Notes under the pieces: generated by a model
The model's input: only the letters and a program-made list of their open reading frames with translations
Databases searched by the model: none
What the model was told of the DNA's origin: nothing
Made by a program: the position numbers and the translations under genes
Source of the DNA: Silicimonas sp.
Lineage (GTDB): Bacteria; Pseudomonadota; Alphaproteobacteria; Rhodobacterales; Rhodobacteraceae
Reading direction: 5' to 3'
NCBI GenBank assembly: GCA_025800205.1
Contig: JAOXSD010000174.1
Coordinates: forward strand, 9,544-73,543
DNA length: 64,000 nt
Part shown: piece after piece, positions 1 to 64,000 of the stretch
Numbering within the stretch: position 1 is the first letter of the stretch
How the letters are laid out: each line of letters opens with the position of its first letter

Positions 1-200
1 GCCGTGCCCGCTTCGGCTTCGGCGCCCCCCTGGGCGGCGCTGGCAATGGCATGCAATCCGCTCAGAAGCCCGTTCAGCCAATGGCGTTGGGCCGGATCAA
101 AAGGCGCATCCTCGGCGATGAAACTCGCCGGTTGGCGGCCATGGGTCTGGCCAATGGCCGTGGCGAGGTTTTCAAGGATTTTCGGGTCCTGAGCGGTCAT
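1..200 (-). CDS. 5' part of a CDS that runs off the window start. The N-terminus resembles the flavoprotein (CysJ-like) partner of sulfite reductase
   Basis: Reverse-strand ATG at 198-200, 23 nt after the stop of the 224..1963 gene. Reads MTAQDPKILENLATAIGQTHGRQPASFIAEDAPFDPAQRHWLNGLLSGLHAIASAAQGG and stays open to position 1. Absent from the ORF track because it is truncated. Confidence 0.4.
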   Translation of the reverse strand, partial: MTAQDPKILENLATAIGQTHGRQPASFIAEDAPFDPAQRHWLNGLLSGLHAIASAAQGGAEAEAGT

Positions 201-223
201 GGTCTCGGTCCGTTTCTCTGGGG

Positions 224-1963
224 TCAGGCGGCGGCGGCAAGGGCGGGGGGCAGGAGGTTTTGCAGGGCGTCGTCATCCAGTCCGCGACAAAAGGTCAGGA
301 AGCTCTCGCCCGGTTGTCGTCGCGCCAGATACTGCCCCACCATATGTTCGAGGGTCGCGTTCACGTCATCGCTGGGAACCGGGCCGCAGAGCGGTCGGGC
401 CAACCCCTGATCCTGATCCGACCCGCCTCCGACCAGGATGTTGTAGCCCTCGCCCCCGCCAGGCGCGGTGGTTCCGATCAGCCCGATGTCGCCGATGTAA
501 TGCTGGGCGCAGGAATTGGGGCAGCCGGTGAGATGGATATTGATCGGCTGATCCAGGGTGAAGCGCGCCTCCAGGTGGCGCACGAGGGCGAGGGCGTCCC
601 GTTTCGTGTAGGCCAGCCCCAGTTTGCAGGCCCATTTGCCGGTGCAGGCCACGGCGCCTGCGGCAAAGGCGGTGGCGGAGGTGCCGAGGCCGAGCGCGCC
701 GAGTTCTTTCTGGACCGTGCCAAGCTCCGCATCCGGCACGCCCAGGATCAACGGGTTCTGCCAGACCGTCAGGCGGATATCATTGCCGCCAAATTCCCGC
801 GCGATCCGGCCCAGACCCTCCATCTGTTCGGCGCTCATCCGGCCCAGTTCCAGCGCGACGCCAATATAGTTGAGCCCCCGCTTCGATTGCGGGTGGATGC
901 CGATATGCCCCTGCCGGTCGATCGGATGGCGCGGCGTTTCGATCCCGGCGGGCAGGGTCGTGAAGGTGACACCGGTGCCGAAATCGTCGAGCACCTCCGC
1001 CGCCTGCGCGCAGAACCAATCGGCGCCCTTGTCATCGAGCAGATACTTCAGCCGCGCCTTGCCGCGATTGGTGCGATTGCCATGTTCGACAAAGACCCGC
1101 AGCATCGCTTCGGCCACATCGACCGCCTGATCGGGGCGGCAGGCCAGCCTGGTGTCGCGGGCGAAATCCTTGTGCCCGGTGATCCCGCCCAGGGCGATGC
1201 GGCACCATAGCCCCGGTTCGATCCCCTGATCGTTTTCAGGCACTTCCACGGCCTGGAAGGCGATGTCATTGGTGTCGGAGACACAGGAGATCGTGCCGCC
1301 GCCGTCGAAGGAAATGTTGAACTTGCGCGGAATGCCCTGCAATTCGCGGGTGCGCAAAATCCGCAGGCTCAGGCGCTGCACATGGGGTTTGAAGTCGATC
1401 AGTTCGGCCGCATCAACGCCCGAGAGCGGGGAACAGGTGAGGTTGCGGGCGGAATCCGCGCCGGTGCCCTGAGCGGTGAGGCCCACATCCTGCAGTGCTT
1501 CGATGATCGGAATGACATGGCCGGGCTGGATCTCGCGCAATTGCAGGCTGCCCCGTGTCGTCACGTGGGAATAGCCGCCTGCGTGATCGGTGGCGATCCG
1601 GGCGAGCCGCTCCATCTGATCGCCGCGCAGAATATTGGCCGGGCAGCGCAGGCGCATCATGTAGCCGGGGCTGGCCGGTTCCACATTGAAGAAGCCGAGA
1701 TGGCGCAGCAGAAACTGATCCAGACCCTCTGCAAGGTGACCCTCGGCCTCCCATTGTTCCACCTGGCGCCACATGTCGAGCGGGTGGCGCTCATGTTTCG
1801 CGACTTCTTCCTTGCAGAGATCTTCCAGCGGCACGCCATGAACGGTTTCGGGGGCGCTGGCTCCGCCCCCCGGCTGGAAGACACGGTCGAGGTTGAGGCG
1901 GGTGAGCGCGCCGATAAGGTATTCCTGCTGTTCGGGTGTGAAGCCGGGGGTGGTGTCGGACAT
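224..1963 (-). CDS. Nitrite/sulfite reductase hemoprotein (siroheme plus 4Fe-4S, NirA/CysI family), 579 aa
   Basis: Full-length ORF with both cluster/siroheme Cys motifs: ACTGKWAC and TGCPNSCAQHYIGDIGL. Duplicated NIR_SIR ferredoxin-like architecture. Confidence 0.85.
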   Translation of the reverse strand: MSDTTPGFTPEQQEYLIGALTRLNLDRVFQPGGGASAPETVHGVPLEDLCKEEVAKHERHPLDMWRQVEQWEAEGHLAEGLDQFLLRHLGFFNVEPASPGYMMRLRCPANILRGDQMERLARIATDHAGGYSHVTTRGSLQLREIQPGHVIPIIEALQDVGLTAQGTGADSARNLTCSPLSGVDAAELIDFKPHVQRLSLRILRTRELQGIPRKFNISFDGGGTISCVSDTNDIAFQAVEVPENDQGIEPGLWCRIALGGITGHKDFARDTRLACRPDQAVDVAEAMLRVFVEHGNRTNRGKARLKYLLDDKGADWFCAQAAEVLDDFGTGVTFTTLPAGIETPRHPIDRQGHIGIHPQSKRGLNYIGVALELGRMSAEQMEGLGRIAREFGGNDIRLTVWQNPLILGVPDAELGTVQKELGALGLGTSATAFAAGAVACTGKWACKLGLAYTKRDALALVRHLEARFTLDQPINIHLTGCPNSCAQHYIGDIGLIGTTAPGGGEGYNILVGGGSDQDQGLARPLCGPVPSDDVNATLEHMVGQYLARRQPGESFLTFCRGLDDDALQNLLPPALAAAA

Positions 1964-2395
1964 CTGGCGTCTCCTGGGAAACCGGCACGGGGCGCAGTCT
2001 GTTTGTCTTGGGTGCCGTGGGATACACGGGGCGAGATGGGATGAGACACAATGGCTGAAATACCGAACGTGTCGCTCAGGTCAGGCCCCGTTGCCGCTTT
2101 GCGTTCTGGCGAAATGCCGGGCCGGGCGCCATTGCCGGGCCGAAACGCATAGCCAAAGGTTAAAGGTGAGCCCGGTCTTCGAGACAAGCCTCGGGCCGCG
2201 CCGGGTTGGTCCGATGCCGCCCGACCCGACGGAATCGGTGAATTTTTGAGCAGTCGCGCTGCGAGAAGTGGCGAGGAAAGGATCGGCGGTGATCCGGCTT
2301 CGCCCGCCGCGCGAAGGCTCCCGCGCAGAATCGGTCGGAGCGAACGGTGATTTCCGGGGTTTGACGCCCCGTCAAAGAGGGTCTAGAGAGAACCA

Positions 2396-2478
2396 GACTG
2401 TTGGGGTGCTCGAACGAGCTGAGATGCGCAAGCGAACCCATTGAACCTGAACCGGTTAGCACCGGCGGAGGGAACAGC
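2396..2478 (+). promoter_or_regulatory. TPP (THI-box) riboswitch leading the thi operon
   Basis: Near-consensus THI element: ctgttGGGGTGCtcgaacgaGCTGAGAtgcgcaagcgaACCCattgAACCTGAaCCGGtTAgcACCGGCGgAGGGAAcag. The P1 arms are ctgtt/aacag. It sits about 65 nt upstream of the thiD ATG, and a cctcc anti-SD-like element lies just before the gggggat SD. Confidence 0.9.
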
Positions 2479-2543
2479 TTTGAGGCGCGTCTTGTCTCGC
2501 TTTTCCCGAACCCGGCTTGACCGAACCTCCTGGGGGGATCGCG

Positions 2544-3320
2544 ATGGCGATTGCATTGACGATAGCGGGCTCGGATTCGGGCGGTGGCGCGGGGATCCAG
2601 GCGGATCTGAAGGCGTTTTCCGCCATGGGCGTCTATGGCGCCTCGGTGATCACAGCGGTGACCGCTCAGAACACCTGCGCGGTGACAGCGGTGCATCCGA
2701 TCCCCGACGATGTGGTCGCAGCCCAGATCGACGCGGTGCTGAGCGATATTGCCGTTGATGCGATCAAGATCGGCATGCTGGGGGCGCCCGGGCTGATCGA
2801 AACCGTGGCACGCGCGCTTGACGGTTTCAAAGGGCCGGTGGTGCTCGATCCCGTCATGGTGGCGAAATCCGGCGACACTTTGCTGCAGGACAGTGCCATC
2901 GGCGCGTTGAAAACCCATCTGCTGCCGCGGGCCGATCTGCTGACGCCCAACCTGCCCGAAGCCGCCAAGCTTGTGGGCGAAGGCGAAGTGCTGGATCAGG
3001 TCGACGCGCTGCTGGCGCTCGGACCGAAAGCGGTGCTGATGAAGGGCGGCCATGCCGAGGGCGACATCTGTTCCGACTGGCTCTCGACACATGACATGTC
3101 CCTGCAACTGGAGGCGCGCCGGGTGCCCACGCGCAACACCCATGGCACCGGCTGCAGCTATTCTTCTGCCATTGCGGCGGGGTTGGCCAAGGGCTGGTCG
3201 CTCGAACATGCGACCCAGGTGGCCCATGGCTGGCTCCATCAGGCGATCCTGCGGGCTGATGAATTGAACGTCGGTGCCGGGCACGGGCCGGTGCATCACT
3301 TCCACGGGGTGTGGGGATGA
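2544..3320 (+). CDS. thiD: Hydroxymethylpyrimidine/phosphomethylpyrimidine kinase ThiD
   Basis: MAIALTIAGSDSGGGAGIQADLKAF is the ThiD signature. The ATG at 2544 follows a G-rich SD, whereas the ORF-track start at 2517 is a TTG with no SD. Confidence 0.9.
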   Translation: MAIALTIAGSDSGGGAGIQADLKAFSAMGVYGASVITAVTAQNTCAVTAVHPIPDDVVAAQIDAVLSDIAVDAIKIGMLGAPGLIETVARALDGFKGPVVLDPVMVAKSGDTLLQDSAIGALKTHLLPRADLLTPNLPEAAKLVGEGEVLDQVDALLALGPKAVLMKGGHAEGDICSDWLSTHDMSLQLEARRVPTRNTHGTGCSYSSAIAAGLAKGWSLEHATQVAHGWLHQAILRADELNVGAGHGPVHHFHGVWG

Positions 3321-4300
3321 GTGACATCACCATCCTGGGCGGCGGCGTGGCCGGGCTTGCCATGGCGGCGGAATTGTCCGGGCGGGGTGCGGCGGTCACG
3401 GTGGTCGATCCGGCGGGGCCGGTGGGCGCCCATGCCTGCAGCTGGTGGGCGGGCGGCATGCTGGCGCCGGAATGCGAAGGCGTGCTGACCGAACCGGAGG
3501 TGGTCCGCCAGGGCCGCAAGGCGGCGGAATGGTGGGCCGGGCAGGGCGCCGAGGTCGTGCGCAACGGCACGCTGGTGGTGGCCCTGGGGCGCGATCAGCG
3601 CGAGTTGGCGAGTTTCGCGCGCCGGGCCGAAGGGGTCGCCTCGCTTGACCGGGACGGTCTGAAGGCGCTCGAACCCCATCTGGCGGAACATTTCGACCGC
3701 GCGCTTTTCATTGAAAGCGAGGCGCATCTGGACCCGCGCGCGAGCCTCACCGGTTTGCAGGCGCGGCTTGAAGGCAGGGGCGTGCGCTTTGTCACCGAAC
3801 CCTCGCCAAGCGGACAGGTCATCGATTGCCGTGGTCTTGCCGCGCGTGACGCGCTGCCGGATCTGCGCGGCGTGAAAGGTGAGATGCTGGTGGTGCGCTG
3901 CCCCGACGTGACGCTGTCGCGTCCGGTGCGTCTGCTGCATCCGCGCTTTCCGCTCTATATCGTGCCGCGCCCCGATCACGTTTTCATGCTGGGCGCGACC
4001 CAGATCGAAAGCGGCGAGCGGGGACGCGCCAGCCTGCGCTCGGTGATGGAACTGATGAATGCGGCCTATGCGCTGCACCCCGCCTTTGGCGAGGCGGAGC
4101 TTCTGGAAATCGGCGTCGATGCGCGCCCGGCCTTTCCCGACAACCAGCCGCGTTTGCGTCAGGGTGCCGACCGGCTCTATGCCAACGGATTGTTTCGGCA
4201 TGGATTTTTGCTGGCGCCGACCCTGGCGCGCATGGCGGCGGATTGGCTTTTGGACAACAGGACACCGGAGGTTTGGTTTGAAGATCATTGTGAACGGTGA
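3317..4300 (+). CDS. thiO: Glycine oxidase ThiO (FAD-dependent)
   Basis: N-terminal FAD fold ITILGGGVAGLAMAAEL. Lies between thiD and thiS. The ATG at 3317 forms an ATGA overlap with the thiD stop; the track start at 3311 is a GTG. Confidence 0.85.
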   Translation: MSDITILGGGVAGLAMAAELSGRGAAVTVVDPAGPVGAHACSWWAGGMLAPECEGVLTEPEVVRQGRKAAEWWAGQGAEVVRNGTLVVALGRDQRELASFARRAEGVASLDRDGLKALEPHLAEHFDRALFIESEAHLDPRASLTGLQARLEGRGVRFVTEPSPSGQVIDCRGLAARDALPDLRGVKGEMLVVRCPDVTLSRPVRLLHPRFPLYIVPRPDHVFMLGATQIESGERGRASLRSVMELMNAAYALHPAFGEAELLEIGVDARPAFPDNQPRLRQGADRLYANGLFRHGFLLAPTLARMAADWLLDNRTPEVWFEDHCER

Positions 4301-4475
4301 AGCCATCGAGAGCGCGGCTGCGACCCTTGCCGCGCTTCTGGCAGAGATCGGAAAAGCCGACGCCAAGGTGGCAACGGCGGTGAACGAGGCCTTTGTGCCG
4401 GCGGCATTGCGGGCCGATCATGCGCTCAATGAGGGCGACCGGGTCGAGATCGTCGCACCCCGGCAGGGAGGCTGA
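4278..4475 (+). CDS. thiS: Sulfur-carrier protein ThiS (66 aa, C-terminal GG)
   Basis: (M)[11 protein letters not shown]...[15 protein letters not shown] stop. TTG start at 4278, in frame within the 4059..4475 track ORF. The length and the ...GG end are typical of ThiS. Confidence 0.8.
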
Positions 4476-4476
4476 G

Positions 4477-5247
4477 ATGCCGGTTTTCTATGGTCGCGAA
4501 ATTGCCTCCCGTCTGATGCTGGGCACGGCGCAATACCCGTCGCCGGCGGTGCTGGCCGAGGCGTTCCGCCGCTCGGGGGCGGGGATCGCCACGGTTTCGG
4601 TCCGGCGGGAAGCGGGCGGCGACCGAGCGGGGCAGGATTTCTGGGAATTGATCCGGGATCTGGACGTGGCGCTTCTGCCCAACACCGCCGGCTGCCATTC
4701 GGTGCGCGAGGCGGTGACCACGGCGCAGATGGCGCGCGAATTGTTCGACACCAACTGGATCAAGCTGGAGGTCATCGGCCATGGCGACACGCTCCAGCCC
4801 GACCCGTTCGGTCTGGTTGAGGCGGCGCAAGCGCTGACCGAAGATGGTTTCGAGGTCTTCCCCTATTGCACCGAGGATCTGGTGCTCTGTTCCCGTCTGG
4901 TCGAGGTCGGTTGCCAGGTGCTGATGCCCTGGGGCGCGCCGATCGGAACCGGGCTGGGGTTGAACAACCTTTACGGTCTACGCAGCCTGCGCGCCCATTT
5001 TCCCGACCTGCCGCTGGTGGTGGATGCGGGGCTCGGCCTGCCCAGCCAGGCAGCGCAAGCCATCGAACTGGGCTACGACGCCGTGCTTCTGAACACCGCG
5101 GTCGCCAAGGCCGGCGATCCGGCGGCAATGGCCGAGGGTTTTGCCCGCGCGGTGGAGGCCGGCGCGCTGGCCCATGGCGCCGATCCGATGGAGCCGCGCG
5201 ACATGGCGGCCCCCTCCACCCCTGTTCTCGGGATGCCGTTCAAATGA
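4477..5247 (+). CDS. thiG: Thiazole synthase ThiG
   Basis: [23 protein letters not shown]...IKLEVIGH...NTAVA. The ATG at 4477 comes one nt after the thiS stop. The track ORF start at 4393 is an upstream extension overlapping thiS. Confidence 0.9.
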
Positions 5248-5840
5248 GCCTGCCGCGTTTCTATCCGATTTTCGACGATGTCGCCTGGTTGCACCGGATG
5301 CTGCCGCTCGGCGTCAAGCTTGTGCAACTCCGGATCAAGGACCAACCGGAAGACGTGCTGCGCGCTCAACTGATGGAGGCCCGCGATCTCTGCGGGTCCT
5401 ATGGGGCGGCGCTGGTGGTGAATGATTATTGGGAACTGGCCATCGAATTGGGATGTGACTGGCTGCATCTGGGTCAGGAGGATCTCGACGAGGCCGATCT
5501 GCCCGCGATCCGCGCGGCGGGGCTTAAGCTTGGCCTTTCCACACACGACGATGCCGAACTTGATCGCGCCTTGGCGCTGACACCCGATTACATCGCGCTT
5601 GGCCCGGTTTATCCGACGATCCTCAAAAAGATGAAATGGCATCAACAGGGGGTCGAGAAGCTGACCGAGTGGAAGGCGCGGGCGGGCGATGTGCCGCTTG
5701 TTGCCATCGGGGGCATGTCGGTGGAACGCGCGCCGGGAGCTTTTGCGGCGGGCGCCGATGTGGTTTCGGCGGTCACCGACATCACGCTCAATGACGATCC
5801 GGAGGCGCGGGTGCGCGCCTGGCTGGAGACCTGCGGATGA
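5244..5840 (+). CDS. thiE: Thiamine-phosphate synthase ThiE
   Basis: [33 protein letters not shown]...GLSTHD...IALGPVYPT...VAIGG. ATGA overlap with the thiG stop. The upstream part of track ORF 4866..5840 is a shadow. Confidence 0.9.
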
Positions 5841-6799
5841 GCCGCTATGCGCGCCAGAATGCGGTGCCGGGTTTCGGCCCGGAAGCGCAGGCGCGCGTCA
5901 AGGCGGCCCGGGTTCTGGTGATCGGTGCCGGCGGGTTGGCCGCGCCGGTCTTGCAGTATCTGGTTGGCGCGGGTGTCGGGCGGATCCATCTGGTGGACGC
6001 GGACCGGGTGAGCCTCAGCAATCTGCACCGCCAGACGCTGTTTCGGGAAGCGGATCTGAACCGGCCCAAGGTGGCGGCGGCGGCGGAGCGGATGGCCGCG
6101 CTCAACAGCGAGGTGGAGATTGTTGCGGAACAGATCCGGTTTGACCCCTCCAATGGCAAGCAATTGATTGAAAAGGCGGATCTGGTTCTCGATTGTGCCG
6201 ACAGTTTTGCGGCAAGCTATATCGCCTCCGATATTTGCCTGGCCCAGAACGCCCCCCTGATCAGCGCCAGCGTGGTCGGGGTGGAGGGGTATTGCGGCGG
6301 CTTCTGCCAGGGCGCGCCGGGCCTGCGCGCCGTCTTTCCCGACCTGCCCGAGCGGCTCGGATCCTGCGACGCCGACGGGGTTCTGGGTCCGAGCGTGGGC
6401 GTGGTGGGCAGTCTGCAGGCGCAGATGGCGCTGGCGGTTCTGAGCGGTGATGAGAGCCCGCTCGGCCAACTTGTCACCTATGATGCCGCGACCTTGCGCT
6501 TTGGCGGTTTCCGTTTCGACGGCGCCCCCGATCCAGCCCCCAACCCGGCCTTCATCGCGCCCGGTGATCTTGCGCCCGACGACTTTCTGGTCGACCTGCG
6601 CGACGCCGATGAGCCGGGCCCCGCGCTGCCCGGCGCCTTCCGTCACAATGCGGCGGATTTCGGCCCCGAGGGGCCGACGCCCAACCCCAACCAACGGGCC
6701 GTTTTTGCCTGCCGCTCCGGCCTCCGGGCCTGGCAGGCCGCCACCCGACTTTCAGAGACTTGGGCGGGAGACATCACACTTCTCGCCCTCGGAGATTAA
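5837..6799 (+). CDS. thiF: ThiF/MoeB-type adenylyltransferase with a C-terminal rhodanese-like domain
   Basis: E1-like nucleotide fold [41 protein letters not shown]. The C-terminal part ends with the rhodanese active-site loop [17 protein letters not shown] overlap with thiE. Confidence 0.85.
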
Positions 6800-6809
6800 G
6801 GAGACTCCA

Positions 6810-7745
6810 ATGAAACACCTGCTTGCCGCCGCTGCGGCCCTGATCGCCACCCCGGCCGTTGCCAAGGATCAGATGACGCTTCTGCTCGACTGGTTCGTGA
6901 ACCCCGACCACGGGCCGATCATCGTCGCCCAGGAGAAGGGCTATTTTGCCGACCAAGACCTCGAGGTCGAGATCATCCCGCCGGCAGACCCGTCCGCGCC
7001 GCCGAAACTGGTGGCCGCCGGTCAGGGCGATCTGGCGGTCAGCTACCAGCCGTCGCAGCATCTTCATGTGGCCGAGGGTCTGCCGCTGATGCGGGTCGGC
7101 ACGCTTGTGGCGACGCCGCTCAACTGCCTGCTGGTGCTGAAAGACGGCCCGATCAAGGAGATCGGCGATCTCAAGGGCGGCAAGATCGGCTTTTCGGTCG
7201 CAGGGGTCGAAGAAGCGGTGCTCACTGCCATGCTGGGCCGTCACGGGGTGACGCTGGACGATGTGGAGATGGTCAATGTGAACTTCTCGCTCTCGCCGTC
7301 GCTGATGTCCGGCCAGGTCGATGCGGTGATCGGCGCCTATCGCAATTTCGAACTGAACCAGATGGAAATCGAAGGGGTCGAAGGCCAGTGTTTCTACGTG
7401 GAAGAAGAGGGCGTGCCGACCTATGACGAGCTGATCTATGTGGCCAATCCGGATCGGATGGACAAGGATCAGGTCCGCCGCTTCCTGCGCGCCACCGAAC
7501 TGGCGACCCAGTATATCGTCAACAATCCGGAGGCGAGCTGGGAGATCTTCAAGGGCTATGCGGCCGAGTTGGATGATGAGTTGAACGCCAAGGCCTGGGT
7601 CGACACCCTGCCGCGCTTTGCCCTGCGCCCCGAAGCGCTGGATGAGGGCCGCTATACGCGGTTTGAACAGTTCCTGGCAGACAGCGGTCTGGTCGAGGGC
7701 ACGCGCCCGGTGTCGAAACTCGCCGTGGATCTGGGCGCCGAATGA
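6810..7745 (+). CDS. Periplasmic substrate-binding protein, NMT1/THI5 family (ThiY-like pyrimidine-precursor binding protein)
   Basis: Signal peptide MKHLLAAAAALIATPAVA, then KDQMTLLLDWFVNPDHGPIIVAQEKGYF. aaggag SD upstream of the ATG at 6810. The track ORF start at 6447 is an in-frame extension over thiF. Confidence 0.8.
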   Translation: MKHLLAAAAALIATPAVAKDQMTLLLDWFVNPDHGPIIVAQEKGYFADQDLEVEIIPPADPSAPPKLVAAGQGDLAVSYQPSQHLHVAEGLPLMRVGTLVATPLNCLLVLKDGPIKEIGDLKGGKIGFSVAGVEEAVLTAMLGRHGVTLDDVEMVNVNFSLSPSLMSGQVDAVIGAYRNFELNQMEIEGVEGQCFYVEEEGVPTYDELIYVANPDRMDKDQVRRFLRATELATQYIVNNPEASWEIFKGYAAELDDELNAKAWVDTLPRFALRPEALDEGRYTRFEQFLADSGLVEGTRPVSKLAVDLGAE

Positions 7746-8413
7746 GCTTCGGGACAACATTTGACGCGTGGCGCGCGGCGGCCGGTCCCGATTGGGCGGC
7801 CTATACGCGCCACGCTTTCGTGCGCGGTCTGGGCGATGGCTCCCTGCCGCGCAAAGCCTTCCTGCACTATCTCAAGCAGGATTATGTCTTCCTGATCCAC
7901 TTCGCTCGCGCCTGGGCGCTGGCGGTGACCAAGGCCGAAACGGTGGAGGAAATGCGTCTTGCCGCCGGGACGGTCAACGGGTTGATCAACGAAGAAATCG
8001 CTTTGCATATCGAGACTTGCGCGGCGGCGGGCATTGATGAAGCAACCCTTTTCGCCACCGAGGAACGGCAGGAAAACCTGGCCTATACCCGTTATGTTCT
8101 GGATGCCGGCCATTCGGGGGATCTGCTGGATCTGTTGGCCGCCCTCGCGCCTTGCGTGATGGGATATGGTGAGATCGGCGCCCATCTGGCGGCAGCGAAA
8201 ACCTCCGAAACCTACGATGAGTGGATCGGCACCTATGCCGGTGACGGCTATCAGCAGGTCTGTCGCGATGTGGGGGCGCTGATCGATGGCGCGGTGGCGC
8301 GCCGTCTGGGCGAGACCCCCGAGGCCAGCCCCCGTTGGGCGGCGCTGGCGGCCCGGTTCCGCAAGGCCACCCAGCTTGAGGTCGGCTTCTGGGATATGGG
8401 GCTGACCCCGTGA
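7742..8413 (+). CDS. tenA: Aminopyrimidine aminohydrolase / thiaminase II TenA (Cys-containing type)
   Basis: TenA/heme-oxygenase-like fold: FVRGLGDGSLPRKAFLHYLKQDYVFLIHFARA. Has the candidate catalytic Cys in LAALAPCVMGYGEIG. ATGA overlap with the upstream gene. Confidence 0.85.
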   Translation: MSFGTTFDAWRAAAGPDWAAYTRHAFVRGLGDGSLPRKAFLHYLKQDYVFLIHFARAWALAVTKAETVEEMRLAAGTVNGLINEEIALHIETCAAAGIDEATLFATEERQENLAYTRYVLDAGHSGDLLDLLAALAPCVMGYGEIGAHLAAAKTSETYDEWIGTYAGDGYQQVCRDVGALIDGAVARRLGETPEASPRWAALAARFRKATQLEVGFWDMGLTP

Positions 8414-9132
8414 TGCGGGCGCCCGCGCTCCATTTGTCCGGCACGGCGCGGATCGGCGATCAACCGATCTTTGCCGGGCTGGATCTGCAGGTGGGCGCGG
8501 GCCAGTGGACCTGTCTTCTGGGTGCCAGCGGTGTGGGCAAATCCACTGTGTTGCGGCTGTTCGCCGGTCTGACCGAGGGTCTCGTGCTGGAAGGTCAGTG
8601 CGGCGCTTCCGATGGCTCGCTTGCGGGGCAGGTGGCGCTGATGGCGCAGGACGATCTGCTGCTGCCCTGGCTGCCTCTGGTCGACAATGTGCTGATTGGC
8701 GCACGGCTGCGTGGGGACCGCCCGGATCGCGCAGCCGCGCTCGATGTTCTGCGTCGGGTCGGGCTCGCGGATCATGCGGACAAGCATCCATCCGAATTGT
8801 CCGGGGGGCAGCGGCAGCGGGGTGCGTTGGCGCGCACCTTGATGGAAGACCGGCCCATCGTGTTGCTGGATGAACCCTTCTCCGCACTCGATGCGCTGAC
8901 CCGCGCCCAGATGCAGGATCTGGCCGCCGAAGTCCTTGCCGACCGCACTGTTTTGCTGGTCACCCATGATCCAGGCGAGGCGGCCCGGCTTGGTCAGCGG
9001 ATCGTGATCATGACCCATGGCGGCCTCGAGGAGGTCGCCACCCCCGATACCCCGATCCCGCGCCCGATGGAGGCGCCCGACGTTCTGCAGGCCCAGGCGG
9101 CGCTGCTGACCCAATTGAGGAGGCTGGCATGA
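8410..9132 (+). CDS. ABC transporter ATP-binding protein (NitT/TauT-type, thi-linked)
   Basis: Walker A GASGVGKST, signature LSGGQRQR, Walker B VLLDEPFSALD. Start overlaps the tenA stop. Confidence 0.9.
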   Translation: MMRAPALHLSGTARIGDQPIFAGLDLQVGAGQWTCLLGASGVGKSTVLRLFAGLTEGLVLEGQCGASDGSLAGQVALMAQDDLLLPWLPLVDNVLIGARLRGDRPDRAAALDVLRRVGLADHADKHPSELSGGQRQRGALARTLMEDRPIVLLDEPFSALDALTRAQMQDLAAEVLADRTVLLVTHDPGEAARLGQRIVIMTHGGLEEVATPDTPIPRPMEAPDVLQAQAALLTQLRRLA

Positions 9133-9782
9133 GCGCCACCGAAGAGCTTAAGTCCCGGAATGCAACTGCCTGGGAGGCGGCGACCCGACATGCTTTCACC
9201 GATGCGCTGGCCGATGGCAGCCTCGCGCGTGACAAGATGGCCGGGTATCTTCAGCAGGATTACCTGTTTGTCGAAGGCTTCGTGCGGCTTCTGGCCTCTG
9301 CCGTGGCCCATGCGCCGCGCCTTGCGGATGCGGTGCCGGGCGCCCAGTTCCTGGGCCTGATCTGCGGACCGGAGAACACATATTTCCTGCGCGCGCTCGA
9401 CGCGCTCGAGGTGCCCGAAGCCGAAGACGCCGCCCGGGAAACCCGTGCCTTTCAGGAGCTGATGGACGAGGCGCGCCGCTCGGGCCGCTATGAAATCATG
9501 CTGGCGGTGCTGGTTGTGGCCGAATGGGTCTATCTCGAATGGGCGCAACCCTTTGAGCGCCGCGCAGACGATCTGCCGTTCTGGCTGGGAGAATGGATCA
9601 CCCTTCATTCCGGACCCGGGTTCGAGGGCGTGGTGGCCTATCTGCGCGGCCAGTTGGATACGGTCTGGACGGGGCTGGACGAGGCGGGCCGGACCGACGT
9701 CGCCGCCATTTTTGCCCGCGCGGTGATTCTGGAACAGGCGTTTTTCGATGCCGCCTGGGCCGGGTTCCCGGTGGCGCGATGA
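9129..9782 (+). CDS. TenA-family protein, second copy, lacking the conserved Cys
   Basis: FTDALADGSLARDKMAGYLQQDYLFVEGFVRLL aligns with TenA. The position of the TenA Cys reads LAVLVVAEWVYLEWA (Ala). Overlaps both neighbours. Confidence 0.75.
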   Translation: MSATEELKSRNATAWEAATRHAFTDALADGSLARDKMAGYLQQDYLFVEGFVRLLASAVAHAPRLADAVPGAQFLGLICGPENTYFLRALDALEVPEAEDAARETRAFQELMDEARRSGRYEIMLAVLVVAEWVYLEWAQPFERRADDLPFWLGEWITLHSGPGFEGVVAYLRGQLDTVWTGLDEAGRTDVAAIFARAVILEQAFFDAAWAGFPVAR

Positions 9783-10519
9783 AAGCCTGGCAGGCCGGTC
9801 TGGCCTCGGCTCTGGCCGGGATCGCGGTGTGGCAGGCAGTGGTCAGCCTCACCGGCCTGCCCCGTTTCATTCTGCCGCCACCCGCATTGGTGGCGGAAAC
9901 GATCTGGGACAATCGGGCGCTTCTGGCCCATCATGCGGGCATCACCTTTGCCGAGGTGCTGATCGGGCTCGCCCTCGGGGCCATTCTCGGCGGGCTTTCC
10001 GCCATCGGCCTTGCAGCCTCGCCGCTCGCCCGTGTCCTGGTGCGCCCGATGCTGGTCTTTTCCCAGGCCATTCCGGTCTTTGCCCTGGCCCCGATCCTGA
10101 CCCTCTGGCTTGGATTCGGCCTTGGATCAAAGATCGCCATGGCCTTGATTATCATATATTTTCCCGTCACCTCATCGTTCTTTGATGCGTTGATGCGCAC
10201 CGATCGCGACTGGCTGGGTCTGGCCCGCGTCATGGGGGCGACACCGGCCCGGATCATGTGGCACATCCGTATTCCCGCCGCTCTTCCCGGTTTTGCTTCA
10301 GGCCTGCGCCTCGCTGCAGTTTATGCGCCCATCGGCGCGATCATCGGCGAATGGGTCGGTGCGTCCCAGGGGCTAGGCTACCTGATGTTGCTCGCCAACG
10401 GTCGCGCCAAGACCGACCTGATGTTTGCGGCCCTGATCACGCTCGCGGTGTTGACGCTTTTGCTCCATGCCGCGGTCAACAAGGCCTGCGAAAAGACCCT
10501 GGATCGGCCGAGCGGCTGA
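9779..10519 (+). CDS. ABC transporter permease (thi-linked)
   Basis: MKAWQAGLASALAGIAVWQAVV... is multi-TM with a BPD-transport-type loop. The ATG at 9779 overlaps the stop of the upstream gene. The track start at 9593 is an extension. Confidence 0.85.
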   Translation: MKAWQAGLASALAGIAVWQAVVSLTGLPRFILPPPALVAETIWDNRALLAHHAGITFAEVLIGLALGAILGGLSAIGLAASPLARVLVRPMLVFSQAIPVFALAPILTLWLGFGLGSKIAMALIIIYFPVTSSFFDALMRTDRDWLGLARVMGATPARIMWHIRIPAALPGFASGLRLAAVYAPIGAIIGEWVGASQGLGYLMLLANGRAKTDLMFAALITLAVLTLLLHAAVNKACEKTLDRPSG

Positions 10520-10572
10520 GCCATGCGCTCGCGATCAGGGGATCCGGCCGGACAGAGCGTCACCGCCGGTGT

Positions 10573-11025
10573 TCAGCGCCGCAGCGCTGGCAGAAGGTGG
10601 ACTGCGAATTTCAACTGGCTGGCAAGGTAGCCATTGGCTTTGGGAAGGCCGTCCGTCGCATCCGCCCGGCGCAGATTGTAGAACATGTGAAACGACGGTT
10701 CCGGAAGGCCTTCGTGTTCGATGATCCAGCGCGAGGGGATCAGCATCAGCCGGGGTAGGCCGGGGATATTGGCCTTTTCGAGGATCGGTGCGGCGCAGCT
10801 GTCGCAATGGCCGCGACGCAACAATGGCGGTTGCTTGTAGGCCTTGTAGGAGACGGATCCGGTCGAGCACTCCCGAAAGTCACGCGCGCGAAACACGGTG
10901 AAATCGGCGAAATCCCGATTGTGGTAGGATTTGCAGATCTCGCAATGACAATAGGCACGTAGCAAAGGCCGCGCAGTTTCGAACCGGATTTCACCGCAGG
11001 TGCATTGGCCGTTCAGCTGTGTCAT
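10573..11025 (-). CDS. GFA-family (glutathione-dependent formaldehyde-activating / CENP-V-like) zinc protein
   Basis: Cys motifs CTCGEIRF, CHCEICKS and CDSCAAPI, spaced as in the GFA family. 150 aa. Confidence 0.75.
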   Translation of the reverse strand: MTQLNGQCTCGEIRFETARPLLRAYCHCEICKSYHNRDFADFTVFRARDFRECSTGSVSYKAYKQPPLLRRGHCDSCAAPILEKANIPGLPRLMLIPSRWIIEHEGLPEPSFHMFYNLRRADATDGLPKANGYLASQLKFAVHLLPALRR

Positions 11026-11184
11026 GTAAATGTCTCGTTACCATCCCGAAACGCCCCTCTGCCTGTCGGCCCTCGCCGCCGCAAGTGCCGCGATCCGCGA
11101 CGTTACGTCACACGGTATGGTTGTATGAGACAGTCGGTCTCAGTCAGATTGGCCCACCGGACCCGGTGCTGCGTCTGGCCCGGA

Positions 11185-12732
11185 TCAGAGATCGATTAGC
11201 ACCTGGCGTGCGGTCTCCAGATAGGCTGTCTGTGTTTCCGGTTTCATCCGGTCCCAGGTGCGATAAATCTGCCCGAGACGCGGATTGCCGCCCAGCCTGT
11301 CCCGGTTGCGCACCAGAAAATCCCAGTAAAGCGGGTTGAACGGGCAGGCGCCTTTGCCTGTTTTCTTCTGCACGTCAAAGGCACATCTGCCGCAATGATC
11401 GGACATCTTGTTGATGTAATTGCCGCTGGCCGCATAGGGTTTGGAGCCGAGGATGCCGCCATCGGCAAACTGGCTCATGCCGATCACATTGGGCGCTTCG
11501 ACCCATTCGAATGCATCGGCATAGACCGCCAGATACCATTCATGTACCTCGGCAGGGGCGACACCGGCCAGCATGGCGAAATTTCCGGTGACCATCAGCC
11601 GCTGGATGTGGTGGGCATAGGCCTCGTCCCGGGTTTGGCCGATGGCGGCGGCCAGACAGGCCATTCCGGTGTCCCCGGTCCAGTAGAACTCCGGCAGCGG
11701 GCGCGTGGCCTCGAGGTGGTTCATCTCGGTCAGGCCGGGCATGAAACGCCAGTAGATCCCCCGCACATATTCCCGCCATCCGATGATCTGGCGGATATAG
11801 CCCTCCGCCGCATTGAGCGGAGTGTGGCCGTCCAGATATGCGCGTTCGACCCTTTGGCACACTTCCAGCGGGTTCAGGAGGCCCGCGTTCATGTAGTGGG
11901 ACAGAACCGAGTGATAGAGGAAGTTCTCGCCCTCCAGCATCGCGTCCTGATAATCGCCGAAGCCGGGGAGCGCCTCGGTTGCGAAATGCTCCAGCGCGAC
12001 AAGGGCATCCTTGCGGGTGACGGCGAACCAGAAGGGGCGCAGGCGGCCGAAGTGGTCGCCAAACCGGTCGGCCACCAGATCGAGCACCGCCTCGGTCGTG
12101 GCATCCGGCGCGACCTGAAGGGGGCGCGGCATGAACAGATCGCCGCGCGCCGGTTTGCGGTTCTCCTGATCGAAATTCCACTGGCCACCCTCCGGGGCGT
12201 CGCCCTGCATCAAAAGCCCGGTCTTGCGCCGCATCTCGCGATAGAAATATTCCATCCGCAGGGCCTTGCGCCCCTCCGCCCAGGCTTCGAACATCCCGTG
12301 ACTGGCCAGAAACCGGTCGTCTTCGAGCATCTCGATGGCCACGCCTTCGGCCTCGGCCCAATCGCGGATCGCGGCCCTCAGCCGGTATTCCCCGGGCTCG
12401 GTCACCAGCAGGCTGTCGCAGCCGCAGGCCGCCATGGCCCGTGCAATCTCGCCCGGAATGGTGCCGCTGTTGCCCGGCGCGTCCAGCGTCACGTAACGCA
12501 GGTTCCAGCCCTCGCCGCGCAGGTCTTCGGCAAAGTGCCGCATGGCTGACAGGATAAAGGCGATCTTCTTCTGATGGTGGCGCACATAGGTCGCCTCACC
12601 GGCCACTTCGGCCATCAGGATCACGTCACGCCCCGGGTCGGCGGCTTTCAGGGCCGCCAGATCGGGGCTGAGCTGATCGCCCAGAATCAGAACCAGCCGG
12701 CGGGTGGCAAGGGATGGGGAGGTGTCGGTCAT
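11185..12732 (-). CDS. cryB: Fe-S bacterial cryptochrome/photolyase family protein (CryB / PhrB (6-4) photolyase type)
   Basis: 515 aa. RRLVLILGDQLSPD N-terminus and HHIQRLMVTGNF FAD-domain motif. Four Cys in the FeS-BCP pattern: C in GMACLAAAIGQ, plus CGRC-x12-C in DHCGRCAFDVQKKTGKGACPFN. Confidence 0.85.
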   Translation of the reverse strand: MTDTSPSLATRRLVLILGDQLSPDLAALKAADPGRDVILMAEVAGEATYVRHHQKKIAFILSAMRHFAEDLRGEGWNLRYVTLDAPGNSGTIPGEIARAMAACGCDSLLVTEPGEYRLRAAIRDWAEAEGVAIEMLEDDRFLASHGMFEAWAEGRKALRMEYFYREMRRKTGLLMQGDAPEGGQWNFDQENRKPARGDLFMPRPLQVAPDATTEAVLDLVADRFGDHFGRLRPFWFAVTRKDALVALEHFATEALPGFGDYQDAMLEGENFLYHSVLSHYMNAGLLNPLEVCQRVERAYLDGHTPLNAAEGYIRQIIGWREYVRGIYWRFMPGLTEMNHLEATRPLPEFYWTGDTGMACLAAAIGQTRDEAYAHHIQRLMVTGNFAMLAGVAPAEVHEWYLAVYADAFEWVEAPNVIGMSQFADGGILGSKPYAASGNYINKMSDHCGRCAFDVQKKTGKGACPFNPLYWDFLVRNRDRLGGNPRLGQIYRTWDRMKPETQTAYLETARQVLIDL

Positions 12733-12779
12733 GGAGCGGAGCTAGGGCGAAACGGCCCCGCGCCCAGCCCGGTTTCGGA

Positions 12780-13442
12780 TCAGGACAGGCGCGCCCGTCT
12801 GGCCTGCAAATCCTCCGGGTCGGTTTGCAAAAGGCGCGCGGCTTGTTCCGGATCACCGCCCGATTGCAGAAGGGCCGCGTCGATGCAGGCTGTTTCGATG
12901 TCGCGGGCGGCCTGGCGCAGGATCTCGTCCAGGGAGGCGTGCCCCAGTTGCGCGGCGAACGGGGCCATGGGATCAGGCATGCCACCGGCCCGCTCCGCCA
13001 ATGCCCGTTCCAGCCGCAGCTGCTCGGTCGCATATTGCCGCTCGACGGAGACCATCGGCCCCAGATCGCGGGCCAGCACGAGATGTTTCGCCTGGCCCTC
13101 GTTCACGAAGCGAAAGAACTTCAACAGGAGAGGCAGGCTCTCACCGGGGCCCGTGCGCAAATTGAGATGGCGCCAGCGGCCGTCCGACCCGGCCTGCGCC
13201 GCATTGTCCGACAGCAGCAATGGCAGCTTTCCGGCACTCTCCGAAAGAACTAGATCCTCCAGCCGCTGGCCGATCCAATTCGAGACCGCAGCCGGGTCCA
13301 GTTGCGATGTCACATGGAGCCCGAGAATGCGCCCGTCATCGGAGAGATTGAGGGTCAGGTCGGAACATTGCCGGATCACCAGGGCGGATTGCGGCAGGGT
13401 CAGCGATGTCAGCCCCTCATCTCCGATCCACCGACTGGTCAT
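12780..13442 (-). CDS. Truncated PpsR-like regulator (N-terminal PAS domain, Q-linker and C-terminal Fis-type HTH-like tail; central PAS1/PAS2 absent), 220 aa
   Basis: Aligns by eye with the window's own PpsR. NWIGQRLEDLVLSES matches QWYGEDFRSTLTVES. LVLARDLGPMVSVERQYATEQLRLERAL matches LLLGRDLRPVAALQQQLIESQRALERDY. LDEILRQAARDIETACIDAALLQSGGDPEQAARLL matches LKDIVAETTDEVEKICIKTAVDMTGNNRVAAAEML. The ATG at 13440-13442 is one nt from the stop of the upstream gene. The track start at 13571 would overlap that gene by 128 nt. Confidence 0.7.
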   Translation of the reverse strand: MTSRWIGDEGLTSLTLPQSALVIRQCSDLTLNLSDDGRILGLHVTSQLDPAAVSNWIGQRLEDLVLSESAGKLPLLLSDNAAQAGSDGRWRHLNLRTGPGESLPLLLKFFRFVNEGQAKHLVLARDLGPMVSVERQYATEQLRLERALAERAGGMPDPMAPFAAQLGHASLDEILRQAARDIETACIDAALLQSGGDPEQAARLLQTDPEDLQARRARLS

Positions 13443-13443
13443 C

Positions 13444-14214
13444 TCACAACCGCTTTTCTGCAGGCAGCGGGTCTTGTCGTTGCCGCAAATGGCGCGAGGC
13501 AGCGCCGGCATCGAGAAAAATCCGGTCGGCGCCCAGGAAGGCGTATTGCTCCAGCGGCGCGGTAAAGGCACCGCCGCCCAGAAGCACTTCCAGTTTCGAA
13601 TTCACGCTTTCCATGCGGGCATCCAGGATGAAATCGGCCATTCCAAGCAGGTTCCTATCATATCCCACGGAAATGCCCAATGCACAGGTCGCCGCAGTGG
13701 AGACCTCCTGCAGAACATCACGCGGATCCTGTCCGGTGATCATGGTCACATCCCAGCCTTCGGCGGTAAGCCGGTCGGCCAGCATTTGCGGTCCCAGCAG
13801 GTGATCCTCTTCGGCTGGCACGAACAATACGAAATTGCCGCAACCCCGCGCTCTGCCCGGTGCCGATCCGTCCAGTGTCGCGCTCAGCCGTCGCAGCAGG
13901 CCAAAGGCCTGGGCCACTTCGCTCGGAGAATGACGTCGTGTCTGGAGCGAGACCTGCAGGGTTTCGACAGAGCGCAACAACAGTGCCCTGCGCGCCACCG
14001 GGGTTCTGAGATCCTCGATCTGCGCGCGCGCGACCGCCATGTCGGAGCGCAGGGCCGCATTGAGAAAGTCGAGCTGTGCATCAAGCGAGACTTGCCTGGG
14101 TGCTCTGGCCTGATTTGCGTTGCTCAAGGCTGTTGCCAGGCTCGCGCGCTGAAGCATCAGCCCCTTGATCAGCCAGCCCTCGGTCTCGTTGCAGATTGAT
14201 GTCGCGCCGTCCAT
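13444..14214 (-). CDS. B12-binding-domain protein, AerR/PpaA-like (or AppA-SCHIC-like), second copy, 256 aa
   Basis: Helical N-terminal half, then a Rossmann-type cobalamin-binding domain with an ExHxxG motif: FVLFVPAEEDHLLGPQMLADRLTAEGWDV. The window's PpaA has VAVILRDCEQHTLGPIILANKLRLAGHTA. Shares RNL...LGG further on. Lies 63 nt downstream of the bchO stop. Confidence 0.7.
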   Translation of the reverse strand: MDGATSICNETEGWLIKGLMLQRASLATALSNANQARAPRQVSLDAQLDFLNAALRSDMAVARAQIEDLRTPVARRALLLRSVETLQVSLQTRRHSPSEVAQAFGLLRRLSATLDGSAPGRARGCGNFVLFVPAEEDHLLGPQMLADRLTAEGWDVTMITGQDPRDVLQEVSTAATCALGISVGYDRNLLGMADFILDARMESVNSKLEVLLGGGAFTAPLEQYAFLGADRIFLDAGAASRHLRQRQDPLPAEKRL

Positions 14215-14277
14215 CCCGTACCGAAGCTCCGTTCCATCCGTCTCGACAAAAAAAGCTTAGATGGGAATCTGGGTTCG

Positions 14278-15141
14278 TCAAGTCTGGCGTGATCCGGCAA
14301 GAAAGGCCCGCAGCGGGGTGGCGACGGTTTGCGGGGCTTCCTCCTGGGCCAGGTGACCCAGATCCGGCAGGACAATCAGGCGCGCCTGCGGGAGCCGGTC
14401 GGCGGCCTTGCGTCCGACCTCCGGCGGGACGGTTCGATCCCGTTCACCGACCAGCACCAGCGCCGACGCCTTCACCGCGGGCAGCGCGCGCAGAAGCGGC
14501 TTGAGATCCCAGGCGGCCATCATGGCCAGGGTGGCCGCCACGTGATCCCGGTCTTGCAAAAGGTGCAGGTAGCGCTGTTCCATGTCGGGCGTGATCTGTG
14601 ATCCGGTGGCGCGCAGCAATCTGCGGACCGTGCCCTTTCGTCCGGCCATGGTGCTGAACAGATCGGCTGTGAACGGCGCGCGGACCAGCCCGCGGGCAAG
14701 GGCGGGGAAGAGCCAGCCCGCCAGGCCTTCGAACCCGCTCAACGCCGGATTGATCAGGACGACGGCGGCGTTCCGTCCCCGCCGGCTCATCTCAAGCGCA
14801 ATTGCGGCCCCCGCTGAATGGCCGACGAGACCTGCAACGGGCCATCCTCCCGCTGTCAGCAAGGCGTCCAGATCTTCCGCCATGGCCGCCAGCCCGAACC
14901 GCCCCGGCCGTCCGGCCCGGGTGAAGCCCTGACCGGTCAGATCCGGAATGATCAGTGTGAACTCGTCTTTCAGGACATCCGCCAACCCGTGCCAGCTTTG
15001 CCCCGCGCCTCCCGCGCCGTGAAGCATCACCAGCCCTGGGCCGCGCCCCAGAACCTGCACATGCCAGCGGTGGCCTGCGGCCTCGATCTGGCGGCTGGCC
15101 TCGGCATGGGGCCAACCATGGGCCTGGGGCGGCCATTTCAC
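14278..15141 (-). CDS. bchO: BchO, alpha/beta-hydrolase-fold protein of the bchIDO operon
   Basis: (V)KWPPQAHGWPH...WHVQVLGRGPGLVMLHGAGGAGQSWHGL...LVGHSAGAAIAL. GTG start at 15139-15141 forms a GTGA overlap with the bchD stop. The 427-aa track ORF is an upstream extension over bchD. Confidence 0.85.
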   Translation of the reverse strand: MKWPPQAHGWPHAEASRQIEAAGHRWHVQVLGRGPGLVMLHGAGGAGQSWHGLADVLKDEFTLIIPDLTGQGFTRAGRPGRFGLAAMAEDLDALLTAGGWPVAGLVGHSAGAAIALEMSRRGRNAAVVLINPALSGFEGLAGWLFPALARGLVRAPFTADLFSTMAGRKGTVRRLLRATGSQITPDMEQRYLHLLQDRDHVAATLAMMAAWDLKPLLRALPAVKASALVLVGERDRTVPPEVGRKAADRLPQARLIVLPDLGHLAQEEAPQTVATPLRAFLAGSRQT

Positions 15142-16769
15142 ACCGCCCCCTCCAGCGCACGGGCAATCGCCCCGCTCATCCGGCGCGCATCCGCATGGGG
15201 CAGGGGCAGATAGGTGGCGGCCAGTGCGTCGGCAAGGCCGGGCAGGGTGGCTGAGGGGCGCGCGCCGGTGTCGATCACCATCGCGCTGACACGGTCGTCG
15301 GCCATCTGCCGGGCCACCCGGCTTGCATCCCCCATGGCATTGGCCCGGTTGCCGCTGCCATCGAGGGCCACATTGGCGCGGCCATCGGTCAACAGGATCA
15401 GCGCCGGGCTCATGCCGCGCCGCCGGGCGGCCTGTGCCTCGGCCCGCGCCGCCACCAGGCCCGCGGCCAGCGGTGTGCCGCCACCACCGGGGAGTGCGGT
15501 CAACCGCTTGCGGGTCTGGATCAGCGACCGGGTCGGGGGAAGCAACAGCGACGCTTCGCATCGGCGAAAGCCGATCAGGGCCACGTGGTCGCGCCGGGCA
15601 TAGGCCTGACCCAACAGGATCTCCACCGCGCCTTTCGCCTCCGCAAGCCGCGCCATGGCGGCCGATCCGGAGGCATCCACTGCAAAGATCAAAAGCCGGT
15701 CGGACCGGTGTTCAAACCGTCTGATCCGGAAATCCGAGGGTCGCAGCGCCAGCGCCATACCCTTCGGGCGCGGGCGCAACCCCTGCCAGGGCGCGGCGGC
15801 CCGCAGGGTGGCGATCACATCGAGCCGGGCGCCGCTGGTCAGCCGTCCGTTTTGTGCAGCAAGCGGTCGCCCGCGCCGGTTGTGGGCCTGTCTCGCCCCG
15901 CTGCCGGTGGTGGTCTGCGCCGCCCGTTGCCGCTGTCCCGCTTGCAACTGCGCCAGCAGATCCGCAGGCAGCGCCGCCTGCGCCGCGTCGATCAGCAATT
16001 CCTCGGGCGGTGAAGCGGTGTTCTGCGGTACGGGGGAATGGCTTTCTTCGGTCTCCGGCGGCGGCGCCTCGGGGGCCGGTGCCGTCCTTGCCCGATGGGC
16101 AAGGACCAGGGCGGCTGCACAGGTCAGATCCTCGGTCGCAACCCGCTCGCGACCGGCTTGCCCCGCCAGATGCCGCGCCGCCCTTGCGGCCATGAGCACG
16201 GGGCGCAGGGACGCAATCCCGAGACCGGATGCCGCTGCAGCGAGGTCCGTGATCTGTTCAGGGGTCAGCTCTGCTGGCGGGTCAGGTGCCCAGGTGCCGA
16301 CCTCGCCACTCTCGCGATGGGAGAGCCCGTCGAGATCGAGAAAGAACGCCAGCCGTTCGGTCAGCCCATGGGGCGGCAGTTCCTCGCAACTGGCCCCCTC
16401 GTCGAGCGCCACCACCCCATGCAGCCCCGCGTCGATCAGCCCGGTCAACCGGGCCGCAAATCCCGGCGTTGCGCGCTCCGCCATGGACAAGGCAAGCACA
16501 TCGGCGCGGGTGGCGATGCCGCCGGTTTCAACCAAACGTCCGGTGGCCAGCATCGCGGTCAGATCGCGCCCGCCGAACAGCGCCTCATCGCTCACATGGG
16601 GATGGATGTCGCCCAGCCGCAGATCAAGCGCGCGAAGGACCGCGATCACGCCCTGGCGCACCGGCCCGTGCCGGGCCCGGATCCAGATCCCTCCGAATCC
16701 TGCGGGATCGGCGGCAAACAGGCGCAGGACCAGCGCCACCCGGTCCCAGCCTTCGGGCGCCGCATTCAT
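15138..16769 (-). CDS. bchD: Mg-chelatase subunit D
   Basis: 543 aa. AAA-like N-terminal half, Pro/acidic linker (APAPEAPPPETEES) and a C-terminal VWA domain with the MIDAS motif FAVDASGS. Overlaps the bchI stop. Confidence 0.9.
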   Translation of the reverse strand: MNAAPEGWDRVALVLRLFAADPAGFGGIWIRARHGPVRQGVIAVLRALDLRLGDIHPHVSDEALFGGRDLTAMLATGRLVETGGIATRADVLALSMAERATPGFAARLTGLIDAGLHGVVALDEGASCEELPPHGLTERLAFFLDLDGLSHRESGEVGTWAPDPPAELTPEQITDLAAAASGLGIASLRPVLMAARAARHLAGQAGRERVATEDLTCAAALVLAHRARTAPAPEAPPPETEESHSPVPQNTASPPEELLIDAAQAALPADLLAQLQAGQRQRAAQTTTGSGARQAHNRRGRPLAAQNGRLTSGARLDVIATLRAAAPWQGLRPRPKGMALALRPSDFRIRRFEHRSDRLLIFAVDASGSAAMARLAEAKGAVEILLGQAYARRDHVALIGFRRCEASLLLPPTRSLIQTRKRLTALPGGGGTPLAAGLVAARAEAQAARRRGMSPALILLTDGRANVALDGSGNRANAMGDASRVARQMADDRVSAMVIDTGARPSATLPGLADALAATYLPLPHADARRMSGAIARALEGAV

Positions 16770-17767
16770 TGCAATTCGGCCACCGCGCGTTCCACCCGCA
16801 CGGTCGAACCGACCTCATCCAGGGGATCGCGCCGCAGCCGGTGACCGAGGCAGAGAGGCGCCACCGCGCGGATCTGGGCAAGCCCGACGGCATCCGCGCC
16901 CTCGAAGGCTGCGAGCGCGCGCGCCGCCCGCAACAGCGTCAACTCCCCGCGCAACCCGTCCGAGCCAAGAGCGCTGCACAGGGTCGCGCAATGGGTCAGG
17001 GCCGCCCGGTCGGCACTGGTGTCGCCAAGGGCGGCGCGCGCGGCCAGAATGCGGTTGCGCAGCCGTGTGTCGGCCGCGCGCCAGCGCTTCATGAAGGCCC
17101 GGTGATCGCGCTCATAGGCCTCCCGGCGCAGGATCACCTCGACCCGTTCCTCGATTGTGTCCGGGGAGCGCACTTCGACGGAAAGTCCAAACCGATCAAG
17201 AAGTTGTGGGCGCAGTTCCCCTTCTTCGGGATTGCCGGATCCGACCAGAACGAACCGCGCGGGATGGCGGATCGACAGGCCTTCGCGCTCCACGAGATTT
17301 TCGCCCGATTGCGCCACATCCAGCAGCAGGTCGACCAGATGATCTTCCAGCAGATTGACCTCGTCGATGTAAAGGTAGCCCCGGTTCGCCCGCGCCAGCA
17401 ATCCCGGCTCGAAGGCCTTTTCGCCGCGGGTCAACGCCCGTTCGATATCGAGCGCGCCCAGCACCCGGTCTTCGGTCGCTCCCAGCGGCAGATCAACCAC
17501 CGGGGTCGGGCGGGTGATCCTCCCTTGGTCCTCGATTTCCGCCCAGTCGGGGCAGTCTTCGGGACGGGCGGAATTCACCGGACAGCCCGCCACCTGTTCA
17601 ATCGGCGGCAGCAGGGCGGCAAGGGCGCGCACGGCGGTGGATTTGCCCGTGCCCCGGTCGCCAAAGACCAGAACACCGCCGATGCCGGGGTCGATGGCGG
17701 TCAGGATCATCGCGTGTTTCATCGCCTTCTGGCCGACGATGGCGGAAAAGGGAAAGGGTTGGCTCAT
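16766..17767 (-). CDS. bchI: Mg-chelatase ATPase subunit I
   Basis: MSQPFPFSAIVGQKAMKHAMILTAIDPGIGGVLVFGDRGTGKST. The ATG at 17767 forms an ATGA overlap with the crtA stop. The track start at 17812 is an extension into crtA. Confidence 0.92.
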   Translation of the reverse strand: MSQPFPFSAIVGQKAMKHAMILTAIDPGIGGVLVFGDRGTGKSTAVRALAALLPPIEQVAGCPVNSARPEDCPDWAEIEDQGRITRPTPVVDLPLGATEDRVLGALDIERALTRGEKAFEPGLLARANRGYLYIDEVNLLEDHLVDLLLDVAQSGENLVEREGLSIRHPARFVLVGSGNPEEGELRPQLLDRFGLSVEVRSPDTIEERVEVILRREAYERDHRAFMKRWRAADTRLRNRILAARAALGDTSADRAALTHCATLCSALGSDGLRGELTLLRAARALAAFEGADAVGLAQIRAVAPLCLGHRLRRDPLDEVGSTVRVERAVAELQ

Positions 17768-18417
17768 GGCGCTGCGCCTTCTGCAAGAACCGACATTGGC
17801 TGGCCGTCCCACCGGGGGCCTGCCTCGAGAATGTTGAACCGGGCGTATAGCTCTTCGCGGAACCAGCGCCCTTTGCGCACCGCCCGGATCGCTTGTGCAT
17901 GGGGGCCGTCTTGGCGGGCAAAAGCTGTGAGGCTTTCGGTGTCGGGCCAGATCGAAAAGGTGACCTGATGGAGCCAGGGCACTTCACCGATGCCGATCTT
18001 GAACATGACATTGGGGTCTGCGCCGATCCGGCGCGACACATCGGGCACCCGGCGCCAGAACCGGGCGAGGATCCGCGGTTTGAGCGTGGCGCGGGTGAGC
18101 ACGGCGACCGGTCCGCCGGTGGGGGCTTGGCTTGGGGTGAAGGGCGATGCCCCGGCCCAGGCACCGCGCGCGCCCGTGGGGGCAAGCAGCACGGTCCAGC
18201 TGTCGTCGGCCCGGGCCCGCCAGCGTTGGAACACGGGCGTCTCCGCCAGTCTGCGCCGCGCGGTCTCCGCATCGGGCCAGGTGGCGAGAATCGCCCAGAC
18301 CTTGGTGTTGGGCAATGGCGTAAACCCTTCGCCGGTGCCCGAGCCGCAGAGTTTCCAGAACCCGATATCGGGCAGAGCCGACAGGGCAGGACGGGCCGTT
18401 GCCATCTGCCCCAGCAC
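17764..18417 (-). CDS. crtA: Spheroidene monooxygenase CrtA (true start probably upstream of the first ATG; see findings)
   Basis: LGQMATARPALSALPDIGFWKLCGSGTGEGFTP... is typical CrtA. The frame stays open upstream and encodes IQTVSLSLFRFTPLSARLWV, which looks like genuine CrtA N-terminus, up to about 18474. Confidence 0.85.
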   Translation of the reverse strand: MLGQMATARPALSALPDIGFWKLCGSGTGEGFTPLPNTKVWAILATWPDAETARRRLAETPVFQRWRARADDSWTVLLAPTGARGAWAGASPFTPSQAPTGGPVAVLTRATLKPRILARFWRRVPDVSRRIGADPNVMFKIGIGEVPWLHQVTFSIWPDTESLTAFARQDGPHAQAIRAVRKGRWFREELYARFNILEAGPRWDGQPMSVLAEGAAP

Positions 18418-18518
18418 CCAGAGCCGGGCGCTGAGCGGGGTGAAACGGAACAGGCTGAGGCTGACGGTCTGAATCGCGGCGCTCCTTTCGACCCCATCAA
18501 ATCATTTGACATCACAGT

Positions 18519-18536
18519 TGTAAACTAAACTGGACA
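18519..18536. promoter_or_regulatory. PpsR/CrtJ-type operator palindrome in the divergent crtA / crtI promoter region
   Basis: Perfect TGT-N12-ACA: TGTaaactaaactggACA, 16 nt upstream of the crtI ATG. Confidence 0.7.
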
Positions 18537-18552
18537 GATGTAGCGTGACTTC

Positions 18553-20103
18553 ATGACAGATCCCGATCCCTCAACCGCGCCGGACCATGCCGTGGTGATT
18601 GGCGCGGGCCTTGGTGGGCTGGCTGCGGCCATGCGGCTTGGCGCGCGCGGCTATCGGGTGACGGTGGTCGACCGGCTCGACAGCCCCGGCGGGCGCGCGT
18701 CGGCGATCCGGTTGGGGGGGCACCGTTTCGATCTGGGGCCGACCATTGTCACCGTGCCCCAGGTTTTCCGGGCGCTCTGGGCCGCCTGCGGGCGCGATTT
18801 CGACCACGAGGTGGATCTGCGCGCGCTCAACCCGTTCTATGAAATCCGCTGGCCCGATGGCAGCCGGTTCCGCGCCGAAGGCGACACCCAGGCCATGCTT
18901 GCCGAGGTCACCCGGTTGTCGCCCGATGATGGCGAGGGCTTTCTCAAGCTCCTGACCGAGGCCGAGACGCGCTATGATTTCGGCTTTGAGACTCTGGGGC
19001 GCAAACCGATGAACCGGCTTTGGGATCTCATCAAGGTGCTGCCGACCTTTGCCCGTCTGCGCGCCGATCGTTCGATCTACACCCATGTGGCGCGCCGGGT
19101 CCGTGACCCGCGACTGCGCATGGCGCTCAGCTTCCATCCGCTTTTCATCGGCGGGGATCCGACAAGAGTGACCTCGATCTATGCGCTGGTGGGCCATCTG
19201 GAAAAGGCCTTTGGCGTGCATTACGCCATGGGCGGGGTGGAGGCGATCGCCAGGGCCATGGTGCGGGTCATCGAGGATCAGGGCGGCGCGCTGCGCTTTG
19301 GTGCGGAGGCCGATGAAATCCTGATCGACCGGGGGCGCACCCATGGGGTGCGACTGACCGGCGGGGAGGAGATCCCCGCCTGTCTCGTCGTCTCCAATGC
19401 GGATGCGGGCCACACCTATTCGCGCCTGCTGCGCCACCATCCCAAACGTCGCTGGAGCAATCGCCGCCTGCGCCGCGCGCGCTGGTCCATGGGACTTTTC
19501 GTCTGGTATTTCGGCACCAAGGACAGCGCCGGTCACTGGCCTGATGTGGGTCATCACACGATCCTCAACGGCCCCCGTTATCGCGGTCTTCTGCGCGACA
19601 TGTTCCGCAAAGGGCGGCTGGCGGATGACATGTCGCTTTACCTCCATCGACCCAGTGTCACCGACCCCGGCGTTGCACCGGCGGGCGGGGACACATTTTA
19701 TGTGCTTTCGCCAGTGCCCCATCTGGGTTGGCGCGACCCGGTCAATTGGCACATGGAGGCCGAACCCTATCGCGCCCGGATTGCGGAAACACTGGAAGCC
19801 AGCCTGTTGCCGGGTCTTTCTGAAAAACTCACCGAGAACCTTACCTTCACGCCGGAGACCTTCCGCGACCGCTATCTCAGCCCCTTCGGCAGCGGGTTTT
19901 CGCTGGAGCCGCGCATCCTGCAATCGGCCTGGTTCCGGCCGCACAATGTGTCCGAGGAATGCGCGGGGCTCTATCTTGTCGGCGCGGGCACCCATCCGGG
20001 GGCGGGCCTTCCGGGCGTGATCTCCGCCGCCGAAGTGCTCGACCAGCTTGTGCCCGACCCGCAATGTCCCCGCGCGGCCCCGGTGTTGAGGGCGGCGGAA
20101 TGA
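18553..20103 (+). CDS. crtI: Phytoene desaturase CrtI
   Basis: 516 aa. FAD fold AVVIGAGLGGLAAAMRLGARGYRVTVVDR. C-terminal GLYLVGAGTHPGAGLPGV. Confidence 0.93.
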   Translation: MTDPDPSTAPDHAVVIGAGLGGLAAAMRLGARGYRVTVVDRLDSPGGRASAIRLGGHRFDLGPTIVTVPQVFRALWAACGRDFDHEVDLRALNPFYEIRWPDGSRFRAEGDTQAMLAEVTRLSPDDGEGFLKLLTEAETRYDFGFETLGRKPMNRLWDLIKVLPTFARLRADRSIYTHVARRVRDPRLRMALSFHPLFIGGDPTRVTSIYALVGHLEKAFGVHYAMGGVEAIARAMVRVIEDQGGALRFGAEADEILIDRGRTHGVRLTGGEEIPACLVVSNADAGHTYSRLLRHHPKRRWSNRRLRRARWSMGLFVWYFGTKDSAGHWPDVGHHTILNGPRYRGLLRDMFRKGRLADDMSLYLHRPSVTDPGVAPAGGDTFYVLSPVPHLGWRDPVNWHMEAEPYRARIAETLEASLLPGLSEKLTENLTFTPETFRDRYLSPFGSGFSLEPRILQSAWFRPHNVSEECAGLYLVGAGTHPGAGLPGVISAAEVLDQLVPDPQCPRAAPVLRAAE

Positions 20104-21131
20104 CTGCGCGGTCGGACATGGAGGCCTGCCGGGCGATGATCCGCACCGGCTCGCGATCCTTTCACACCGCCTCGAAACTTCTGCCGCAGCGGCTGCGCGA
20201 TCCGGCGCTGGCGCTTTATGCCTTTTGCCGTTTGGCGGATGATGCGGTTGACGAACATGACGACAAGGCGGGTGCGGTGGTGCGTCTGAATGCGCGGCTT
20301 GAGCGGGCCTATGCGGGCTGTCCCCGGAACAGCCCGGCCGACCGGGCCTTCGCTGAAATGGTGGCCGCCTTCGACATGCCGCGGGCGCTGCCTGATGCGC
20401 TTCTCGAAGGGCTCGCCTGGGATGCGCAGGCGCGCCGCTACGCGACATTGTCCGATCTGCGCGCCTATTCCGCCCGGGTGGCCTCTGCGGTGGGTGTCAT
20501 GATGTGTGTGCTGATGGGGGTGCGCGACCGTGATGCGCTCGCGCGGGCCGCCGATCTCGGCGTCGCCATGCAGCTCACCAATATTGCCCGCGACGTGGGA
20601 GAGGATGCGCGCGCCGGGCGGCTTTACTTGCCGCTTGATTGGTGGGCCGAGGCCGGTCTCGACCCCGAAAGCTTTCTGGCCGCCCCGCGCGCCACCCCGC
20701 CCCTGCGCCGCATGGTGGCCCGGCTTCTGGCGGAGGCCGACCAGCTTTATCTTCAGGCCGATGCGGGCATTGCCGCCCTGCCGCTCAGCGCCCGTCCGGG
20801 TATATTTGCCGCCCGCCACGCCTATGCCGGGATCGGCGGACGCATCCGGGCACGGGATCATGACAGCATCACCGGGCGCGCGATCACCACAGGGGGGCAA
20901 AAGCTCGGATGGCTGGCCCTCGCGCTGCTTCGAACCGGTGTGGTTTCGCTGATGCCCCATTCCGCCACGTTGCATCGAAAACCGCTTGAGGAAACCGCCT
21001 TTCTGGTCGAAGCTGCCGCCAAAGCCGAAGGTCGGCCCGGCCGGGTCGCGGCGCGGTCGAACGCGCTGATCGCGATCCTCACCCAGCTTGAACAGACTGA
21101 CCGGGAGCGACAGGCAACACGGATGTTCTAG
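20100..21131 (+). CDS. crtB: Phytoene synthase CrtB
   Basis: MTARSDMEACRAMIRTGSRSFHTASKLLP...YAFCRLADDAVD...NIARDVGEDARAGRLYLP. ATGA overlap with the crtI stop. Confidence 0.92.
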   Translation: MTARSDMEACRAMIRTGSRSFHTASKLLPQRLRDPALALYAFCRLADDAVDEHDDKAGAVVRLNARLERAYAGCPRNSPADRAFAEMVAAFDMPRALPDALLEGLAWDAQARRYATLSDLRAYSARVASAVGVMMCVLMGVRDRDALARAADLGVAMQLTNIARDVGEDARAGRLYLPLDWWAEAGLDPESFLAAPRATPPLRRMVARLLAEADQLYLQADAGIAALPLSARPGIFAARHAYAGIGGRIRARDHDSITGRAITTGGQKLGWLALALLRTGVVSLMPHSATLHRKPLEETAFLVEAAAKAEGRPGRVAARSNALIAILTQLEQTDRERQATRMF

Positions 21132-21133
21132 CC

Positions 21134-21601
21134 ATGGATTGGCCCCTTTTCGCAACTTTCCTCGCCGCCTGCATGGCCGCGGCCACCACCGGCGCCATGT
21201 TCGCGCCGGGCGCTTGGTATGCGGCGCTGAAAAAGCCGGGCTGGACCCCGCCCAACTGGCTCTTCCCGCTGGCCTGGACCGTGCTTTACATCGCCATGTC
21301 CTGGGCCGCCGCCCGGGTCGCGCCGCTACCGGGCAGTGCCCAGGCGATGGCCCTCTGGGCGTTGCAGATCGCGCTCAACACGCTCTGGACGCCGATCTTT
21401 TTCGGGTTGCGTCGCATGGGCGCGGGGCTGGTGGTGGTCGCCCTCCTCTGGGTCGCGGTCTGTGCCACGCTTCTGAGTTTCTGGGCCCTTGATTCGCTCG
21501 CGGGCCTGCTGTTCGTGCCTTATCTGCTCTGGGTCACCATCGCCACGGCGCTCAACTTCTCGGTCTGGCGCCTCAACACCGGGCCTCAGCCCGCGGCCTG
21601 A
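21134..21601 (+). CDS. tspO: Tryptophan-rich sensory protein TspO (CrtK)
   Basis: 155 aa, 5 TM. WYAALKKPGWTPPNWLFPLAWTVLYIAM...LWTPIFFG...FVPYLLWVTIATALN. Confidence 0.9.
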   Translation: MDWPLFATFLAACMAAATTGAMFAPGAWYAALKKPGWTPPNWLFPLAWTVLYIAMSWAAARVAPLPGSAQAMALWALQIALNTLWTPIFFGLRRMGAGLVVVALLWVAVCATLLSFWALDSLAGLLFVPYLLWVTIATALNFSVWRLNTGPQPAA

Positions 21602-22515
21602 TCGTCAAAGCGCCAGCCGCGCCGCCGGGGGACCCGAAGCGCGATCATCGGCTTCAGCCAGGGTTGCCGGAACCGACGCAGATCCAGCGCCTCATGGACA
21701 CCGCGCGCGGGCGCGCCATCCAACTGGGTCTCCACCAGCGCCCGGCAATAGAACGGCGCATCCAGCATCGGTTTGACCTGGTGTGGCCGACTGTCCGCAT
21801 CGCCCCGGGTTTCCCGCCGGAGCGCCCAGAGCGAGCGGGCCATGGGCCGTTTCGGAGGTGGCGCCTCCTCCCGGATCCCACCATCCGCGCCGAAGCGCAG
21901 GGCAAGCGCGCTCTCCGAGCCGTCCAGCCGGGTTGCGTCATAAAGCGCCAGCACCCCATCGCGGGTCGGATAGCGCGCCCAGGTCCAGTAGGAAAAATCC
22001 TGCTCCAGCGCCCGGCTGCCGAAATTCGCGTCGAAATACCCGTGACCCGACCATTTCAGGCCGCGGTTCAGATCCACCTCGATCCGGGCGACCGGCGCAA
22101 AGGGCCGCCAGATGTGGCTGCCGGTCTCGGTCAGCCGCCATTCCACGTCGCTGATCGCCACCGGGTGCAGAGTGATCCGGCCCGTCACCCGGCCGGGCAG
22201 GGGCGGGGCGGCCCATTCGGTCACATCGATCTCCAGCCGGTCGCCACGCCATGCCATCCGGCTCGGCCCCAGTGTCAGCGCATCAGAATCCTGGCGCAGC
22301 GCAGCCCGTCCCCGATCGGTCATGGTGAACCGGCCGCCGGGGCCATAGGTGGCCACATTCATGCAGACGTGATCCTGCGGTGCCCGTCGCCCGGACCAGC
22401 GATACCAGGGCGAAAAGACCGAGCCTATGAAGGCGATGACCGAGACGGCATGGCGCCCGCAATCGGAGACCCCGTCGACATACCACCAGGCGTAGCCGTT
22501 GGGTGGAACCTCCAG
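21586..22515 (-). CDS. crtC: Hydroxyneurosporene synthase (acyclic carotenoid 1,2-hydratase) CrtC; start codon uncertain
   Basis: RPRFDLEVPPNGYAWWYVDGVSDCGRHAVSVIAFIGSVFSPWY is the conserved CrtC N-terminal region. I found no ATG/GTG/TTG in frame between about 22725 and 22440. 22515 is a CTG placeholder. The stop at 21586 overlaps the tspO 3' end. Confidence 0.75.
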   Translation of the reverse strand: MEVPPNGYAWWYVDGVSDCGRHAVSVIAFIGSVFSPWYRWSGRRAPQDHVCMNVATYGPGGRFTMTDRGRAALRQDSDALTLGPSRMAWRGDRLEIDVTEWAAPPLPGRVTGRITLHPVAISDVEWRLTETGSHIWRPFAPVARIEVDLNRGLKWSGHGYFDANFGSRALEQDFSYWTWARYPTRDGVLALYDATRLDGSESALALRFGADGGIREEAPPPKRPMARSLWALRRETRGDADSRPHQVKPMLDAPFYCRALVETQLDGAPARGVHEALDLRRFRQPWLKPMIALRVPRRRGWRFDDQAAG

Positions 22516-24002
22516 GTCAAACCGAGGTCGCGTGCGATCGCCTCGGCCGCATGCCGGCCGGAGAGCGCCGCCATCGGCAGCCCCGCTCCGGGATGTGCTC
22601 CGCCGCCCGCCAGGTAGAGCCCCCGGATCCGGCTCCGCGCCCGGGGGCGTTTGAACGCCGCCGTCAGCCCCGCCGGGCTCTGGCCGTAGATCGCCCCCAG
22701 GCTTGCCGGGAACATCCGGGCGAACTGGCGCGGGCCTGTCAGCTCCGCCTGGCTGGGTGCCGGGTCCATCTTTGCGCCAAAGCCGCACAGCGCCCTCGTG
22801 ATACGTGTCAGACATTCCGGATCGCCCCTCTCGTCGCCCTCCGCCGCAAGTGGCGGTGCATTTTCAATGATTTCAAAGCGTTCTACTGTTCCGGCCTGTG
22901 GGGTTGCCGCCGCCCCCCGATCCTGGGCGCAGAGGTAGAGCGTCGCGTCACGCGGCATTTGCCCACCTGCGATCGGTCCGAACTCGTCCCTCGGGTCGCG
23001 CGCGAAAAACACGTTATGATGGGCCAGCTCCGGACCCGTCCACCGCGCCGCGCAGGCCAGCACATGGGCAGAGAGTGACCGGCGCTCCACCGCGCCTGCC
23101 CGCACCGCCCGGCAGACGCCAGCGCCCAGCCGACCGGAACTCAAGGCGCGAGGGTCGCCGTTGAACACCACCACATCCGCACCGATCCGCGTGCCGTCGG
23201 AAAGCCGCACGGCGGTTGCGCGGGCATCCTCGGTCTCGATGTCCGCCACCGCCGTTCCGAACCGCGTCACGATCCCTTGTCGCACCGCCAGACCCGCCAA
23301 CGCTTCGGCCAGCCGGTGCATGCCGCCCGTCACACGCCAAATCCCGGCCTCCTCGGCCCGCCAGATCAGGGCCAAGAGCGCAGGCGCGGCGTGCGGCGTG
23401 GCGCCCACATAGGTGGCATAGCGCCCGAAGAGCTGGCGCAGCCTCGGGTCGGTGAAACGCGTGGTGAGCATCTGCTCCAGGCTCTGGTGAGGTGCCATGT
23501 CGCGGATCAGTTGCGGTGCACGCAGGATCTTCGCGACCACTCCCGCGCGGCTCGGGCGGGCAGCTTCCATCATGGGTGCACGGAAGGCCTCGAACAATCG
23601 CGCGGCGCCGGCGCGAAACTTCTCGAACTCCCGCGCGGCTTTGGATCCGGCAAATGTTTCGATCGCCCGGGCGGAGCGGTCAGGGTCGGAATACAGGTCA
23701 AGCCGCCCCCCTTGGGGCCAGAAATGGCGCGCCAGAATCGGTTCTTCCTCAAGCCGCAGGTGGCGGTCCATCCGCTCGCCTGACAAGCCAAAGAGCGCCC
23801 GAAAGACCGGCAACATCGTCAGCACTGTCGGCCCCGCATCCACCGGACCGGCCGCACTAGGACAGGCGCGGATCTTGCCGCCGGGATGGGTCATCGCCTC
23901 GATGACGGTGACGTTGAGCCCGAGCGCCCGCAGATAAAGCGCGGCCGACAATCCGCCCATGCCCGCGCCGATCACAACGGCCTCTGTTTTGGTCCGGTCC
24001 AT
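22425..24002 (-). CDS. crtD: Methoxyneurosporene / hydroxyneurosporene desaturase CrtD
   Basis: MDRTKTEAVVIGAGMGGLSAALYLRALGLNVTVIE FAD fold. C-terminal GLYLAGGGAHPGAGLPMA. The ATG at 24002 lies downstream of the operator sites; the track start at 24041 would lie inside them. Confidence 0.9.
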   Translation of the reverse strand: MDRTKTEAVVIGAGMGGLSAALYLRALGLNVTVIEAMTHPGGKIRACPSAAGPVDAGPTVLTMLPVFRALFGLSGERMDRHLRLEEEPILARHFWPQGGRLDLYSDPDRSARAIETFAGSKAAREFEKFRAGAARLFEAFRAPMMEAARPSRAGVVAKILRAPQLIRDMAPHQSLEQMLTTRFTDPRLRQLFGRYATYVGATPHAAPALLALIWRAEEAGIWRVTGGMHRLAEALAGLAVRQGIVTRFGTAVADIETEDARATAVRLSDGTRIGADVVVFNGDPRALSSGRLGAGVCRAVRAGAVERRSLSAHVLACAARWTGPELAHHNVFFARDPRDEFGPIAGGQMPRDATLYLCAQDRGAAATPQAGTVERFEIIENAPPLAAEGDERGDPECLTRITRALCGFGAKMDPAPSQAELTGPRQFARMFPASLGAIYGQSPAGLTAAFKRPRARSRIRGLYLAGGGAHPGAGLPMAALSGRHAAEAIARDLGLTWRFHPTATPGGMSTGSPIAGAMPSRSSPS

Positions 24003-24030
24003 GGGCAATTCTTGACTCCTGCTCACAGAA

Positions 24031-24071
24031 TGTCCATTCATAATTACATTTGGTGTATTTCACACATTACA
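24031..24071. promoter_or_regulatory. Tandem PpsR/CrtJ-type operators in the divergent crtD / crtE promoter region
   Basis: Two perfect TGT-N12-ACA palindromes 5 nt apart: TGTccattcataattACA (24031-24048) and TGTatttcacacattACA (24054-24071). Confidence 0.8.
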
Positions 24072-24087
24072 CTCGGGGAGGATTGCC

Positions 24088-24960
24088 GTGACCCAAATGG
24101 ATCGATTGGAAGCGCGGATCGAACGGGCCTTGGAAAAGGCGGACGGGCGCCCGGCGCCGGGCAAACTGGCGGCGGCCTTGCGCTATGCGGTGCAACCAGG
24201 CGGCGCGCGGATCCGGCCCACGGTGCTCCTCCAAGTGGCGGCCGCCTGCGGGGATCCGGATCCGAAGGCAGCCCTTTCCGCGGCGGCTGCCCTCGAGTTG
24301 ATCCATTGCGCCAGCCTGGCCCATGACGATTTGCCCGCCTTCGACAATGCGGATCTTCGGCGCGGCAAGCCAAGCCTCCATCGGGCCAGTTCCGAGCCAC
24401 TGGCGATCCTTGCAGGCGACAGTCTCATCATCTCCGCATTCGACGCCCTGGCCGAGGTCGCGGCGCCCGCCAAGGCGCTGGCCCTGATCCGCTGCCTTGC
24501 CCGTCACACCGGTATGCCCTGCGGCATCTGCGCCGGACAGGGTTGGGAAAGCGAGGGGGAGATCGACCTCGCGGCCTATCACCAGTCGAAGACCGGTGCG
24601 CTGTTTACTGCGGCCACCGAAATGGGCGCGCTCGCGGCCGATCAGGACCCCGCGCCCTGGCGTGATCTGGGCGCGATGATCGGCGCCGCTTTTCAGGTTG
24701 CCGATGATCTGCGAGACGCCTTGGGCGACACTGACGAGTTGGGAAAACCGGTGGGGCAGGACGCGCGTCTTGGGCGGCCCAATGCGGTCGAAGCACTTGG
24801 GGTGGCCGGTGCACAGGCGCGGCTTGCCGACATTCTGGCAGGCGCCATTGCCTCGATTCCGGCCTGCCCAGGGGAGGCCGCGCTTGCCCGCATGGTGCGC
24901 GCCACGGCAGAGCGTCTGACCCCGGTTGCGGGCGCCAGTCGCCAGGTGCCTGGTGAGTGA
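24088..24960 (+). CDS. crtE: Geranylgeranyl diphosphate synthase CrtE
   Basis: Polyprenyl synthase Asp-rich motifs: [23 protein letters not shown] and [12 protein letters not shown] start at 24088, 6 nt after a ggggagga SD. Confidence 0.9.
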
Positions 24961-26053
24961 ATTGACAAACGCCGCGCCGGTTCGGCGCGGATGGCGAAGT
25001 CGCGCACAGGCCCTGCTAGCGCGCCCGGGATTTCAAGCCTGGGCGGCGCGATTCCCCTTGACACGAAGGCTTGCACGCCGCGATGGGGCGGAGCTTTTCG
25101 ATCTTGTTGCGGGTTTTGTCCATTCTCAGGCACTGGCCGCGCTGCTCGGCCTCGGGGTCATTGATCGGCTCGCTTTCGGGGCTTGTGATCCGGCCTCGCT
25201 TGCCAGGGATCTGGATTGCGATCCAAGCCGGCTGCAGGTGCTTTGCCGGGCGGGTGTGGCTCTGGGTCTGTTGCGGAGGGATCGGCATGGGCGTTTGTCG
25301 CTCACCCGAAAGGGTGCCGTTCTGCCCCATGTGCCGGGATTGCGCGGCATGATCGAGCATCACCGGGTGCTCTATCGTGATCTTGCCGATCCGGAGCCAT
25401 TTTTTCGCGCGCCTTGCGAGACGGAACTCGCTCATTTCTGGCCCTATGTCTTTGGCGCGCAACAGGCCGAGGATCCCGAGGCGCCGCGCCGCTATTCCAC
25501 ACTCATGTCCGACAGTCAGGCGCTGATCGCGCAGGAGACACTCGCGCTCTCGCCCTTGCGCGGGGTGCGGCATCTGATGGACCTGGGTGGCGGACAGGGT
25601 GTGTTTCTCCGCCATGCTGCGGCCCAGCAGCCGGGCCTGAAATGCACGCTCTTCGATCTGCCCCAAGTGGTCGCTGGGGCCGTGGATTTGCCGCCGGACA
25701 CCCGCGTTCTGGCAGGGTCGTTTAGTGACGATCCACTGCCGCGAGATGCGGATGCGATCAGTCTGATCAGAGTGCTTTATGATCATGATGACGAGACCAT
25801 TGCAGCACTTCTGGCCCGGGTCCATGACGCGCTTCCCGAAGGCGGGCGCGTGTTGATTTCCGAGCCGATGCTGACGGGTGGCCGCGCGACCGATGTCTAT
25901 TTCGCGATCTACACGCTTGCCATGGGAACCGGGCGGACACGGTCGCCTGCGGAGATCTGCGGACTTCTCGAGCGGGCCGGATTTTCCGAGCTAAGGGTCG
26001 GAAGAACCCGAAGAAAATTCATCACGGAAGTCATAACCGCCCGGCGCAAGTGA
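24926..26053 (+). CDS. crtF: Demethylspheroidene O-methyltransferase CrtF
   Basis: O-methyltransferase with the SAM motif [11 protein letters not shown]. Follows crtE as in Rhodobacter. The track start is a TTG at 24926; an in-frame GTG at 24953 is an alternative. Overlaps the crtE 3' end. Confidence 0.85.
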
Positions 26054-26070
26054 TCTGCTCATTTAGGTAA

Positions 26071-26114
26071 TGTCTATTTTAGTTGACAGTTTGATATGTG
26101 CTAATAGACTTACA
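26071..26114. promoter_or_regulatory. Tandem PpsR/CrtJ-type operators at the bchC promoter
   Basis: TGTctattttagttgACA (26071-26088) and TGTgctaatagacttACA (26097-26114), 8 nt apart, in an unusually AT-rich stretch just after the crtF stop. Confidence 0.8.
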
Positions 26115-26153
26115 TTCAGGCCATTCGACCGAGTCTGGCCGGGGAGGACGAAA

Positions 26154-27095
26154 GTGCAAACACAGGCCGTCATATTAAACGGACCGCGGGACATGGGGCT
26201 CGAAACCCTGTCACTGAATGCACCAGACGTCGGTGATCTGGTGGTTGATGTGCGGTACTCCGGTATTTCCAGCGGCACCGAGAAACTGCTCTGGACCGGC
26301 GCGATGCCGCCTTTTCCCGGCATGGGATATCCGCTCGTGCCCGGCTATGAAACCGCCGGCCGGGTGGTGGAGGCGCAGAACTCCACGGGTTTTCGTCCGG
26401 GCGACTGGGTCTTCGTTCCCGGTGCGTCCTGTTTCAAGGACGCCCATTGTCTGTTCGGCGGAGCCGCCAATCATCTTGTCACCTGCGCCGATCGTGTTGT
26501 CCGGATCGATGCCGGGCTCGGTGCCGAGAGCACGCTTCTCGCCCTCGCGGCGACCGCGCGCCACGCGCTTGCGGGGCTGGGTCATGCGTTGCCCGAACTG
26601 ATCATCGGCCACGGGGTGCTGGGTCGCCTTCTGGCCCGGCTGACCCTCGCCGCCGGTGCACCTGCGCCGGTTGTCTGGGACATCGCCGCCGAACGGAGAG
26701 GCGGGGCATCCGGCTATAGCGTGCTCCATCCCGACGATGATCCCCGGCACGATTACCGGGTGATCTGCGATGCCTCCGGTCAGGCGGATCTGCTCAACAC
26801 GATGATCACGAGGCTGGCCAAAGGGGGCGAGATCATTCTGGCCGGTTTCTATGCCCAGCCTGTCAGCTTCGCGTTCCCCCCTGCCTTCCTCAAGGAAATG
26901 CGTCTGCGTGTGGCGGCGGAATGGACCGCCGATGACATGCGCGCCACCCGCGACCTGATCGAAAGCGGCGCCCTGTCGCTTGAAGGCCTGGTCACCCATC
27001 ACGCCAGGGCTGCGGATGCCGCCCACGCCTATGAACGGGCGTTCTCCGATCAGGAGTGCCTGAAAATGATCCTCGACTGGGGAGGCCACGCATGA
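26154..27095 (+). CDS. bchC: 3-hydroxyethyl bacteriochlorophyllide a dehydrogenase BchC
   Basis: (V)[20 protein letters not shown]...[30 protein letters not shown] is zinc-ADH-like. GTG at 26154 after a ggggagga SD. The track start at 26070 falls inside the operator sites. Confidence 0.88.
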
Positions 27096-28096
27096 GCCTG
27101 GATGAAACACCCGATGTGAAAACCTATGACGCCAAGCTGCGCGACGAGGCCGCCGCGCCCGATCTGGTGATCCCTCAGGAGGCGCCCACGTCGAAGACCC
27201 AGATTATCGCAATCTATGGCAAGGGCGGGATCGGCAAGAGCTTCACGCTGGCCAATCTCAGCCACATGATGGCGGAGCAGGGCAAGCGGGTGCTGCTCAT
27301 TGGCTGCGATCCGAAATCCGACACCACCTCGCTTCTGTTCGGCGGCAAGGCCTGCCCGACGATTATCGAGACCTCGACCGCCAAGGGGCTGTCGGGGGAG
27401 CCGGTGCAGATCGGTGATGTTTGTTTCAAACGCGGCGGTGTCTTTGCCATGGAACTGGGCGGGCCCGAAGTGGGGCGCGGCTGTGGCGGACGTGGGATCA
27501 TCCATGGGTTCGAACTTCTGGAAAAACTCGGCTTCCATGATTGGGATTTCGATTACGTGCTTCTCGACTTCCTCGGCGATGTGGTCTGCGGCGGTTTCGG
27601 TCTGCCCATTGCCCGCGACATGGCGCAGAAGGTGATCGTGGTGGCCTCGAACGATCTGCAATCGCTCTATGTGGCCAACAACGTCTGTTCGGCAGTGCAG
27701 TATTTCCGCAAGATGGGCGGCAATGTGGGCGTCGCCGGCATGGTCATCAACAAGGATGACGGCGCGGGGCAGGCGCAGGCCTTTGCGCAATCGGTGGATA
27801 TTCCGGTGCTGGCCGCCATCCCCGCCGATGATGATTTGCGTAGGAAATCAGCCGCTTACGAGATTGTCGGCACCGATGCCTGCCAATGGGGAGGGCTGTT
27901 TGCCGAACTGGCCGAAAACGTCGGCCTTGCTCCGCCGGTGCACCCCTCGCCCCTCACACAGGACGAACTGATCGCGCTGTTCGATGGCAAGGAAACCGGC
28001 GCCGACATCGTTCTGGAACCGGCGACCGATGCGGATATGCGCGGCAAGGCCGCCGCTCCGCGTGAGAGCCTCGAAGTCATTTACGACGAGATCTGA
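27092..28096 (+). CDS. bchX: Chlorophyllide a reductase iron protein BchX
   Basis: NifH-like: [52 protein letters not shown] overlap with the bchC stop. Confidence 0.93.
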
Positions 28097-29592
28097 TGGC
28101 CCGGGACGCAGAACATATCGAAGCCCAGGGCTGCCATTCCGGCGCGACGATGGAGGAAGCCGCGCGCAAGGCGGGCCAGTCGGACCTGCTTGACCAATTC
28201 GCTGCCGACTATCCCACCGGCCCCCATGACAAGCCGCAATCCATGTGTCCCGCCTTTGGCTCGCTCCGGGTTGGTCTGCGCATGCGCCGGGTCGCCACCG
28301 TGTTGTCGGGCTCGGCCTGCTGTGTCTATGGCCTCAGCTTCGTGTCGCACTTCTATGGCGCCCGCCGCTCGGTCGGCTATGTGCCGTTCAACTCGGAAAC
28401 CCTGGTCACAGGCAAGCTGTTCGAAGACATCCGCGAGGCGGTCCATGATCTCGCCGATCCGGATCGCTATGACGCGGTGGTGGTGACGAACCTTTGTGTG
28501 CCCACCGCCTCGGGCGTGCCGTTGCGGCTCTTGCCCGATGAGATCAACGGGGTGCGCATCATCGGGATCGATGTGCCCGGTTTCGGCGTGCCCACCCATG
28601 CGGAAGCCAAGGATGTCCTGGCGGGCGCCATGCTTGCCTATGCCCGCGCGGAAGCCGAGGCGGGCCCCGTGGCGCGCCCCGAGGCAGGCACATCCGACCG
28701 GCCCGGCGTCGCACTTCTGGGCGAGATGTTCCCGGCGGATCCGATGATGATCGGCGCGATGCTGGCGCCCTTGGAACTGGCCTGCGGTCCGGTGATCCCG
28801 GCACGGGAATGGCGCGAGCTTTATGCCGCTCTTGATTGTGGCGCGGTGGCGGCGATCCACCCGTTCTACACCTCGGCGATCCGCGAATTTCAGGCCGCTG
28901 GCCGCCCGGTGATCGGCTCGGCCCCTGTCGGCCATGACGGCACTGCCGCCTGGCTGGCCGCCATCGGCGAGACCTTCGGCGTTTCTGCGGAAAAGGTCGC
29001 CGCGGCGCAAAACGCCTTCCTGCCCGCGATCAAGGGCGCGCTGGCCCAGGCCCCGATCAAGGGCCGGATCACCCTGTCAGGCTATGAAGGCAGCGAATTG
29101 CTGGTCGCCCGTCTGCTGATCGAAAGCGGGGCCGATCTGCCCTACGTCGGCACCGCCTGTCCGCGCACGCCCTGGTCCGAAGCCGATGCGGCCTGGCTGG
29201 AAGCCCGTGGCTCCAAGGTGCAATTCCGCGCCTCGCTCGAAGACGATCTTGCGGCGATGGAGGCGCTGCGCCCGGACCTTGCCATCGGCACAACGCCGGT
29301 GGTCCAGAAGGCCAAGGAGTTGGGTCTGCCCGCGCTCTATTTCACCAATCTGATTTCCGCCCGCCCGCTGATGGGCCCGGCAGGTGCCGGATCTCTGGCC
29401 GAGGTGATCAACACCGCGATTGCCGGCAAGGACCGGATGTCGAAGATGCGCGCCTTTTTCGAGGATGTCGGGGCCGGAGATACGGCCGGCGTCTGGGAGG
29501 GCGACCCGAACCTGCGGCCCGATTTCCGCGCCATCCAGCGCAAAAAGCGCGAAAAGGCCGAACGGGCGGCCAAAGCGGCGGAGATGATCTGA
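28096..29592 (+). CDS. bchY: Chlorophyllide a reductase subunit BchY
   Basis: 498 aa, NifD/K-like. [31 protein letters not shown]. The start shares its A with the bchX stop. Confidence 0.92.
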
Positions 29593-31082
29593 TGCTGATC
29601 CAGGATCACGATCGTGCGGGCGGCTATTGGGGGGCGGTTTACACCTTCACCGCAATCAAGGGCTTGCAGGTGGTGATCGACGGGCCGGTGGGCTGCGAAA
29701 ACCTGCCGGTGACTTCGGTCCTGCATTACACCGATGCCCTGCCGCCCCATGAATTGCCCATCGTCGTCACCGGGCTGGGCGAAGAGGAATTGGGCCGCGA
29801 CGGCACTGAAGGCGCGATGAAACGGGCGTGGAAGACGCTCGATCCCGACCTGCCTGCGGTGGTGGTGACCGGTTCGATTGCCGAGATGATCGGCGGTGGC
29901 GTGACCCCGCAAGGCACGAATATCCAAAGGTTTTTGCCGCGCACCATTGATGAGGATCAATGGGAAAGCGCCGACCGGGCCATGACCTGGCTGTTCACGG
30001 AGTTTGGCATGACCAAGGGGCGGATGCCCCGGGAAAAGAAGCGCGAGGCGGGGGCGAAACCGCGCGTGAACATCCTTGGTCCGATGTATGGCACGTTCAA
30101 TATGCCATCGGATCTGGCCGAGATCCGGCGTCTGGTCGAAGGGATCGGGGCCGAGGTCAATATGGTGATGCCGCTGGGGGCTCATCTGGCCGAGATGCGC
30201 AACCTGGTGAATGCGAATGTGAATATCTGCATGTATCGCGAGTTCGGCCGCTCCCTTTGTGAGGTGCTGAACAAACCCTATCTGCAGGCGCCCATCGGGC
30301 TCGACAGTACGACGAAATTCCTGCGCAAACTTGGCGCGCTTCTGGATCTGGACCCTGAGCCTTTCATTGCGCGGGAAAAGAACAGCACGCTCAAGCCGCT
30401 CTGGGATCTCTGGCGCTCCGTCACCCAGGATTTCTTCGGCACCGCCCGCTTCGCCATCGTGGCCAACGAAACCTATGTGCGCGGGCTGCGCAATTTTCTC
30501 GAAACCGATCTTGGCTTTGACTGCGCCTTTGCCACGGCGCGCGTCGCCGGGCGGAAGACCGACAATGACGCGGTGCGCCGCGATCTGGAGACGACCCGAC
30601 CGCTGGTGGTTTTCGGCTCGGTCAACGAAAAGATCTACCTCGCGGAACAGAAGGCCGGGCACGGTCCGCAGGCGGCCTTCATTCCCGCCTCCTTTCCGGG
30701 TGCTGCGATCCGGCGTGCCACGGGCACGCCTTTCATGGGCTATGCCGGCGCCACCTATGTGCTGCAGGAGGTGTGCAACGGGCTCTTCGATGCCCTGTTC
30801 CACATCCTGCCACTCGCGGCCGACATGGATGCCGCCGACGCCACACCCGCACGGTTGCGCAAGGATATGCCCTGGGATCCCGAGGCGCGCGCGCTGCTTG
30901 ACAGGATCGTCGCCGAACATCCGGTGCTGACCCGGATCTCCGCCTCGAAATCCCTCCGCGACGCCGCCGAACGCCAGGCGCTTGATGCCGGCGAAAGCCA
31001 CGTCGCGCTGGAAACCATTGCCGCCCTGCAGCCGCAGGTCGCGCGCCCCCTGCCGGACAGAAGGAGAGCTGACCATGAGTGA
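29592..31082 (+). CDS. bchZ: Chlorophyllide a reductase subunit BchZ
   Basis: [39 protein letters not shown]. 496 aa. The start overlaps the bchY stop. Confidence 0.92.
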
Positions 31083-31308
31083 TCACACATCCGATTTTTC
31101 CAGCGGAACTGCGCGCCGACCAGGCGGGCTGGTCTGGGAATACCGCTTCTACTTCGTCACGATCTTCCTCTGCGCGCTTCCCTTTGCGCTTGGCGGGGTG
31201 ATCCTGACACGGCTCGGCCTTGTGCGCCCCGGTCTCCGCCACGGCGGTGTGATCAAACGCGCACTTTCCGAAGCCCATGCCATTACGCCGATGATCTTCA
31301 TGCGATGA
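31075..31308 (+). CDS. pufQ: PufQ (77 aa, single TM)
   Basis: [48 protein letters not shown]... ATG after an aaggagag SD. Overlaps the bchZ stop by 8 nt. Position between bchZ and pufB as in Rhodobacter. Confidence 0.8.
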
Positions 31309-31327
31309 AGCACGCGGCACATCAGAT

Positions 31328-31379
31328 CGGACGGGTTTCGGCCCGGTTCGAGCTCCGGTCGGGCCCCTTCGCCCGTCCG
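31328..31379 (+). promoter_or_regulatory. GC-rich stem-loop in the pufQ-pufB leader (puf mRNA processing/stability element)
   Basis: Inverted repeat cggacggg (31328-31335) / cccgtccg (31372-31379) enclosing further GC pairs. A second small hairpin gccgcg-ggga-tcgcggc follows at about 31386-31402. Confidence 0.5.
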
Positions 31380-31431
31380 GAACCCGGCCGCGGGGATCGC
31401 GGCGTCAGCTTGACCATCCGGAGGATACGTT

Positions 31432-31581
31432 ATGGCTGATAAAACGGACCTGTCATTCACAGGTCTCACAGACGAACAGGCGCAGGAACTGCACAACGTC
31501 TATATGAGTGGCCTTTGGCTTTTCGTGGCCGTCGCGGCCGTGGCTCATCTGGCGGTGCTGATCTGGCGTCCGTGGTTCTGA
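31432..31581 (+). CDS. pufB: Light-harvesting 1 (B875) beta polypeptide PufB, 49 aa
   Basis: Read directly from the DNA because it is below the ORF-track cutoff: [49 protein letters not shown] stop. ggagga SD 7 nt upstream. Conserved BChl-ligand His in AVAHLAV. Confidence 0.93.
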
Positions 31582-31597
31582 GGAGGGCGTCCGCATG

Positions 31598-31765
31598 ATG
31601 AGCAAGTTCTACAAGATCTGGCTGGTCTTCGACCCGCGTCGCGTTTTCGTGGCGCAGGGCGTCTTCCTGTTCCTGCTGGCAGCGATGATCCATCTCGTTC
31701 TGCTTAGCACGGATCGCTACAACTGGTTCGACGTGGCCACCGAGAAATACGGTGCGCCTGAATAG
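31598..31765 (+). CDS. pufA: Light-harvesting 1 (B875) alpha polypeptide PufA, 55 aa (56 if the adjacent ATG at 31595 is used)
   Basis: Read directly from the DNA: M(M)[54 protein letters not shown] stop. gaggaggg SD upstream. Conserved His in AAMIHLVLL. Confidence 0.93.
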
Positions 31766-31785
31766 AGCCGGTTCACAACCAGGAT

Positions 31786-31847
31786 TGCGGGGGGGTCCGC
31801 CCTCCCGCAGTCAACCCAATTTTGGCTGTTCGCGGGCCCGCAGACAG
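31786..31847 (+). promoter_or_regulatory. Intercistronic pufA-pufL stem-loops (mRNA decay barrier / partial terminator)
   Basis: Hairpin 1 is tgcggggggg-tccg-ccctcccgca (31786-31809, one mismatch). Hairpin 2 is ctgttcgcggg/cccgcagacag (31826-31847). The location matches the known pufBA-stabilising structures of Rhodobacter. Confidence 0.6.
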
Positions 31848-31879
31848 GGGCGCGACAGGTTCTGAGCGGAGATTAACCC

Positions 31880-32710
31880 ATGGCATTGCTCACCTTCGAA
31901 AAGAAGTATCGGGTGCCCGGCGGCACTTTGGTCGGAGGCGATCTGTTCGACTTCTGGGTCGGGCCCTTTTTCGTCGGTTTCTTCGGTGTCACCACCATCT
32001 TTTTTGCTGGGCTGGGCACCATTCTGATCTTCTATGGGGCGGTGCTTCAGGGCACCTGGAACCCCTGGCTGATTTCCATCGATCCGCCGCCCCTTGAATA
32101 CGGGCTGGGGCCCGCGCCCCTGCGCGAGGGCGGGCTGTGGCAGATCATCACGATCTGTGCCCATGGCGCCTTCATCAGTTGGCTGCTGCGCGAGGTCGAG
32201 ATCGCCCGAAAGCTGGGCATGGGGCTGCATGTGCCCTTCGCTTTCGGCTTTGCCATCCTGGCCTATACGACTCTCGTGGTGATCCGGCCGGTCCTGATGG
32301 GCGCCTGGGGGCATGCCTTTCCCTATGGCATCTGGACCCATCTCGATTGGGTGTCGAACACCGGCTATACCTACGGCAATTTCCATTACAATCCCGCCCA
32401 TATGGTGGCGGTCACCTTCTTTTTCACCACCTGTCTGGCGCTGGCGCTCCATGGCTCGCTGATCCTGTCGGCGGCCAATCCCAACAAGGGGCTGGAGATG
32501 CGCGCGCCGGATCACGAAGACACGTTCTTCCGGGATTTCATCGGCTATTCCATCGGCCCCCTGGGCATTCACCGGCTCGGGCTTCTCTTGGCGCTGAACG
32601 CGGGGTTCTGGTCGGCGGTCTGCATCGTGATCTCGGGCACGGTCTGGTTCGGCGAATGGGTCGTGTGGTGGGATTGGTGGCTGAACCTGCCGATCTGGGC
32701 GGATCTCTGA
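31880..32710 (+). CDS. pufL: Photosynthetic reaction centre L subunit
   Basis: [36 protein letters not shown]..., 276 aa, 5 TM. Confidence 0.95.
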
Positions 32711-32723
32711 GCGGAGCGGAACA

Positions 32724-33647
32724 ATGGCGGAATATCAGAATATTTTCACACAGGTTCAGGTCCGCGGCTCGGCGGAAATGGGCATGGTCGAAGACGCCGA
32801 TCTCAAGGAACGCGGCCAGGGCGCGCGGTTCTCGAACCTGATCGGTTTCCTTGGCAATGCCCAGATCGGGCCCTTCTATCTGGGCCCCTGGGGGCTGCTG
32901 TCCCTGATGTCGGGGCTGACCTGGTTCTTCATGGTCGGGATCGCGTTCTGGGTGCAGGCCGGTTTCAGCCCGGGCGTTTTCATCCGCGATCTGTTCTGGC
33001 TTTCGCTTGACCCGCCGGGGCCGGAATACGGTCTAGGCTGGGCGCCGCTCTGGGAGGGCGGGCTCTGGCTGATCTCCTCCTTCTTCCTGCTGGTGGCGGT
33101 GATCTCCTGGTGGATCCGTTCCTGGGTGCTGGCCGAACAATTGGGCATGGGCAAGCATGTCTGCTACGCCTTCGCCTCTGCCATCTGGCTGTTCCTGGTC
33201 CTGGGCCTGATCCGCCCGGTGCTGATGGGAAGCTGGTCCGAGGCGGTGCCCTATGGCGTCTTCACCCATCTCGACTGGACCAACCTCTTTTCGCTGACCT
33301 ATGGCAACCTGTTCTACAACCCGTTCCACGCGCTTTCGATCGCCTTCCTCTATGGCTCGGCTCTGCTCTTTGCCATGCATGGCGCGACGATCCTGGCGGT
33401 GGCGCGCTTTGGCGGTGATCGGGAGCTGGAGCAGATCGCCGACCGGGGTACCGCCTCGGAACGGGCCGGGCTCTTCTGGCGCTGGACCATGGGGTTCAAC
33501 GCCACGATGGAGGGCATTCACCGCTGGGCCTGGTGGTTTGCGGTTCTGACCACGCTGACCGGCGGGATCGGCATTCTGCTGACCGGAACGGTGGTCGACA
33601 ATTGGTATGTCTGGGCCCAGGACCACGGCTATGCGCCGCCCGATTGA
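32724..33647 (+). CDS. pufM: Photosynthetic reaction centre M subunit
   Basis: [15 protein letters not shown]...[13 protein letters not shown]...HGATILAV, 307 aa. Confidence 0.95.
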
Positions 33648-33686
33648 GCCCTGCAGCAAAATGAGACGTGACGAAGGAGGCGACAG

Positions 33687-33902
33687 ATGACCGACAAGAC
33701 CGATTGGTGGCTGAAGGAAGAAAAGCCCGGCCTTTACATGTGGATCTTCACCAAGATGACATTGGGGGCTGCCTATGGCGCCCTGCTTCTGGCCGCGATC
33801 ATCTTTTTCATTCTGGCGCTGAAGGCGCTGTCGGGGCTTTTGCCCGAGGATCCCTATGCGAGCCTTGATCTGGGTCGGGCCCTGATCGCCCGGCTGGTCT
33901 GA
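33687..33902 (+). CDS. pufX: PufX, intrinsic membrane protein of the RC-LH1 core
   Basis: 71 aa, directly after pufM. One TM with a GxxxG ([18 protein letters not shown]). MxDKT start and ...ARLV end resemble Rhodobacter PufX. No pufC follows pufM. Confidence 0.7.
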
Positions 33903-33912
33903 GGGCGGGGCG

Positions 33913-35832
33913 ATGGCGGCACCGGAGACACCGACGCTCGACCGGGTGGCGGGCCCGGCGGATCTGAAATCGCTCGACGACCAGGGGCTTGTGCGTCTGG
34001 CGGGCGAATTGCGCGAGGAGGTGATCGACGCGGTGTCGCAGACCGGCGGCCATCTGGGCTCGTCCCTTGGGGTGGTGGAGCTGAGCGTGGCGCTTCATGC
34101 GGTGTTCAATGCGCCCATGGACAAGATCATCTGGGATGTGGGGCATCAATGTTACCCGCACAAGATCCTGACCGGACGCCGGGACCGGATCCGCACGCTT
34201 CGCCAGAAGGACGGCCTGTCGGGTTTTACCAAACGCTCGGAAAGCGCTTTCGATCCGTTCGGCGCCGCCCACAGCTCGACCTCCATCTCAGCCGCCCTCG
34301 GCTTTGCGGTGGCCCGCGACATGGGGCAGGCCACGGGCGAGGCGATCGCGGTGATCGGCGACGGCGCAATCTCGGCCGGGATGGCCTATGAGGCGCTGAA
34401 CAATGCCGGCGATCAGAAGCGGCGGCTGATCGTGATCCTCAATGACAACGACATGTCGATTGCCCCCCCGGTCGGGGCGCTCTCCCATTACCTTTCGGCC
34501 CTGAACGGGGACACGCCGCTGCACTCGCTCAAGCAATTGGCGGAAGGGTTCGAGGCGGGCCTGCCCGGACCGATCCGCGACAGCGCCCGGCGCGCCCGGC
34601 AATTGGTGCGCGGCGCCGTGCGCCCGGGCGGCACGATTTTCGAGGAGCTGGGGTTCGACTATATCGGCCCGATTGATGGTCATTCCGTTCCTGATCTGCT
34701 GGCGATCCTGCGCGCGGTGCGCACCCGGGCCACGGGACCGGTGCTGATCCATCTGCGCACGGTGAAGGGCAAGGGCTATGCGCCTGCGGAAGCGGCGGCC
34801 GACAAATATCACGGGGTGGCGAAATTCGATGTGGCCTCGGGCGCGCAACGCAAAGCCAAGCCCAACGCACCCAGCTACACCTCGGTCTTCGGTCAGGCCC
34901 TGACCGAGGCCGCGCGCCGCGACCCTGCGGTGGTGGCGGTGACCGCGGCCATGCCCGCAGGCACCGGGGTCAACCAGATGGCAGAGGCCTTTCCCGCGCG
35001 GGTCTTCGACGTGGGCATTGCCGAACAGCATGCGGTCACCTTTGCTGCCGGCATGGCAGCAGGCGGGTTGAAACCCTTCTGCGCGATCTATTCCACCTTC
35101 CTGCAGCGGGCCTATGACCAGATCGTCCATGACGTCGCCCTGCAGAACCTGCCGGTGCGTTTTGCCATCGACCGGGCGGGTCTCGTGGGGGCCGACGGGG
35201 CAACCCATGCGGGCGCCTTCGATCTGGCCTATCTCGGCAACCTGCCCGGTTTTACCATCATGGCCGCCGCCGACGAGGCCGAACTGACCCATATGGTCGC
35301 CACCGCCGCCGCTTTTGACGAGGGCCCGATTGCCCTGCGCTACCCCCGTGGGGCGGGCGAGGGCGTGACCCTGCCCGAGTGCGGCACGCCTCTTGAGATT
35401 GGCCGGGGCCGGGTGATCAGCGAAGGCGATCAGGTGGCGATCCTGTCACTGGGCGCCCATCTTGCCCCCTGCCTGGAGGCAGCCGCACAATTGCGAAGCG
35501 ACGGGGTGTCGGTGACGGTGGCGGATGCGCGGTTTGCCAAGCCTCTCGATCAGGACCTGATCCGGCAACTGGCCCGCCATCATCCCCTGTTGATCACCGT
35601 CGAACAGGGCGCAGCCGGCGGGTTCGGCGCCCATGTGGCGCAGTTTCTTGCGCGCGAAGCGCTGCTCGACGGGCCGCTCAAATTCCGGATGATGGGGCTG
35701 CCCGACCGCTTCATCGATCAGGCAAGCCCCGAGGATATGTATGCCGCCGCCGGGCTGACGGCCGCCGACATCCGCATGAAGGTGGTTGAAGCGCTGGTGC
35801 CGGATCGCAAGGTCACGCCCCTGCGCGCCTGA
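33913..35832 (+). CDS. dxs: 1-deoxy-D-xylulose-5-phosphate synthase
   Basis: 639 aa. [18 protein letters not shown], the TPP motif [19 protein letters not shown] and a transketolase-like C-terminal half. Confidence 0.95.
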
Positions 35833-35840
35833 TCGCGCCC

Positions 35841-37022
35841 TCAGACGTAGGCTTCGGGCACCAATCCGGTGAGATGGGCGAGGTTTTTCACCCCGATCTT
35901 GAGATGGGCCAGCGGGCGAGCGCGCACCAGCTCCTTGTTCATATAGGCCTCGAAGGTGAGCCGCTGCACATCCACATCATGGCACAGCGAAACGAAGCGT
36001 TCGCGCCGCGCGTCGGATTTGTAATAGGCATCCTGCATGGCGCGCAGCACCCGGAAAACGGTCTTGTGATCCTTCATGAACGCCCTGCGCGCCCGGGCCA
36101 GATCGTCGCGTCGCCCGGAGACCAACGCCGCCTCCACCGCTTCGGCCGCCACCCGGCCGGCAACCATCGCATAGAAGATCCCTTCGCCCGATGACGGGGC
36201 CACCACACCGGCCGCATCGCCTGCGAGGAGCACGTCATGGCCGTTGTCCCAACGCCCCAGCGGGGCCAGCGGGATCGGCGCGCCTTCCCGGCGCAGGGTT
36301 TCGCATTCCGCAAGCCCGCTGGCGCGACGCAGATCTGCGGTCGCCGTCTTGAGGTCTACCCCGTCAAACCCGGTGCCCATGCCGACCGAAGCCTCGGCGC
36401 CATGGGGAAAGACCCAGCCGTAGAAATCCGGGCTGATCCGCCCGTCATAGATCACGTCGCAGCGGTTCGGGTCATAGGCCGGGGTGGCGGGCGGTGCGGC
36501 GATGATCTCGTGATAGGCCATCACATAGGGAATGTCGACGGCGCCCGCGATTTCCTGGCGCGCCACCGCAGACCGCGCCCCGTCGGCGCCGATCACATAG
36601 CGGGTGGCAAGACGTGTCTCTTGGCCTGTGGGTTTGTCGCGATAGATCACCTCGGTTCCCGCCGCCGAGCGTTCAATCCTGAGAAAGGTGCCGGTGGCCC
36701 GTTCAGCGCCGGCCAGGGCAGCCCGATTGCGCAGGAAGACGTCGAAATCCTTGCGATCCACCATGCCGACGAAGCCGTTTTCGATGGGAATATCCACCGA
36801 ACGGCCGGTGGGAGACACCATGCGCGCAGTGGTGATCCGGGCGCGTAACTGGCTGTCGGGAATGTCAAAATCCCGGATCAGCCGTGGCGGGACCGCGCCG
36901 CCGCAGGGTTTGATCCGGCCCGCCCGGTCCAGAAGCACCACCCGCCGTCCGGCGCGCGCCAGATCCGCCGCCGCCGTCGCGCCCGCCGGGCCACCGCCCA
37001 CCACCACCGCATCAAAGATCAT
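35841..37022 (-). CDS. bchP: Geranylgeranyl-bacteriochlorophyll reductase BchP
   Basis: MIFDAVVVGGGPAGATAAADLARAGRRVVLLDR FAD fold, 393 aa. The ATG at 37022 forms an ATGA overlap with the upstream MFS gene. The track start at 37238 is an extension. Confidence 0.9.
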   Translation of the reverse strand: MIFDAVVVGGGPAGATAAADLARAGRRVVLLDRAGRIKPCGGAVPPRLIRDFDIPDSQLRARITTARMVSPTGRSVDIPIENGFVGMVDRKDFDVFLRNRAALAGAERATGTFLRIERSAAGTEVIYRDKPTGQETRLATRYVIGADGARSAVARQEIAGAVDIPYVMAYHEIIAAPPATPAYDPNRCDVIYDGRISPDFYGWVFPHGAEASVGMGTGFDGVDLKTATADLRRASGLAECETLRREGAPIPLAPLGRWDNGHDVLLAGDAAGVVAPSSGEGIFYAMVAGRVAAEAVEAALVSGRRDDLARARRAFMKDHKTVFRVLRAMQDAYYKSDARRERFVSLCHDVDVQRLTFEAYMNKELVRARPLAHLKIGVKNLAHLTGLVPEAYV

Positions 37023-38314
37023 GGCATCTCTCCTTGCACATCGCCCAGGCGGCCTTGTTTCCGGCGGACCGAAATCGTGCCCGTCGCCATGATCATGGCA
37101 GCCAGAAACAAGAGGGCCTCGAACAGGAAAACCGTTCCGAAAGCTGTGGCATCGGGCAGATAGAGCCGGGCGAGATCCACCAGAGCCGCGCCCAGAAGCC
37201 CGCCAAAGCCCGCCGCGATCGCCTGGGCCGCGCCCCACAGACCCATCCGCGTGCCTTCCCGATCCGCCCGCCCTTCGCCGGCCAATTGCATCATCGATCC
37301 GATGGCGGCCACCGCGAACATCCCGTTGAAAAACCCAAGCGCGATCACCGCCGGTGTCAGAAGCGGCAGGCCGGTCTGTCCCAGGGCCGAGATTGCCGCG
37401 AGCGCCAGGGCGGAGCCGAGACAGCCGAGCATCACCCAGCTGCGCAACTGACCCAGGCCAAGGCCGGTGGCCAGAAGACCGACGGTGAGCATGCCCAGAA
37501 ACACGCCGCCGTTCTGTGCGCCGGACAATTGGGTCGACTGGCCAAGGGAGTAGTCGAAGACCAGCCCGGCATAGGGCTCCAGAATCAACTCCTGCATGAA
37601 ATAGGCAGTCATCGCGAGAAAGACGAACAGGGTGAAGCGCCGGGCGCGCGGCTCGCTCCAGACCTTCGCAAGACCTTCGAGGAAGGGGGCGGCGGCCGGC
37701 GCGTCCTTTCTGCGCACGCTGACCCGCGCCTCGATCCCCCAGACCGCCAGCGCGCTGAGAAAAAGGGCGCCGTAGGAGACGCAGGCGACGATGATCAGGA
37801 GGCGGGTCGGCGAATAGGGGTCAAGCAGTGCACCGGTGGTGCCTGCGGTCACCGCGATGCCGAAGATCATCATCAGCCAGGTGATCGTGGCGGCCGCCGC
37901 GCGGCGTCGGGGTGCTGTGGCACTGGCCAGAAGGGCCAGCAGCGAGGTGCCGGCCGCGCCAACGCCGAGGCCGATCAGGCTGTAAGCCAGGATTGACAGA
38001 ATCAGGCCTGTGCCGAAATGCATGGCGAACACCGGGATCGCCGCCGCGGCGATCACCGCGCCGAGCGCGAGGGTGGCCATGCCCGCCAGGATCCAGAAGG
38101 TTCGCCCGTTTCCGGTGTCCGCCCGGTAACCCCAATTGGGCCGGGTGATCTGAATTGCATAATGCAGCGCGACGAGAAAACCGGGCAGGATTGCAGGCAG
38201 AACCAGTTCGACCACCATCACCCGGTTGAGGGTTGAAGTCATCAGAACCACGATCGCGCCAAGGGCCATCTGGACCAGTCCAAGCCGGATGATGGCGCCC
38301 CAGGACAGGGTCAT
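37019..38314 (-). CDS. PucC/LhaA-family (BCD) MFS protein of the bchG-bchP operon (orf428 equivalent)
   Basis: MTLSWGAIIRLGLVQMALGAIVVLMTSTLNRVMVVEL is paralogous to the window's LhaA (LRLSLFQVSVGMAMVMLLGTLNRVMIVEL). 12-TM-like. ATGA overlap with the bchG stop. Confidence 0.85.
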   Translation of the reverse strand: MTLSWGAIIRLGLVQMALGAIVVLMTSTLNRVMVVELVLPAILPGFLVALHYAIQITRPNWGYRADTGNGRTFWILAGMATLALGAVIAAAAIPVFAMHFGTGLILSILAYSLIGLGVGAAGTSLLALLASATAPRRRAAAATITWLMMIFGIAVTAGTTGALLDPYSPTRLLIIVACVSYGALFLSALAVWGIEARVSVRRKDAPAAAPFLEGLAKVWSEPRARRFTLFVFLAMTAYFMQELILEPYAGLVFDYSLGQSTQLSGAQNGGVFLGMLTVGLLATGLGLGQLRSWVMLGCLGSALALAAISALGQTGLPLLTPAVIALGFFNGMFAVAAIGSMMQLAGEGRADREGTRMGLWGAAQAIAAGFGGLLGAALVDLARLYLPDATAFGTVFLFEALLFLAAMIMATGTISVRRKQGRLGDVQGEMP

Positions 38315-39210
38315 GGCAACCCCCGCAAGGCGAGGGCGGACACCATCATGCCAAGGACATAAAGCGTCACGCCCACCTGATTGTACCACGGCGCAAACGC
38401 CTTCGGGTCGCGCAACAGCCGGGACATGGCGAGGATCTGCAGCGCCACCAGCCCGAGCACGATCAGCCCGTGACTCCAGGCGCCCCAGATCAGCAGCATG
38501 GGGATCACCAGACATTGGGCAAGCACCATGGTGATGCAGGCGATCTTGGCGGCGACCTCGGGGCCTTCGCGCACGGGAAGGGAGTGGATGCCGGTTGCCC
38601 GATCCCCTTCGAGAGCCTTGAAATCATTGAGAGTCATGATGCCGTGGGCGCCGAGCGCATAGAGGAGGGCCACCAGCACGATTTCGAAGCGCGGCGCGCC
38701 TGCGGACAGAACTGCTGCACCGGTGAACCAGGGCAGCGCCTCGTAGCAAAGCGCCACCAGACCGGGTCCGATCCAACCCGAGCGTTTGAGCCGCAAAGGC
38801 TCTGCCGAATAGGCCCAGGCGGCAAGGACCGCAAGGCTGGTTGCACCAGCCCCCCAGGGGCCAAGCCCGAGCCCGAGAACAAGGGCAAGGGCGCTCATTG
38901 TCAGCGCGACCCAAAGTCCCCAGCGCCCCGGCACCCGGCCCGAGGGGATCGGCCGGTCTGGCTCGTTGATCGCATCCACATGGCGGTCGCACCAATCATT
39001 GGCCGCCTGACTCATGCCGCAGACCACCGGTCCTGCCAGCAAAAGGCCCAGCACCACCAACCCCGGAGCGTCCGCAAACGAGGCCTGCACTGAAACCAGC
39101 CCGCAAAGATAGGCCCACATGGGCGGAAACCAGGTGATTGGTTTGATCAATCGCAGGAGCGCGGCGGGGTCCGGCCAATGTCGAGAATGTATGTCCCAAG
39201 TGACAGCCAT
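38311..39210 (-). CDS. bchG: Bacteriochlorophyll a synthase BchG (UbiA prenyltransferase family); start uncertain (39210, 39231 or 39246)
   Basis: LLRLIKPITWFPPMWAYLCGLVS...NDWCDRHVDAINEPDRPIPSG (UbiA Asp-rich motif). Confidence 0.88.
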   Translation of the reverse strand: MAVTWDIHSRHWPDPAALLRLIKPITWFPPMWAYLCGLVSVQASFADAPGLVVLGLLLAGPVVCGMSQAANDWCDRHVDAINEPDRPIPSGRVPGRWGLWVALTMSALALVLGLGLGPWGAGATSLAVLAAWAYSAEPLRLKRSGWIGPGLVALCYEALPWFTGAAVLSAGAPRFEIVLVALLYALGAHGIMTLNDFKALEGDRATGIHSLPVREGPEVAAKIACITMVLAQCLVIPMLLIWGAWSHGLIVLGLVALQILAMSRLLRDPKAFAPWYNQVGVTLYVLGMMVSALALRGLP

Positions 39211-39230
39211 AAAGTCAATATGACATGACA
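39188..39230. promoter_or_regulatory. PpsR/CrtJ-type operator pair at the bchG 5' end
   Basis: Perfect TGTatgtcccaagtgACA at 39188-39205. A one-mismatch copy, AGTcaatatgacatgACA, at 39213-39230, 7 nt away. This spacing resembles the crtD/E and bchC tandem sites. Confidence 0.55.
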
Positions 39231-39295
39231 TATTTGATTCAGGCAAGTAATCCTTTGGATCCTGAGCACCCGCGCGCCGATTTGCGAGCCAAGAT

Positions 39296-39331
39296 CCGGA
39301 CCCGCGCCAATCCGGCGCGGGCCGTTTTTTC
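39296..39331 (+). terminator. Intrinsic-terminator-like hairpin between the pseudoazurin gene and bchG (T-tract on the + strand, A-tract on the gene strand)
   Basis: Stem cccgcgcc (39301-39308) / ggcgcggg (39314-39321), loop aatcc, then ccgTTTTTTcc on the + strand. On the minus strand the same hairpin is preceded by AAAAAA and followed only by tccggatctt. Confidence 0.45.
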
Positions 39332-39353
39332 CATTGTTACGGGAAGGGCGCGA

Positions 39354-39851
39354 TCAGCTCGTTTCCTCGGCCAGCATCGCATCGGCGCGGGCGAAGATAT
39401 CTTCATAGCGCTTCTTTTCCTTGCCGCGATAGCGACCGCCCTTGATGTCTTCGAAATTGTCCGAGACATCGCCCACCAACAGCAGCCCGACCATGCCGGC
39501 GGTGCGATGCGGAGTGCAGAAAAAGGCATAGGCGCCGGGCGTGTCGAGCACGACCTCCACATCCTTGCTGATCTTGCCCTTCCAGAGCGTGGCGCCCTCG
39601 GGCGCGCCCTTGGCGGCACAGGTGGAGTTGTGGCCCTTGTCGGTGGCCACAAAGCGGATCGTGTCGCCGACCTTGGCGCGCACCAGATCAGGATAGAACA
39701 CCTGACGTTCCTTGCTGTTTTCGGGATGCTTGTTCAGCATCTGGATCTCGATCACCTGCGGATCGTCGCTGGCGGACAGGGCGGCCGGCGTCAGAGTGGC
39801 GGCGGCAGCGGCGCCGAGGAACACCAGATGATCGCGTCGCGTGTGTTGCAT
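39354..39851 (-). CDS. Pseudoazurin (type-1 blue copper protein) with a twin-arginine-like signal peptide
   Basis: VIEIQMLNKHPENSKERQVFYPDLVRAKVGDTIRFVATDKGHNS...PGAYAFFCTPHRTAGMVGLLLVGD. Carries the His/Cys/His/Met copper ligand set and the C-terminal helical extension typical of pseudoazurin. N-terminus MQHTRRDHLVFLGAAAAATLTPAALSA. Confidence 0.85.
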   Translation of the reverse strand: MQHTRRDHLVFLGAAAAATLTPAALSASDDPQVIEIQMLNKHPENSKERQVFYPDLVRAKVGDTIRFVATDKGHNSTCAAKGAPEGATLWKGKISKDVEVVLDTPGAYAFFCTPHRTAGMVGLLLVGDVSDNFEDIKGGRYRGKEKKRYEDIFARADAMLAEETS

Positions 39852-39945
39852 GGTCTTCTTTCTCCCTTTTCAAAAACAACCGGGCAATCTGCCCTTTCCG
39901 GCCCATGACCTATGGCGTCCGGCGCCAAAGACAATTCACATCCCC

Positions 39946-41166
39946 TCACGCCACCATCCGCGACAGGGCGCAGTGCGACCACAGCGCGTCGAGCGCTTCG
40001 ATCAGATGGGCGATGTCGGCATCGCTGTGGAGCGGCGATGGCGTGATGCGCAGCCGCTCTTCGCCCTTCGGCACGGTGGGGTAATTGATCGGCTGCACAT
40101 AAATCCCCCATTGCTCCATCAGCATGTCACTGATCATCCGGCATTTCACCGGGTTGCCGATCATCACCGGGATGATGTGGCTGGGGTTGTCCATATGCGG
40201 GATGCCGCGGGCATCGAGGGCGGCGCGGATCGTGGCGACCCGTTCCTTTTGGCGCGCCCTCTCGATCTGGCTGGTCTTCAGATGGCGGATCGAGGCACAG
40301 GCGGCTGCCGCAATCGCCGGCGGCAGGGCGGTGGTGAAGATGAAGCCGCTGGCAAAGGAGCGGACGAAATCGCACAACGCAGCGGACCCGGTGATATAGC
40401 CGCCCATGCAGCCATAGGCCTTGCCGAGCGTGCCTTCGATCAGCGTCACCCGGTCCATCACGCCCTCGCGTTCCGCCACGCCGCCGCCGCGCGGGCCATA
40501 CATGCCCACCGCATGCACCTCATCAAGATAGGTCATGGCGCCAAAGCGCTCGGCCACGTCGCAGATCTCGGCAATGGGCGCGATATCGCCATCCATGGAA
40601 TAGACGCTTTCAAAGGCGACAATCTTCGGCCGGTCGGGATCGATCGCGGAAAGCTTGCGTGCCAGATCCTCCACGTCGTTATGGGACCAGATCACCTTTT
40701 CGGCCCGCGAATGGCGGATGCCCTCGATCATCGAAGCGTGGTTGAGCGCATCCGACAGGATCACCGCATTGGGCAGCCGCGCGCCCAGGGTCGACAGCGC
40801 GGCCCAGTTCGACACATAGCCGGAGGTGAAGAGAAGGGCCGCTTCCTTGCCGTGAAGATCGGCCAGTTCGCGTTCCAGCAGCAGGTGGTGATGGTTGGTG
40901 CCCGAGATATTGCGGGTGCCGCCCGCGCCGGTGCCGCAGGCCTCCACCGTACGGGTCATGGCCGCGATCACATCGGGGTGCTGCCCCATGCCGAGGTAAT
41001 CGTTGGAACACCAGACGGTGACGTCGCGGGTGCCGCCTTCGAAGTGATTGGTGGCGCGAGGGAAAGCGCCGCACTGGCGTTCGAGATCGGCGAAGATGCG
41101 GTAATTGCCCTCGTCGCGCAACCGCTCGAGCGCGTCGGTAAAGAGCGTGTCATATTCCATTGGCAT
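39946..41166 (-). CDS. hemA: 5-aminolevulinate synthase
   Basis: [17 protein letters not shown]...[14 protein letters not shown]...HASMIEGI...ESVYSMDGD...GTLGKA (PLP Lys). 406 aa. The start overlaps the puhE 3' end. Confidence 0.93.
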
Positions 41167-41959
41167 CCTCCTTGAAGGGCTTTGGCCGCGCCGGACGCCC
41201 GCCTGCGGGCAGCATCCAGCGCCAGAGTTTGTCGTCGGGCAGGGGCAGGATCATCAGCAGATGTTCCAGCAGCGCCAGGCCGGCGAGGGTGGCGAGCAGA
41301 ACGTGGCGCGGCGCGGCGCTTTCGGCCCCGCGCAGTGCAGCGGCCAGCATCGCCCAGAGCAACAGCGCAAGCGACAGAGGCATCAGCCAGGTCATGGGCC
41401 GGATGCGGAAATGGCTGGGCAGATGGGCGAGCGGGCGCGGCAGCAGGTCACCATGGACCCGGGGCACGCCGAAAAAAAGATTGAGTTTGGCGGAGATGCG
41501 CGCGGCGAAAAGCAATGAGAAGATCAAAAGGCCGGTGGAGTTGGCCGCCCCGTCGCTCAGGTGAAAGATCGCCAGCAGGGCAAGAACCAGCGCGGCCTCG
41601 TGGTAGGCGACGGTGCCGAAGCCGCTCCAGAACCGCGCCCAGCCGGAAAGCCCCGGCGGGCAAGGCAGCGGGGCGGGTCCGGTGATTGCTCCGGTGAGAA
41701 AGGCCAGTTCGATCCAGCCCCAGATTGCCAGGGCGCCGAAGAAGCCCAGATAGTCGCCCAGGGCACCCGGATCGGAAAGCGAAAGCGTCAGGGCCAGCGC
41801 GCCCGCACCCAGCACCGGCAGGCTCATCAGGCAAAGCATCCGCTGTGCTCCCGGCCCGCCCCGGTCGGCCAAAGCCACCGCACGCAGGATGACCCCGGTG
41901 GAGGCCCACCAGGCGGCGGCCGCCACCAGAAGCGCGACCCAGGGAGCGCCCGGGCTCAT
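41150..41959 (-). CDS. puhE: Photosynthetic complex assembly protein PuhE (DUF3623)
   Basis: 269-aa polytopic membrane protein downstream of acs[13 protein letters not shown]... Conserved PGC position acsF-puhE-hemA. Confidence 0.8.
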
Positions 41960-41996
41960 GACCCGCGCGCCCGCGCCAGACGGAACGCCGCGCCGG

Positions 41997-43121
41997 TCAA
42001 TAGGCCGGTTCCAACCGCACCGAGGCCGGCACCTCGTTGCGGAGCGCGGGGATTGTCAGAAGTGCGACGAAGGCCCGCCCGGCGCGCGCCGCCGCCCAGA
42101 CCGCGCGCAGACGTCCGGTGATGCCGCCTGCCTTACGGGCTGCATCAAGATCGACATTGGCGCGTCTCATCGCTTCCAGTCGCGGCTGCCATTTCGGATG
42201 ATCGATATCGAGGGTGATCGGAAAGATCTGGCGCGAGATTTCCGAGGTCTTGGCAAACACTTCCTGCCCGTACCAGGCGGGATCGACGCCGAGGGCGGCG
42301 TGAAAGGCGGGGCGCTGATGATCGCGCACCCACATGGTGGAATAGACGGCGGTGAGGAAGAACTTGATCCAGAAGACGTTCCGCCCCCGGGTCAGATGGG
42401 GGTTGGCCTTCATCAGAAGGGCGAAGGCCTCGCCGTGGCTGAACTCATCGTTGCACCATTCGCGGAACCATTTGAAAATCGGATGGAAACGATATTCGGG
42501 ATGCGCCTCAAGATGGCGGAAGATCGTGATGTAGCGCGCATAGCCGATCTTCTCGGAGAGATAGGTGGCGTAGTAGATGAACTTCGGCTTGAAGTAGGTG
42601 TATTTCTTCGCCTTGGTCAGAAAGCCCAGATTGACCGAAATGCCGGCCTCGCGCAGGGCGTCATTGATGAACCCCGCATGCCGGGCTTCATCGCGCGACA
42701 TGAATTTGAACAATTCGCAGATGTCCGGATTGGTGCCGCGCCGCTTCATTTCCTTGTAAAGCACACAGCCCGAAAATTCGGCGGTGCAGGATGAGATCAG
42801 AAAATCGATGAACTCCGCGCGCAGGCCGGGCTCCATCCCGTCCCAGTCGATCTGCTCCCAGTCTTCGGTCTTCTTGAAATGGCCCCGGTTCGGATCGGCA
42901 CGCATCTGATCGAGAAGAGCATCCCAATCGGCGCGCACGGGGTCCACATTCAGCGCATCCATTTCGTCGAAATCGGTGGTGTAGAAACGCGGGGTCAGCA
43001 GGGTGTTCTGCATCGCCACTTCGGTCGCGCTTTCACTGTCATGCACCGCCTGGGCGGCCTGGATGGCCAGACCTTCCTCGGCGGTTTCCGCATCAGCGCT
43101 GTGTTTGGCATGCATGTTCAT
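41997..43121 (-). CDS. acsF: Aerobic Mg-protoporphyrin IX monomethyl ester oxidative cyclase AcsF
   Basis: Di-iron ExxH motifs: CTAEFSGCVLYKE, SRDEARHAGF and NDEFSHGEAF. ATG at 43121 after a ggagg SD, forming an ATGA overlap with orf98. Confidence 0.92.
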   Translation of the reverse strand: MNMHAKHSADAETAEEGLAIQAAQAVHDSESATEVAMQNTLLTPRFYTTDFDEMDALNVDPVRADWDALLDQMRADPNRGHFKKTEDWEQIDWDGMEPGLRAEFIDFLISSCTAEFSGCVLYKEMKRRGTNPDICELFKFMSRDEARHAGFINDALREAGISVNLGFLTKAKKYTYFKPKFIYYATYLSEKIGYARYITIFRHLEAHPEYRFHPIFKWFREWCNDEFSHGEAFALLMKANPHLTRGRNVFWIKFFLTAVYSTMWVRDHQRPAFHAALGVDPAWYGQEVFAKTSEISRQIFPITLDIDHPKWQPRLEAMRRANVDLDAARKAGGITGRLRAVWAAARAGRAFVALLTIPALRNEVPASVRLEPAY

Positions 43122-43414
43122 GGGGTGACCTCCTCGGAAAAGGAAAATTCGCAAAGTTCCATGTATTCCAGATTGCCGGTGAGCCGGGTCCAGAGGGATT
43201 CAAGCCGCGACGCCCGGGTGATGGTCGCCATCCGCGCCTCGCGGATCACCGCGCCGAACGGCGCGAGGACGGGCGGGCCATGGACCAGCACTTCGTCGCC
43301 CGGATGGATCACCGCACCATTGTCGAGCCGCACATGGGCGCTCAATTCCTCGAACCGGTGGCTGATTTCGACCGTGCAGGGTGCGGTTTCGGTGCTGCGG
43401 GTAAATAGACCCAT
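43118..43414 (-). CDS. Conserved-position hypothetical protein (98 aa) between puhC and acsF
   Basis: Intact ORF MGLFTRSTETAPCTVEISHRFEELSAHVRLDNGAVIHPGDEVLVHGPP... The start is 1 nt from the puhC stop, and its stop overlaps the acsF ATG. No TM segment or recognisable motif. Confidence 0.6.
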   Translation of the reverse strand: MGLFTRSTETAPCTVEISHRFEELSAHVRLDNGAVIHPGDEVLVHGPPVLAPFGAVIREARMATITRASRLESLWTRLTGNLEYMELCEFSFSEEVTP

Positions 43415-43415
43415 T

Positions 43416-43895
43416 CTAGCCTCCTTTGGGTTGCGTGATCAGGGCGCGCCAGCGGGCTGCGCCTTCGTCTCCGAACATGGTCAGCTCGATCGCCCAGCCA
43501 GTGGCGGGATCGGCAAGCTGCAGCCGGTCGTTGGCATACTGGCGCAGCAGCACCGGCGGGTTGTCCGTCACCCCGTGGCGGCGGCGTTCAAAGGCGAGCC
43601 CGGAGCGCACGACGGTGAGAAATCCGCCGGACTCCGTTTCCAGAAGCATGCGGCCCTCCGGACTGCGCACGGTAATCTGCGCGCCGTCGCCTGCAAGCAC
43701 CAGGGCACGTTCGCTCATCAGGGCGGCCACTTTCGGCTGACCCAGCTTGGGACGCTCGGTGAGCACCGCGAAACTGACCAGGCCAAGGGTGAAGATCACC
43801 AGGGCAGCCATGGCCTGCAAAAGCCGAACCGGGATCAGCTCGCGGCTTTCGCGCCGTGCGGCATGGCGGGTTTCGGCGTCGACGATCAGTCTCAT
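43416..43895 (-). CDS. puhC: Photosynthetic complex assembly protein PuhC
   Basis: MRLIVDAETRHAARRESRELIPVRLLQAMAALVIFTLGLVSFAVL..., one TM plus a periplasmic domain, 159 aa. ATGA overlap with the puhB stop. The 343-aa track ORF is an extension across puhB. Confidence 0.8.
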   Translation of the reverse strand: MRLIVDAETRHAARRESRELIPVRLLQAMAALVIFTLGLVSFAVLTERPKLGQPKVAALMSERALVLAGDGAQITVRSPEGRMLLETESGGFLTVVRSGLAFERRRHGVTDNPPVLLRQYANDRLQLADPATGWAIELTMFGDEGAARWRALITQPKGG

Positions 43896-44521
43896 GCGGG
43901 CACCTCCTGTCGCTGCGGCGCGACCGAGACCTGTGGCTGGTGCAGCCGGGTTTCCGCCGCTTCTGCCAACAGGCGCGCCACAACCTCGGCCTCGGGAATG
44001 CAGCGCAGCGCCGGTTGCGGCTGGCGGAAATGCCAGGGTCGCAGATGGGGCCAGAGCATGGCGCGCGAGATCCGCGTCTCGGTCACCGGCGTCAGCGCAA
44101 TCGTGCCGCTGCCGTCGCGCCGGGTGATCAGATTGGCCGCGGCCAGACGTGCAAAGGGCAGGTTGAGCGTCAGGTTGAGCGCCGCGCCGATCCGCATCAC
44201 CACCCGGGCGCTGGTGATCGTGTAAAGCGTCGCGCGGGCTTGCAGCCAGGCCAGACCAAGCACCAGGCCGCAGGCCAGCGCCCCCAGCAAAAGGGGCGGC
44301 ACCCCGGTGCCAAGCGCCTCGGCAAGGGGCCGGTCCGTCGCACTGACAGCGATACGCCAGAGGGCCAGCACCAGAAAATAACCGCAGATCCAGCCCAGCC
44401 CCATGGCTTCGATCGCCAGCCGCCAAAGGCGAGGTCGCCCCTGCCACAGGATCACCTCGCCCGCGGGCAGGGTCTCGGCCAGGCCCGGCACCGGTTCGGT
44501 GTGGAAATCAGGATGCGCCAT
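43892..44521 (-). CDS. puhB: Photosynthetic complex assembly protein PuhB
   Basis: 209 aa. EPVPGLAETLPAGEVILWQGRPRLWRLAIEAMGL..., TM segments. Position directly after puhA. Confidence 0.8.
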   Translation of the reverse strand: MAHPDFHTEPVPGLAETLPAGEVILWQGRPRLWRLAIEAMGLGWICGYFLVLALWRIAVSATDRPLAEALGTGVPPLLLGALACGLVLGLAWLQARATLYTITSARVVMRIGAALNLTLNLPFARLAAANLITRRDGSGTIALTPVTETRISRAMLWPHLRPWHFRQPQPALRCIPEAEVVARLLAEAAETRLHQPQVSVAPQRQEVPA

Positions 44522-44545
44522 GGTGCTGTCCCCCGTGTTGCCAGC

Positions 44546-45292
44546 TCAGGAATAAAGCGTGCCGCCGGCGTACCAGGCGGAGATCTTTTCCTCGTCGAGG
44601 AGCGTCAGCTGCCCCGCATGTCCCGGCTGCGGCACGCCGTCAAAGCGCGTGGAATGGAGCGAGGCGACCTGTACCCATTTCGGCTTGATCCGCGCCATCG
44701 GCATCGGCACCAGCCGCGTGCCGCGGCCGTGTTCGGGCTCCAGCGTCACCTCCAGATAACGGATCAGCGCCTCGGGCTTGTCGACCCAGAGATCGGTCAC
44801 ATGGCCGATCACCTGATCATCCTTCGACAGCACCGGCAGCCCCATGGGATCGCGCCCGGCAGAGACGCGGAATTCCGGTGCGCTGGTCATCGGCACGATC
44901 TTGATCTGTCCGTGGCCGTCAAGCTCCGGCACATCCCGGCGCGGCGCCCAGGACGCGGGGCCGACCCCATCCGCCATCGGATCGCCGGTGGGCAGGAACG
45001 GATAGCCATTGGCGCCATTGCTGCGGGCCAGCGCCAGATCGTCCCGGTCGCCGCGCGCGCCCGACGGAACCGTCAGGCTGCCGCGCCCGTCGCGCAACAG
45101 GAAGGTCTTGTCCTTGGGCAGCGGAAAGGGCCCCTGGTTCGCGGCCGGGTTGCCCTCCTCGTCCTCGAGAGGGAAGCCCTCGCGCATGTTCTCGGTCTGC
45201 AGGTAGAAGATCAGCCCGGCGAAAAAGATCCAGAAGGCCCAGATCGCCGCGCTGGCCAGGTCAAAGTTTCCGAAAAATTCCACACCAACCAT
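44546..45292 (-). CDS. puhA: Photosynthetic reaction centre H subunit
   Basis: MVGVEFFGNFDLASAAIWAFWIFFAGLIFYLQTENMREGFPLE..., with a PRC-barrel C-terminal domain. 248 aa. Confidence 0.93.
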   Translation of the reverse strand: MVGVEFFGNFDLASAAIWAFWIFFAGLIFYLQTENMREGFPLEDEEGNPAANQGPFPLPKDKTFLLRDGRGSLTVPSGARGDRDDLALARSNGANGYPFLPTGDPMADGVGPASWAPRRDVPELDGHGQIKIVPMTSAPEFRVSAGRDPMGLPVLSKDDQVIGHVTDLWVDKPEALIRYLEVTLEPEHGRGTRLVPMPMARIKPKWVQVASLHSTRFDGVPQPGHAGQLTLLDEEKISAWYAGGTLYS

Positions 45293-45307
45293 TTTGATGT
45301 CCTCCGA

Positions 45308-46746
45308 TCAGCTGGGAAACTCGGCCAGGCCGAGTTTTTGGGTCTGCCCGCCGGGCTTGGTCCGAGGCATTTCGGACCGGCGCACCAACGGTGCAAGCAG
45401 AATGAGTGTAAGGAAAAGAAATGCTATTTCCGTATGATAGACAAAGGCGTAGCCAATGCTCGGGGTGTCGAGTGCAGCACCCAGCAGGCCTGCCTCGGCG
45501 ATCCGGGTGACCAGATCCTTCAGGGCGCCGCCCAACAGGATCGCCAGGCCGGCCGCGCCGGCCTGCGCCGCCCCCCAGGCACCAAGTGCGAGGCCTTGGC
45601 CGGCACGTGCGCCGGTGGGCAGGTTCATCGCCGAGATCAGCAGTGCCACGGCAAAAAGCCCGCCGCCCAGGCCGATGGCAGCGGTGCCCGCAAAGAACAG
45701 AAGCGGGGCCTGCATGGGCGCCGAGAGCACCAGCGCGGAAAAGGCGCCGGTGCCGATCAGGATGCCGCGCGCGGCCAGCCGCACCGGATCCTGCCCCCGC
45801 CCCAGCCCATGGGCGGAAAGGGCAAAACCTGCCAGCGCCCCCAGCGCCCAAAGCGCGGTCAACCGGGTGGTGCTGGCCACCGAAAGGCCGAGGATCTCGC
45901 CACCATAGGGCTCAAGCAGAATGTCCTGCATGTTGAACGCCAGCGTGCCGACAAAGACCGCGGCCAGCAGTCGGCCCGCCGTGCCGCCGCCGGTGTAATC
46001 CGCCCAGGCGTCGCGGAACCGGGGCCGGGCTGCGTTGCGCGCGGTCTGCGATTGGGGCTGCAGGGGTTCCTGTTTCCACAGTGCCAGCAGGTTCAGGAGC
46101 AGGGTCGCAAGTGCTGCGCCCTGAACCACGCGGATCAATTGCAATTGCGAGAAATCCCGCAACAGGTTGCCGATGATCAGGGCCGAGACACCCATGCCAA
46201 GCAGGAACATAACGTAAAGAAGCGCCACCACCCGGGGCCGGGTCTCCACCGGCGCGCGATCGGCCGCAAGGGCGAGCCCCGCGGTCTGGGTCATGTGCAG
46301 GCCTAGGCCGGTTGCGATGAAGGCGATGGCGGCCAGCATTTCGCCGGCCCAGGCCGGGCCGAGGGTCTGGTCGCCCCCCAGCACGATCAGCGCAAAGGGC
46401 ATCACCGCAAGGCCGCCCATCTGCCAGAGCGAGCCGAACCACAGATAGGGCACACGTTTCCAGCCCAAGGCGCTGCGATAGGCATCGGAGCGAAACCCGA
46501 GAAGTGGGCGCAGGGGGGCAACCAGCACCGGCAGGCCCAGCATGATCGCCACGATCACCACCGGCACCGAAAGTTCAACGATCATCACCCGGTTGAGCGT
46601 GCCCAGAAGCATCACCATCGCCATGCCGACCGAGACCTGAAACAGCGACAGGCGCAGAAGCTGGCCCAGCGGCAGCGCTTCGGATGCAGCATCCGAGAAG
46701 GGCAGCAGGCCGCGCCCGAGGGACTTGATCTGCGCCCGGGTCACGA

Positions 46747-46750
<4 letters not shown>
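45308..46750 (-). CDS. lhaA: LH1 assembly MFS protein LhaA (PucC family)
   Basis: 480 aa, polytopic. LRLSLFQVSVGMAMVMLLGTLNRVMIVEL. Between bchM and puhA. ATGA overlap with the bchM stop. Confidence 0.88.
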
Positions 46751-48347
<1,597 letters not shown>

Positions 48348-51300
48348 TCACTCGGCCGCGATCCCCTCCAGCCGATCCTCGATTTCCTCCGCCGCGCCCT
48401 GCAGGGCGGCGAGCGTTTCCGCATCCGGTTGCCAATAGGACCGGTCATGCGCCTCAAGCAGGCGGTTGGTCATGCGCATGCTCGCTTCCGGGTTGAGACG
48501 GGCCAGCCGCTGGCGCATTGCCTCATCCAGCACGAAGGTTTCCGAAATCCGCTGGTAGACCCAGGGATCAACCTGACCGGTGGTGGCCGACCAGCCCAGG
48601 GTGTTGGTCACATGGGCCTCGATATGGCGCACGCCCTCGCGGCCATGTTCCAGAAGACCTTCGTAGAATTTCGGGTTGAGACTGCGTGACCGGGTTTCCA
48701 GGGCGATCTGATCCTTCAGCTTGCGGATCTTGCCGTCGCCCCGGGTCTGATCCGAGATATAGACCGCCGCCTCATCGCCCCGGGCGCGCCGGATTGCCCG
48801 GCTGACCCCGCCCAGCGTGTCGAAGTAGTGATCCACCGTGGTCACGCCCAGTTCGACGCTTTCGAGATTCTGATAGGCCAGTTCCACATCGGCCAGGGTA
48901 TGGGCGAGCAGATCCGCCTGATGGGCAGGCTTGCCATCGCGCCCGTAGGCGAAGCTCTTGCGCGCCTCGAAGGCGTCCGCCAGTTCATCTTCATCGGCAA
49001 AGCTGGACGCATCGACCAGCAGGTTCACATTGGAGCCATAGGCGCCTTCGGCATTGGAAAAGACCCTCAGCGCCGCCGTTTCCAGATCGCAGCCGGTCTT
49101 TTCGGCATAGGCGCGGGCATGGGCGCGGATGAAATTCATCTCCTCAGGCTCATCCGCGCTGGCGGCGCGCCAGGCGGCTTCGGCCAGCAGGCGGATCTGC
49201 AGGGGCAGGAGATCGCGGAAGATGCCGGAGACGGTCATCACCACATCGATGCGCGGCCGTCCCAGAGTTTCGAGCGGGATCAATTCGGCCCCGCACAACC
49301 GCCCATAGCGGTCGAACCGGGGGGCGGCGCCAATCAGCGCCAGCGCCTGGGCGATCGGGCTGCCGTCGGACTTGATATTGTCGGATCCCCAAAGCACCAG
49401 CGCGATGGCGCGCGGCAGACTTGCGTGGGTTGCCAGCAGCCGTTCGGCCTGCGCCCGTCCTTCGGCAAGCGCAAAGGCGGTCGGCATGCGGAAGGGATCG
49501 AAAGCGTGAATATTGCGCCCGGTGGGCAGGATATGGGGCGCCCGGATCAGGTCGCCGCCGGGCACCGGGGGCACGAAATGACCACCAAGCGCGCGCATCA
49601 AGGCGGGCAGTTCGTCATTCTCGGCCAGCTGCCGGTCCATGGCGGCGCGCGCATCTGCGTCAAGATCGCTCATCACATCGAGCAGGGCCGCGCGTTTTTC
49701 CGATGTCATCCGCCGGCCCACCACATGGAGCCCGTCGGGGATCAGCGCCGCCTCGGTTTCCAGCAGTTTGAGCCAGAGATCACCAGGCGCGATGCCGCCC
49801 AGATCCACCGCCTCGGCCTGATCCGCGATCAAGGCTTCAAGGTCCTGGCGCGCGCGTCCAGGCTCTGCTTTGCGCCAGCGCGCCAATGTGTCCTTGAGCT
49901 CTGCCAGTCCTTTATATAGCCCGGCCTGAGCCGTGGGCGGGGTCAGATGCGACACGGTGATCGCATTGGCGCGCCGCTTGGCGAGGCTCGCTTCAGAGGG
50001 GTTGTTGGCCGCATAAAGATAGATGTTCGGCAGGGCGCCGATCAGCCGGTCGGGCCAGCAACTCCCCGACAGCCCCACCTGTTTGCCGGGCATGAATTCC
50101 AGCGCCCCGTGCATACCAAAATGCAAAAGCACATCCGCCTCGAAACTCTCGCGCAGCCAGCGATAAAAGGCGGCAAAGGCATGGGTCGGCGCAAAGCCCT
50201 TCTCGAAGAGAAGCCGCATCGGGTCGCCCTCATAGCCGAAGACCGGCTGGACGCCGACAAAGACCGATCCGAAGTGCCGTCCCAGCACGAAGACATGGCG
50301 CCCGTCGGTCTGGTGGCGGCCCGGCGCGGGCCCCCATTGCGCCTCGATCTCCGCCAGCCAGGGGGTGTCGGCCACCAGATGATCGGCAGGAATTTTCGCC
50401 GCCACATGGGCCGGTTGGCCGTGATCCTCGGCGTTGCCGCCCAGCAGTGCCTCCCGAAGCGCCGCCGCGTCCTCGGGCAGATCCACCTTGTAGCCTTCGC
50501 GCTTCATGCGCTGCAAGAGATTGAAAAGGCTTTCAAACACATCCAGATGGGCGGCCGTTCCCACGGCGCCTGCATTGGGTGGAAACCCGTAAAGCACGAT
50601 GGCCGCCTTGCGGTTCTCGGGGCGCGAGCGTCGCAGACGGGCCAGCCGGTCGGTCTTTTCAACCAACGTCGCGACCCGTTCATCGATCGGATAAAGGGCG
50701 CGGTCCTCTGCCCCGCTGCGCCGTCCGGCAAAGACCGTCGGATTGGTGGCGCCGTCGATTTCTGGCAGGGCGATCAGCATGGTGGTTTCCACCGGGCCCA
50801 GCCCGGCTTGCGCCTCCGACCAGGCCTCGGCACTCTGGAATTCGAGCGGATGAGCCGCGAGGTAGGGCACATCAAGCCCTTGCAACAGTTCGACCGCAGC
50901 CCCGCTGTCATTATAGGCTGGCCCACCCACCAACGAGAATCCGGTGAGCGAGACAAGCGCGTCAATCCGGCCGTTGAAATAGCGCTCCACCGCCGGGCGC
51001 GCATCAAGCCCGCCGGCAAAGGCGGGCAGCACCCGCAGACCGCGCGCCTCCAGCCCCCGGATCACCGCGTCATAATGGGCGCAATCATCGGCCAGCACAT
51101 AGGAGCGCAAAAGCAACAGCCCCACGGTCGCGCGCGCGCCTTTGCCATCGGCCAACGCGCCTGCATCTTCCGTGATCCGCCCGGGCAGATCGGGATGATA
51201 GAGCCCCACTTCGGGATATTCGATGGGCAGCGCGGCATCTGCGCCCTGCCAATCCTTCCGGCACCCATAGCGTGAGACCAGATAGCGGATCATCTGCTCC

Positions 51301-51840
51301 ACATTGTCGTCGGAGCCGCCCAGCCAATATTGCATGCACAGAAACCAGGCGCGCAAATCCTGCGCCTTGCCCGGCAGAAACCGCAGGATCTTCGGAATGC
51401 GGCGCAGCATTTTCATCTTTGAACGCGCCGGATCGCTGGTGGATTTGATCCCGCCGCGCAGCTTTTTCAGAAAGCCCAGAACACCAGAGCTCGGATGCGC
51501 CATATCCAGATCGCCGAGCCGGGTCAGCCGGACAATCGCATCCTCCGAAATCACTCCCACCATTGCATCGCAGGCCTCTCGGCGCGCCTCAAGCGCGGGC
51601 AGGATCGCGCGGATATGTTCGTCCAGAAACAAAAGCACCGTGAGGATGATATCGGCCCGGGCCACATCTGCCTTGGCCGCCTCAAGCGATGCGGGGCATT
51701 CGGCCCATTCCGCACTGGCATGCACCACCATTTCGAGCCCGGGGAAATCCCGCGCCAAACGGCGCGAAGCCCGGTCCACCGGCCCCGCCGCATGGGCGTC
51801 GAGCGTGAGGATCACCACACGGTAGGGCGATATGGCGGAC

Positions 51841-51851
<11 letters not shown>
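48348..51851 (-). CDS. bchH: Mg-chelatase large subunit BchH
   Basis: About 1167 aa, CobN/BchH family. The ATG at 51851 ([24 protein letters not shown]) overlaps the bchB 3' end by 11 nt. The track start at 51983 is an extension into bchB. Confidence 0.93.
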
Positions 51852-55156
<3,305 letters not shown>

Positions 55157-55250
55157 CTGCTCATGTTTACATAAACGCTGGACACCCGTTCAAAAAAATT
55201 GACAACGGTAACCGTATTGTCGACGTTACAAATGTACGGGGGGAGCCGTT

Positions 55251-56108
55251 GTGGCCCCGGCGGGGCCAGACATCCTCGGTGCTGTGACAGACCAGCGCGA
55301 GAGACAGATCATGACCGAAGCCTCATATTTCAAAGGCGCGGATAACGACGGGGTTCCGTCCCTATTGTGGGAAACGGTTGCCCGCGAGGCCCTTGAGGCC
55401 GTCGCCTCCAAGCCGCCGCCCGCGACCGGCGAAAAAGCCGATCCGGTCTTTGACCCGGCCTGGGTGCGCGAGATTGCCGATGCGGCCCATGACCCGCAAC
55501 TCACCCGGATCGGGCGGATCATCGATGGCTTGCTGGAACATGGCGTCGCTCCGCTGGCGATCATCGAGACCTATTGCGCCGAGGCCGCGCGCCTGCTGGG
55601 TGAGGATTGGCATTTCGACAGGCTCAGCTTTGCGCAGGTTTCCATTGGCACCGCGCGGTTGCAGGGGGTGGTGCGGGCGCTTTACGCCTCGCTTCCCCCT
55701 CAGGCGCTGGATCACGGCGCCCAGGTTGCGGTGATCCTGCGGGATTGCGAACAGCACACCCTGGGCCCGATCATCCTTGCCAACAAGCTGCGACTGGCCG
55801 GCCACACCGCCTGGCTGGCAGCTGGTTTCAGCGATGAGGAGATCCTCGAGCGCCTGAGCCGCCAAAGATTTGACATGGTTCTGTGCTCGGTCTCCCAGGA
55901 GCGAAATCTTGCAAATCTCGACAGCTTCCTGCAGACCGTGCGGGACCGCTGCGACAACCGGCTGGACATCGCGCTTGGCGGCAGTTTTCTCGACCGCTGC
56001 GGATCTCAGGCGGCAAGTGATACAGGAGCCGACATGGTGACGTCCGACATTCAGTTGATCCTGGACCGCCTGGCCGACCGAAGCACGAAGGCGCGGACCG
56101 CCACATGA
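55251..56108 (+). CDS. ppaA: Cobalamin-binding antirepressor PpaA / AerR
   Basis: B12-binding domain with an ExHxxG motif (VAVILRDCEQHTLGPIILANKLRLAGH). Lies immediately upstream of ppsR and divergent from bchF. GTG start at 55251; an ATG at 55311 (MTEASYF) is an alternative. Confidence 0.85.
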   Translation: MAPAGPDILGAVTDQRERQIMTEASYFKGADNDGVPSLLWETVAREALEAVASKPPPATGEKADPVFDPAWVREIADAAHDPQLTRIGRIIDGLLEHGVAPLAIIETYCAEAARLLGEDWHFDRLSFAQVSIGTARLQGVVRALYASLPPQALDHGAQVAVILRDCEQHTLGPIILANKLRLAGHTAWLAAGFSDEEILERLSRQRFDMVLCSVSQERNLANLDSFLQTVRDRCDNRLDIALGGSFLDRCGSQAASDTGADMVTSDIQLILDRLADRSTKARTAT

Positions 56109-56133
56109 GCAGGACAACAAGCGAGGGCGATGA

Positions 56134-57543
56134 ATGACCCAGCGAGGAACGGAATTCTGGACCGGCGGCGCGGTGCCGATCATCGGGCCCGAGGTGCTGA
56201 TCAGCATTGTCGGCAGCGCCTCTGATGTGGCGGTGGTGGTGAACCCCGAAGACGCCATCGTCTCGGTCATGGTCAATCCCAACGCCCATGGTCTGGAGGC
56301 CTTTGACCAGTGGTATGGCGAGGATTTCCGCAGCACGCTGACCGTCGAGAGCCTTGCCAAATTCGAGGAACGCGCCGCCCTATTGCGCGGCGGCGGCGAC
56401 AGCCGGGCGGCGCTTGAGCTGAACCACACCTTCCCGGGTGGCAGCGATGCGCCCATGCAATATTGGGTGTTTCGCATCGGCAGCGATCCGACGCTTCTGC
56501 TGTTGGGCCGTGATCTGCGCCCGGTGGCTGCCCTTCAGCAACAGCTGATCGAAAGCCAGCGCGCCCTTGAACGCGATTATGAAATTCAGCGCGAGGCGGA
56601 AACCCGACTTCGGGTGGCGCTCGAATCCGCCGATCAGGCAATGATCTTTGCTTCGCTCACCAGCGGCCGGATCCGCATGGTCAATCAGCGCGCCTGTGAC
56701 CTGTTGGGGGTGAAGCGCGATCTGGTGGTCGACAGCGCGCTCAGCAGCCATTTTACCGGCCTGCCGGGCGAGATCATCGACCGGTTGGTCCATGCCGGGT
56801 CCGAGGATCTGGGCAAGCCGGTCGAACTGACGGTCAAGCGCAACGCTCAGGCGGTGCTGGCCGCGCCAATCCTTTATCGCGCCTCAGGCGAGAAGATGCT
56901 GCTCTGCCGGCTCAACTTGCCCGATCAAAACCCCATGCGCCGCGATGGGCTTGGCGACCTCCTGACCGGCCATTATCAGAACATGAGCGACGGCATGCTC
57001 TTCGTGAATGGCTCGGGCACGATCAAGACCGCCAATGACGCGTTCCTGAGCCTCTGCCTGGCGCCCGATCTGAACCGGGTCACCAGTCGGCCATTGGCGG
57101 ATTTTCTTGAGCGCGGGACCCTGGATGTGCGGCTCGCCCTGGAGAATGCCGCACGCAACGGAGAAATACAGGGTTTTGCCACACGTCTTCGCACAGAGCA
57201 CGGCGAAACTCTGGCCGTGGAGCTGTTTGTCACGGCGGTGGATACGGGCGAGGGGGAGATGTATGCGGTCACCTTCCGCGACATGGCCCGCCGGGCGACC
57301 ACCACTCCGGGCGCTTCGGACGGCAGGGATCGCAAGGCGCAGAACGTGGCGGATCTGGTGGGCAGCACGCCCCTGAAGGACATCGTGGCCGAAACCACCG
57401 ACGAGGTGGAAAAGATCTGCATCAAGACGGCGGTGGACATGACCGGAAACAACCGGGTGGCCGCTGCCGAGATGCTCGGCCTCAGCCGCCAGAGCCTTTA
57501 TGTGAAACTGCGCAAATTCGGACTGCTCAAGAAGGACGGTTGA
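56134..57543 (+). CDS. ppsR: Photosynthesis gene repressor PpsR / CrtJ
   Basis: 469 aa. N-domain, Q-linker (QQQLIESQRALERDYEIQREAE), two PAS domains and a C-terminal Fis-type HTH (GNNRVAAAEMLGLSRQSLYVKLRKFGLL). Confidence 0.92.
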   Translation: MTQRGTEFWTGGAVPIIGPEVLISIVGSASDVAVVVNPEDAIVSVMVNPNAHGLEAFDQWYGEDFRSTLTVESLAKFEERAALLRGGGDSRAALELNHTFPGGSDAPMQYWVFRIGSDPTLLLLGRDLRPVAALQQQLIESQRALERDYEIQREAETRLRVALESADQAMIFASLTSGRIRMVNQRACDLLGVKRDLVVDSALSSHFTGLPGEIIDRLVHAGSEDLGKPVELTVKRNAQAVLAAPILYRASGEKMLLCRLNLPDQNPMRRDGLGDLLTGHYQNMSDGMLFVNGSGTIKTANDAFLSLCLAPDLNRVTSRPLADFLERGTLDVRLALENAARNGEIQGFATRLRTEHGETLAVELFVTAVDTGEGEMYAVTFRDMARRATTTPGASDGRDRKAQNVADLVGSTPLKDIVAETTDEVEKICIKTAVDMTGNNRVAAAEMLGLSRQSLYVKLRKFGLLKKDG

Positions 57544-57691
57544 CCCCGACCGGACGCCGCTCCGCGAAATTGCCCTTTCAAACGCCCTCCGGCAGCGCGT
57601 GGGTCAGGTTTCCGTGAGCGGCTCAAACACCGGTGGACTTCTCCGGCACAGAACTTATGGTCTGACCATATTGGATTGGGGAGGAGTGGAG

Positions 57692-58678
57692 ATGAAGCAG
57701 CGCAGGGTTGGCAAGACCGGGCTTTCAATTGACGTTTTGGGTCTCGGCGGCGCGCCATTGGGCGGAAACTTCGTTGATTTGGACAATCGGGAGGCGGCAG
57801 AGCTGATTTCAGCGGCGCGAAAGGCTGGAATGTCCTATTTCGACACCGCGCCCTGGTACGGTTTTGGTCGGTCCGAACGGGTGATGGGCGATATGCTGCG
57901 TGGCAGTGAGTACATCCTGTCGGACAAGGTGGGGCGACTTCTGAAACCCGGCGCGGTGCCGAACCCGGGCGATTTCGGAATGATCGATCCGCTGCCGTTC
58001 AACGTGGTCTATGATTATTCCTATGACGGGATCATGCGTGCCTACGAGGACAATCTGCAGCGTCTCGGCCTTGAGCGGATCGACATTCTGCTGGTCCATG
58101 ACATTGGCAAGATGACCCATGGCGACGCCAATGGGGCGCATTTCAGGGATCTTGAAACGGGCGGCTATCGCGCGCTTGATGAACTGCGCGCCTCGGGTCA
58201 GGTCAAGGCCATTGGTCTTGGCGTGAATGAAAACGCGGTCTGCGAGGCGGCACTGGGGATCGGGCAATGGGACGTGTTCCTGCTGGCCGGGCGCTACACG
58301 CTTCTCGAACAGACACCGCTGGAAACGCTTTTCCCGGCCTGCGCAAAGGCAGGCACGACGGTCATCTGTGGTGGACCGTTCAACTCGGGCATCCTGGTCG
58401 GACGGGAGATGTGGAACTATGCAAAAGCACCCGAGGACGTGGTGGCAAAGGCGCGCGCCCTGGGCGATGTGGCCGCCGCCCATGATGTGCCGCTGGCCGC
58501 CGCCGCGCTGCAGTTCCCGCTGGCCCATGAGATCATGACCAGTGTCATTCCAGGGCCTCGGAATGCGGGCGAACTGGCGCAGATCCTCGACTGGTTCGAA
58601 GCACCGATCCCGGCCGAATTCTGGGCCGATCTGCAGAACAAGGGCCTGCTTGCAGAAGGGGCCCCGGTGCCGGAGTAA
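57692..58678 (+). CDS. Aldo/keto reductase family oxidoreductase
   Basis: MKQRRVGKTGLSIDVLGLGGAPLGG...YFDTAPWYGFGRSE...IDILLVHD. ATG at 57692 after a ggggaggag SD. The track start at 57599 is an extension. Confidence 0.85.
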   Translation: MKQRRVGKTGLSIDVLGLGGAPLGGNFVDLDNREAAELISAARKAGMSYFDTAPWYGFGRSERVMGDMLRGSEYILSDKVGRLLKPGAVPNPGDFGMIDPLPFNVVYDYSYDGIMRAYEDNLQRLGLERIDILLVHDIGKMTHGDANGAHFRDLETGGYRALDELRASGQVKAIGLGVNENAVCEAALGIGQWDVFLLAGRYTLLEQTPLETLFPACAKAGTTVICGGPFNSGILVGREMWNYAKAPEDVVAKARALGDVAAAHDVPLAAAALQFPLAHEIMTSVIPGPRNAGELAQILDWFEAPIPAEFWADLQNKGLLAEGAPVPE

Positions 58679-58802
58679 ACGCCCGCCGTCTGAGCAAATT
58701 CAAATGGTTGACCCCGAAGCGCGGGCCGGATCCACGATCTGGCTTGCCCTTGGCTGCGTTCCCGCGCAGGCTCGGGGAAAGACGCCTGGACGGGAGAATT
58801 CG

Positions 58803-59774
58803 ATGAGCGATCACGGCTATGAAGCAGGCAGGCTGAACCTGCCTTTCGTGGGCATTTCCACCTTTGCGAAATCACCCTATGTGGCCGATTGGGATGCGAT
58901 CGACGCCGATGTGGCGGTGCTGGGCGCGCCGTTTGATTTCGGCACCCAGTGGCGGGCGGGCGCGCGGTTCGGGCCGCGGGCGGTGCGCGAGGCGTCGACC
59001 TTGTTCAGCTTTGGTCACGCAGGCGCCTATGATCACGAGGATGATGCGACCTATCTGGACGCCTCGGTGCGGATGGTGGATCTGGGCGATGCGGATATCA
59101 TTCATACCAAGACCGAAGAGAGCCACGCGAATATCGCTCTGGGCGTGCGGAAATGCCTGGAGGCAGGCGCGTTGCCGGTGGTGATCGGGGGCGATCATTC
59201 GGTGAATATTCCCTGCATCACCGCCTTTGCGGAGGATTGCGCGAAGAACGGGCCGATCCATGTGGTGCAGATTGATGCGCATCTGGATTTTGTCGATGAA
59301 AGGCATGGGGTTACCGCCGGGCACGGCAATCCGATGCGGCGCGCGATCGAGAAGGAATATGTCAGCGGCATGACCCAGCTGGGCATTCGCAATGTGTCCT
59401 CCACGGCGAAGGAAGGCTATGAGGATGCGCGGGCGCGCGGCTCGGATATTCTGTCGGTGCGGCAGGTGCGCAAGCTGGGGACGGACGGCGTGCTGGCGCG
59501 CATTCCCGAAGGGGTTCGGACCTACGTCACCATTGATATTGATGCCTTTTGTCCGTCGATTGCCGCGGGCACCGGAACGCCGAGCCATGGCGGGTTTCTC
59601 TATTACGACGTGCTGGAAATCCTGCAGGGGCTGGCGCGGCGCAATGATGTGGTGGGCATTGATCTGGTGGAAGTGGCACCGGCCTATGATCCGAGCGAGA
59701 GCACGCAGATTCTGGCGGCCCAGCTTTTGATGAACTTCATCGGTTTCATCTTTCACGCGCGGGCCGGGGCCTGA
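58803..59774 (+). CDS. Arginase-family ureohydrolase (agmatinase / guanidino-acid hydrolase type)
   Basis: AVLGAPFDFGTQWRAGARFGPRAVREAS...IGGDHSV...VQIDAHLDF...VTIDIDAFCPS...DLVEVAP. Full Mn-ligand motif set. The ATG at 58803 is in frame within track ORF 58542..59774. Confidence 0.85.
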   Translation: MSDHGYEAGRLNLPFVGISTFAKSPYVADWDAIDADVAVLGAPFDFGTQWRAGARFGPRAVREASTLFSFGHAGAYDHEDDATYLDASVRMVDLGDADIIHTKTEESHANIALGVRKCLEAGALPVVIGGDHSVNIPCITAFAEDCAKNGPIHVVQIDAHLDFVDERHGVTAGHGNPMRRAIEKEYVSGMTQLGIRNVSSTAKEGYEDARARGSDILSVRQVRKLGTDGVLARIPEGVRTYVTIDIDAFCPSIAAGTGTPSHGGFLYYDVLEILQGLARRNDVVGIDLVEVAPAYDPSESTQILAAQLLMNFIGFIFHARAGA

Positions 59775-59793
59775 GCCCCGACCCGGGTTTGCG

Positions 59794-59826
59794 TATTTTT
59801 AAAGGGTGAAAGCCCTTTCGGTTTTG
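59794..59826. terminator. Bidirectional intrinsic terminator between the convergent ureohydrolase and creatinase genes
   Basis: tatttttAAAGGGtgaaagCCCTTTcggtttt. A 6-bp stem (extendable through the flanking T/A runs) with T-runs on both strands. Confidence 0.5.
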
Positions 59827-59830
59827 GGGA

Positions 59831-61036
59831 TCAGCCGATCACGTTGTGCTCGGGGCCATAGGGGTATTTGGTGATGTTCTCGACCCCGTCTTCGCTGATC
59901 ACCAGAATGTCGTGTTCCCGGTAACCGCCGGCACCGGCCGTGCCTTCGGGCACCCAGATCATCGGCTCCATCGAGACGACCATGCCCGGTTCCAGCATTG
60001 TGTCGATGTCTTCGCGCAGTTCCAGCCCCGCTTCGCGGCCATAGTAATGGGAGAGCACGCCAAAGGAATGGCCATAGCCGAAGGAGCGGTATTGCAGGAG
60101 GCCTTCGGCTTCGAAGAAGCGGTTGATCTCGGCGCAGATGCCCGAGCAGGTGGCGCCTTCCTTGATCAGGCTGATGCCGAGTTCGTGGGCGGCGACATTG
60201 GCCTGCCAGAGTTTGAGCGACGCCGCATCGACCTCTTCGACGAACAGCGTGCGTTCGAGGGCGGTGTAATAACCGGAGATCATCGGAAAGGTATTCAAGG
60301 AAAGGATGTCGCCCTTTTCCAGCACCCGTTTGGTGACCGGGTTGTGCGCCCCGTCGGTGTTCAGCCCGGACTGGAACCAGACCCAGGTGTCGCGGTATTC
60401 GGCATCGGGATAGGCGCGTGCGATTTCGGCCTCCATCGCGTCGCGGCCGGCCATGGCCACTTCGATCTCGGTGGCCCCTGCGCGGATCGCATCGCGGATG
60501 GCAAAGCCGCCCACATCCGCCGTATGGGCCCCCCCCTTGATCAGCGCGATCTCTTCGGCGGATTTGATCATCCGCAGGCGCATCGTGTCGGGGGCGATGT
60601 CGAGGAGTTCGGGGCTGTCGAGGAAATCGAGCGCGAGGTCGCGTTGCGCGAGGGTCAGGTGATCGCCTTCGATGCCGATGCGGCCCGGCTTGCCTGCGAG
60701 GTGTTTCACCGCGCGCCAGTAATTGTTGCGCTGCCAGTCGGTGTAGATGACGTTCTCGTCGACCGAACGCCGCCAGGGCTGGCCCGCGTCGATATTGGCC
60801 GAAACGGTGGTGCAGGCGTCCTGGGTGACGACGCAGCCATAGGGGCGGCCGAAGGCACAATAGAGAAAGCCCGAGTAATAGGCGATGTTGTGCATCGAGG
60901 TGAGCAGCACCACGGGAATGTCGCGCGACGCCATCACCGCGCGCAGGGCGCTCAGGCGGCGGTCGTACTCGGCGCGGGAAAAGGGCAGGGGCGCCTTTTC
61001 GCCGTTATGGGAGGTGAAGAACTCCGGTCGGTTCAT
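59831..61036 (-). CDS. Creatinase (creatine amidinohydrolase, M24 family)
   Basis: 401 aa, collinear with my recollection of the Pseudomonas creatinase sequence: NIAYYSGFLYCAFGRPYGCVVT, SANIDAGQPWRRS, WFQSGLNTDGAHNPVT, GYYTALERTLF, FGYGHSFGVLSHYYGREAGLELREDIDT, GAGGYREHDILV. Confidence 0.88.
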   Translation of the reverse strand: MNRPEFFTSHNGEKAPLPFSRAEYDRRLSALRAVMASRDIPVVLLTSMHNIAYYSGFLYCAFGRPYGCVVTQDACTTVSANIDAGQPWRRSVDENVIYTDWQRNNYWRAVKHLAGKPGRIGIEGDHLTLAQRDLALDFLDSPELLDIAPDTMRLRMIKSAEEIALIKGGAHTADVGGFAIRDAIRAGATEIEVAMAGRDAMEAEIARAYPDAEYRDTWVWFQSGLNTDGAHNPVTKRVLEKGDILSLNTFPMISGYYTALERTLFVEEVDAASLKLWQANVAAHELGISLIKEGATCSGICAEINRFFEAEGLLQYRSFGYGHSFGVLSHYYGREAGLELREDIDTMLEPGMVVSMEPMIWVPEGTAGAGGYREHDILVISEDGVENITKYPYGPEHNVIG

Positions 61037-61159
61037 GTCCGTTCTCTTTCAACGAGGCCGGACGGCACGCCCAGCCGCATCCCGGCGTACAGGACAGGGT
61101 GGGTTGGGGCCGGGGCGGATCCGCGACGCCATCGCGGGCCCCGGCTGGTTTGTGGGTCG

Positions 61160-62371
61160 TCAGGCGGGCGACATGCCGCGCAGCCGTTCGGACCGGCGCC
61201 TGAGTAGCTCGACCGTGGTCAGGAGCGCAATCGAGATAACGACAAGAATTGTCGCAACCGCGAGGATCGTCGGGCTGATCTGTTCGCGCAGGCCGGTGAA
61301 CATCTGCCAAGGCAGGGTTTTCTGGCTGGCGGAGCCGACGAAGAGCACGACGACGACTTCATCGAAAGAGGTGATGAAGGCGAAGAGCCCGCCGGAGATC
61401 ACCCCGGGCAGGATAAGCGGCATCTGGACGCGGAAGAAGGTGGTCACCGGGTCGGCACCCATATTGGCAGCGGCGCGGGTCAGCGAGCGGTCGAAGCCCA
61501 CCAGCGTTGCGGTGACGGTGATGATCACGAAGGGCACGCCGAGCACCGCATGGGCGAGCACGACCTTGATGTAGCCGACGAAGTTCTTGTTCATCCCCAG
61601 CGTGCCTTCAAGGAAGTTGCCGATCGAGGAGTAGAAGAAGAACATGCCGGTGGCCGAGATGATCAGTGGCACGATCATCGGCGAGATCAGCATCGCCATG
61701 ATGGCGCGGCGGCCGGGGACGTGGCTTTGCGACAGGCCGATGGCGGCCAGCGTACCGAGCGAGACCGAGATCACCGTGGCGATGGGGGCGATGATCAGCG
61801 AGTTCTTGAAGCTGCGCTGCCATTCGTTGTTGGTGAAGAAATCCCGGTAGTGTTTCAGGCTGTAGCCTTCGGGATCGAAGCGCAGCATTTCCGGCGTGAA
61901 GGTGAAGAAATCCTGTGCGTTGAACGACAGCGGCAGGACCACGAGGATCGGCGTGATCAGGAAGGTGAAGATCGCCCCGCAGATCACCCGGAAGGCATAG
62001 TGCCAAAGCACCTGACCGCTGGTGAGATAGGGTTGCAGCCGGGCGCGGTAGCGGCCTTCGTACATCCAGTAGATGAACCAGCCGTAGAACCAGCCGGCAA
62101 GAAGGCCGAGGACGAAGCCGGGGATGCCTGCAAAGAAAAGGCCGAGCACGGCGACCAGCGCGAGCGTGATCCAGCGACCCATCTTTTCGTTGTCGAGGAA
62201 CTGGGTCAGCACATAGGCGAGGGCGGCGACCAGCGCGCCGCCGATGATGATGCCGAGGAGGCCGGAGCCGTTGGCGGTGCCGACAAAAAGCCCCAGAACC
62301 GCACCCGAACCGGCCACGGTGGGCAGGACGAGCGACAGGGGTTTGCGCGAAATCGGAGTGAGTGCAGCCAT
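61160..62371 (-). CDS. ABC transporter permease (spermidine/putrescine PotC-like core with an extra N-terminal membrane region)
   Basis: 403 aa, polytopic. The C-terminal half has the BPD-transport EAA-like loop (DRSLTRAAANMGADPVTTFFRVQMPL). Confidence 0.8.
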   Translation of the reverse strand: MAALTPISRKPLSLVLPTVAGSGAVLGLFVGTANGSGLLGIIIGGALVAALAYVLTQFLDNEKMGRWITLALVAVLGLFFAGIPGFVLGLLAGWFYGWFIYWMYEGRYRARLQPYLTSGQVLWHYAFRVICGAIFTFLITPILVVLPLSFNAQDFFTFTPEMLRFDPEGYSLKHYRDFFTNNEWQRSFKNSLIIAPIATVISVSLGTLAAIGLSQSHVPGRRAIMAMLISPMIVPLIISATGMFFFYSSIGNFLEGTLGMNKNFVGYIKVVLAHAVLGVPFVIITVTATLVGFDRSLTRAAANMGADPVTTFFRVQMPLILPGVISGGLFAFITSFDEVVVVLFVGSASQKTLPWQMFTGLREQISPTILAVATILVVISIALLTTVELLRRRSERLRGMSPA

Positions 62372-62376
62372 GTTTC

Positions 62377-63654
62377 TTACCCCAGCTTCACGTTGTCGAT
62401 GCCGACGATCTTGTCGTAGGCCCAGTAGAGGATCAGCACCACCGCGAGAAGGATCGTGCCGAGTGCGGCGGCGAGACCCCAGTTGAGGCTCGACGAGATG
62501 TGATAGGCGATCCGGTTCGAGATGAAGACACCTTTGGTGCCGCCGACGATCTCGGGCGTGATGTAGTACCCGATGGCCAGGATGAAGACGAGGATCGAGC
62601 CTGCGCCGATGCCGGGAATGCTCTGCGGGAAATAGACCCGCCAGAAGGCGGTCCAGTTCGTCGCCCCCAGAGATTTGGCGGCGCGCAGGTAATAGGGCGG
62701 GATGGTCTGCATCACCGAATACATCGGCAGGATCATGAAGGGCAGCAGGATATGGGTCATCGCGATGATCGTGCCGATCTGGTTGTTGATGATGACAAGC
62801 CGTGCGGCGTCATCGACCAGGCCGAGCCAGACCAGCGTTTCGTTGATCACGCCTTGCTGTTGCAGCATGACTTTCCAGGCCGAGGTGCGCACGAGAAGCG
62901 AGGTCCAGAACGGCAGGAGGACGAGGATCATCAGGAGGTTCGAGGTGCGCATCGGCAGGTTGGCCAGGATCCAGGCGACCGGGTAGCCGAGGATGATGCA
63001 GGAGAGCGTGATGATCAGCGACATCTGCAGGGTGCGACCAAAAAGCGTGAGCAGGATCTGCTTGCTTTCGGGTTGCGACGCGGCGCCTTCGGGGGTGCGC
63101 TGCATGTCGACGGCGTTGAGGAAATACCCGTTGGTGATGGCGACCGAATGGGTCTTGATGACGGCCCAGGTGCGCGCTTCACCCCAGCCGTCGTGAATGT
63201 CGATCAGCTTGTCCTTGAAGGGGGCGTCGGCCACGGGATCGAGTTTCTTGATCTTGCGTCCCGACTTGCGGAACATCGAGGACATGCCGGTTTCTTCATA
63301 GTTCAGGCGGGTGCCGAGGCGGGTGTGGGTCTTGGCGTCGACGGCGATGATCATGTCGCGGGCGAAGGCGGCATAGACCTCTTCGCCGGGCAGTTCGCCC
63401 GATGTTTCATCCCAGCTTGCGAGTGCCGCGACGGTTTCGGGCAATGTCTCCTGCACGATGCCGTTTTCCACCGAGCGGAACAGCATCGAGGCGATGGGGA
63501 TCAGGAAGGACAAAAGGACGAAGATCAGCAGCGGTGCGATCAGCATCAGGGCGCGGGTTTTCTCGCGGCGCAGACTGCGCGCGAGGCTCTGTTTCAGCGG
63601 CGTTCCATCCGCTGCCAGCATGGGCCCGTCCTGGGTCGCCGTTGCATCTGCCAT
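62377..63654 (-). CDS. ABC transporter permease (PotB-like with a large periplasmic insertion)
   Basis: 425 aa. EAA-like loop YYLRAAKSLGATNWTAFWRVYFPQSIPG. Adjacent to the second permease. Confidence 0.8.
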   Translation of the reverse strand: MADATATQDGPMLAADGTPLKQSLARSLRREKTRALMLIAPLLIFVLLSFLIPIASMLFRSVENGIVQETLPETVAALASWDETSGELPGEEVYAAFARDMIIAVDAKTHTRLGTRLNYEETGMSSMFRKSGRKIKKLDPVADAPFKDKLIDIHDGWGEARTWAVIKTHSVAITNGYFLNAVDMQRTPEGAASQPESKQILLTLFGRTLQMSLIITLSCIILGYPVAWILANLPMRTSNLLMILVLLPFWTSLLVRTSAWKVMLQQQGVINETLVWLGLVDDAARLVIINNQIGTIIAMTHILLPFMILPMYSVMQTIPPYYLRAAKSLGATNWTAFWRVYFPQSIPGIGAGSILVFILAIGYYITPEIVGGTKGVFISNRIAYHISSSLNWGLAAALGTILLAVVLILYWAYDKIVGIDNVKLG

Positions 63655-63725
63655 GTTCTGTCCCTCTCACCCTGTACCCCGGGCCTGAGGCGGCCCGGGG
63701 CGTTTTCTTTATCTAAGCCAGCGGC

Positions 63726-64000
63726 TTATTGAGCCAGCCAGGCCTGGAATTTCGCGTCGATGTCGTCGCGGTAATCGGCCCAGAACTCGAAGTTATAGAG
63801 GAAGGTCCGCTTGGAGTTCTCCGGATCGGTCGGCATGTGGGGGGCCATGTCGATGCCAAGTTCGGCATGCTGACCCACCAGCGGCGCCGAAGAGGCACGG
63901 GCCGGGCCGTAGGAGATGTACTTGGCCTGATCGGCCAGACGCTGGGTGTCGGTGGCGAAGTAGATATAGTCCAGCGCGCGCTTCTGACGCTCTTCGCTCA
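63726..64000 (-). CDS. 3' end of a periplasmic solute-binding protein gene (polyamine/opine-type, family 1); 5' part lies outside the window
   Basis: Hand translation of the reverse strand: ...SEERQKRALDYIYFATDTQRLADQAKYISYGPARASSAPLVG...FLYNFEFWADYRDDIDAKFQAWLAQ stop (TAA at 63726-63728). Open to the window end. The track ORF 63713..63898 is in another frame. Confidence 0.6.
   Translation of the reverse strand, partial: SEERQKRALDYIYFATDTQRLADQAKYISYGPARASSAPLVGQHAELGIDMAPHMPTDPENSKRTFLYNFEFWADYRDDIDAKFQAWLAQ

What the first reader, a model, noticed from the sequence alone, without database searches (positions are those of the whole stretch)
11185..14214. A second AerR/PpaA-like plus truncated PpsR-like pair lies between bchO and the cryptochrome gene cryB
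The window already has the canonical ppaA-ppsR pair at 55251-57543. A second, much more divergent pair sits on the minus strand directly downstream of crtA-bchI-bchD-bchO. It is a 256-aa B12-binding-domain protein (13444-14214) whose stop is one nucleotide from the start of a 220-aa PpsR-like protein (12780-13442). That gene is followed 47 nt later by the Fe-S cryptochrome/photolyase gene cryB (11185-12732). All three are co-directional, the gap to the bchO stop is only 63 nt, and I see no convincing terminator there, so they could form an operon or extend the bchIDO transcript. In Rhodobacter sphaeroides, CryB modulates photosynthesis gene expression and has been reported to bind the B12-like SCHIC domain of AppA, and AppA antagonises PpsR. 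This locus encodes no BLUF domain. It does place a flavin blue-light receptor next to a stand-alone SCHIC/AerR-like domain and a mini-PpsR. That would fit a split, three-protein analogue of the AppA-PpsR light/redox switch. I am not aware that such a module has been described.
Basis: partly seen in the sequence, partly recalled or inferred. Interest (0 to 1): 0.85.

Follow-up and report, generated by a model that had tools for sequence, protein, structure and literature searches.

The report
Second B12-sensor plus mini-PpsR gene pair
Next to the photosynthesis genes of a marine Silicimonas bacterium sits a conserved, so far undescribed two-gene cassette: a vitamin-B12-binding sensor and a cut-down copy of the photosynthesis repressor PpsR that seems to have lost its DNA-reading residues. 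The neighbouring cryptochrome gene is probably just a neighbour.

Summary
All three minus-strand ORFs, their lengths and the 63-, 1- and 47-nt gaps are as described, and the homologies hold.

The 256-aa protein is an AerR/PpaA-type cobalamin-binding protein (four-helix cap plus Rossmann fold, ExHxxG histidine). The 220-aa protein is the PpsR N-terminal PAS domain, the first half of the Q-linker helix and a small three-helix C-terminal domain.

The pair is not a recent truncation of the resident ppaA-ppsR. It belongs to an old, essentially monophyletic family of about 70 clusters at 50% identity. In about 16 other independent loci the B12 gene lies directly upstream, abutting or overlapping the mini-PpsR gene.

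None of those loci has cryB. Three of them, like the window, sit at a photosynthesis-cluster border. One is a cultured strain, Roseinatronobacter sp. S2.

The family's helix-turn-helix has lost the DNA-contact residues that full-length PpsR conserves (R-Q-S-x-Y, net charge +3.6 against 0). Twelve clusters lack this domain altogether.

My reading is a B12/light-sensing antirepressor-like protein paired with a probably DNA-blind PpsR fragment that keeps the known antirepressor docking helix. It probably acts through protein-protein contacts on the PpsR node. The three-protein CryB module is not supported.

The parts
13444..14214 (-). AerR/PpaA-like cobalamin-binding protein (256 aa), the first gene of the cassette
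   Evidence: PF02310 E=4e-7. The profile of 11 family members hits AerR 7te2 at E=1.4e-18 across cap and Rossmann fold, AppA SCHIC at 9e-9 and CarH at 2e-4. The AF2 model (pLDDT 77.8) matches B12 photoreceptor domains and AerR by Foldseek. NCBI name: 'cobalamin B12-binding domain-containing protein'.
13873..14085 (-). Four-helix-bundle cap of the B12 protein (residues about 44-114), the presumed docking surface for the Q-linker helix
   Evidence: AF2 helices H44-55, H59-67, H72-91 and H97-114. This region aligns to the AerR cap. The window copy has Leu where 10 of 11 family members and AerR (Trp94) have Trp.
13477..13836 (-). Rossmann-type B12-binding domain (residues about 127-246) with the E-D-H138-L-L-G141 ... 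S182-x-G184 ... G213-G214 fingerprint
   Evidence: H138, G141, S182, G184, G213 and G214 are invariant in 11 family members. His138 aligns with AerR His145, the lower cobalt ligand.
14116..14214 (-). N-terminal tail with Cys8...Trp14 and an extra helix (residues 9-33)
   Evidence: The long forms of the partner proteins conserve a C-x(2-6)-W-[LIV] motif. The extra helix is AF2 H9-33. It occupies the same position as the His10 tail and alpha1 helix of LAerR (PMC9144470). Its role is inferred only.
13443..13443 (-). One-nucleotide spacer between the B12-gene stop and the mini-PpsR start (TGA-g-ATG)
   Evidence: Read directly. In relatives the two genes overlap by 4-8 nt or lie 2-24 nt apart. This suggests translational coupling.
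12780..13442 (-). Mini-PpsR (220 aa): PpsR N-domain, half a Q-linker and a degenerate three-helix domain. Second gene of the cassette
   Evidence: TIGR02040 E=1e-13 to positions 4-123 only. AF2 pLDDT 93.9. The top seven Foldseek PDB hits are all PpsR (4hh3, 4hh2, 4l9g). It lies inside a clade holding 68 of 70 short proteins.
13065..13397 (-). N-terminal PAS domain (residues about 16-126) with the family signatures RWRHLN and PLLLKF
   Evidence: AF2 secondary structure. W56, K72, W90-R91-H92, N94, P104, L106 and R125-D126-L127 are at least 90% conserved in 70 sequences.
12984..13061 (-). Long helix (residues 128-153), equivalent to the N-terminal half of the PpsR Q-linker
   Evidence: AF2 H128-153. 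Equivalents of Q133 and E144 are kept (64% and 66% of members) and conservation is lost beyond the hinge. The Q-linker is the AppA four-helix-bundle binding site (PMC3949515) and the modelled AerR site (PMC9144470).
12786..12932 (-). C-terminal three-helix, HTH_8-like domain (residues 171-219). The redox Cys equivalent is kept but the PpsR DNA-contact residues are not
   Evidence: HTH_8 scores only 18 bits, below the cut-off of 22. In a column comparison of 56 mini and 87 full-length sequences, R64, Q65, S66 and Y68 are lost. Acidic residues occupy column 65 in 33 of 56 and column 66 in 42 of 56. Net charge is 0.0 against +3.6. The Cys is kept in 50 of 56. The window copy also has Gln in place of the turn Gly.
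14215..14277 (-). 63-nt gap between the bchO stop and the B12-gene start
   Evidence: Read directly. No terminator-like hairpin, no TGT-N12-ACA site and no sigma-70-like promoter by consensus scan.
12733..12779 (-). 47-nt gap between the mini-PpsR stop and the cryB start
   Evidence: Read directly. The RNA fold is no better than shuffles.
11185..12732 (-). cryB/phrB-type Fe-S (6-4) photolyase/cryptochrome gene. It is a neighbour in this genome only, not part of the conserved cassette
   Evidence: PDB PhrB E=7e-197 and CryB E=4e-190. No homologue lies next to the cassette in any other locus.
55251..57543 (+). Canonical ppaA (55251-56108) and full-length ppsR (56134-57543), the likely system on which the cassette acts
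   Evidence: TGT-N12-ACA sites lie upstream at 55066 and 55139.

Best explanation
The region 12780-14214 is a self-contained two-gene cassette, probably translationally coupled, and a member of an old and so far undescribed family.

Gene 1 encodes an AerR/PpaA-type protein. It has a four-helix cap and a Rossmann domain with the His-on B12 fingerprint, so it most likely binds cobalamin and senses B12 and/or light (inferred).

Gene 2 encodes only the PpsR N-terminal PAS domain, the first half of the Q-linker helix and a small three-helix domain. That domain keeps the fold and the redox-cysteine position of the PpsR helix-turn-helix but has lost the conserved DNA-contact residues.

The Q-linker is the known docking site for the four-helix bundle of AppA, and the modelled site for AerR. 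I therefore infer that the two products form a complex through a cap/Q-helix contact.

I also infer that the output is protein-protein rather than operator binding. The DNA-blind PpsR fragment, or its B12 partner once released, would modulate the resident PpaA-PpsR switch. It could do this by forming mixed oligomers with full-length PpsR or by titrating its antirepressor.

cryB is a lineage-specific neighbour and is not a component.

Shown: the gene anatomy, the homologies, conservation of the pair, non-conservation of cryB, loss of DNA-contact residues, repeated loss of the C-terminal domain, and occurrence at photosynthesis-cluster borders in 4 of about 17 loci.

Inferred: B12 binding, complex formation, action on PpsR, and light dependence.
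For: - Pair conserved: the B12 gene is directly upstream, on the same strand, overlapping or abutting the mini-PpsR gene, wherever the upstream gene could be identified.
- Old, separate family: the exhaustive profile search lists about 70 short (150-255 aa) cluster representatives ahead of the full-length PpsRs. In the NJ tree, 68 of 70 fall in one clade, and the window copy is closer to P0002 (0.48) than to its own PpsR (0.83).
- Mini-PpsR structure: the model has pLDDT 93.9 and its best PDB matches are all the PpsR N-domain plus Q-linker.
- Partner identity: the family profile hits AerR at E=1.4e-18. H138, G141, S182, G184, G213 and G214 are invariant. Foldseek matches B12 photoreceptor domains.
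- Q-linker as the antirepressor docking site: PMC3949515 and PMC9144470.
- DNA-contact residues lost: R64 is present in 0 of the 56 mini sequences against 81 of 87 full-length ones. Q65 and S66 are replaced by D/E in 33 and 42 of 56. Y68 is lost. Net charge is 0.0 against +3.6.
- Twelve representatives lack the domain. Real stop codons were verified in genomic loci L010, L011, L014 and L018. The losses are scattered over at least five places in the tree.
- No TGT-N12-ACA site and no shared palindrome lies upstream of the cassettes.
- Link to photosynthesis: the window cassette is at the bchO border. L003, L007 and Roseinatronobacter sp. S2 have it at the puhE-hemA-cytochrome c border. The window and S2 also carry the canonical ppaA-ppsR.
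Against: - No interaction, cofactor or expression data exist for any member.
- The C-terminal three-helix domain is retained in about 80% of clusters with conserved scaffold residues and the Cys. It is therefore under selection and could still bind DNA with a different specificity.
- Most loci (about 13 of 17) are not next to photosynthesis genes within the sequence available. I could not check whether those genomes carry ppsR at all.
- The window's B12 protein lacks the cap Trp found in the rest of the family. Its Pfam score is just below threshold, so B12 binding by this particular copy is less certain.
- The NJ tree has no support values.
- The palindrome search has low power.
Confidence: 0.45

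Rival explanations
1. Autonomous small transcription factor. The mini-PpsR dimer binds DNA through its C-terminal helix-turn-helix at an operator different from TGT-N12-ACA. The B12 protein acts as its light/B12-dependent antirepressor or co-regulator. This would be a reduced AerR-CrtJ system with its own regulon, which in this genome could include cryB.
For: The three-helix domain is predicted with high confidence (pLDDT 93-98 over residues 171-219). It is kept in about 80% of clusters. It keeps the scaffold residues and the Cys equivalent to the redox-active Cys of the CrtJ DNA-binding domain (50 of 56). The C-termini of several members match the PpsR helix-turn-helix at E=1e-10 to 1e-5. The AerR-CrtJ and PpaA-PpsR precedents have the same gene order.
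Against: All residues conserved in the PpsR recognition helix are replaced, mostly by acidic or aliphatic residues, and net charge is 0. HTH_8 scores below the Pfam cut-off. The domain was lost repeatedly. No shared palindrome lies upstream of the cassettes. No neighbouring gene is conserved as a candidate target. The window copy also lacks the turn glycine.
Confidence: 0.25
2. CryB, the B12-domain protein and the mini-PpsR form a split three-protein analogue of the AppA-PpsR light/redox switch. CryB supplies the flavin blue-light input by binding the SCHIC-like B12 domain.
For: In this genome cryB lies 47 nt downstream on the same strand, with no terminator-like structure between. In Rhodobacter sphaeroides, CryB binds the SCHIC domain of AppA and modulates AppA-PpsR binding (PMC3401432). 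The B12 protein shares the SCHIC fold (AppA E=9e-9).
Against: None of about 16 other independent cassette loci has a cryB homologue nearby, including the cultured Roseinatronobacter sp. S2. The cassette's downstream neighbours are unrelated genes (RsgA GTPase, acetyltransferase, SH3 protein, MFS transporter, UmuC). The partner is AerR-like, not SCHIC-like. CryB/PhrB proteins are (6-4) photolyases.
Confidence: 0.07
3. Decaying duplicate. The pair is a degenerating copy of ppaA-ppsR with an internal deletion and has no function.
For: The domain architecture is truncated. The window copies are the more deviant members: the cap Trp is Leu, the HTH turn Gly is Gln, and GC3 of the B12 gene is 0.69 against about 0.77 for its neighbours.
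Against: Both reading frames are intact. The family has about 70 clusters down to about 22% identity with strongly conserved motifs. It forms a clade distinct from full-length PpsR. The tight gene coupling is conserved. The structure model has pLDDT 93.9.
Confidence: 0.03

Closest known systems
AerR-CrtJ (Rhodobacter capsulatus) and PpaA-PpsR (Cereibacter sphaeroides, Dinoroseobacter shibae) antirepressor-repressor pairs
   Same: The gene order is the same: a B12-binding four-helix-cap/Rossmann protein directly upstream of, and coupled to, a PpsR-type gene. The ExHxxG lower-ligand histidine is present. AerR is the best PDB match of the partner family (E=1.4e-18). The PpsR-type N-domain and Q-linker are present, and so is the Cys at the position of the redox-active Cys of the CrtJ DNA-binding domain. 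The partners come in long and short N-terminal forms, reminiscent of LAerR and SAerR.
   Different: The PpsR-type protein lacks PAS1, PAS2 and the second half of the Q-linker. Its helix-turn-helix lacks the conserved R-Q-S-x-Y/K/R-R residues or is absent altogether. The partners carry an N-terminal Cys...Trp motif instead of His10. The family is a separate clade that co-exists with the canonical pair in the same genome, usually away from the ppaA-ppsR position and often outside the photosynthesis cluster.
AppA-PpsR2 complex (PDB 4HH3)
   Same: The AppA four-helix bundle docks on the PpsR Q-linker. The cassette retains exactly these two elements (cap and N-domain/Q-helix). The window B12 protein has Leu at the cap position where AppA has L239 and AerR has W94.
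   Different: There is no BLUF domain and no Cys-rich tail. The histidine is in the cobalamin register, not shifted by two residues. The eight-residue SCHIC loop said to hinder cobalamin binding is absent. The sequence is closer to AerR than to AppA.
CarH/LitR-type B12 photoreceptor repressors
   Same: They share the B12-binding photoreceptor fold (Foldseek E about 1e-5; profile E=2e-4). A light-dependent change in cap position is a plausible signalling mode.
   Different: CarH fuses the B12 module to its own MerR DNA-binding domain. Here the B12 module stands alone and is paired with a PAS protein.
Engineered BphP1-QPAS1 optogenetic pair (a truncated Rhodopseudomonas palustris PpsR2 fragment)
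   Same: It shows that a PpsR fragment containing the Q-linker can serve as a photoreceptor-binding module (title and abstract of PMC13058837; further details are from my own knowledge).
   Different: QPAS1 is man-made, keeps PAS1 rather than the N-domain, and binds a bacteriophytochrome rather than a B12 protein.
Dominant-negative 'microProteins' such as Id (HLH without the basic region) or LITTLE ZIPPER (functional analogy only, from general knowledge)
   Same: These are short paralogues that keep the oligomerisation module of a transcription factor but lack a working DNA-binding surface.
   Different: There is no homology. Heteromer formation with PpsR is not shown here. The cassette also has its own dedicated sensor partner.
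CryB (R. sphaeroides) / PhrB (Agrobacterium) Fe-S bacterial cryptochrome-photolyase family
   Same: The 11185-12732 product is a clear member (E about 1e-190; DPRP domain; four Fe-S cysteines aligned).
   Different: No evidence links it to the cassette beyond adjacency in this one genome.

Membership tests
PpsR/CrtJ (TIGR02040) | Whole-protein score above the NCBIfam equivalog cut-off (275.4 bits) | tested here: not met
   51.1 bits. Only profile positions 4-123 of 442 are matched.
PpsR/CrtJ (TIGR02040) | N-terminal PAS domain followed by the Q-linker helix | tested here: met
   The AF2 model has a PAS domain at 16-126 and a helix at 128-153. The top seven Foldseek hits are PpsR structures. 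Only the N-terminal half of the Q-linker is conserved.
PpsR/CrtJ (TIGR02040) | Two further PAS domains (PAS1, PAS2) | tested here: not met
   The protein is 220 aa. There are no PAS hits beyond the N-domain, and the model goes from the helix straight to the C-terminal domain.
PpsR/CrtJ (TIGR02040) | Fis-type helix-turn-helix with the conserved recognition helix S-R-Q-S-L-Y-x-K...R-R | tested here: not met
   HTH_8 scores 18 bits against a cut-off of 22. R64, Q65, S66 and Y68 are absent in all or nearly all of 56 family members. The window sequence is T-D-P-E-D-L-Q-A-R.
PpsR/CrtJ (TIGR02040) | Cys in helix 1 of the DNA-binding domain (the redox-active Cys of CrtJ/PpsR) | tested here: met
   A Cys occupies the aligned column in 50 of 56 mini and 76 of 87 full-length proteins. 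The window sequence is I-E-T-A-C-I.
PpsR/CrtJ (TIGR02040) | Binds TGT-N12-ACA operators and represses photosynthesis genes | not testable with these tools
   The window has 12 such sites against 4.5 expected, at crtA/crtI, ppaA and elsewhere, but none near the cassette. Binding needs EMSA or ChIP.
AerR/PpaA cobalamin-binding antirepressors | [quoted passage not shown] | tested here: met
   The family profile hits AerR 7te2 at E=1.4e-18 over profile positions 46-234. AF2 secondary structure and Foldseek agree. The relative in Roseinatronobacter S2 passes both the PF02607 and PF02310 cut-offs. The window copy scores 30.2 bits on PF02310 against a cut-off of 32.1.
AerR/PpaA cobalamin-binding antirepressors | Lower axial His in the (D/E)xHxxG motif, with the downstream SxL/GG fingerprints | tested here: met
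   E-D-H138-L-L-G141, S182-x-G184 and G213-G214 are invariant in 11 members. His138 aligns with AerR His145.
AerR/PpaA cobalamin-binding antirepressors | Aromatic cap (Trp94 in AerR) over the upper ligand | tested here: not met
   The window protein has Leu at this column. Ten of 11 family members have Trp. AppA has Leu here (PMC9144470).
AerR/PpaA cobalamin-binding antirepressors | Upper-ligand His in the N-terminal tail (His10 of LAerR) | tested here: not met
   There is no His in the first 30 residues. A conserved Cys...Trp motif is found instead.
AerR/PpaA cobalamin-binding antirepressors | Encoded directly upstream of, and linked to, a ppsR-type gene | tested here: met
   A 1-nt spacer in the window and the same arrangement in all related loci. 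The partner gene is the mini form, not full-length ppsR.
AerR/PpaA cobalamin-binding antirepressors | Binds cobalamin and binds PpsR/CrtJ | not testable with these tools
   This needs UV-vis spectra of purified protein and interaction assays.
AppA SCHIC domain | N-terminal BLUF domain, heme-ligand His shifted by two residues, and an eight-residue loop blocking cobalamin | tested here: not met
   No BLUF hit. The His is in the AerR register. No insertion relative to AerR after the third strand. The AppA E-value is ten orders of magnitude weaker than that of AerR.
Fe-S bacterial cryptochrome/(6-4) photolyase (CryB/PhrB) | DPRP N-terminal domain, full-length similarity to PhrB/CryB and four Fe-S cluster cysteines | tested here: met
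   PF04244 E=4.7e-82. 4dja E=7e-197 and 3zxs E=4e-190. The C...CxxC...C cysteines align with PhrB.

The most novel reading that the evidence does not exclude
The cassette is a new class of accessory photosynthesis regulator. A cobalamin photoreceptor or redox sensor controls the availability of a DNA-blind PpsR 'microprotein'. That fragment (N-PAS plus half a Q-linker) poisons or re-tunes full-length PpsR oligomers, or sequesters PpaA. This would add a B12/light input to the PpsR switch in aerobic anoxygenic phototrophs. It would be a bacterial counterpart of Id-type dominant-negative regulators, and the conserved N-terminal Cys of the sensor might serve as an unusual upper cobalt ligand.
Probability: 0.25. 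Interest if true: 0.8.

Novelty: new variant of a known kind. Interest (0 to 1): 0.62.

Why it matters
PpsR/CrtJ with its antirepressors (AppA, AerR/PpaA, LdaP, BphP1) is the central light/oxygen switch for bacteriochlorophyll-based photosynthesis.

A second, conserved sensor/PpsR-fragment pair that co-exists with the canonical one would be an unrecognised layer of that switch in marine and freshwater aerobic anoxygenic phototrophs.

It would also be a natural minimal version of the antirepressor/Q-linker interface, which could be useful for B12- or green-light-based optogenetics.

The family currently has no Pfam or NCBIfam model and is annotated 'hypothetical'. A cultured host, Roseinatronobacter sp. 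S2, makes it directly testable.

Tried and rejected
- **Operator upstream of the cassette.** I looked for TGT-N12-ACA PpsR boxes in the window and in 14 related upstream regions. None was found near the window cassette, and only one match (in L012) among the related upstream regions.
- **Shared palindrome.** A search for any shared inverted repeat upstream of the cassettes gave nothing above shuffles. The test has low power.
- **Terminators and promoters in the two gaps.** The consensus scan and RNA folds gave nothing above shuffles. Alphaproteobacterial promoters are not covered by the scan.
- **HTH encoded separately downstream of the short forms.** tblastn with family C-termini found none.
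- **Word-based homologue search for the B12 protein.** It found only the protein itself, and three hits with a profile. The family had to be collected through gene neighbourhoods instead.
- **First genome scan.** The nine-sequence alignment had no conserved stretch to search with. It was repeated with five sequences. Two of the seven loci returned were ordinary full-length sphingomonad ppsR genes (L015, L016).
- **Metagenome scan.** It gave only three usable loci.
- **Structure prediction of the B12 protein.** A four-sequence alignment gave only pLDDT 77.8.
- **Recent duplication of the resident ppsR.** Rejected by the tree and distances.
- **Pseudogene.** Rejected by family conservation.
- **P0072 (315 aa) as a longer architecture.** It is a mini form with an apparent frameshifted tail.

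Full report
**1. Observation**

The window comes from a MAG assigned to Silicimonas sp. Its proteins MCV6593451 to MCV6593453 are the three products in question.

On the minus strand lie, in order:
- bchO (TIGR03056, stop at 14278);
- a 256-aa ORF at 13444-14214;
- a 220-aa ORF at 12780-13442;
- a 515-aa ORF at 11185-12732.

There are 63 nt between the bchO stop and the first ATG. The second junction reads TGA-g-ATG. There are 47 nt before the cryB ATG.

The terminator scan and RNA folds of the two gaps show nothing above shuffled controls (z = 0.37 and 0.58). The consensus scan also found no sigma-70-type promoter, but that scan does not cover alphaproteobacterial promoter types.

Codon-position GC is coding-like for both small genes. 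The 541-aa ORF on the opposite strand is a shadow.

The canonical ppaA (AerR E=9e-23) and ppsR (469 aa, HTH_8 45 bits) are at 55251-57543. The gene downstream of cryB is a GFA-family gene, so the photosynthesis cluster ends at bchO and the three genes sit on its border.

**2. What the three proteins are**

*The cryB product.* It is a clear member of the Fe-S cryptochrome/(6-4) photolyase family. It matches PhrB at E=7e-197 and CryB at E=4e-190, has the DPRP domain, and its four cluster cysteines align.

*The 256-aa protein.* It scores just under the Pfam B12-binding cut-off on its own (30.2 against 32.1 bits). A profile of 11 family members, collected from gene neighbourhoods, gives a clearer picture:
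- AerR (7te2): E=1.4e-18, across both the four-helix cap and the Rossmann domain;
- AppA SCHIC: E=9e-9;
- CarH: E=2e-4.

His138 lies in E-D-H-L-L-G and aligns with the AerR lower ligand His145. H138, G141, S182, G184, G213 and G214 are invariant in the family. The AlphaFold model (pLDDT 77.8, shallow alignment) matches B12 photoreceptor domains and AerR by Foldseek.

The protein is AerR/PpaA-like rather than SCHIC-like. The histidine is in the cobalamin register. There is no insertion equivalent to the eight-residue SCHIC loop that is thought to exclude cobalamin.

The window copy differs from its family in one respect. It has Leu where AerR has the capping Trp94 and where 10 of 11 relatives have Trp. 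AppA also has Leu there.

*The 220-aa protein.* It matches the PpsR equivalog model only over profile positions 4-123 of 442 (E=1e-13). Its AlphaFold model is very confident (pLDDT 93.9) and shows three parts:
- a PAS domain at residues 16-126;
- a long helix at 128-153;
- three short helices at 171-219.

The seven best PDB matches are all PpsR N-domain plus Q-linker structures. The architecture is therefore the PpsR N-domain, the N-terminal half of the Q-linker and an HTH-like domain. PAS1, PAS2 and the PAS1 N-cap half of the Q-linker are missing (domain limits from PMC3949515).

**3. The pair is a conserved cassette; cryB is not part of it**

The word-indexed search found only nine relatives of the small protein. 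The exhaustive profile search lists about 70 short (150-255 aa) representatives at 50% identity. Most of them rank ahead of the full-length PpsRs, which start at about E=1e-29.

In a neighbour-joining tree of the N-domain/Q-helix region, 68 of 70 short proteins form one clade. The only 'long' protein inside it is a frameshifted member. The window protein is nearest to P0002 (distance 0.48) and far from its own PpsR (0.83). The family is therefore old and is not a recent truncation of the resident gene.

Family signatures are RWRHLN and PLLLK[FY].

I recovered about 16 other independent loci carrying this gene. Wherever the upstream gene could be identified, a B12-binding-domain gene of the same partner family lies immediately upstream on the same strand. 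It overlaps by 4-8 nt or is 2-24 nt away. In the 1-kb contig L020 an unidentified ORF overlaps the start by 4 nt.

None of these loci has a cryB homologue. The downstream neighbours are unrelated: RsgA GTPase, acetyltransferase, SH3 protein, MFS transporter, UmuC.

Three of these loci lie at the other end of a photosynthesis cluster, next to puhE-hemA-cytochrome c. They are L003, L007 and the cultured Roseinatronobacter sp. S2. With the window, that makes four border locations in at least three different arrangements.

Roseinatronobacter sp. S2 also carries the canonical ppaA-like gene and ppsR on the same 613-kb replicon. There, bchO is followed by crtC, with no cassette and no cryB.

**4. 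The C-terminal domain is not a PpsR-type DNA reader**

I aligned the last 62 residues of 87 full-length PpsR representatives and 56 family members.

| Feature | Full-length PpsR (87) | Mini family (56) |
|---|---|---|
| Scaffold: E36, R37, Cys39, turn Gly61, S63, L67 | conserved (Cys in 76) | conserved (Cys in 50) |
| R52 | 83 | 13 |
| R64 | 81 | 0 |
| Q65 | 81 | D/E in 33 |
| S66 | 75 | E/D in 42 |
| Y68 | 81 | absent |
| Net charge of recognition-helix region | +3.6 | 0.0 |

In the mini family, K70, R77 and R78 (81, 64 and 78 of 87 in full-length PpsR) are also much weaker. Column 70 stays basic (R or K) in only 38 of 56. R77 and R78 are Arg in 14 and 9 of 56.

The window copy reads T-D-P-E-D-L-Q-A-R and also lacks the turn glycine.

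Twelve representatives (152-180 aa) have no C-terminal domain at all. In genomic loci L010, L011, L014 and L018 the gene ends at a real stop codon. No HTH is encoded downstream in L010, L011, L012 or L014. These short forms are scattered over at least five places in the tree, which implies repeated loss (the tree has no support values).

No TGT-N12-ACA box and no shared palindrome lies upstream of the cassettes.

Two short proteins outside the clade (P0135) or of intermediate length (P0074) keep the canonical SRQSLY helix. Simple PAS deletions of true PpsR therefore exist, and they look different from this family.

**5. Mechanism**

Published structures show that the Q-linker is the site where AppA's four-helix bundle docks on PpsR (PMC3949515). 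AerR is modelled at the same site on CrtJ through the fourth helix of its cap (PMC9144470).

The cassette retains exactly these two elements, and its genes are arranged for coupled translation. I therefore infer a complex between the B12 protein's cap and the mini-PpsR helix. Cobalamin, and probably light as in AerR and CarH, would control the association.

The DNA-contact residues are gone and the C-terminal domain is dispensable in many lineages. The most likely output is therefore protein-protein. Three variants are possible:
- mixed oligomers of the fragment with full-length PpsR through the N-domain and Q-helix;
- titration of PpaA by the fragment;
- release of a second AerR-like factor that then acts on PpsR.

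The recurrent position at photosynthesis-cluster borders, and co-existence with canonical ppaA-ppsR in the two genomes where this could be checked, fit this reading. All of these steps are inferences.

The main rival is an autonomous small regulator with a new operator specificity. This is plausible because the three-helix fold and the cysteine at the position of the redox-active Cys of CrtJ are retained in about 80% of clusters.

**6. The CryB idea**

CryB binds the AppA SCHIC domain and affects the PpsR regulon in R. sphaeroides (PMC3401432).

Adjacency here is the only link. It is unique to this genome among about 17 loci, and the partner is closer to AerR than to SCHIC. A lineage-specific functional link cannot be excluded. 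cryB could be read through from the cassette, and a B12 sensor next to a photolyase is not absurd. I put this at about 0.07.

**7. Known or new**

Full-text searches found no paper describing a second AerR-like/truncated PpsR pair. The Rhodobacteraceae photosynthesis-cluster survey lists only 'not specific to PGC' genes after bchO.

NCBI annotates the small protein as hypothetical. No Pfam or NCBIfam model is specific for either protein.

I rate it a new variant of a known kind (the AerR/PpaA-PpsR family of sensor-regulator pairs). Its features are distinctive: loss of two PAS domains, a degenerate or absent HTH, and a Cys...Trp N-terminal motif in the sensor.

**8. Verdict**

Interest is 0.62. 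This is a real, conserved and unannotated regulatory cassette at a well-studied switch, with a cultured host for experiments. Its function is still inferred.

Noticed in passing
L024 11102-12681 (NZ_CP121115.1 44816-46395); L025 4926-7213: A cultured isolate, Roseinatronobacter sp. S2, carries the cassette (WP_277807033.1 'cobalamin-dependent protein' plus WP_277807034.1 'hypothetical protein', with a 4-nt overlap). It lies at the hemA/cytochrome c end of a photosynthesis cluster on a 613-kb replicon that also holds the canonical ppaA-like gene and ppsR. This strain is a ready experimental system.
   Followed up: partly
window 14173-14193 (Cys8 to Trp14 of the B12 protein); L004 4037-4816; L024 11102-11950: The long forms of the B12 partner share an N-terminal C-x(2-6)-W-[LIV] motif just before an extra predicted helix. 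This is the position where LAerR has its His10 tail and alpha1 helix. Shorter partners (L003, L011, L014) lack it, echoing the LAerR/SAerR split. The Cys could be an upper cobalt ligand or a redox sensor.
   Followed up: partly
L010 9962-10447; L011 9986-10465; L014 1279-1758; L018 945-1430; proteins P0031-P0062: There is a 152-180-aa subclass of the mini-PpsR family with no C-terminal HTH-like domain at all. These proteins end shortly after the Q-helix. They are scattered over at least five places in the tree, yet always have the B12 gene upstream wherever a locus was available.
   Followed up: yes
proteins P0135 (246 aa) and P0074 (360 aa): These PpsR-like proteins have two or one PAS domains deleted but keep a fully canonical SRQSLY recognition helix. 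They fall outside the mini-PpsR clade. They could be independent natural truncations of true PpsR, or assembly artefacts.
   Followed up: no
window 18519, 24031/24054, 26071/26097, 37981, 39188, 55066/55139: Twelve TGT-N12-ACA sites were found against 4.5 expected. Several occur as closely spaced pairs in intergenic regions of the photosynthesis cluster (crtA/crtI, upstream of ppaA, and others). These are likely the operators of the canonical PpsR.
   Followed up: no
window 13444-14214: The B12 gene has lower third-position GC (0.69) than its neighbours (0.77-0.79). Its product is the only one of 11 family members without the cap Trp. The window copy may be diverging in its cofactor chemistry.
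   Followed up: no
window 14278-15561 and 15138-16769: The mechanical bchO ORF (427 aa) overlaps the bchD ORF by about 420 nt. The BchO model matches only from residue 150, so the real bchO start is probably near the bchD stop (about 15138).
   Followed up: no
L003 1613-2092; L007 2386-2868; L024 12796-13272: A cytochrome c gene of about 159 aa (weak Pfam hits) lies between hemA and the cassette in all three loci at the puh end of the cluster. This matches the hemA-cycA end of the Dinoroseobacter photosynthesis cluster.
   Followed up: partly

What the first reader, a model, noticed from the sequence alone, without database searches (positions are those of the whole stretch)
12780..13442. Mini-PpsR retains the N-domain, Q-linker and HTH-like tail but lacks PAS1 and PAS2
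Aligned by eye with the full-length PpsR of this window, the 220-aa protein keeps three parts. The N-terminal PAS-like domain matches (NWIGQRLEDLVLSES against QWYGEDFRSTLTVES). The Q-linker helix matches (ARDLGPMVSVERQYATEQLRLERAL against GRDLRPVAALQQQLIESQRALERDY). It then jumps straight to the segment preceding the HTH (LDEILRQAARDIETACIDAALLQSGGDPEQAARLLQTDPEDLQARRARLS against LKDIVAETTDEVEKICIKTAVDMTGNNRVAAAEMLGLSRQSLYVKLRKFGLL). About 250 residues (PAS1 and PAS2) are missing. The recognition helix is altered (DPEDLQARRARL in place of SRQSLYVKLRKFG) and the protein ends right after it. In the published AppA-PpsR structural work, the N-domain and Q-linker are the parts of PpsR involved in oligomerisation and antirepressor contact. 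This protein could therefore be a decoy or adaptor that forms mixed oligomers with PpsR, rather than a classical repressor. It could also recognise a different operator.
Basis: partly seen in the sequence, partly recalled or inferred. Interest (0 to 1): 0.75.

Follow-up and report, generated by a model that had tools for sequence, protein, structure and literature searches.

The report
PpsR-derived mini protein with B12 partner
This 220-residue gene is a real, conserved, cut-down relative of the photosynthesis repressor PpsR that has lost its DNA-reading residues and is always paired with its own vitamin-B12-binding sensor gene, forming a small unnamed module that also occurs on prophages.

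Summary
ORF 12780-13442 (minus strand, 220 aa) matches PpsR in two blocks:
- Residues 2-151 match the PpsR N-domain and the first half of the Q-linker (hhalign E 3e-34). The top Foldseek hits are 4HH3, 4HH2 and 4L9G.
- Residues 159-220 match the PpsR HTH region 402-463 (E 6e-17).
- PAS1 and PAS2, about 250 residues, are missing.

It is not a decaying duplicate. I retrieved about 80 relatives of the same short type. On an N-Q tree, 79 of 81 form one clade that contains no full-length PpsR. dN/dS for the closest pair is about 0.2.

In all 21 distinct loci examined, the gene directly follows a dedicated AerR/PpaA-like B12-binding gene. The two genes overlap by 8 nt or lie 1-24 nt apart, and the cobalamin-ligand His is present in 18 of 18 sequences.

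The tail keeps the HTH core and the redox cysteine of PpsR but has lost the near-invariant DNA-contact residues. An acidic pair replaces them. Eleven relatives have no tail at all.

Best reading: a B12/light-sensing two-protein module that signals through protein contacts rather than operator binding. Whether it targets PpsR is untested.

The module is mobile. It sits at photosynthesis-cluster edges (as here), beside hemE/hemC, beside an integrase, and inside prophages. I rate it a new variant of a known kind.

The parts
12780..13442 (-). Mini-PpsR gene (220 aa). NCBI annotates it as a hypothetical protein (MCV6593452.1) in a Silicimonas sp. MAG.
   Evidence: ORF and start context. Homology to PpsR. 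Exact-sequence look-up.
13065..13397 (-). PpsR-type N-terminal PAS domain with its N-cap helix (residues 16-126). Carries the family hallmarks RWRHLN and PLLLK.
   Evidence: AlphaFold secondary structure and pLDDT 93-98. Foldseek matches to 4HH3/4HH2/4L9G. Invariant columns.
12990..13061 (-). Helix equivalent to the N-terminal half of the Q-linker (residues 128-151), starting with the RDLxP motif. Residues E134, Y137, Q141 and E145 occupy the positions of CrtJ Q133, L136, Q140 and E144.
   Evidence: hhalign; column frequencies. The role of these positions in AerR/AppA and PAS2 contact comes from PMC9144470 and PMC3949515.
12783..12968 (-). PpsR-type Fis-family HTH-fold tail (residues 159-220). 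The DNA-contact residues are replaced. Cys186 (codon 12885-12887) is kept. The recognition-helix equivalent is residues 207-219 (12786-12824).
   Evidence: hhalign E 6e-17 to PpsR 402-463. Pfam HTH_8 18 bits, below the 22-bit cut-off. NtrC DNA-binding domain 1NTC E 1.5e-4. Column statistics.
13444..14214 (-). Dedicated AerR/PpaA-like B12-binding partner gene (256 aa; MCV6593453.1). The cobalamin-ligand His138 lies in EEDHLLG (codon 13801-13803). Translationally coupled to the mini gene.
   Evidence: Pfam B12-binding E 4e-7. AerR structure 7TE2 E 0.003, with the His aligned. His column 18/18. Synteny in every locus.
14278..18417 (-). Upstream genes on the same strand: crtA (17764-18417), bchI (16766-17812), bchD (15138-16769), bchO (14278-15141). 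A 63-bp gap with no terminator-like site separates bchO from the B12 gene.
   Evidence: NCBIfam CrtA 335 bits and BchO 274 bits. ORFs. Terminator scan. Sequence of the gap.
18519..18536 (.). PpsR-type palindrome TGTAAACTAAACTGGACA in the crtA/crtI divergent intergenic region. It is the nearest candidate PpsR operator upstream of the gene string that ends with the module.
   Evidence: Pattern search: 12 sites against 4.35 expected, with none between 12700 and 14300. crtI at 18553-20103.
11185..12732 (-). CryB/FeS-BCP-type cryptochrome/photolyase-related gene, 47 bp downstream of the mini gene. Possibly co-transcribed.
   Evidence: Pfam DPRP PF04244 E 5e-82. NCBI name. The adjacency is seen only in this window.
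55251..57543 (+). The canonical pair of the same genome: PpaA/AerR-like gene (55251-56108) and full-length PpsR (56134-57543), divergent from bchF-bchN.
   Evidence: TIGR02040 349 bits. Pfam PAS, HTH_8 and B12-binding hits. ORFs.

Best explanation
The gene encodes a member of an unnamed, selected family of PpsR-derived mini proteins. It works as one half of a self-contained two-gene module with a dedicated AerR/PpaA-like B12-binding protein.

Shown:
- The protein has the PpsR N-PAS domain and the first half of the Q-linker. A short flexible linker joins these to a PpsR-type HTH-fold tail.
- The tail keeps the hydrophobic core and the redox cysteine. The DNA-contact residues are replaced, mostly by an acidic pair.
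- The gene is always translationally coupled to the B12 gene.

Inferred:
- The mini protein dimerises through its N-cap and Q-linker, as PpsR N-Q-PAS1 does.
- The helical bundle of the B12 partner docks on that Q-linker, as AppA does on PpsR2 and as modelled for AerR on CrtJ2. Cobalamin and light state would therefore control the complex.
- The output is a protein-protein contact, not operator binding.
- The most likely target is the PpsR system itself. The mini protein exposes a Q-linker with no PAS2 of its own. It could be captured by PpsR PAS2, or its tail could pair with the PpsR HTH domain. Either would lower cooperative repression, in a dominant-negative or anti-repressor manner.
- In this Silicimonas MAG the module closes the crtA-bchIDO gene string, downstream of a PpsR-type palindrome, and precedes cryB. 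Its dosage would then itself be under PpsR control.
For: Homology and fold:
- E-values and structural matches.

Family reality and selection:
- 53 hits below 1e-30 in 1.84 billion representatives.
- 71 tailed and 11 tail-less members among the retrieved relatives.
- 79 of 81 form one clade with no full-length PpsR.
- dN/dS is 0.20 for the mini gene and 0.26 for the partner in the closest pair.

Pairing:
- A B12-binding gene lies immediately upstream in all 21 distinct loci, overlapping by 8 nt or 1-24 nt away.
- In 8 of the 10 first loci where both comparisons scored, and in the others where only the window partner scored, the upstream gene is closer to the window partner than to the window PpaA.
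- The cobalamin-ligand His is present in 18 of 18 sequences.

Loss of DNA reading:
- SRQxLY occurs in 1 of 71 mini proteins against 83 of 85 PpsR.
- Helix-3 net charge averages -0.22 in mini proteins against +3.71 in PpsR.
- R452 is never Arg in the mini family. Q453 and S454 become E/D in 62-76% of members.
- Tail-less members keep the same partner.

Q-linker face partly kept:
- Q 70%, E 64%.
- The Q-linker is the AppA site and the PAS2 site (PMC3949515), and the modelled AerR site (PMC9144470).

Precedent:
- A stand-alone PAS protein acts as a PpsR antirepressor in a roseobacter: LdaP (PMC10890935).

Context links to tetrapyrrole and photosynthesis genes:
- This window.
- puhE-hemA-cytochrome c in L001, L004 and L017.
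- hemE/hemC with a conserved TGT-N12-ACA palindrome in L019 and L014.
Against: - No interaction was tested. No multimer prediction was possible.
- The mini clade is only about 26% identical on average to PpsR in the N-Q region.
- Its Q-linker contact positions carry family-specific substitutions. This fits a private partner better than cross-talk with PpsR or PpaA.
- Most loci show no photosynthesis gene within 10 kb. Some copies are prophage cargo. A PpsR-related target therefore cannot be assumed in every host.
- The window protein keeps three arginines late in helix 3 (ARRAR).
- The window partner lacks the Trp conserved in 17 of 18 helical bundles.
- The partner model was too poor to confirm the four-helix bundle (pLDDT 47).
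Confidence: 0.5

Rival explanations
1. It is a short DNA-binding regulator with a new operator specificity. The B12 protein would act as its light or cobalamin switch. This would be a split, two-chain analogue of CarH/LitR-type B12 photoreceptor-repressors.
For: - The HTH fold is complete and confidently modelled.
- The tail is conserved under purifying selection.
- The window protein has RR-R in the second half of helix 3.
- IMG names some members 'DNA-binding protein Fis'.
- Two short outliers (P0141, P0105) do carry above-threshold HTH_8 domains, and P0141 has the canonical SRQSLY signature, so short PpsR forms that could bind DNA exist.
- A repressor-like regulator would suit the prophage and island contexts.
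Against: - All near-invariant PpsR contact residues, including the helix-2 N-R pair, are lost.
- Helix 3 is not conserved across the family apart from an acidic pair. Its net charge is about zero or negative.
- Eleven tail-less relatives keep the same B12 partner, so the core function does not need the tail.
- HTH_8 scores below Pfam's cut-off in the window protein.
Confidence: 0.2
2. It is a self-contained B12/light (and possibly redox) sensing cassette. Its target is unrelated to PpsR. One example would be a mobile-element or phage switch that acts on other host or phage proteins. The position next to the photosynthesis cluster here would be one of many insertion sites.
For: - The cassette sits in at least eight different neighbourhoods with no conserved third gene.
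- It lies beside a phage-type integrase.
- It lies between the terminase small-subunit gene and a ParB-methyltransferase gene in two IMG/VR viral contigs.
- The mini clade is separate from PpsR, and its Q-linker face has diverged.
Against: - Three independent lineages place it next to tetrapyrrole or photosynthesis genes.
- Both halves descend from the PpaA-PpsR pair, and the interaction helix is partly kept.
- The named carriers that could be identified are Rhodobacterales-type MAGs, from genera with known phototrophic members (my own knowledge).
Confidence: 0.25
3. It is a decaying internal-deletion copy of ppsR with no function.
For: - There is a large internal deletion relative to PpsR.
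- A few relatives do look damaged: P0004 and P0068 have frameshifted ends, and P0130 is a chimera.
Against: - Intact ORFs of constant length occur in about 80 clusters at 50% identity.
- The family has invariant motifs of its own.
- dN/dS is 0.20.
- It forms a monophyletic old clade.
- Translational coupling to the partner is conserved.
Confidence: 0.02

Closest known systems
PpsR/CrtJ photosynthesis repressor (NCBIfam TIGR02040; R. sphaeroides structures 4HH2, 4HH3, 4L9G)
   Same: - N-terminal PAS domain with N-cap.
- RDLRP start of the Q-linker helix.
- PpsR-specific segment before the HTH (LG..PL..IV.E....IE..C..EAL).
- The conserved HTH cysteine.
- Position directly after a B12-binding gene.
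   Different: - Lacks PAS1, PAS2 and the PAS1 N-cap half of the Q-linker.
- Scores 51 bits against the 275-bit cut-off.
- Lacks the S-R-Q-x-L-Y-x-K recognition signature and the N-R pair.
- Forms a separate clade.
- PAS2-dependent tetramers and operator reading are not expected.
AerR/PpaA-CrtJ/PpsR and AppA-PpsR2 sensor-repressor pairs
   Same: - Gene order: sensor first, PpsR-type gene second.
- The sensor has a B12-binding Rossmann domain with the ligand His, preceded by a helical region.
- The part of PpsR that AppA binds, and where AerR is modelled to bind (the Q-linker), is the part the mini protein retains.
   Different: - The sensor is a distinct lineage. Its match to the AerR structure 7TE2 is only E 0.003, and most partners from other loci are closer to the window partner than to the window PpaA.
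- The window genome has a canonical PpaA-PpsR pair in addition.
- The receiver cannot repress by itself.
LdaP (Dshi_1135), the short LOV protein that acts as antirepressor of PpsR in Dinoroseobacter shibae (PMC10890935)
   Same: A small stand-alone PAS-type protein in a roseobacter that regulates the photosynthesis cluster by binding PpsR, not DNA. It is the best functional precedent for the proposed mode of action.
   Different: - LdaP senses light itself through FMN and a LOV cysteine.
- The mini protein has no LOV motif, derives from PpsR itself, and would receive its signal from a separate B12 protein.
Dominant-negative truncated paralogues of transcription factors (Id-type HLH proteins, plant microProteins; my own knowledge)
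   Same: Keeps the oligomerisation module of a transcription factor while the DNA-reading surface is lost. Encoded as a separate gene alongside the full-length factor.
   Different: - Heteromer formation with the full-length factor is not shown here.
- The mini protein has its own sensor partner.
- It occurs in many genomes where the presence of PpsR is unknown.
CarH/LitR B12-dependent photoreceptor-repressors
   Different: CarH is a single chain with a functional MerR-type HTH. Here the two functions are on two proteins, and the Fis-type HTH is degenerate or absent.

Membership tests
PpsR/CrtJ (TIGR02040) | N-terminal PAS domain followed by the Q-linker helix | tested here: met
   hhalign E 3e-34 for mini 2-151 = PpsR 5-152. 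PDB profile search: 4HH3 E 2e-12. Foldseek top seven hits are all PpsR. Only the N-terminal half of the Q-linker is present.
PpsR/CrtJ (TIGR02040) | Two central PAS domains (PAS1, PAS2) | tested here: not met
   No residues correspond to PpsR 153-401. Pfam finds no PAS hit in the mini protein but finds PAS, PAS_4, PAS_8 and PAS_9 in the window PpsR. The model has a single PAS domain.
PpsR/CrtJ (TIGR02040) | Whole-protein score at or above the curated cut-off (275.4 bits) | tested here: not met
   51.1 bits. The window PpsR scores 349 bits.
PpsR/CrtJ (TIGR02040) | Fis-type HTH with the conserved recognition signature (N-R ... S-R-Q-S-L-Y-x-K) | tested here: not met
   The fold is present (hhalign E 6e-17) but the signature is absent. 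SRQxLY occurs in 1 of 71 mini proteins against 83 of 85 PpsR. The window has TDPEDLQARRARL. HTH_8 scores 18 bits against the 22-bit cut-off.
PpsR/CrtJ (TIGR02040) | Conserved redox-active cysteine in the HTH domain (CrtJ Cys420, PpsR Cys424) | tested here: met
   Cys186 aligns with window PpsR Cys429. The column is Cys in 91% of mini proteins and 92% of PpsR. The role of this cysteine comes from PMC4452267.
PpsR/CrtJ (TIGR02040) | Binds TGT-N12-ACA operators and represses photosynthesis genes | not testable with these tools
   Only indirect evidence: the contact residues are lost, and there is no palindrome between 12700 and 14300.
AerR/PpaA-type B12-binding co-regulator (for the partner gene 13444-14214) | B12-binding Rossmann domain with the lower-ligand His in the (E/D)xHxxG motif | tested here: met
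   Pfam PF02310 E 4e-7 at 30.2 bits, just under the 32.1-bit cut-off. Partners in other loci score 35-50 bits. His138 aligns with the ligand-motif His of AerR 7TE2. His is present in 18 of 18 sequences.
AerR/PpaA-type B12-binding co-regulator (for the partner gene 13444-14214) | Helical bundle cap before the Rossmann domain | tested here: inconclusive
   Long helices are predicted at 2-36, 44-80 and 97-114, but the model has pLDDT 47. A conserved LE..W...D / AFW..R.L pattern exists in the family, but the window protein lacks the Trp.
AerR/PpaA-type B12-binding co-regulator (for the partner gene 13444-14214) | Encoded immediately upstream of a ppsR-type gene | tested here: met
   True in all 21 distinct loci, with overlap or a gap of at most 24 nt.
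AerR/PpaA-type B12-binding co-regulator (for the partner gene 13444-14214) | Binds cobalamin and changes its affinity for the PpsR-type partner with light or B12 | not testable with these tools
   Needs spectroscopy and interaction assays.
Short LOV photoreceptors (LdaP type) | Flavin-binding LOV core with the GxNCRFLQ cysteine motif | tested here: not met
   No such motif in the 220-aa sequence, read directly. Short LOV structures appear only as weak, generic PAS matches (ranks 28 and 37).

The most novel reading that the evidence does not exclude
The B12-binding protein plus DNA-blind mini-PpsR is a mobile anti-repressor cassette. A PpsR mimic, gated by cobalamin and light, poisons or re-tunes the host PpsR oligomer. 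Genomic islands and temperate phages of roseobacter-type bacteria carry it to take control of host photosynthesis and tetrapyrrole gene expression. This would be a bacterial and phage counterpart of microProtein-type dominant negatives, and a new class of phage auxiliary regulatory genes.
Probability: 0.2. Interest if true: 0.85.

Novelty: new variant of a known kind. Interest (0 to 1): 0.64.

Why it matters
PpsR with its B12 or BLUF antirepressors is the central light and oxygen switch of purple-bacterial photosynthesis genes. How the sensor signal passes through the Q-linker is still debated.

- A natural minimal pair would be a compact system for structural and biochemical study of that step. 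It consists of a B12 sensor plus only the N-PAS, half the Q-linker and a silent HTH.
- It would add a third regulatory layer in aerobic anoxygenic phototrophs, beside PpaA and LdaP.
- If the mini protein acts on PpsR, it would be a clear bacterial case of regulation by a truncated, DNA-blind paralogue.
- Its presence on prophages and next to integrases suggests that light- and B12-dependent regulatory cassettes move horizontally.
- About 80 clusters are currently labelled 'hypothetical', 'HTH domain-containing' or 'Fis'. They could be annotated consistently.

Tried and rejected
1. The longer GTG start at 13571 (263 aa). Rejected: it would overlap the B12 gene by 128 nt, and all homologues begin at the position of the ATG at 13442.

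2. Word-index protein searches. These gave only 9, 20 and 1 hits and made the family look very rare. The exhaustive profile search corrected this.

3. The first genome scan with the 8-sequence alignment failed because it had no conserved stretch. It was repeated with 4 sequences.

4. AlphaFold model of the B12 partner from a 3-row alignment. pLDDT was 47, so it was unusable and no fold search was run on it.

5. Looking for a conserved third gene or for photosynthesis genes around the module in other loci. None was found.

6. Looking for a PpsR-type palindrome directly upstream of the module. There is none in the window, and placement is inconsistent in other loci. The one consistent case is the hemE/hemC intergenic site in L019 and L014.

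7. tblastn of the phage-borne member against the GenBank phage collection. No match. A second IMG/VR scan with family peptide patterns also found nothing. A degenerate DNA pattern scan found one more viral contig among 60 candidates.

8. Literature searches for a described short PpsR, a second ppaA, or a phage-borne PpsR/B12 gene. Nothing relevant in the held library.

9. Testing whether carrier genomes all have ppsR.
Full report
WHAT IS THERE

The ORF at 12780-13442 (minus strand) encodes 220 residues. Its ATG lies one base after the TGA of the upstream gene 13444-14214, in the sequence TGAGATG. That upstream gene encodes a 256-residue protein with a B12-binding domain (Pfam PF02310, E 4e-7).

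Further upstream on the same strand lie bchO, bchD, bchI and crtA. crtI is divergent from crtA (NCBIfam; ORFs). A CryB-type cryptochrome/photolyase-related gene starts 47 bp downstream of the mini gene (PF04244, E 5e-82).

The same window also carries a canonical pair beside bchF-bchN. It consists of a PpaA/AerR-like gene (55251-56108) and a full-length PpsR (56134-57543; TIGR02040, 349 bits).

An exact-sequence look-up places the window in a Silicimonas sp. MAG. There the mini protein is annotated 'hypothetical protein' and its neighbour 'cobalamin B12-binding domain-containing protein'.

CHECK OF THE OBSERVATION

- Pairwise BLASTP against the window PpsR gives the N-terminal block (E 2e-4) and the C-terminal block (E 6e-4).
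- The curated PpsR model TIGR02040 matches residues 25-146 to its positions 4-123 (E 1.1e-13). The score of 51 bits is far below the 275-bit membership cut-off.
- I built a 22-member alignment of the mini family and a 34-member alignment of full-length PpsR. hhalign then gives mini 2-151 = PpsR 5-152 (99.9%, E 3e-34).
- For the tail alone, hhalign gives mini 159-220 = PpsR 402-463 (98.8%, E 6e-17).
- The part with no counterpart is PpsR 153-401. That is PAS1, PAS2 and the PAS1 N-cap half of the Q-linker.
- The AlphaFold model has pLDDT 87.5. It shows one PAS domain with an N-cap helix (residues 16-126), a long helix (128-151), a low-confidence linker (152-158), and helices 159-166, 171-193, 198-204 and 209-219.
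- The seven best Foldseek matches in the PDB are all R. sphaeroides PpsR: 4HH3, 4HH2 and 4L9G.
- The family profile also matches the NtrC DNA-binding domain through the tail (1NTC, E 1.5e-4).

So the HTH fold is complete. What has changed is its surface.

IT IS A FAMILY, NOT A DECAYING COPY

- An exhaustive profile search of 1.84 billion representatives found 53 proteins below E 1e-30.
- I sorted the 170 retrieved relatives by which blocks they contain:
  - 71 have N-Q plus tail (188-254 aa).
  - 13 have N-Q only. Eleven of these are genuine tail-less proteins of 152-180 aa.
  - One is an intermediate with N-Q-PAS1-HTH (P0058, 360 aa).
  - 85 are full-length.
- On a neighbour-joining tree of the N-Q region, 79 of 81 short proteins form one clade with no full-length PpsR inside.
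- The two outliers are P0141 and P0105. P0141 has a canonical SRQSLY helix, and both have above-threshold HTH_8 scores. They look like independent deletions.
- The family has hallmarks of its own: RWRHLN, PLLLK and RDLxP.
- Nei-Gojobori dN/dS for the closest pair with DNA in hand is 0.20 for the mini gene and 0.26 for the partner. More distant pairs give 0.3-0.5, with synonymous sites near saturation.

THE CONSTANT PARTNER

- In every distinct locus I could read (21 in all), the mini gene directly follows a B12-binding-domain gene. These include metagenome contigs, GTDB MAGs, a 3.9-Mb contig and two IMG/VR viral contigs.
- The two genes overlap by 8 nt or are separated by 1-24 nt.
- Most of these partners resemble the window partner more than the window PpaA.
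- The best solved relatives of the window partner are AerR (7TE2, E 0.003) and a B12-binding GGDEF protein.
- The His of the (E/D)xHxxG cobalamin-ligand motif is present in 18 of 18 aligned sequences.
- A model of the partner was too poor to use (pLDDT 47).

THE TAIL HAS LOST ITS DNA-READING RESIDUES BUT KEEPS ITS CORE

In 85 full-length PpsR, residues N440, R441, S451, R452, Q453, S454, Y456 and K458 (window numbering) are 89-100% conserved. In 70 mini proteins the picture is different:

| PpsR position | In the mini family |
|---|---|
| R441 | Arg in 25% |
| R452 | never Arg (V, L, T or S) |
| Q453 | E or D in 62% |
| S454 | D or E in 76% |
| Y456 | varied |

- SRQxLY occurs in 1 of 71 mini proteins against 83 of 85 PpsR.
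- The net charge of the 13 residues after the turn averages -0.22 in mini proteins against +3.71 in PpsR. The window protein scores 0, with TDPEDLQARRARL.
- The hydrophobic core is kept. So is the single conserved cysteine: window Cys186, 91% in the mini family against 92% in PpsR.
- That cysteine is the redox-sensing Cys420/Cys424 of CrtJ/PpsR (PMC4452267).
- Eleven relatives lack the tail altogether yet keep the same partner.

Together this argues that the shared function does not depend on operator binding.

THE RETAINED HELIX IS THE KNOWN DOCKING SITE

- In R. sphaeroides PpsR, the Q-linker forms the coiled coil of the dimer. It binds PAS2 of a second dimer in the tetramer, and it is the binding site of the AppA four-helix bundle (PMC3949515).
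- AerR has been modelled on the same site of CrtJ. It faces Q133, L136, Q140, E144, Y147 and R151 (PMC9144470).
- Full-length proteins have Q 95%, L 91%, Q 90% and E 85% at the first four positions. Mini proteins have Q 70%, F 70%, H/Q 58% and E 64%. The window protein has E134, Y137, Q141 and E145.
- The face is thus recognisable but carries family-specific changes. That fits co-evolution with a private B12 partner. Cross-talk with PpsR PAS2 or PpaA remains possible but unproven.

CONTEXT

In this window:
- The module ends the crtA-bchI-bchD-bchO gene string.
- A 63-bp gap separates bchO from the B12 gene. The gap has no terminator-like site.
- TGT-N12-ACA palindromes are enriched in the window: 12 against 4.35 expected. 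One lies in the crtA/crtI intergenic region at 18519-18536. None lies next to the module.
- Co-transcription from a PpsR-controlled promoter is therefore plausible but inferred.
- CryB of R. sphaeroides binds the C-terminal, B12-domain-like part of AppA and modulates AppA-PpsR binding (PMC3401432). That makes the cryB adjacency here suggestive. It is unique to this window.

Elsewhere the cassette sits in these neighbourhoods:
- After puhE-hemA-cytochrome c at the end of a photosynthesis cluster (L001, L004, L017).
- Between an M24 peptidase gene and hemE/hemC, with a TGT-N12-ACA palindrome conserved in the hemE/hemC intergenic region of two genomes (L019, L014).
- Among housekeeping genes (L010, L012, L013, L024).
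- Beside a phage-type integrase (L020).
- Inside prophage-like regions, between the terminase small-subunit gene and a ParB-methyltransferase gene. This covers L022, L023 and L026 (IMG/VR UViG_3300048592_001388) and L032 (UViG_3300027870_000265). PHROGs confirm terminase, portal, major head protein and primase there. Neither module protein matches any PHROG.

All members come from MAGs or metagenomes. They are named hypothetical, HTH domain-containing, or Fis.

MECHANISM

Shown:
- Descent from the PpaA-PpsR pair.
- A single PAS domain plus half the Q-linker.
- A silent HTH fold that retains the redox cysteine.
- An obligate, translationally coupled B12 partner.
- Purifying selection.
- Mobility.

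Inferred:
- The mini protein dimerises like PpsR N-Q-PAS1.
- The partner's helical region docks on its Q-linker according to cobalamin and light state.
- The complex signals through protein contacts.

I consider the PpsR system the most likely target. Two routes are possible. PpsR PAS2 could capture the exposed mini Q-linker. Alternatively, the silent tail could pair with the PpsR HTH domain. Either would reduce cooperative repression. LdaP is a precedent for a small PAS protein acting as a PpsR antirepressor (PMC10890935).

I hold this step at roughly one in three. Many copies lie far from photosynthesis genes, and I could not test whether their hosts have ppsR.

Rivals:
- A DNA-binding regulator with new specificity (0.2).
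- A self-contained sensor cassette with a non-PpsR target (0.25).
- A pseudogene (0.02).

COMPARISON AND NOVELTY

The protein works with parts of PpsR but fails the membership tests for PpsR/CrtJ. It has no PAS1 or PAS2, it scores below the cut-off, and it lacks the recognition signature. The partner passes the sequence tests for an AerR/PpaA-like B12 protein but belongs to a distinct lineage.

I found no description of such a pair in the held literature. No model in Pfam, NCBIfam or PHROGs captures it.

I rate it a new variant of a known kind, with moderate to high interest. The phage-borne copies and the tail-less forms are the most unexpected aspects.

Noticed in passing
L022 9191-10711; L023 6941-8428; L026; L032 597-2042: The B12 plus mini-PpsR cassette is cargo in prophage-like regions. 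It lies between the terminase small-subunit gene and a ParB-N6-methyltransferase gene. Lambda-like head genes sit on one side and primase and helicase genes on the other. Two IMG/VR viral contigs carry it (UViG_3300048592_001388 and UViG_3300027870_000265). Neither protein matches any PHROG or any GenBank phage.
   Followed up: partly
L019 9358-12569; L014 573-3155; L011 9334-10979: In Roseovarius-like genomes a tail-less (159 aa) version sits next to hemE and hemC. cobD lies a few kb upstream. A TGT-N12-ACA palindrome is conserved in the hemE/hemC divergent intergenic region (L019 11588-11605; L014 2864-2881).
   Followed up: partly
L020 6569-10681; L021: Another copy (P0203, 226 aa) lies 1.5 kb from a phage-type integrase and an AAA_25 ATPase. 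This suggests an integrative island.
   Followed up: no
window 11185-12732: A CryB/FeS-BCP-type cryptochrome/photolyase-related gene follows the mini gene after 47 bp on the same strand. CryB is known to bind the B12-domain-like C-terminus of AppA in R. sphaeroides. The adjacency was not seen in any other locus.
   Followed up: partly
window 13444-14214, and partner genes in L004, L006, L010, L012, L013, L022, L032: Long-form partners carry a conserved N-terminal Cys-x(2-6)-Trp motif (CNETEGW in the window), found in 8 of 17. Shorter partners lack this extension, which recalls the long and short AerR forms. Separately, the window partner alone lacks the Trp conserved in 17 of 18 helical regions (Leu in its place, in TLQVSLQTRRH).
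   Followed up: no
proteins P0058, P0141, P0105, P0130: Other architectures exist. P0058 (360 aa) is N-Q-PAS1 plus a canonical HTH. P0141 (246 aa) is an independent N-Q-HTH deletion that keeps SRQSLY. P0105 has a basic helix 3. P0130 (305 aa) reads as the front of a B12 partner fused to the back of a mini protein, which is either a deletion or an assembly artefact.
   Followed up: partly
window 18519-18536, 24031-24071, 26071-26114, 55066-55156: TGT-N12-ACA palindromes are enriched in the window (12 against 4.35 expected). They occur as closely spaced pairs at 24031/24054, 26071/26097 and 55066/55139, as expected for PpsR-regulated promoters.
   Followed up: no
window 8410-11025: The photosynthesis cluster ends at the module and cryB. 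Beyond it lie a putative 150-aa ORF with no NCBIfam hit (10573-11025), an ABC transporter (8410-9132 and 9593-10519) and a TenA-like thiaminase II gene (9129-9782).
   Followed up: no

What the first reader, a model, noticed from the sequence alone, without database searches (positions are those of the whole stretch)
13444..14214. Stand-alone B12-binding-domain protein retaining the His of the ExHxxG motif, paralogous to PpaA/AerR
The C-terminal half carries FVLFVPAEEDHLLGPQMLADRLTAEGWDVTMITG. This lines up with the cobalamin-binding motif of the window's PpaA (VAVILRDCEQHTLGPIILANKLRLAGHTAWLAAG), and further matches follow (RNL, LGG). The N-terminal half is helical, like the B12-binding cap or four-helix bundle of AerR/AppA. 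The His is conserved. This favours AerR-like cobalamin ligation over heme binding as in the AppA SCHIC domain, but either is possible. Two B12-type sensors in one photosynthesis cluster implies either layered cobalamin/light sensing or subfunctionalisation.
Basis: partly seen in the sequence, partly recalled or inferred. Interest (0 to 1): 0.6.

Follow-up and report, generated by a model that had tools for sequence, protein, structure and literature searches.

The report
Mobile AerR-like B12 sensor gene
This is a real gene for a vitamin-B12-type sensor protein related to the photosynthesis regulators PpaA/AerR; it belongs to a separate, unnamed branch that always travels with its own cut-down PpsR partner gene and also occurs on phages and other mobile DNA.

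Summary
ORF 13444-14214 (-) encodes a 256-aa protein with an N-terminal helix, a four-helix cap and a Rossmann B12-binding domain. It has E136-x-H138-x-x-G141, S182 and G213-G214 at AerR spacing. AerR (7TE2) is the closest solved structure by sequence profile and by fold.

It is not a local duplicate of the window's PpaA. It belongs to a distinct clade of about 110 sequences, mostly from metagenomes. The clade is marked by an N-terminal Cys8/Trp14 motif, D186 and Y224.

In 42 of 42 loci with room downstream, a mini-PpsR gene follows directly, as here (TGA-g-ATG). PpaA-type genes instead sit beside full-length PpsR (32 of 41 loci). The pair lies at photosynthesis-cluster edges, between IS3 transposases, next to integrase-like genes, and inside a complete 61-kb provirus.

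The His loop, the Gly and the short beta3-alpha3 loop favour cobalamin over SCHIC-type heme. However, this copie (and its 98% twin) has lost both aromatic cap residues (AerR W94/F101 become L90/P97). AppA has Leu at the first of these positions, so ligand choice in this copy is less certain.

An earlier follow-up in this scan, on the neighbouring mini-PpsR gene of this genome, had already noted the paired module and its prophage copies. My results agree with it. Function remains inferred.

The parts
13444..14214 (-). Gene for the 256-aa AerR/PpaA-like B12-binding-domain protein (stop codon 13444-13446)
   Evidence: ORF. Pfam PF02310 30.2 bits. Family profile vs AerR 7TE2 E 3.6e-27. AF2 pLDDT 84.1. 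Foldseek top hit 7TE2.
14116..14208 (-). N-terminal helix (residues 3-33) carrying the clade-specific Cys8 (14191-14193) and Trp14 (14173-14175)
   Evidence: Helix 3-33 in the AF2 model. Among clade members with a residue in these columns, Cys8 is present in 81 of 81 and Trp14 in 75 of 83. In 38 of 39 PpaA-type proteins these columns are gaps.
13870..14085 (-). Four-helix cap (residues 44-115). The cap positions are L90 (13945-13947) and P97 (13924-13926), where AerR has W94 and F101
   Evidence: Helices 44-55, 59-67, 72-91 and 97-115. Aligned to the AerR cap. The column is W in 107 of 110 clade members and 39 of 39 PpaA-type proteins, and the query is the only Leu. Role of W94/F101 and AppA L239/R246 from PMC9144470.
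13474..13836 (-). Rossmann-type B12-binding domain (residues 127-247)
   Evidence: Strand/helix pattern. PF02310 matches residues 135-241.
13792..13809 (-). His loop E136-D137-H138-L139-L140-G141 (ExHxxG): candidate lower axial ligand His138 and the Gly that leaves room for the nucleotide tail
   Evidence: H and G are invariant in 111 of 111 clade and 39 of 39 PpaA-type sequences. They align with AerR His145. AppA has Pro and Glu in these two columns.
13669..13671 (-). Ser182, equivalent to AerR Thr189 (H-bond to the dimethylbenzimidazole tail)
   Evidence: S in 108 of 111 clade members. Alignment to 7TE2. Role from PMC9144470. It lies 40 residues after G141, the same spacing as in AerR.
13573..13578 (-). 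Gly213-Gly214; Gly214 is equivalent to AerR Gly220
   Evidence: Invariant in the clade. Alignment. Role from PMC9144470.
12780..13442 (-). Partner gene: 220-aa mini-PpsR (N-terminal PAS domain, Q-linker, shortened HTH remnant with a conserved Cys). Its ATG lies one base after the B12 gene's TGA
   Evidence: Sequence. TIGR02040 matches model positions 4-123 only, 51 bits. PpsR structures 4HH2/4HH3 E 0.003. A homologue lies directly downstream in 42 of 42 loci. C-terminal alignment.
11185..12732 (-). CryB-type (DPRP/FeS-BCP) photolyase/cryptochrome gene, 47 bases downstream of the mini-PpsR gene
   Evidence: PF04244 275.6 bits. It is not linked to the module in any other locus.
14278..15150 (-). 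bchO, upstream neighbour, 63 bases from the B12 gene. It ends the crtA-bchI-bchD-bchO run. Its start is approximate
   Evidence: TIGR03056 271.9 bits.
55251..56108 (+). Canonical PpaA of the cluster (the true start is probably downstream of the GTG)
   Evidence: BLASTP. It falls in the PpaA-type group, outside the query's clade.
56134..57543 (+). Full-length PpsR
   Evidence: TIGR02040 349 bits, above the cut-off of 275.4.

Best explanation
The gene encodes a small sensor of the PpaA/AerR type. A four-helix cap and a Rossmann domain would hold a corrinoid in the base-off/His-on mode, with His138 as lower ligand. Gly141, Ser182 and Gly214 would accommodate the nucleotide tail. The protein most likely works as the input half of a two-protein module. 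It is translated together with the 220-aa mini-PpsR and probably binds that protein's Q-linker and N-terminal PAS region, as AppA binds PpsR and as modelled for AerR with CrtJ. The state of the cofactor (light-generated hydroxocobalamin, or B12 supply) would then decide whether the mini-PpsR is free or sequestered. The invariant Cys8 may add a redox input. The mini-PpsR keeps the dimerisation parts of PpsR but has a shortened recognition helix without basic residues. Its likely output is therefore protein-protein interference with full-length PpsR or PpaA, not direct operator binding. In this genome the pair sits at the end of the crtA-bchIDO run and could be co-transcribed with it. The whole pair is a mobile unit that was added to this cluster, not an old resident. 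Shown here: the fold, the motifs, the clade, the strict gene pairing and the mobile contexts. Inferred: cobalamin binding, the interaction with the mini-PpsR, and every step after that.
For: Fold and family: the profile hits AerR at E 3.6e-27, AppA at 6e-16 and CarH at 7e-11. The top Foldseek hit is AerR 7TE2, and all other top hits are two-domain B12 modules. Ligand motifs: H138, G141, G213 and G214 are invariant and S182 is present in 108 of 111. The spacing HxxG-40-SxGxD-26-GG is fixed across the family and matches AerR without the SCHIC insertion. Distinct clade: 107-111 members with support 0.959 (FastTree) and 83.9 (SH-aLRT), and none of 39 PpaA-type proteins fall inside it. Pairing: a mini-PpsR gene lies directly downstream in 42 of 42 loci, the same gene order as ppaA-ppsR (32 of 41 PpaA-type loci). 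Mobility: IS3 transposases flank the copies in L009-L012. Integrase-like neighbours occur in L065 and L071. Phage replication and packaging genes lie on both sides in a provirus rated 100% complete. The module was not found downstream of bchO in same-genus G003 and G004. It was not found in about 860 other sampled genomes. The gene looks maintained: dN/dS 0.25 against a 98% identical copy from another sample, though this rests on only 11 codon differences. The interaction model comes from the AppA-PpsR2 structure and the AerR-CrtJ model described in PMC9144470.
Against: No binding data exist for any member. This copy lacks both aromatic cap residues (L90 and P97), whereas the Trp is present in 107 of 110 clade members and all PpaA-type proteins. 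It also sits on a very long branch of about 1.2 substitutions per site. It may therefore bind a different ligand or none. Pfam scores it just below the gathering threshold, and the cap is not recognised by PF02607. The foldseek TM-scores are modest at 0.4-0.5, probably because of domain orientation in an apo model. Most module-bearing contigs show no photosynthesis genes nearby. It is therefore unproven that the target is always PpsR. Co-transcription with bchO rests only on short gaps and the lack of a predicted terminator.
Confidence: 0.6

Rival explanations
1. In this genome the protein has shifted to heme, or another non-corrinoid tetrapyrrole, and works like a BLUF-less AppA SCHIC domain that senses heme or redox state and controls the mini-PpsR.
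For: At the cap Trp position the query has Leu, as AppA does (L239), and it lacks the second aromatic residue (P97; AppA R246). The SCHIC domain is a clear homologue, E 6e-16. A CryB-type gene lies two genes away, and CryB binds the AppA SCHIC domain in R. sphaeroides (PMC3401432). The own genome has no BLUF protein, hence no AppA.
Against: The three structural features used to explain heme selectivity in SCHIC are all absent here. The His is at the canonical position, not shifted by two. Gly rather than Glu follows three residues later. The beta3-alpha3 loop has AerR length, whereas AppA shows four extra residues in the alignment (PMC3760249, PMC9144470). There is no Cys-rich C-terminal region. 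The cryB linkage is unique to this genome.
Confidence: 0.12
2. The protein no longer uses a tetrapyrrole at all. It is a cofactor-free adaptor, or a thiol-based redox sensor acting through Cys8, that merely keeps the B12-domain fold. This is what was proposed for the minimised PpaA/AerR-like HP1 of Rhodospirillum rubrum.
For: Loss of the cap residues and the long branch of this copy. Cys8 is invariant in the clade, and a conserved Cys sits in the partner's HTH remnant (LERQC-type motif). There is precedent for a PpaA/AerR-like protein thought unable to bind cobalamin or heme (PMC10734443).
Against: H138, G141, S182 and G213-G214, which make sense only as a corrinoid site, are strictly conserved in the clade and retained here. 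The few non-synonymous differences from the 98% twin avoid them.
Confidence: 0.2
3. The pair is phage or mobile-element cargo whose real job is unrelated to photosynthesis (for example control of lysogeny or an anti-phage function). Its position beside bchO would then be an accident of insertion.
For: The pair occurs inside a complete provirus between a ParB-methyltransferase gene and terS. It occurs next to integrase-like genes and IS3 elements. Most loci show no photosynthesis genes within the stretch held.
Against: Both proteins derive from the photosynthesis-specific PpaA/PpsR pair. At least five independent loci, this window included, abut photosynthesis genes at two different cluster edges. 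There is no match to PADLOC defence models or PHROGs. The hosts of the phage copies are unknown and may be phototrophs.
Confidence: 0.08

Closest known systems
AerR (Rhodobacter capsulatus, PDB 7TE2) / PpaA (Cereibacter sphaeroides): cobalamin-binding co-regulators of CrtJ/PpsR
   Same: Two-domain architecture of a four-helix cap plus a Rossmann B12 domain. ExHxxG with the His and Gly in the same columns. S/T and GG tail contacts at the same spacing. An N-terminal extension of about 40 residues with a long helix, as in the long AerR isoform. The gene lies directly upstream of a PpsR-type gene.
   Different: It forms a separate clade. The N-terminal extension carries an invariant Cys and Trp, not the His10 upper ligand. 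D186, Y224 and F/W226 are clade-specific. The classic LGxxWxxD cap motif occurs in only 4 of 111 clade members against 97 of the 111 sequences outside the clade. The partner is a 220-aa mini-PpsR without PAS1, PAS2 or an intact recognition helix. The pair is mobile and phage-borne. This copy also lacks the W94/F101 cap.
AppA SCHIC domain (Cereibacter sphaeroides, PDB 4HEH, 4HH0, 4HH3)
   Same: Homologous cap plus Rossmann fold (E 6e-16). It partners with a PpsR-type protein. It has Leu at the cap Trp position (L90 vs L239). A CryB gene lies nearby, and CryB is a known SCHIC interactor.
   Different: No BLUF domain and no Cys-rich tail. The His is not shifted. Gly stands where AppA has Glu289. 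There is no extended beta3-alpha3 loop.
CarH/LitR B12 photoreceptor repressors (PDB 5C8D, 3WHP) and photocobilin proteins (8J2W-8J2Y)
   Same: The same two-domain B12 module, with hits at E 7e-11 (CarH) and 4e-16 (photocobilins) by sequence profile and about 1e-7 to 1e-8 by fold.
   Different: No fused MerR DNA-binding domain, GGDEF domain or bilin domain. No Wx9EH motif. The output goes through a separate partner protein.
HP1 (Rru_A0625) of Rhodospirillum rubrum, a minimised PpaA/AerR-like regulator (PMC10734443)
   Same: A divergent, small PpaA/AerR relative in a photosynthesis cluster whose ligand is in doubt.
   Different: The authors describe HP1 as having no recognisable cobalamin motifs. 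The present protein keeps all of them except the cap aromatics. I did not compare the two sequences directly.

Membership tests
PpaA/AerR cobalamin-binding co-regulators | Four-helix cap plus Rossmann B12-binding fold | tested here: met
   Profile vs 7TE2 E 3.6e-27 over both domains. AF2 secondary structure. Foldseek top hit 7TE2, E 1.4e-8, TM 0.41/0.50.
PpaA/AerR cobalamin-binding co-regulators | Lower-ligand His in [D/E]xHxxG, aligned with AerR His145 | tested here: met
   E136-D-H138-L-L-G141. H and G are 100% conserved in the clade and in PpaA-type proteins.
PpaA/AerR cobalamin-binding co-regulators | Nucleotide-tail contacts (AerR Thr189/Ser and Gly220) | tested here: met
   S182 and G214 align with them at the same spacing (roles from PMC9144470).
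PpaA/AerR cobalamin-binding co-regulators | Aromatic cap over the upper ligand (AerR Trp94 and Phe101) | tested here: not met
   The query has L90 and P97. The Trp is present in 107 of 110 clade members and 39 of 39 PpaA-type proteins.
PpaA/AerR cobalamin-binding co-regulators | Upper-ligand His in the N-terminal extension (His10 of long AerR) | tested here: not met
   There is no His in residues 1-40. The extension instead carries the invariant Cys8 and Trp14.
PpaA/AerR cobalamin-binding co-regulators | Gene directly upstream of full-length ppsR/crtJ | tested here: not met
   The downstream gene is a 220-aa mini-PpsR. The same holds in 42 of 42 loci of the clade, against full-length PpsR in 32 of 41 PpaA-type loci.
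PpaA/AerR cobalamin-binding co-regulators | Falls inside the PpaA/AerR group in a tree | tested here: inconclusive
   It lies in a separate supported clade (0.959; SH-aLRT 83.9). Whether that clade is sister to, or nested among, PpaA-type proteins is unresolved (parent node support 0.24 and 26).
PpaA/AerR cobalamin-binding co-regulators | Binds cobalamin and modulates PpsR/CrtJ activity | not testable with these tools
   Needs purified protein and genetics.
AppA SCHIC (heme instead of cobalamin) | His shifted two residues from the canonical position, and Glu in place of the HxxG Gly | tested here: not met
   In the profile alignment AppA has Pro and Glu where the family has H and G. The query has the canonical H138 and G141 (PMC3760249).
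AppA SCHIC (heme instead of cobalamin) | Extended loop between beta3 and alpha3 that blocks the corrin site | tested here: not met
   AppA shows four inserted residues here in the alignment. The query has the fixed family and AerR spacing (PMC9144470).
AppA SCHIC (heme instead of cobalamin) | N-terminal BLUF domain and Cys-rich C-terminus | tested here: not met
   Pfam finds only PF02310. No BLUF domain occurs anywhere in the own genome, which is 93.9% complete. The C-terminal tail has no Cys.
AppA SCHIC (heme instead of cobalamin) | Non-aromatic cap residues (L239, R246) | tested here: met
   L90 and P97 in the query only, not in the rest of its clade.
CarH/LitR photoreceptor repressors | Fused MerR-type DNA-binding domain and Wx9EH cap motif | tested here: not met
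   No MerR domain. The cap Trp is replaced, and no EH follows.
Pfam PF02310 B12-binding | Score at or above the gathering threshold | tested here: inconclusive
   30.2 bits against a cut-off of 32.1, E 4.4e-7. The source databases do list PF02310 for the 98% twin and other relatives, marked 'weak' for the twin.

The most novel reading that the evidence does not exclude
The clade is a new kind of B12 sensor in which the invariant N-terminal Cys8 takes the place of AerR His10. It would act either as a thiolate upper ligand to cobalt after photolysis or as a redox switch that pairs with the conserved Cys of the mini-PpsR. The two-gene unit would be a mobile, phage-transmissible 'regulator hijacker': when it lands in a phototroph, it reprograms the host PpsR regulon by forming mixed complexes with host PpsR or PpaA.
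Probability: 0.15. Interest if true: 0.85.

Novelty: new variant of a known kind. Interest (0 to 1): 0.6.

Why it matters
PpaA/AerR and PpsR/CrtJ are the central light, oxygen and B12 switch of purple-bacterial photosynthesis. They are normally treated as fixed residents of the photosynthesis gene cluster. This work shows a sister lineage of both proteins, shrunk to a sensor plus a PAS/Q-linker stub. That lineage moves between genomes on IS elements, integrative elements and temperate phages, and sometimes docks at cluster edges.

If the pair does act on host PpsR, it would be a way for mobile DNA, including phages, to retune host phototrophy. It would also offer a minimal two-protein system for dissecting how a B12 domain talks to the PpsR Q-linker. 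The invariant Cys in place of the AerR upper-ligand His is a directly testable lead on corrinoid photochemistry.

For this genome, it means the cluster has two PpsR-type circuits of different origin. The added one has an unusual, cap-less ligand pocket.

Tried and rejected
1. The word-indexed protein search found only the 98% twin. With the family alignment it returned 10 proteins, three of them from this family (the twin, P0024 and P0159). It is too insensitive for this family.

3. My first pattern scan of genome contigs used a mistyped pattern, with N runs of 125 and 77 instead of 121 and 78. Its six hits are out-of-register matches to a mistyped pattern; I inspected two (L049, L050) and both lie in unrelated genes. 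I can say nothing about the family's presence among the 185,579 named species genomes. A second mistyped version was caught on the window itself before the fixed-gap notation worked.

4. The genome search over 60 relatives, 400 genomes of the class and 400 of the phylum found only PpaA-type matches that lack the N-terminal region.

5. Metagenome loci could not be reached as records, so the longer contigs could not be searched for ppsR or puf genes.

7. A conserved link to cryB was rejected: no other locus has it.

8. A known defence system or known phage family was rejected: no PADLOC or PHROG hit.

9. An exact PpsR box (TGT-N12-ACA) in front of the gene was rejected. None lies in 14215-14277. 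The nearest on this side is at 18519-18536, between crtA and crtI.

10. Literature searches found no description of this pair.
Full report
**The observation**

ORF 13444-14214 on the minus strand is a 256-aa open frame with an ATG start. The PpaA peptide it was compared with maps to 55725-55769.

- BLASTP between the two proteins gives 29% identity over 111 residues, E 1e-7.
- Pfam B12-binding (PF02310) matches residues 135-241 at 30.2 bits, just under its 32.1-bit threshold. NCBIfam has no model for the protein.
- Searched alone against PDB sequences, the protein finds a photocobilin-type B12 protein (8J2Y, E 0.0018) and AerR (7TE2, E 0.0028).

**The family**

An exhaustive HMMER search of 1.84 billion representative proteins found 606 relatives at E <= 0.001 and 61 at E <= 1e-10. 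Most are 250-270 aa and align end to end. The nearest is a 98% identical copy from another sample, and the next is only 38% identical.

A 53-member alignment has invariant H138, G141, D186, R200 and G213-G214, and nearly invariant C8. A profile of that alignment hits AerR 7TE2 at E 3.6e-27 over profile positions 43-240. It hits the AppA SCHIC domain at about 6e-16, photocobilin proteins at about 5e-16, and CarH at about 7e-11.

An AlphaFold2 model built with 36 sequences has mean pLDDT 84.1. It shows a long N-terminal helix (3-33), four helices (44-115) and an alpha/beta domain (127-247). Foldseek ranks AerR first (E 1.4e-8). Every other top hit is a cap-plus-Rossmann B12 module. TM-scores are only 0.4-0.5, which I attribute to domain orientation in a ligand-free model.

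**Cobalamin or heme**

The papers on the SCHIC and AerR structures give explicit discriminators (PMC3760249; PMC9144470). In SCHIC:

- a Glu replaces the Gly of HxxG and blocks the nucleotide-tail pocket;
- an eight-residue beta3-alpha3 loop intrudes on the corrin site;
- the aromatic cap (AerR W94/F101) is replaced by L239/R246.

In the profile alignment AppA has Pro and Glu where this family has His and Gly, and it has four extra residues around the SxG loop. The query has the canonical H138 and G141. It also has the fixed family spacing HxxG-40-SxGxD-26-GG, which is the AerR spacing. S182 and G214 align with the AerR tail contacts Thr189 and Gly220. Three of the four discriminators therefore point to cobalamin.

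The fourth does not. The cap Trp column is W in 107 of 110 clade members and in 39 of 39 PpaA-type proteins, and the query is the single Leu. The second cap position is F/Y/L/I/V in the clade and F in PpaA-type proteins, but Pro in the query. The 98% twin shares L90 and P97.

The query also sits on a branch of about 1.2 substitutions per site. It is not decaying, however. Against the twin there are 6 synonymous and 5 non-synonymous codon differences, dN/dS 0.25, and none falls in the motifs. This is a small sample.

I conclude that corrinoid binding is likely for the family (about 80%) and somewhat less certain for this copy (about 60-65%).

**Relation to PpaA/AerR**

The dataset had 222 sequences: family representatives, members recovered from loci, 39 PpaA-type proteins from sampled genomes including the window's own, and MerR-B12 outgroups. 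The query falls in a clade of 111 (FastTree support 0.959), or 107 plus a four-member sister group (IQ-TREE SH-aLRT 83.9). No PpaA-type protein lies inside the clade. The clade's position relative to the PpaA-type groups is unresolved.

Characters specific to the clade:

| Character | This clade | Outside the clade |
|---|---|---|
| N-terminal Cys8 | 81 of 81 with a residue there | column gapped in 38 of 39 PpaA-type |
| Trp14 | 75 of 83 | column gapped in 38 of 39 PpaA-type |
| D186 | 111 of 111 | mixed in the 39 PpaA-type (E, D, A, V) |
| Y224 | 107 of 111 | A or V in most of the 39 PpaA-type |
| F/W226 | 111 of 111 | mixed in the 39 PpaA-type |
| LGxxWxxD cap motif | 4 of 111 | 97 of all 111 outside sequences |

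The N-terminal extension is of similar length and helical character to that of the long AerR isoform. In long AerR, His10 becomes the upper cobalt ligand after light exposure. Here there is no His in residues 1-40, but there is an invariant Cys.

**The partner gene**

The sensor's TGA is followed by one base and then the ATG of a 220-aa gene. That gene matches only the first 123 positions of the PpsR model TIGR02040 (51 bits) and the N-domain/Q-linker part of the PpsR structures.

I scanned the metagenome and viral collections with a degenerate DNA pattern for the fixed motif spacing, after verifying the pattern on the window. The scans returned 65 metagenome loci and 3 viral loci (68 in all), of which 43 were confirmed by HMM, including all 3 viral ones. 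In all 42 loci with sequence downstream, a mini-PpsR homologue follows at once on the same strand. The loci found through protein P0159 show the same arrangement.

By contrast, 32 of 41 PpaA-type loci have a full-length PpsR next door, even with only 1.5 kb of flank available. The window itself has that canonical pair at 55251-57543.

The mini-PpsR family keeps a conserved Cys in an LERQC-type motif, the position of the redox-active Cys of PpsR/CrtJ. It ends in a short acidic stretch where PpsR has its basic recognition helix. I checked that only by inspecting the alignment.

**Where the pair lives**

In the window the pair lies at the left edge of the photosynthesis cluster, after crtA-bchI-bchD-bchO and before a CryB-type photolyase gene. 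The gaps are 63 and 47 bases and no convincing terminator is predicted. Elsewhere it was found in these settings:

- after the puhABC-acsF-puhE-hemA side of a cluster (L009, L058, L084/L087);
- bracketed by IS3 transposases (L009-L012);
- next to integrase-like genes (L065, L071);
- in three IMG/VR contigs.

One of the viral contigs is a 61-kb provirus rated 100% complete. There the pair sits between the replication block (Sak4, SSB, Cas4-type exonuclease, helicase, primase, ParB-methyltransferase) and terS, terL and portal.

Carrier contigs range from 42% to 74% G+C. Most show no photosynthesis gene within the stretch held. Two same-genus genomes that have bchD-bchO lack the pair, and cryB, in the stretch examined downstream of bchO: about 7.5 kb in G003 and about 3 kb in G004, where the contig ends. 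About 860 sampled genomes of the family, class and phylum yielded only PpaA-type matches. The pair is therefore a rare, mobile unit that was added to this cluster.

**Mechanism**

The best-supported reading is a two-protein sensor and adaptor derived from the PpaA-PpsR pair. The sensor would hold a corrinoid on His138. Cofactor state, and possibly the Cys8 thiol, would govern binding to the Q-linker/N-PAS part of the mini-PpsR. This is by analogy with the AppA-PpsR2 crystal structure and the AerR-CrtJ model. The mini-PpsR keeps the dimerisation parts of PpsR but lacks a credible recognition helix. It would act by forming mixed complexes with full-length PpsR or by competing for PpaA. All of this is inference.

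The rivals are:

- a SCHIC-like shift to heme in this copy, supported only by the lost cap and by the nearby cryB, whose product binds SCHIC in R. sphaeroides (PMC3401432);
- a cofactor-free or purely thiol-based adaptor, with the R. rubrum HP1 protein as precedent (PMC10734443);
- a mobile-element function unrelated to photosynthesis.

The own genome has no BLUF domain, hence no AppA. There are no PADLOC or PHROG matches.

**Comparison with what is known, and novelty**

The protein works most like AerR/PpaA but fails three family criteria. Its partner is not full-length PpsR. It has no upper-ligand His. In this copy it has no aromatic cap. It also forms its own clade.

Public records call relatives only 'cobalamin B12-binding domain-containing protein'. 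Full-text searches found no description of the pair. An earlier follow-up in this scan, on the neighbouring mini-PpsR gene of the same genome, had already noted the pairing and the prophage copies. My independent tests agree with it.

I rate this a new variant of a known kind, with interest 0.6. The mobile and phage-borne nature of a PpaA/PpsR-derived pair, and the Cys-for-His N-terminus, would interest specialists. Function is untested.

**Limits**

- One collection scan was wasted on a mistyped pattern.
- Model coordinates could not be inspected, so the position of Cys8 relative to His138 is unknown.
- Host identities of most carrier contigs are unknown.

Noticed in passing
L121/L123/L130 (IMGVR_UViG_3300048592_001388, 61 kb), also L120 and L122: The sensor plus mini-PpsR pair sits inside a provirus rated 100% complete by CheckV. 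It lies between a ParB-like DNA methyltransferase gene (with primase, helicase, Cas4-type exonuclease, SSB and Sak4 further on) and terS, terL, portal and protease. Only 3 of 2.9 million IMG/VR contigs carry it.
   Followed up: yes
L009-L012 (contigs encoding P0159): A copy of the pair is bracketed by IS3-family transposase genes (HTH_Tnp_1 plus rve). In L009 it lies next to hemA-puhE-acsF-puhC-puhB-puhA. The same unit appears on several contigs with different surroundings, which suggests a composite-transposon-like unit.
   Followed up: partly
window 11185-12732 (-): A CryB-type FeS photolyase/cryptochrome gene (PF04244, 275.6 bits) lies 47 bases downstream of the mini-PpsR gene, at the very edge of the photosynthesis cluster. 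CryB binds the AppA SCHIC domain in R. sphaeroides (PMC3401432). This linkage is unique to this genome among the loci examined.
   Followed up: partly
window 12780-13442 (-) and the mini-PpsR alignment: The mini-PpsR family keeps a conserved Cys in an LERQC-type motif, equivalent to the redox Cys of PpsR/CrtJ, but ends in a short acidic stretch instead of the basic recognition helix. Each protein of the pair thus has one highly conserved Cys, which hints at a thiol-based link between them.
   Followed up: partly
window, whole: TGT-N12-ACA (PpsR-box pattern) occurs 12 times against 4.35 expected. Paired sites lie at 24031-24071 and 26071-26114, two further sites at 55066-55083 and 55139-55156, and a single site at 18519-18536 between crtA and crtI. 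None lies directly upstream of the sensor gene.
   Followed up: no
own genome G000 (371 contigs, 93.9% complete): No BLUF domain was found anywhere, so there is no AppA-type regulator. Only two proteins in the genome match the AerR-like profile: this one and PpaA.
   Followed up: yes
G001 and G002 (same genus): Two same-genus genomes gave no DNA match at all to the bchD-bchO-cryB region, and G001 had no AerR-like protein match. The genus may mix phototrophic and non-phototrophic species.
   Followed up: no
window 12574-14199 (+): A 541-aa open frame runs antisense across both genes of the pair. It has no homology support and is most likely a chance frame in 65% G+C DNA.
   Followed up: no
L003, L004, L005, L008 (relatives G003, G017, G004, G002): Relatives carry further stand-alone B12-binding proteins of about 280-300 aa with a classic LGEWW-type cap. 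No PpsR gene was found within the 1.5-kb flanks. This would be a third group of free-standing B12 proteins in this bacterial family.
   Followed up: no
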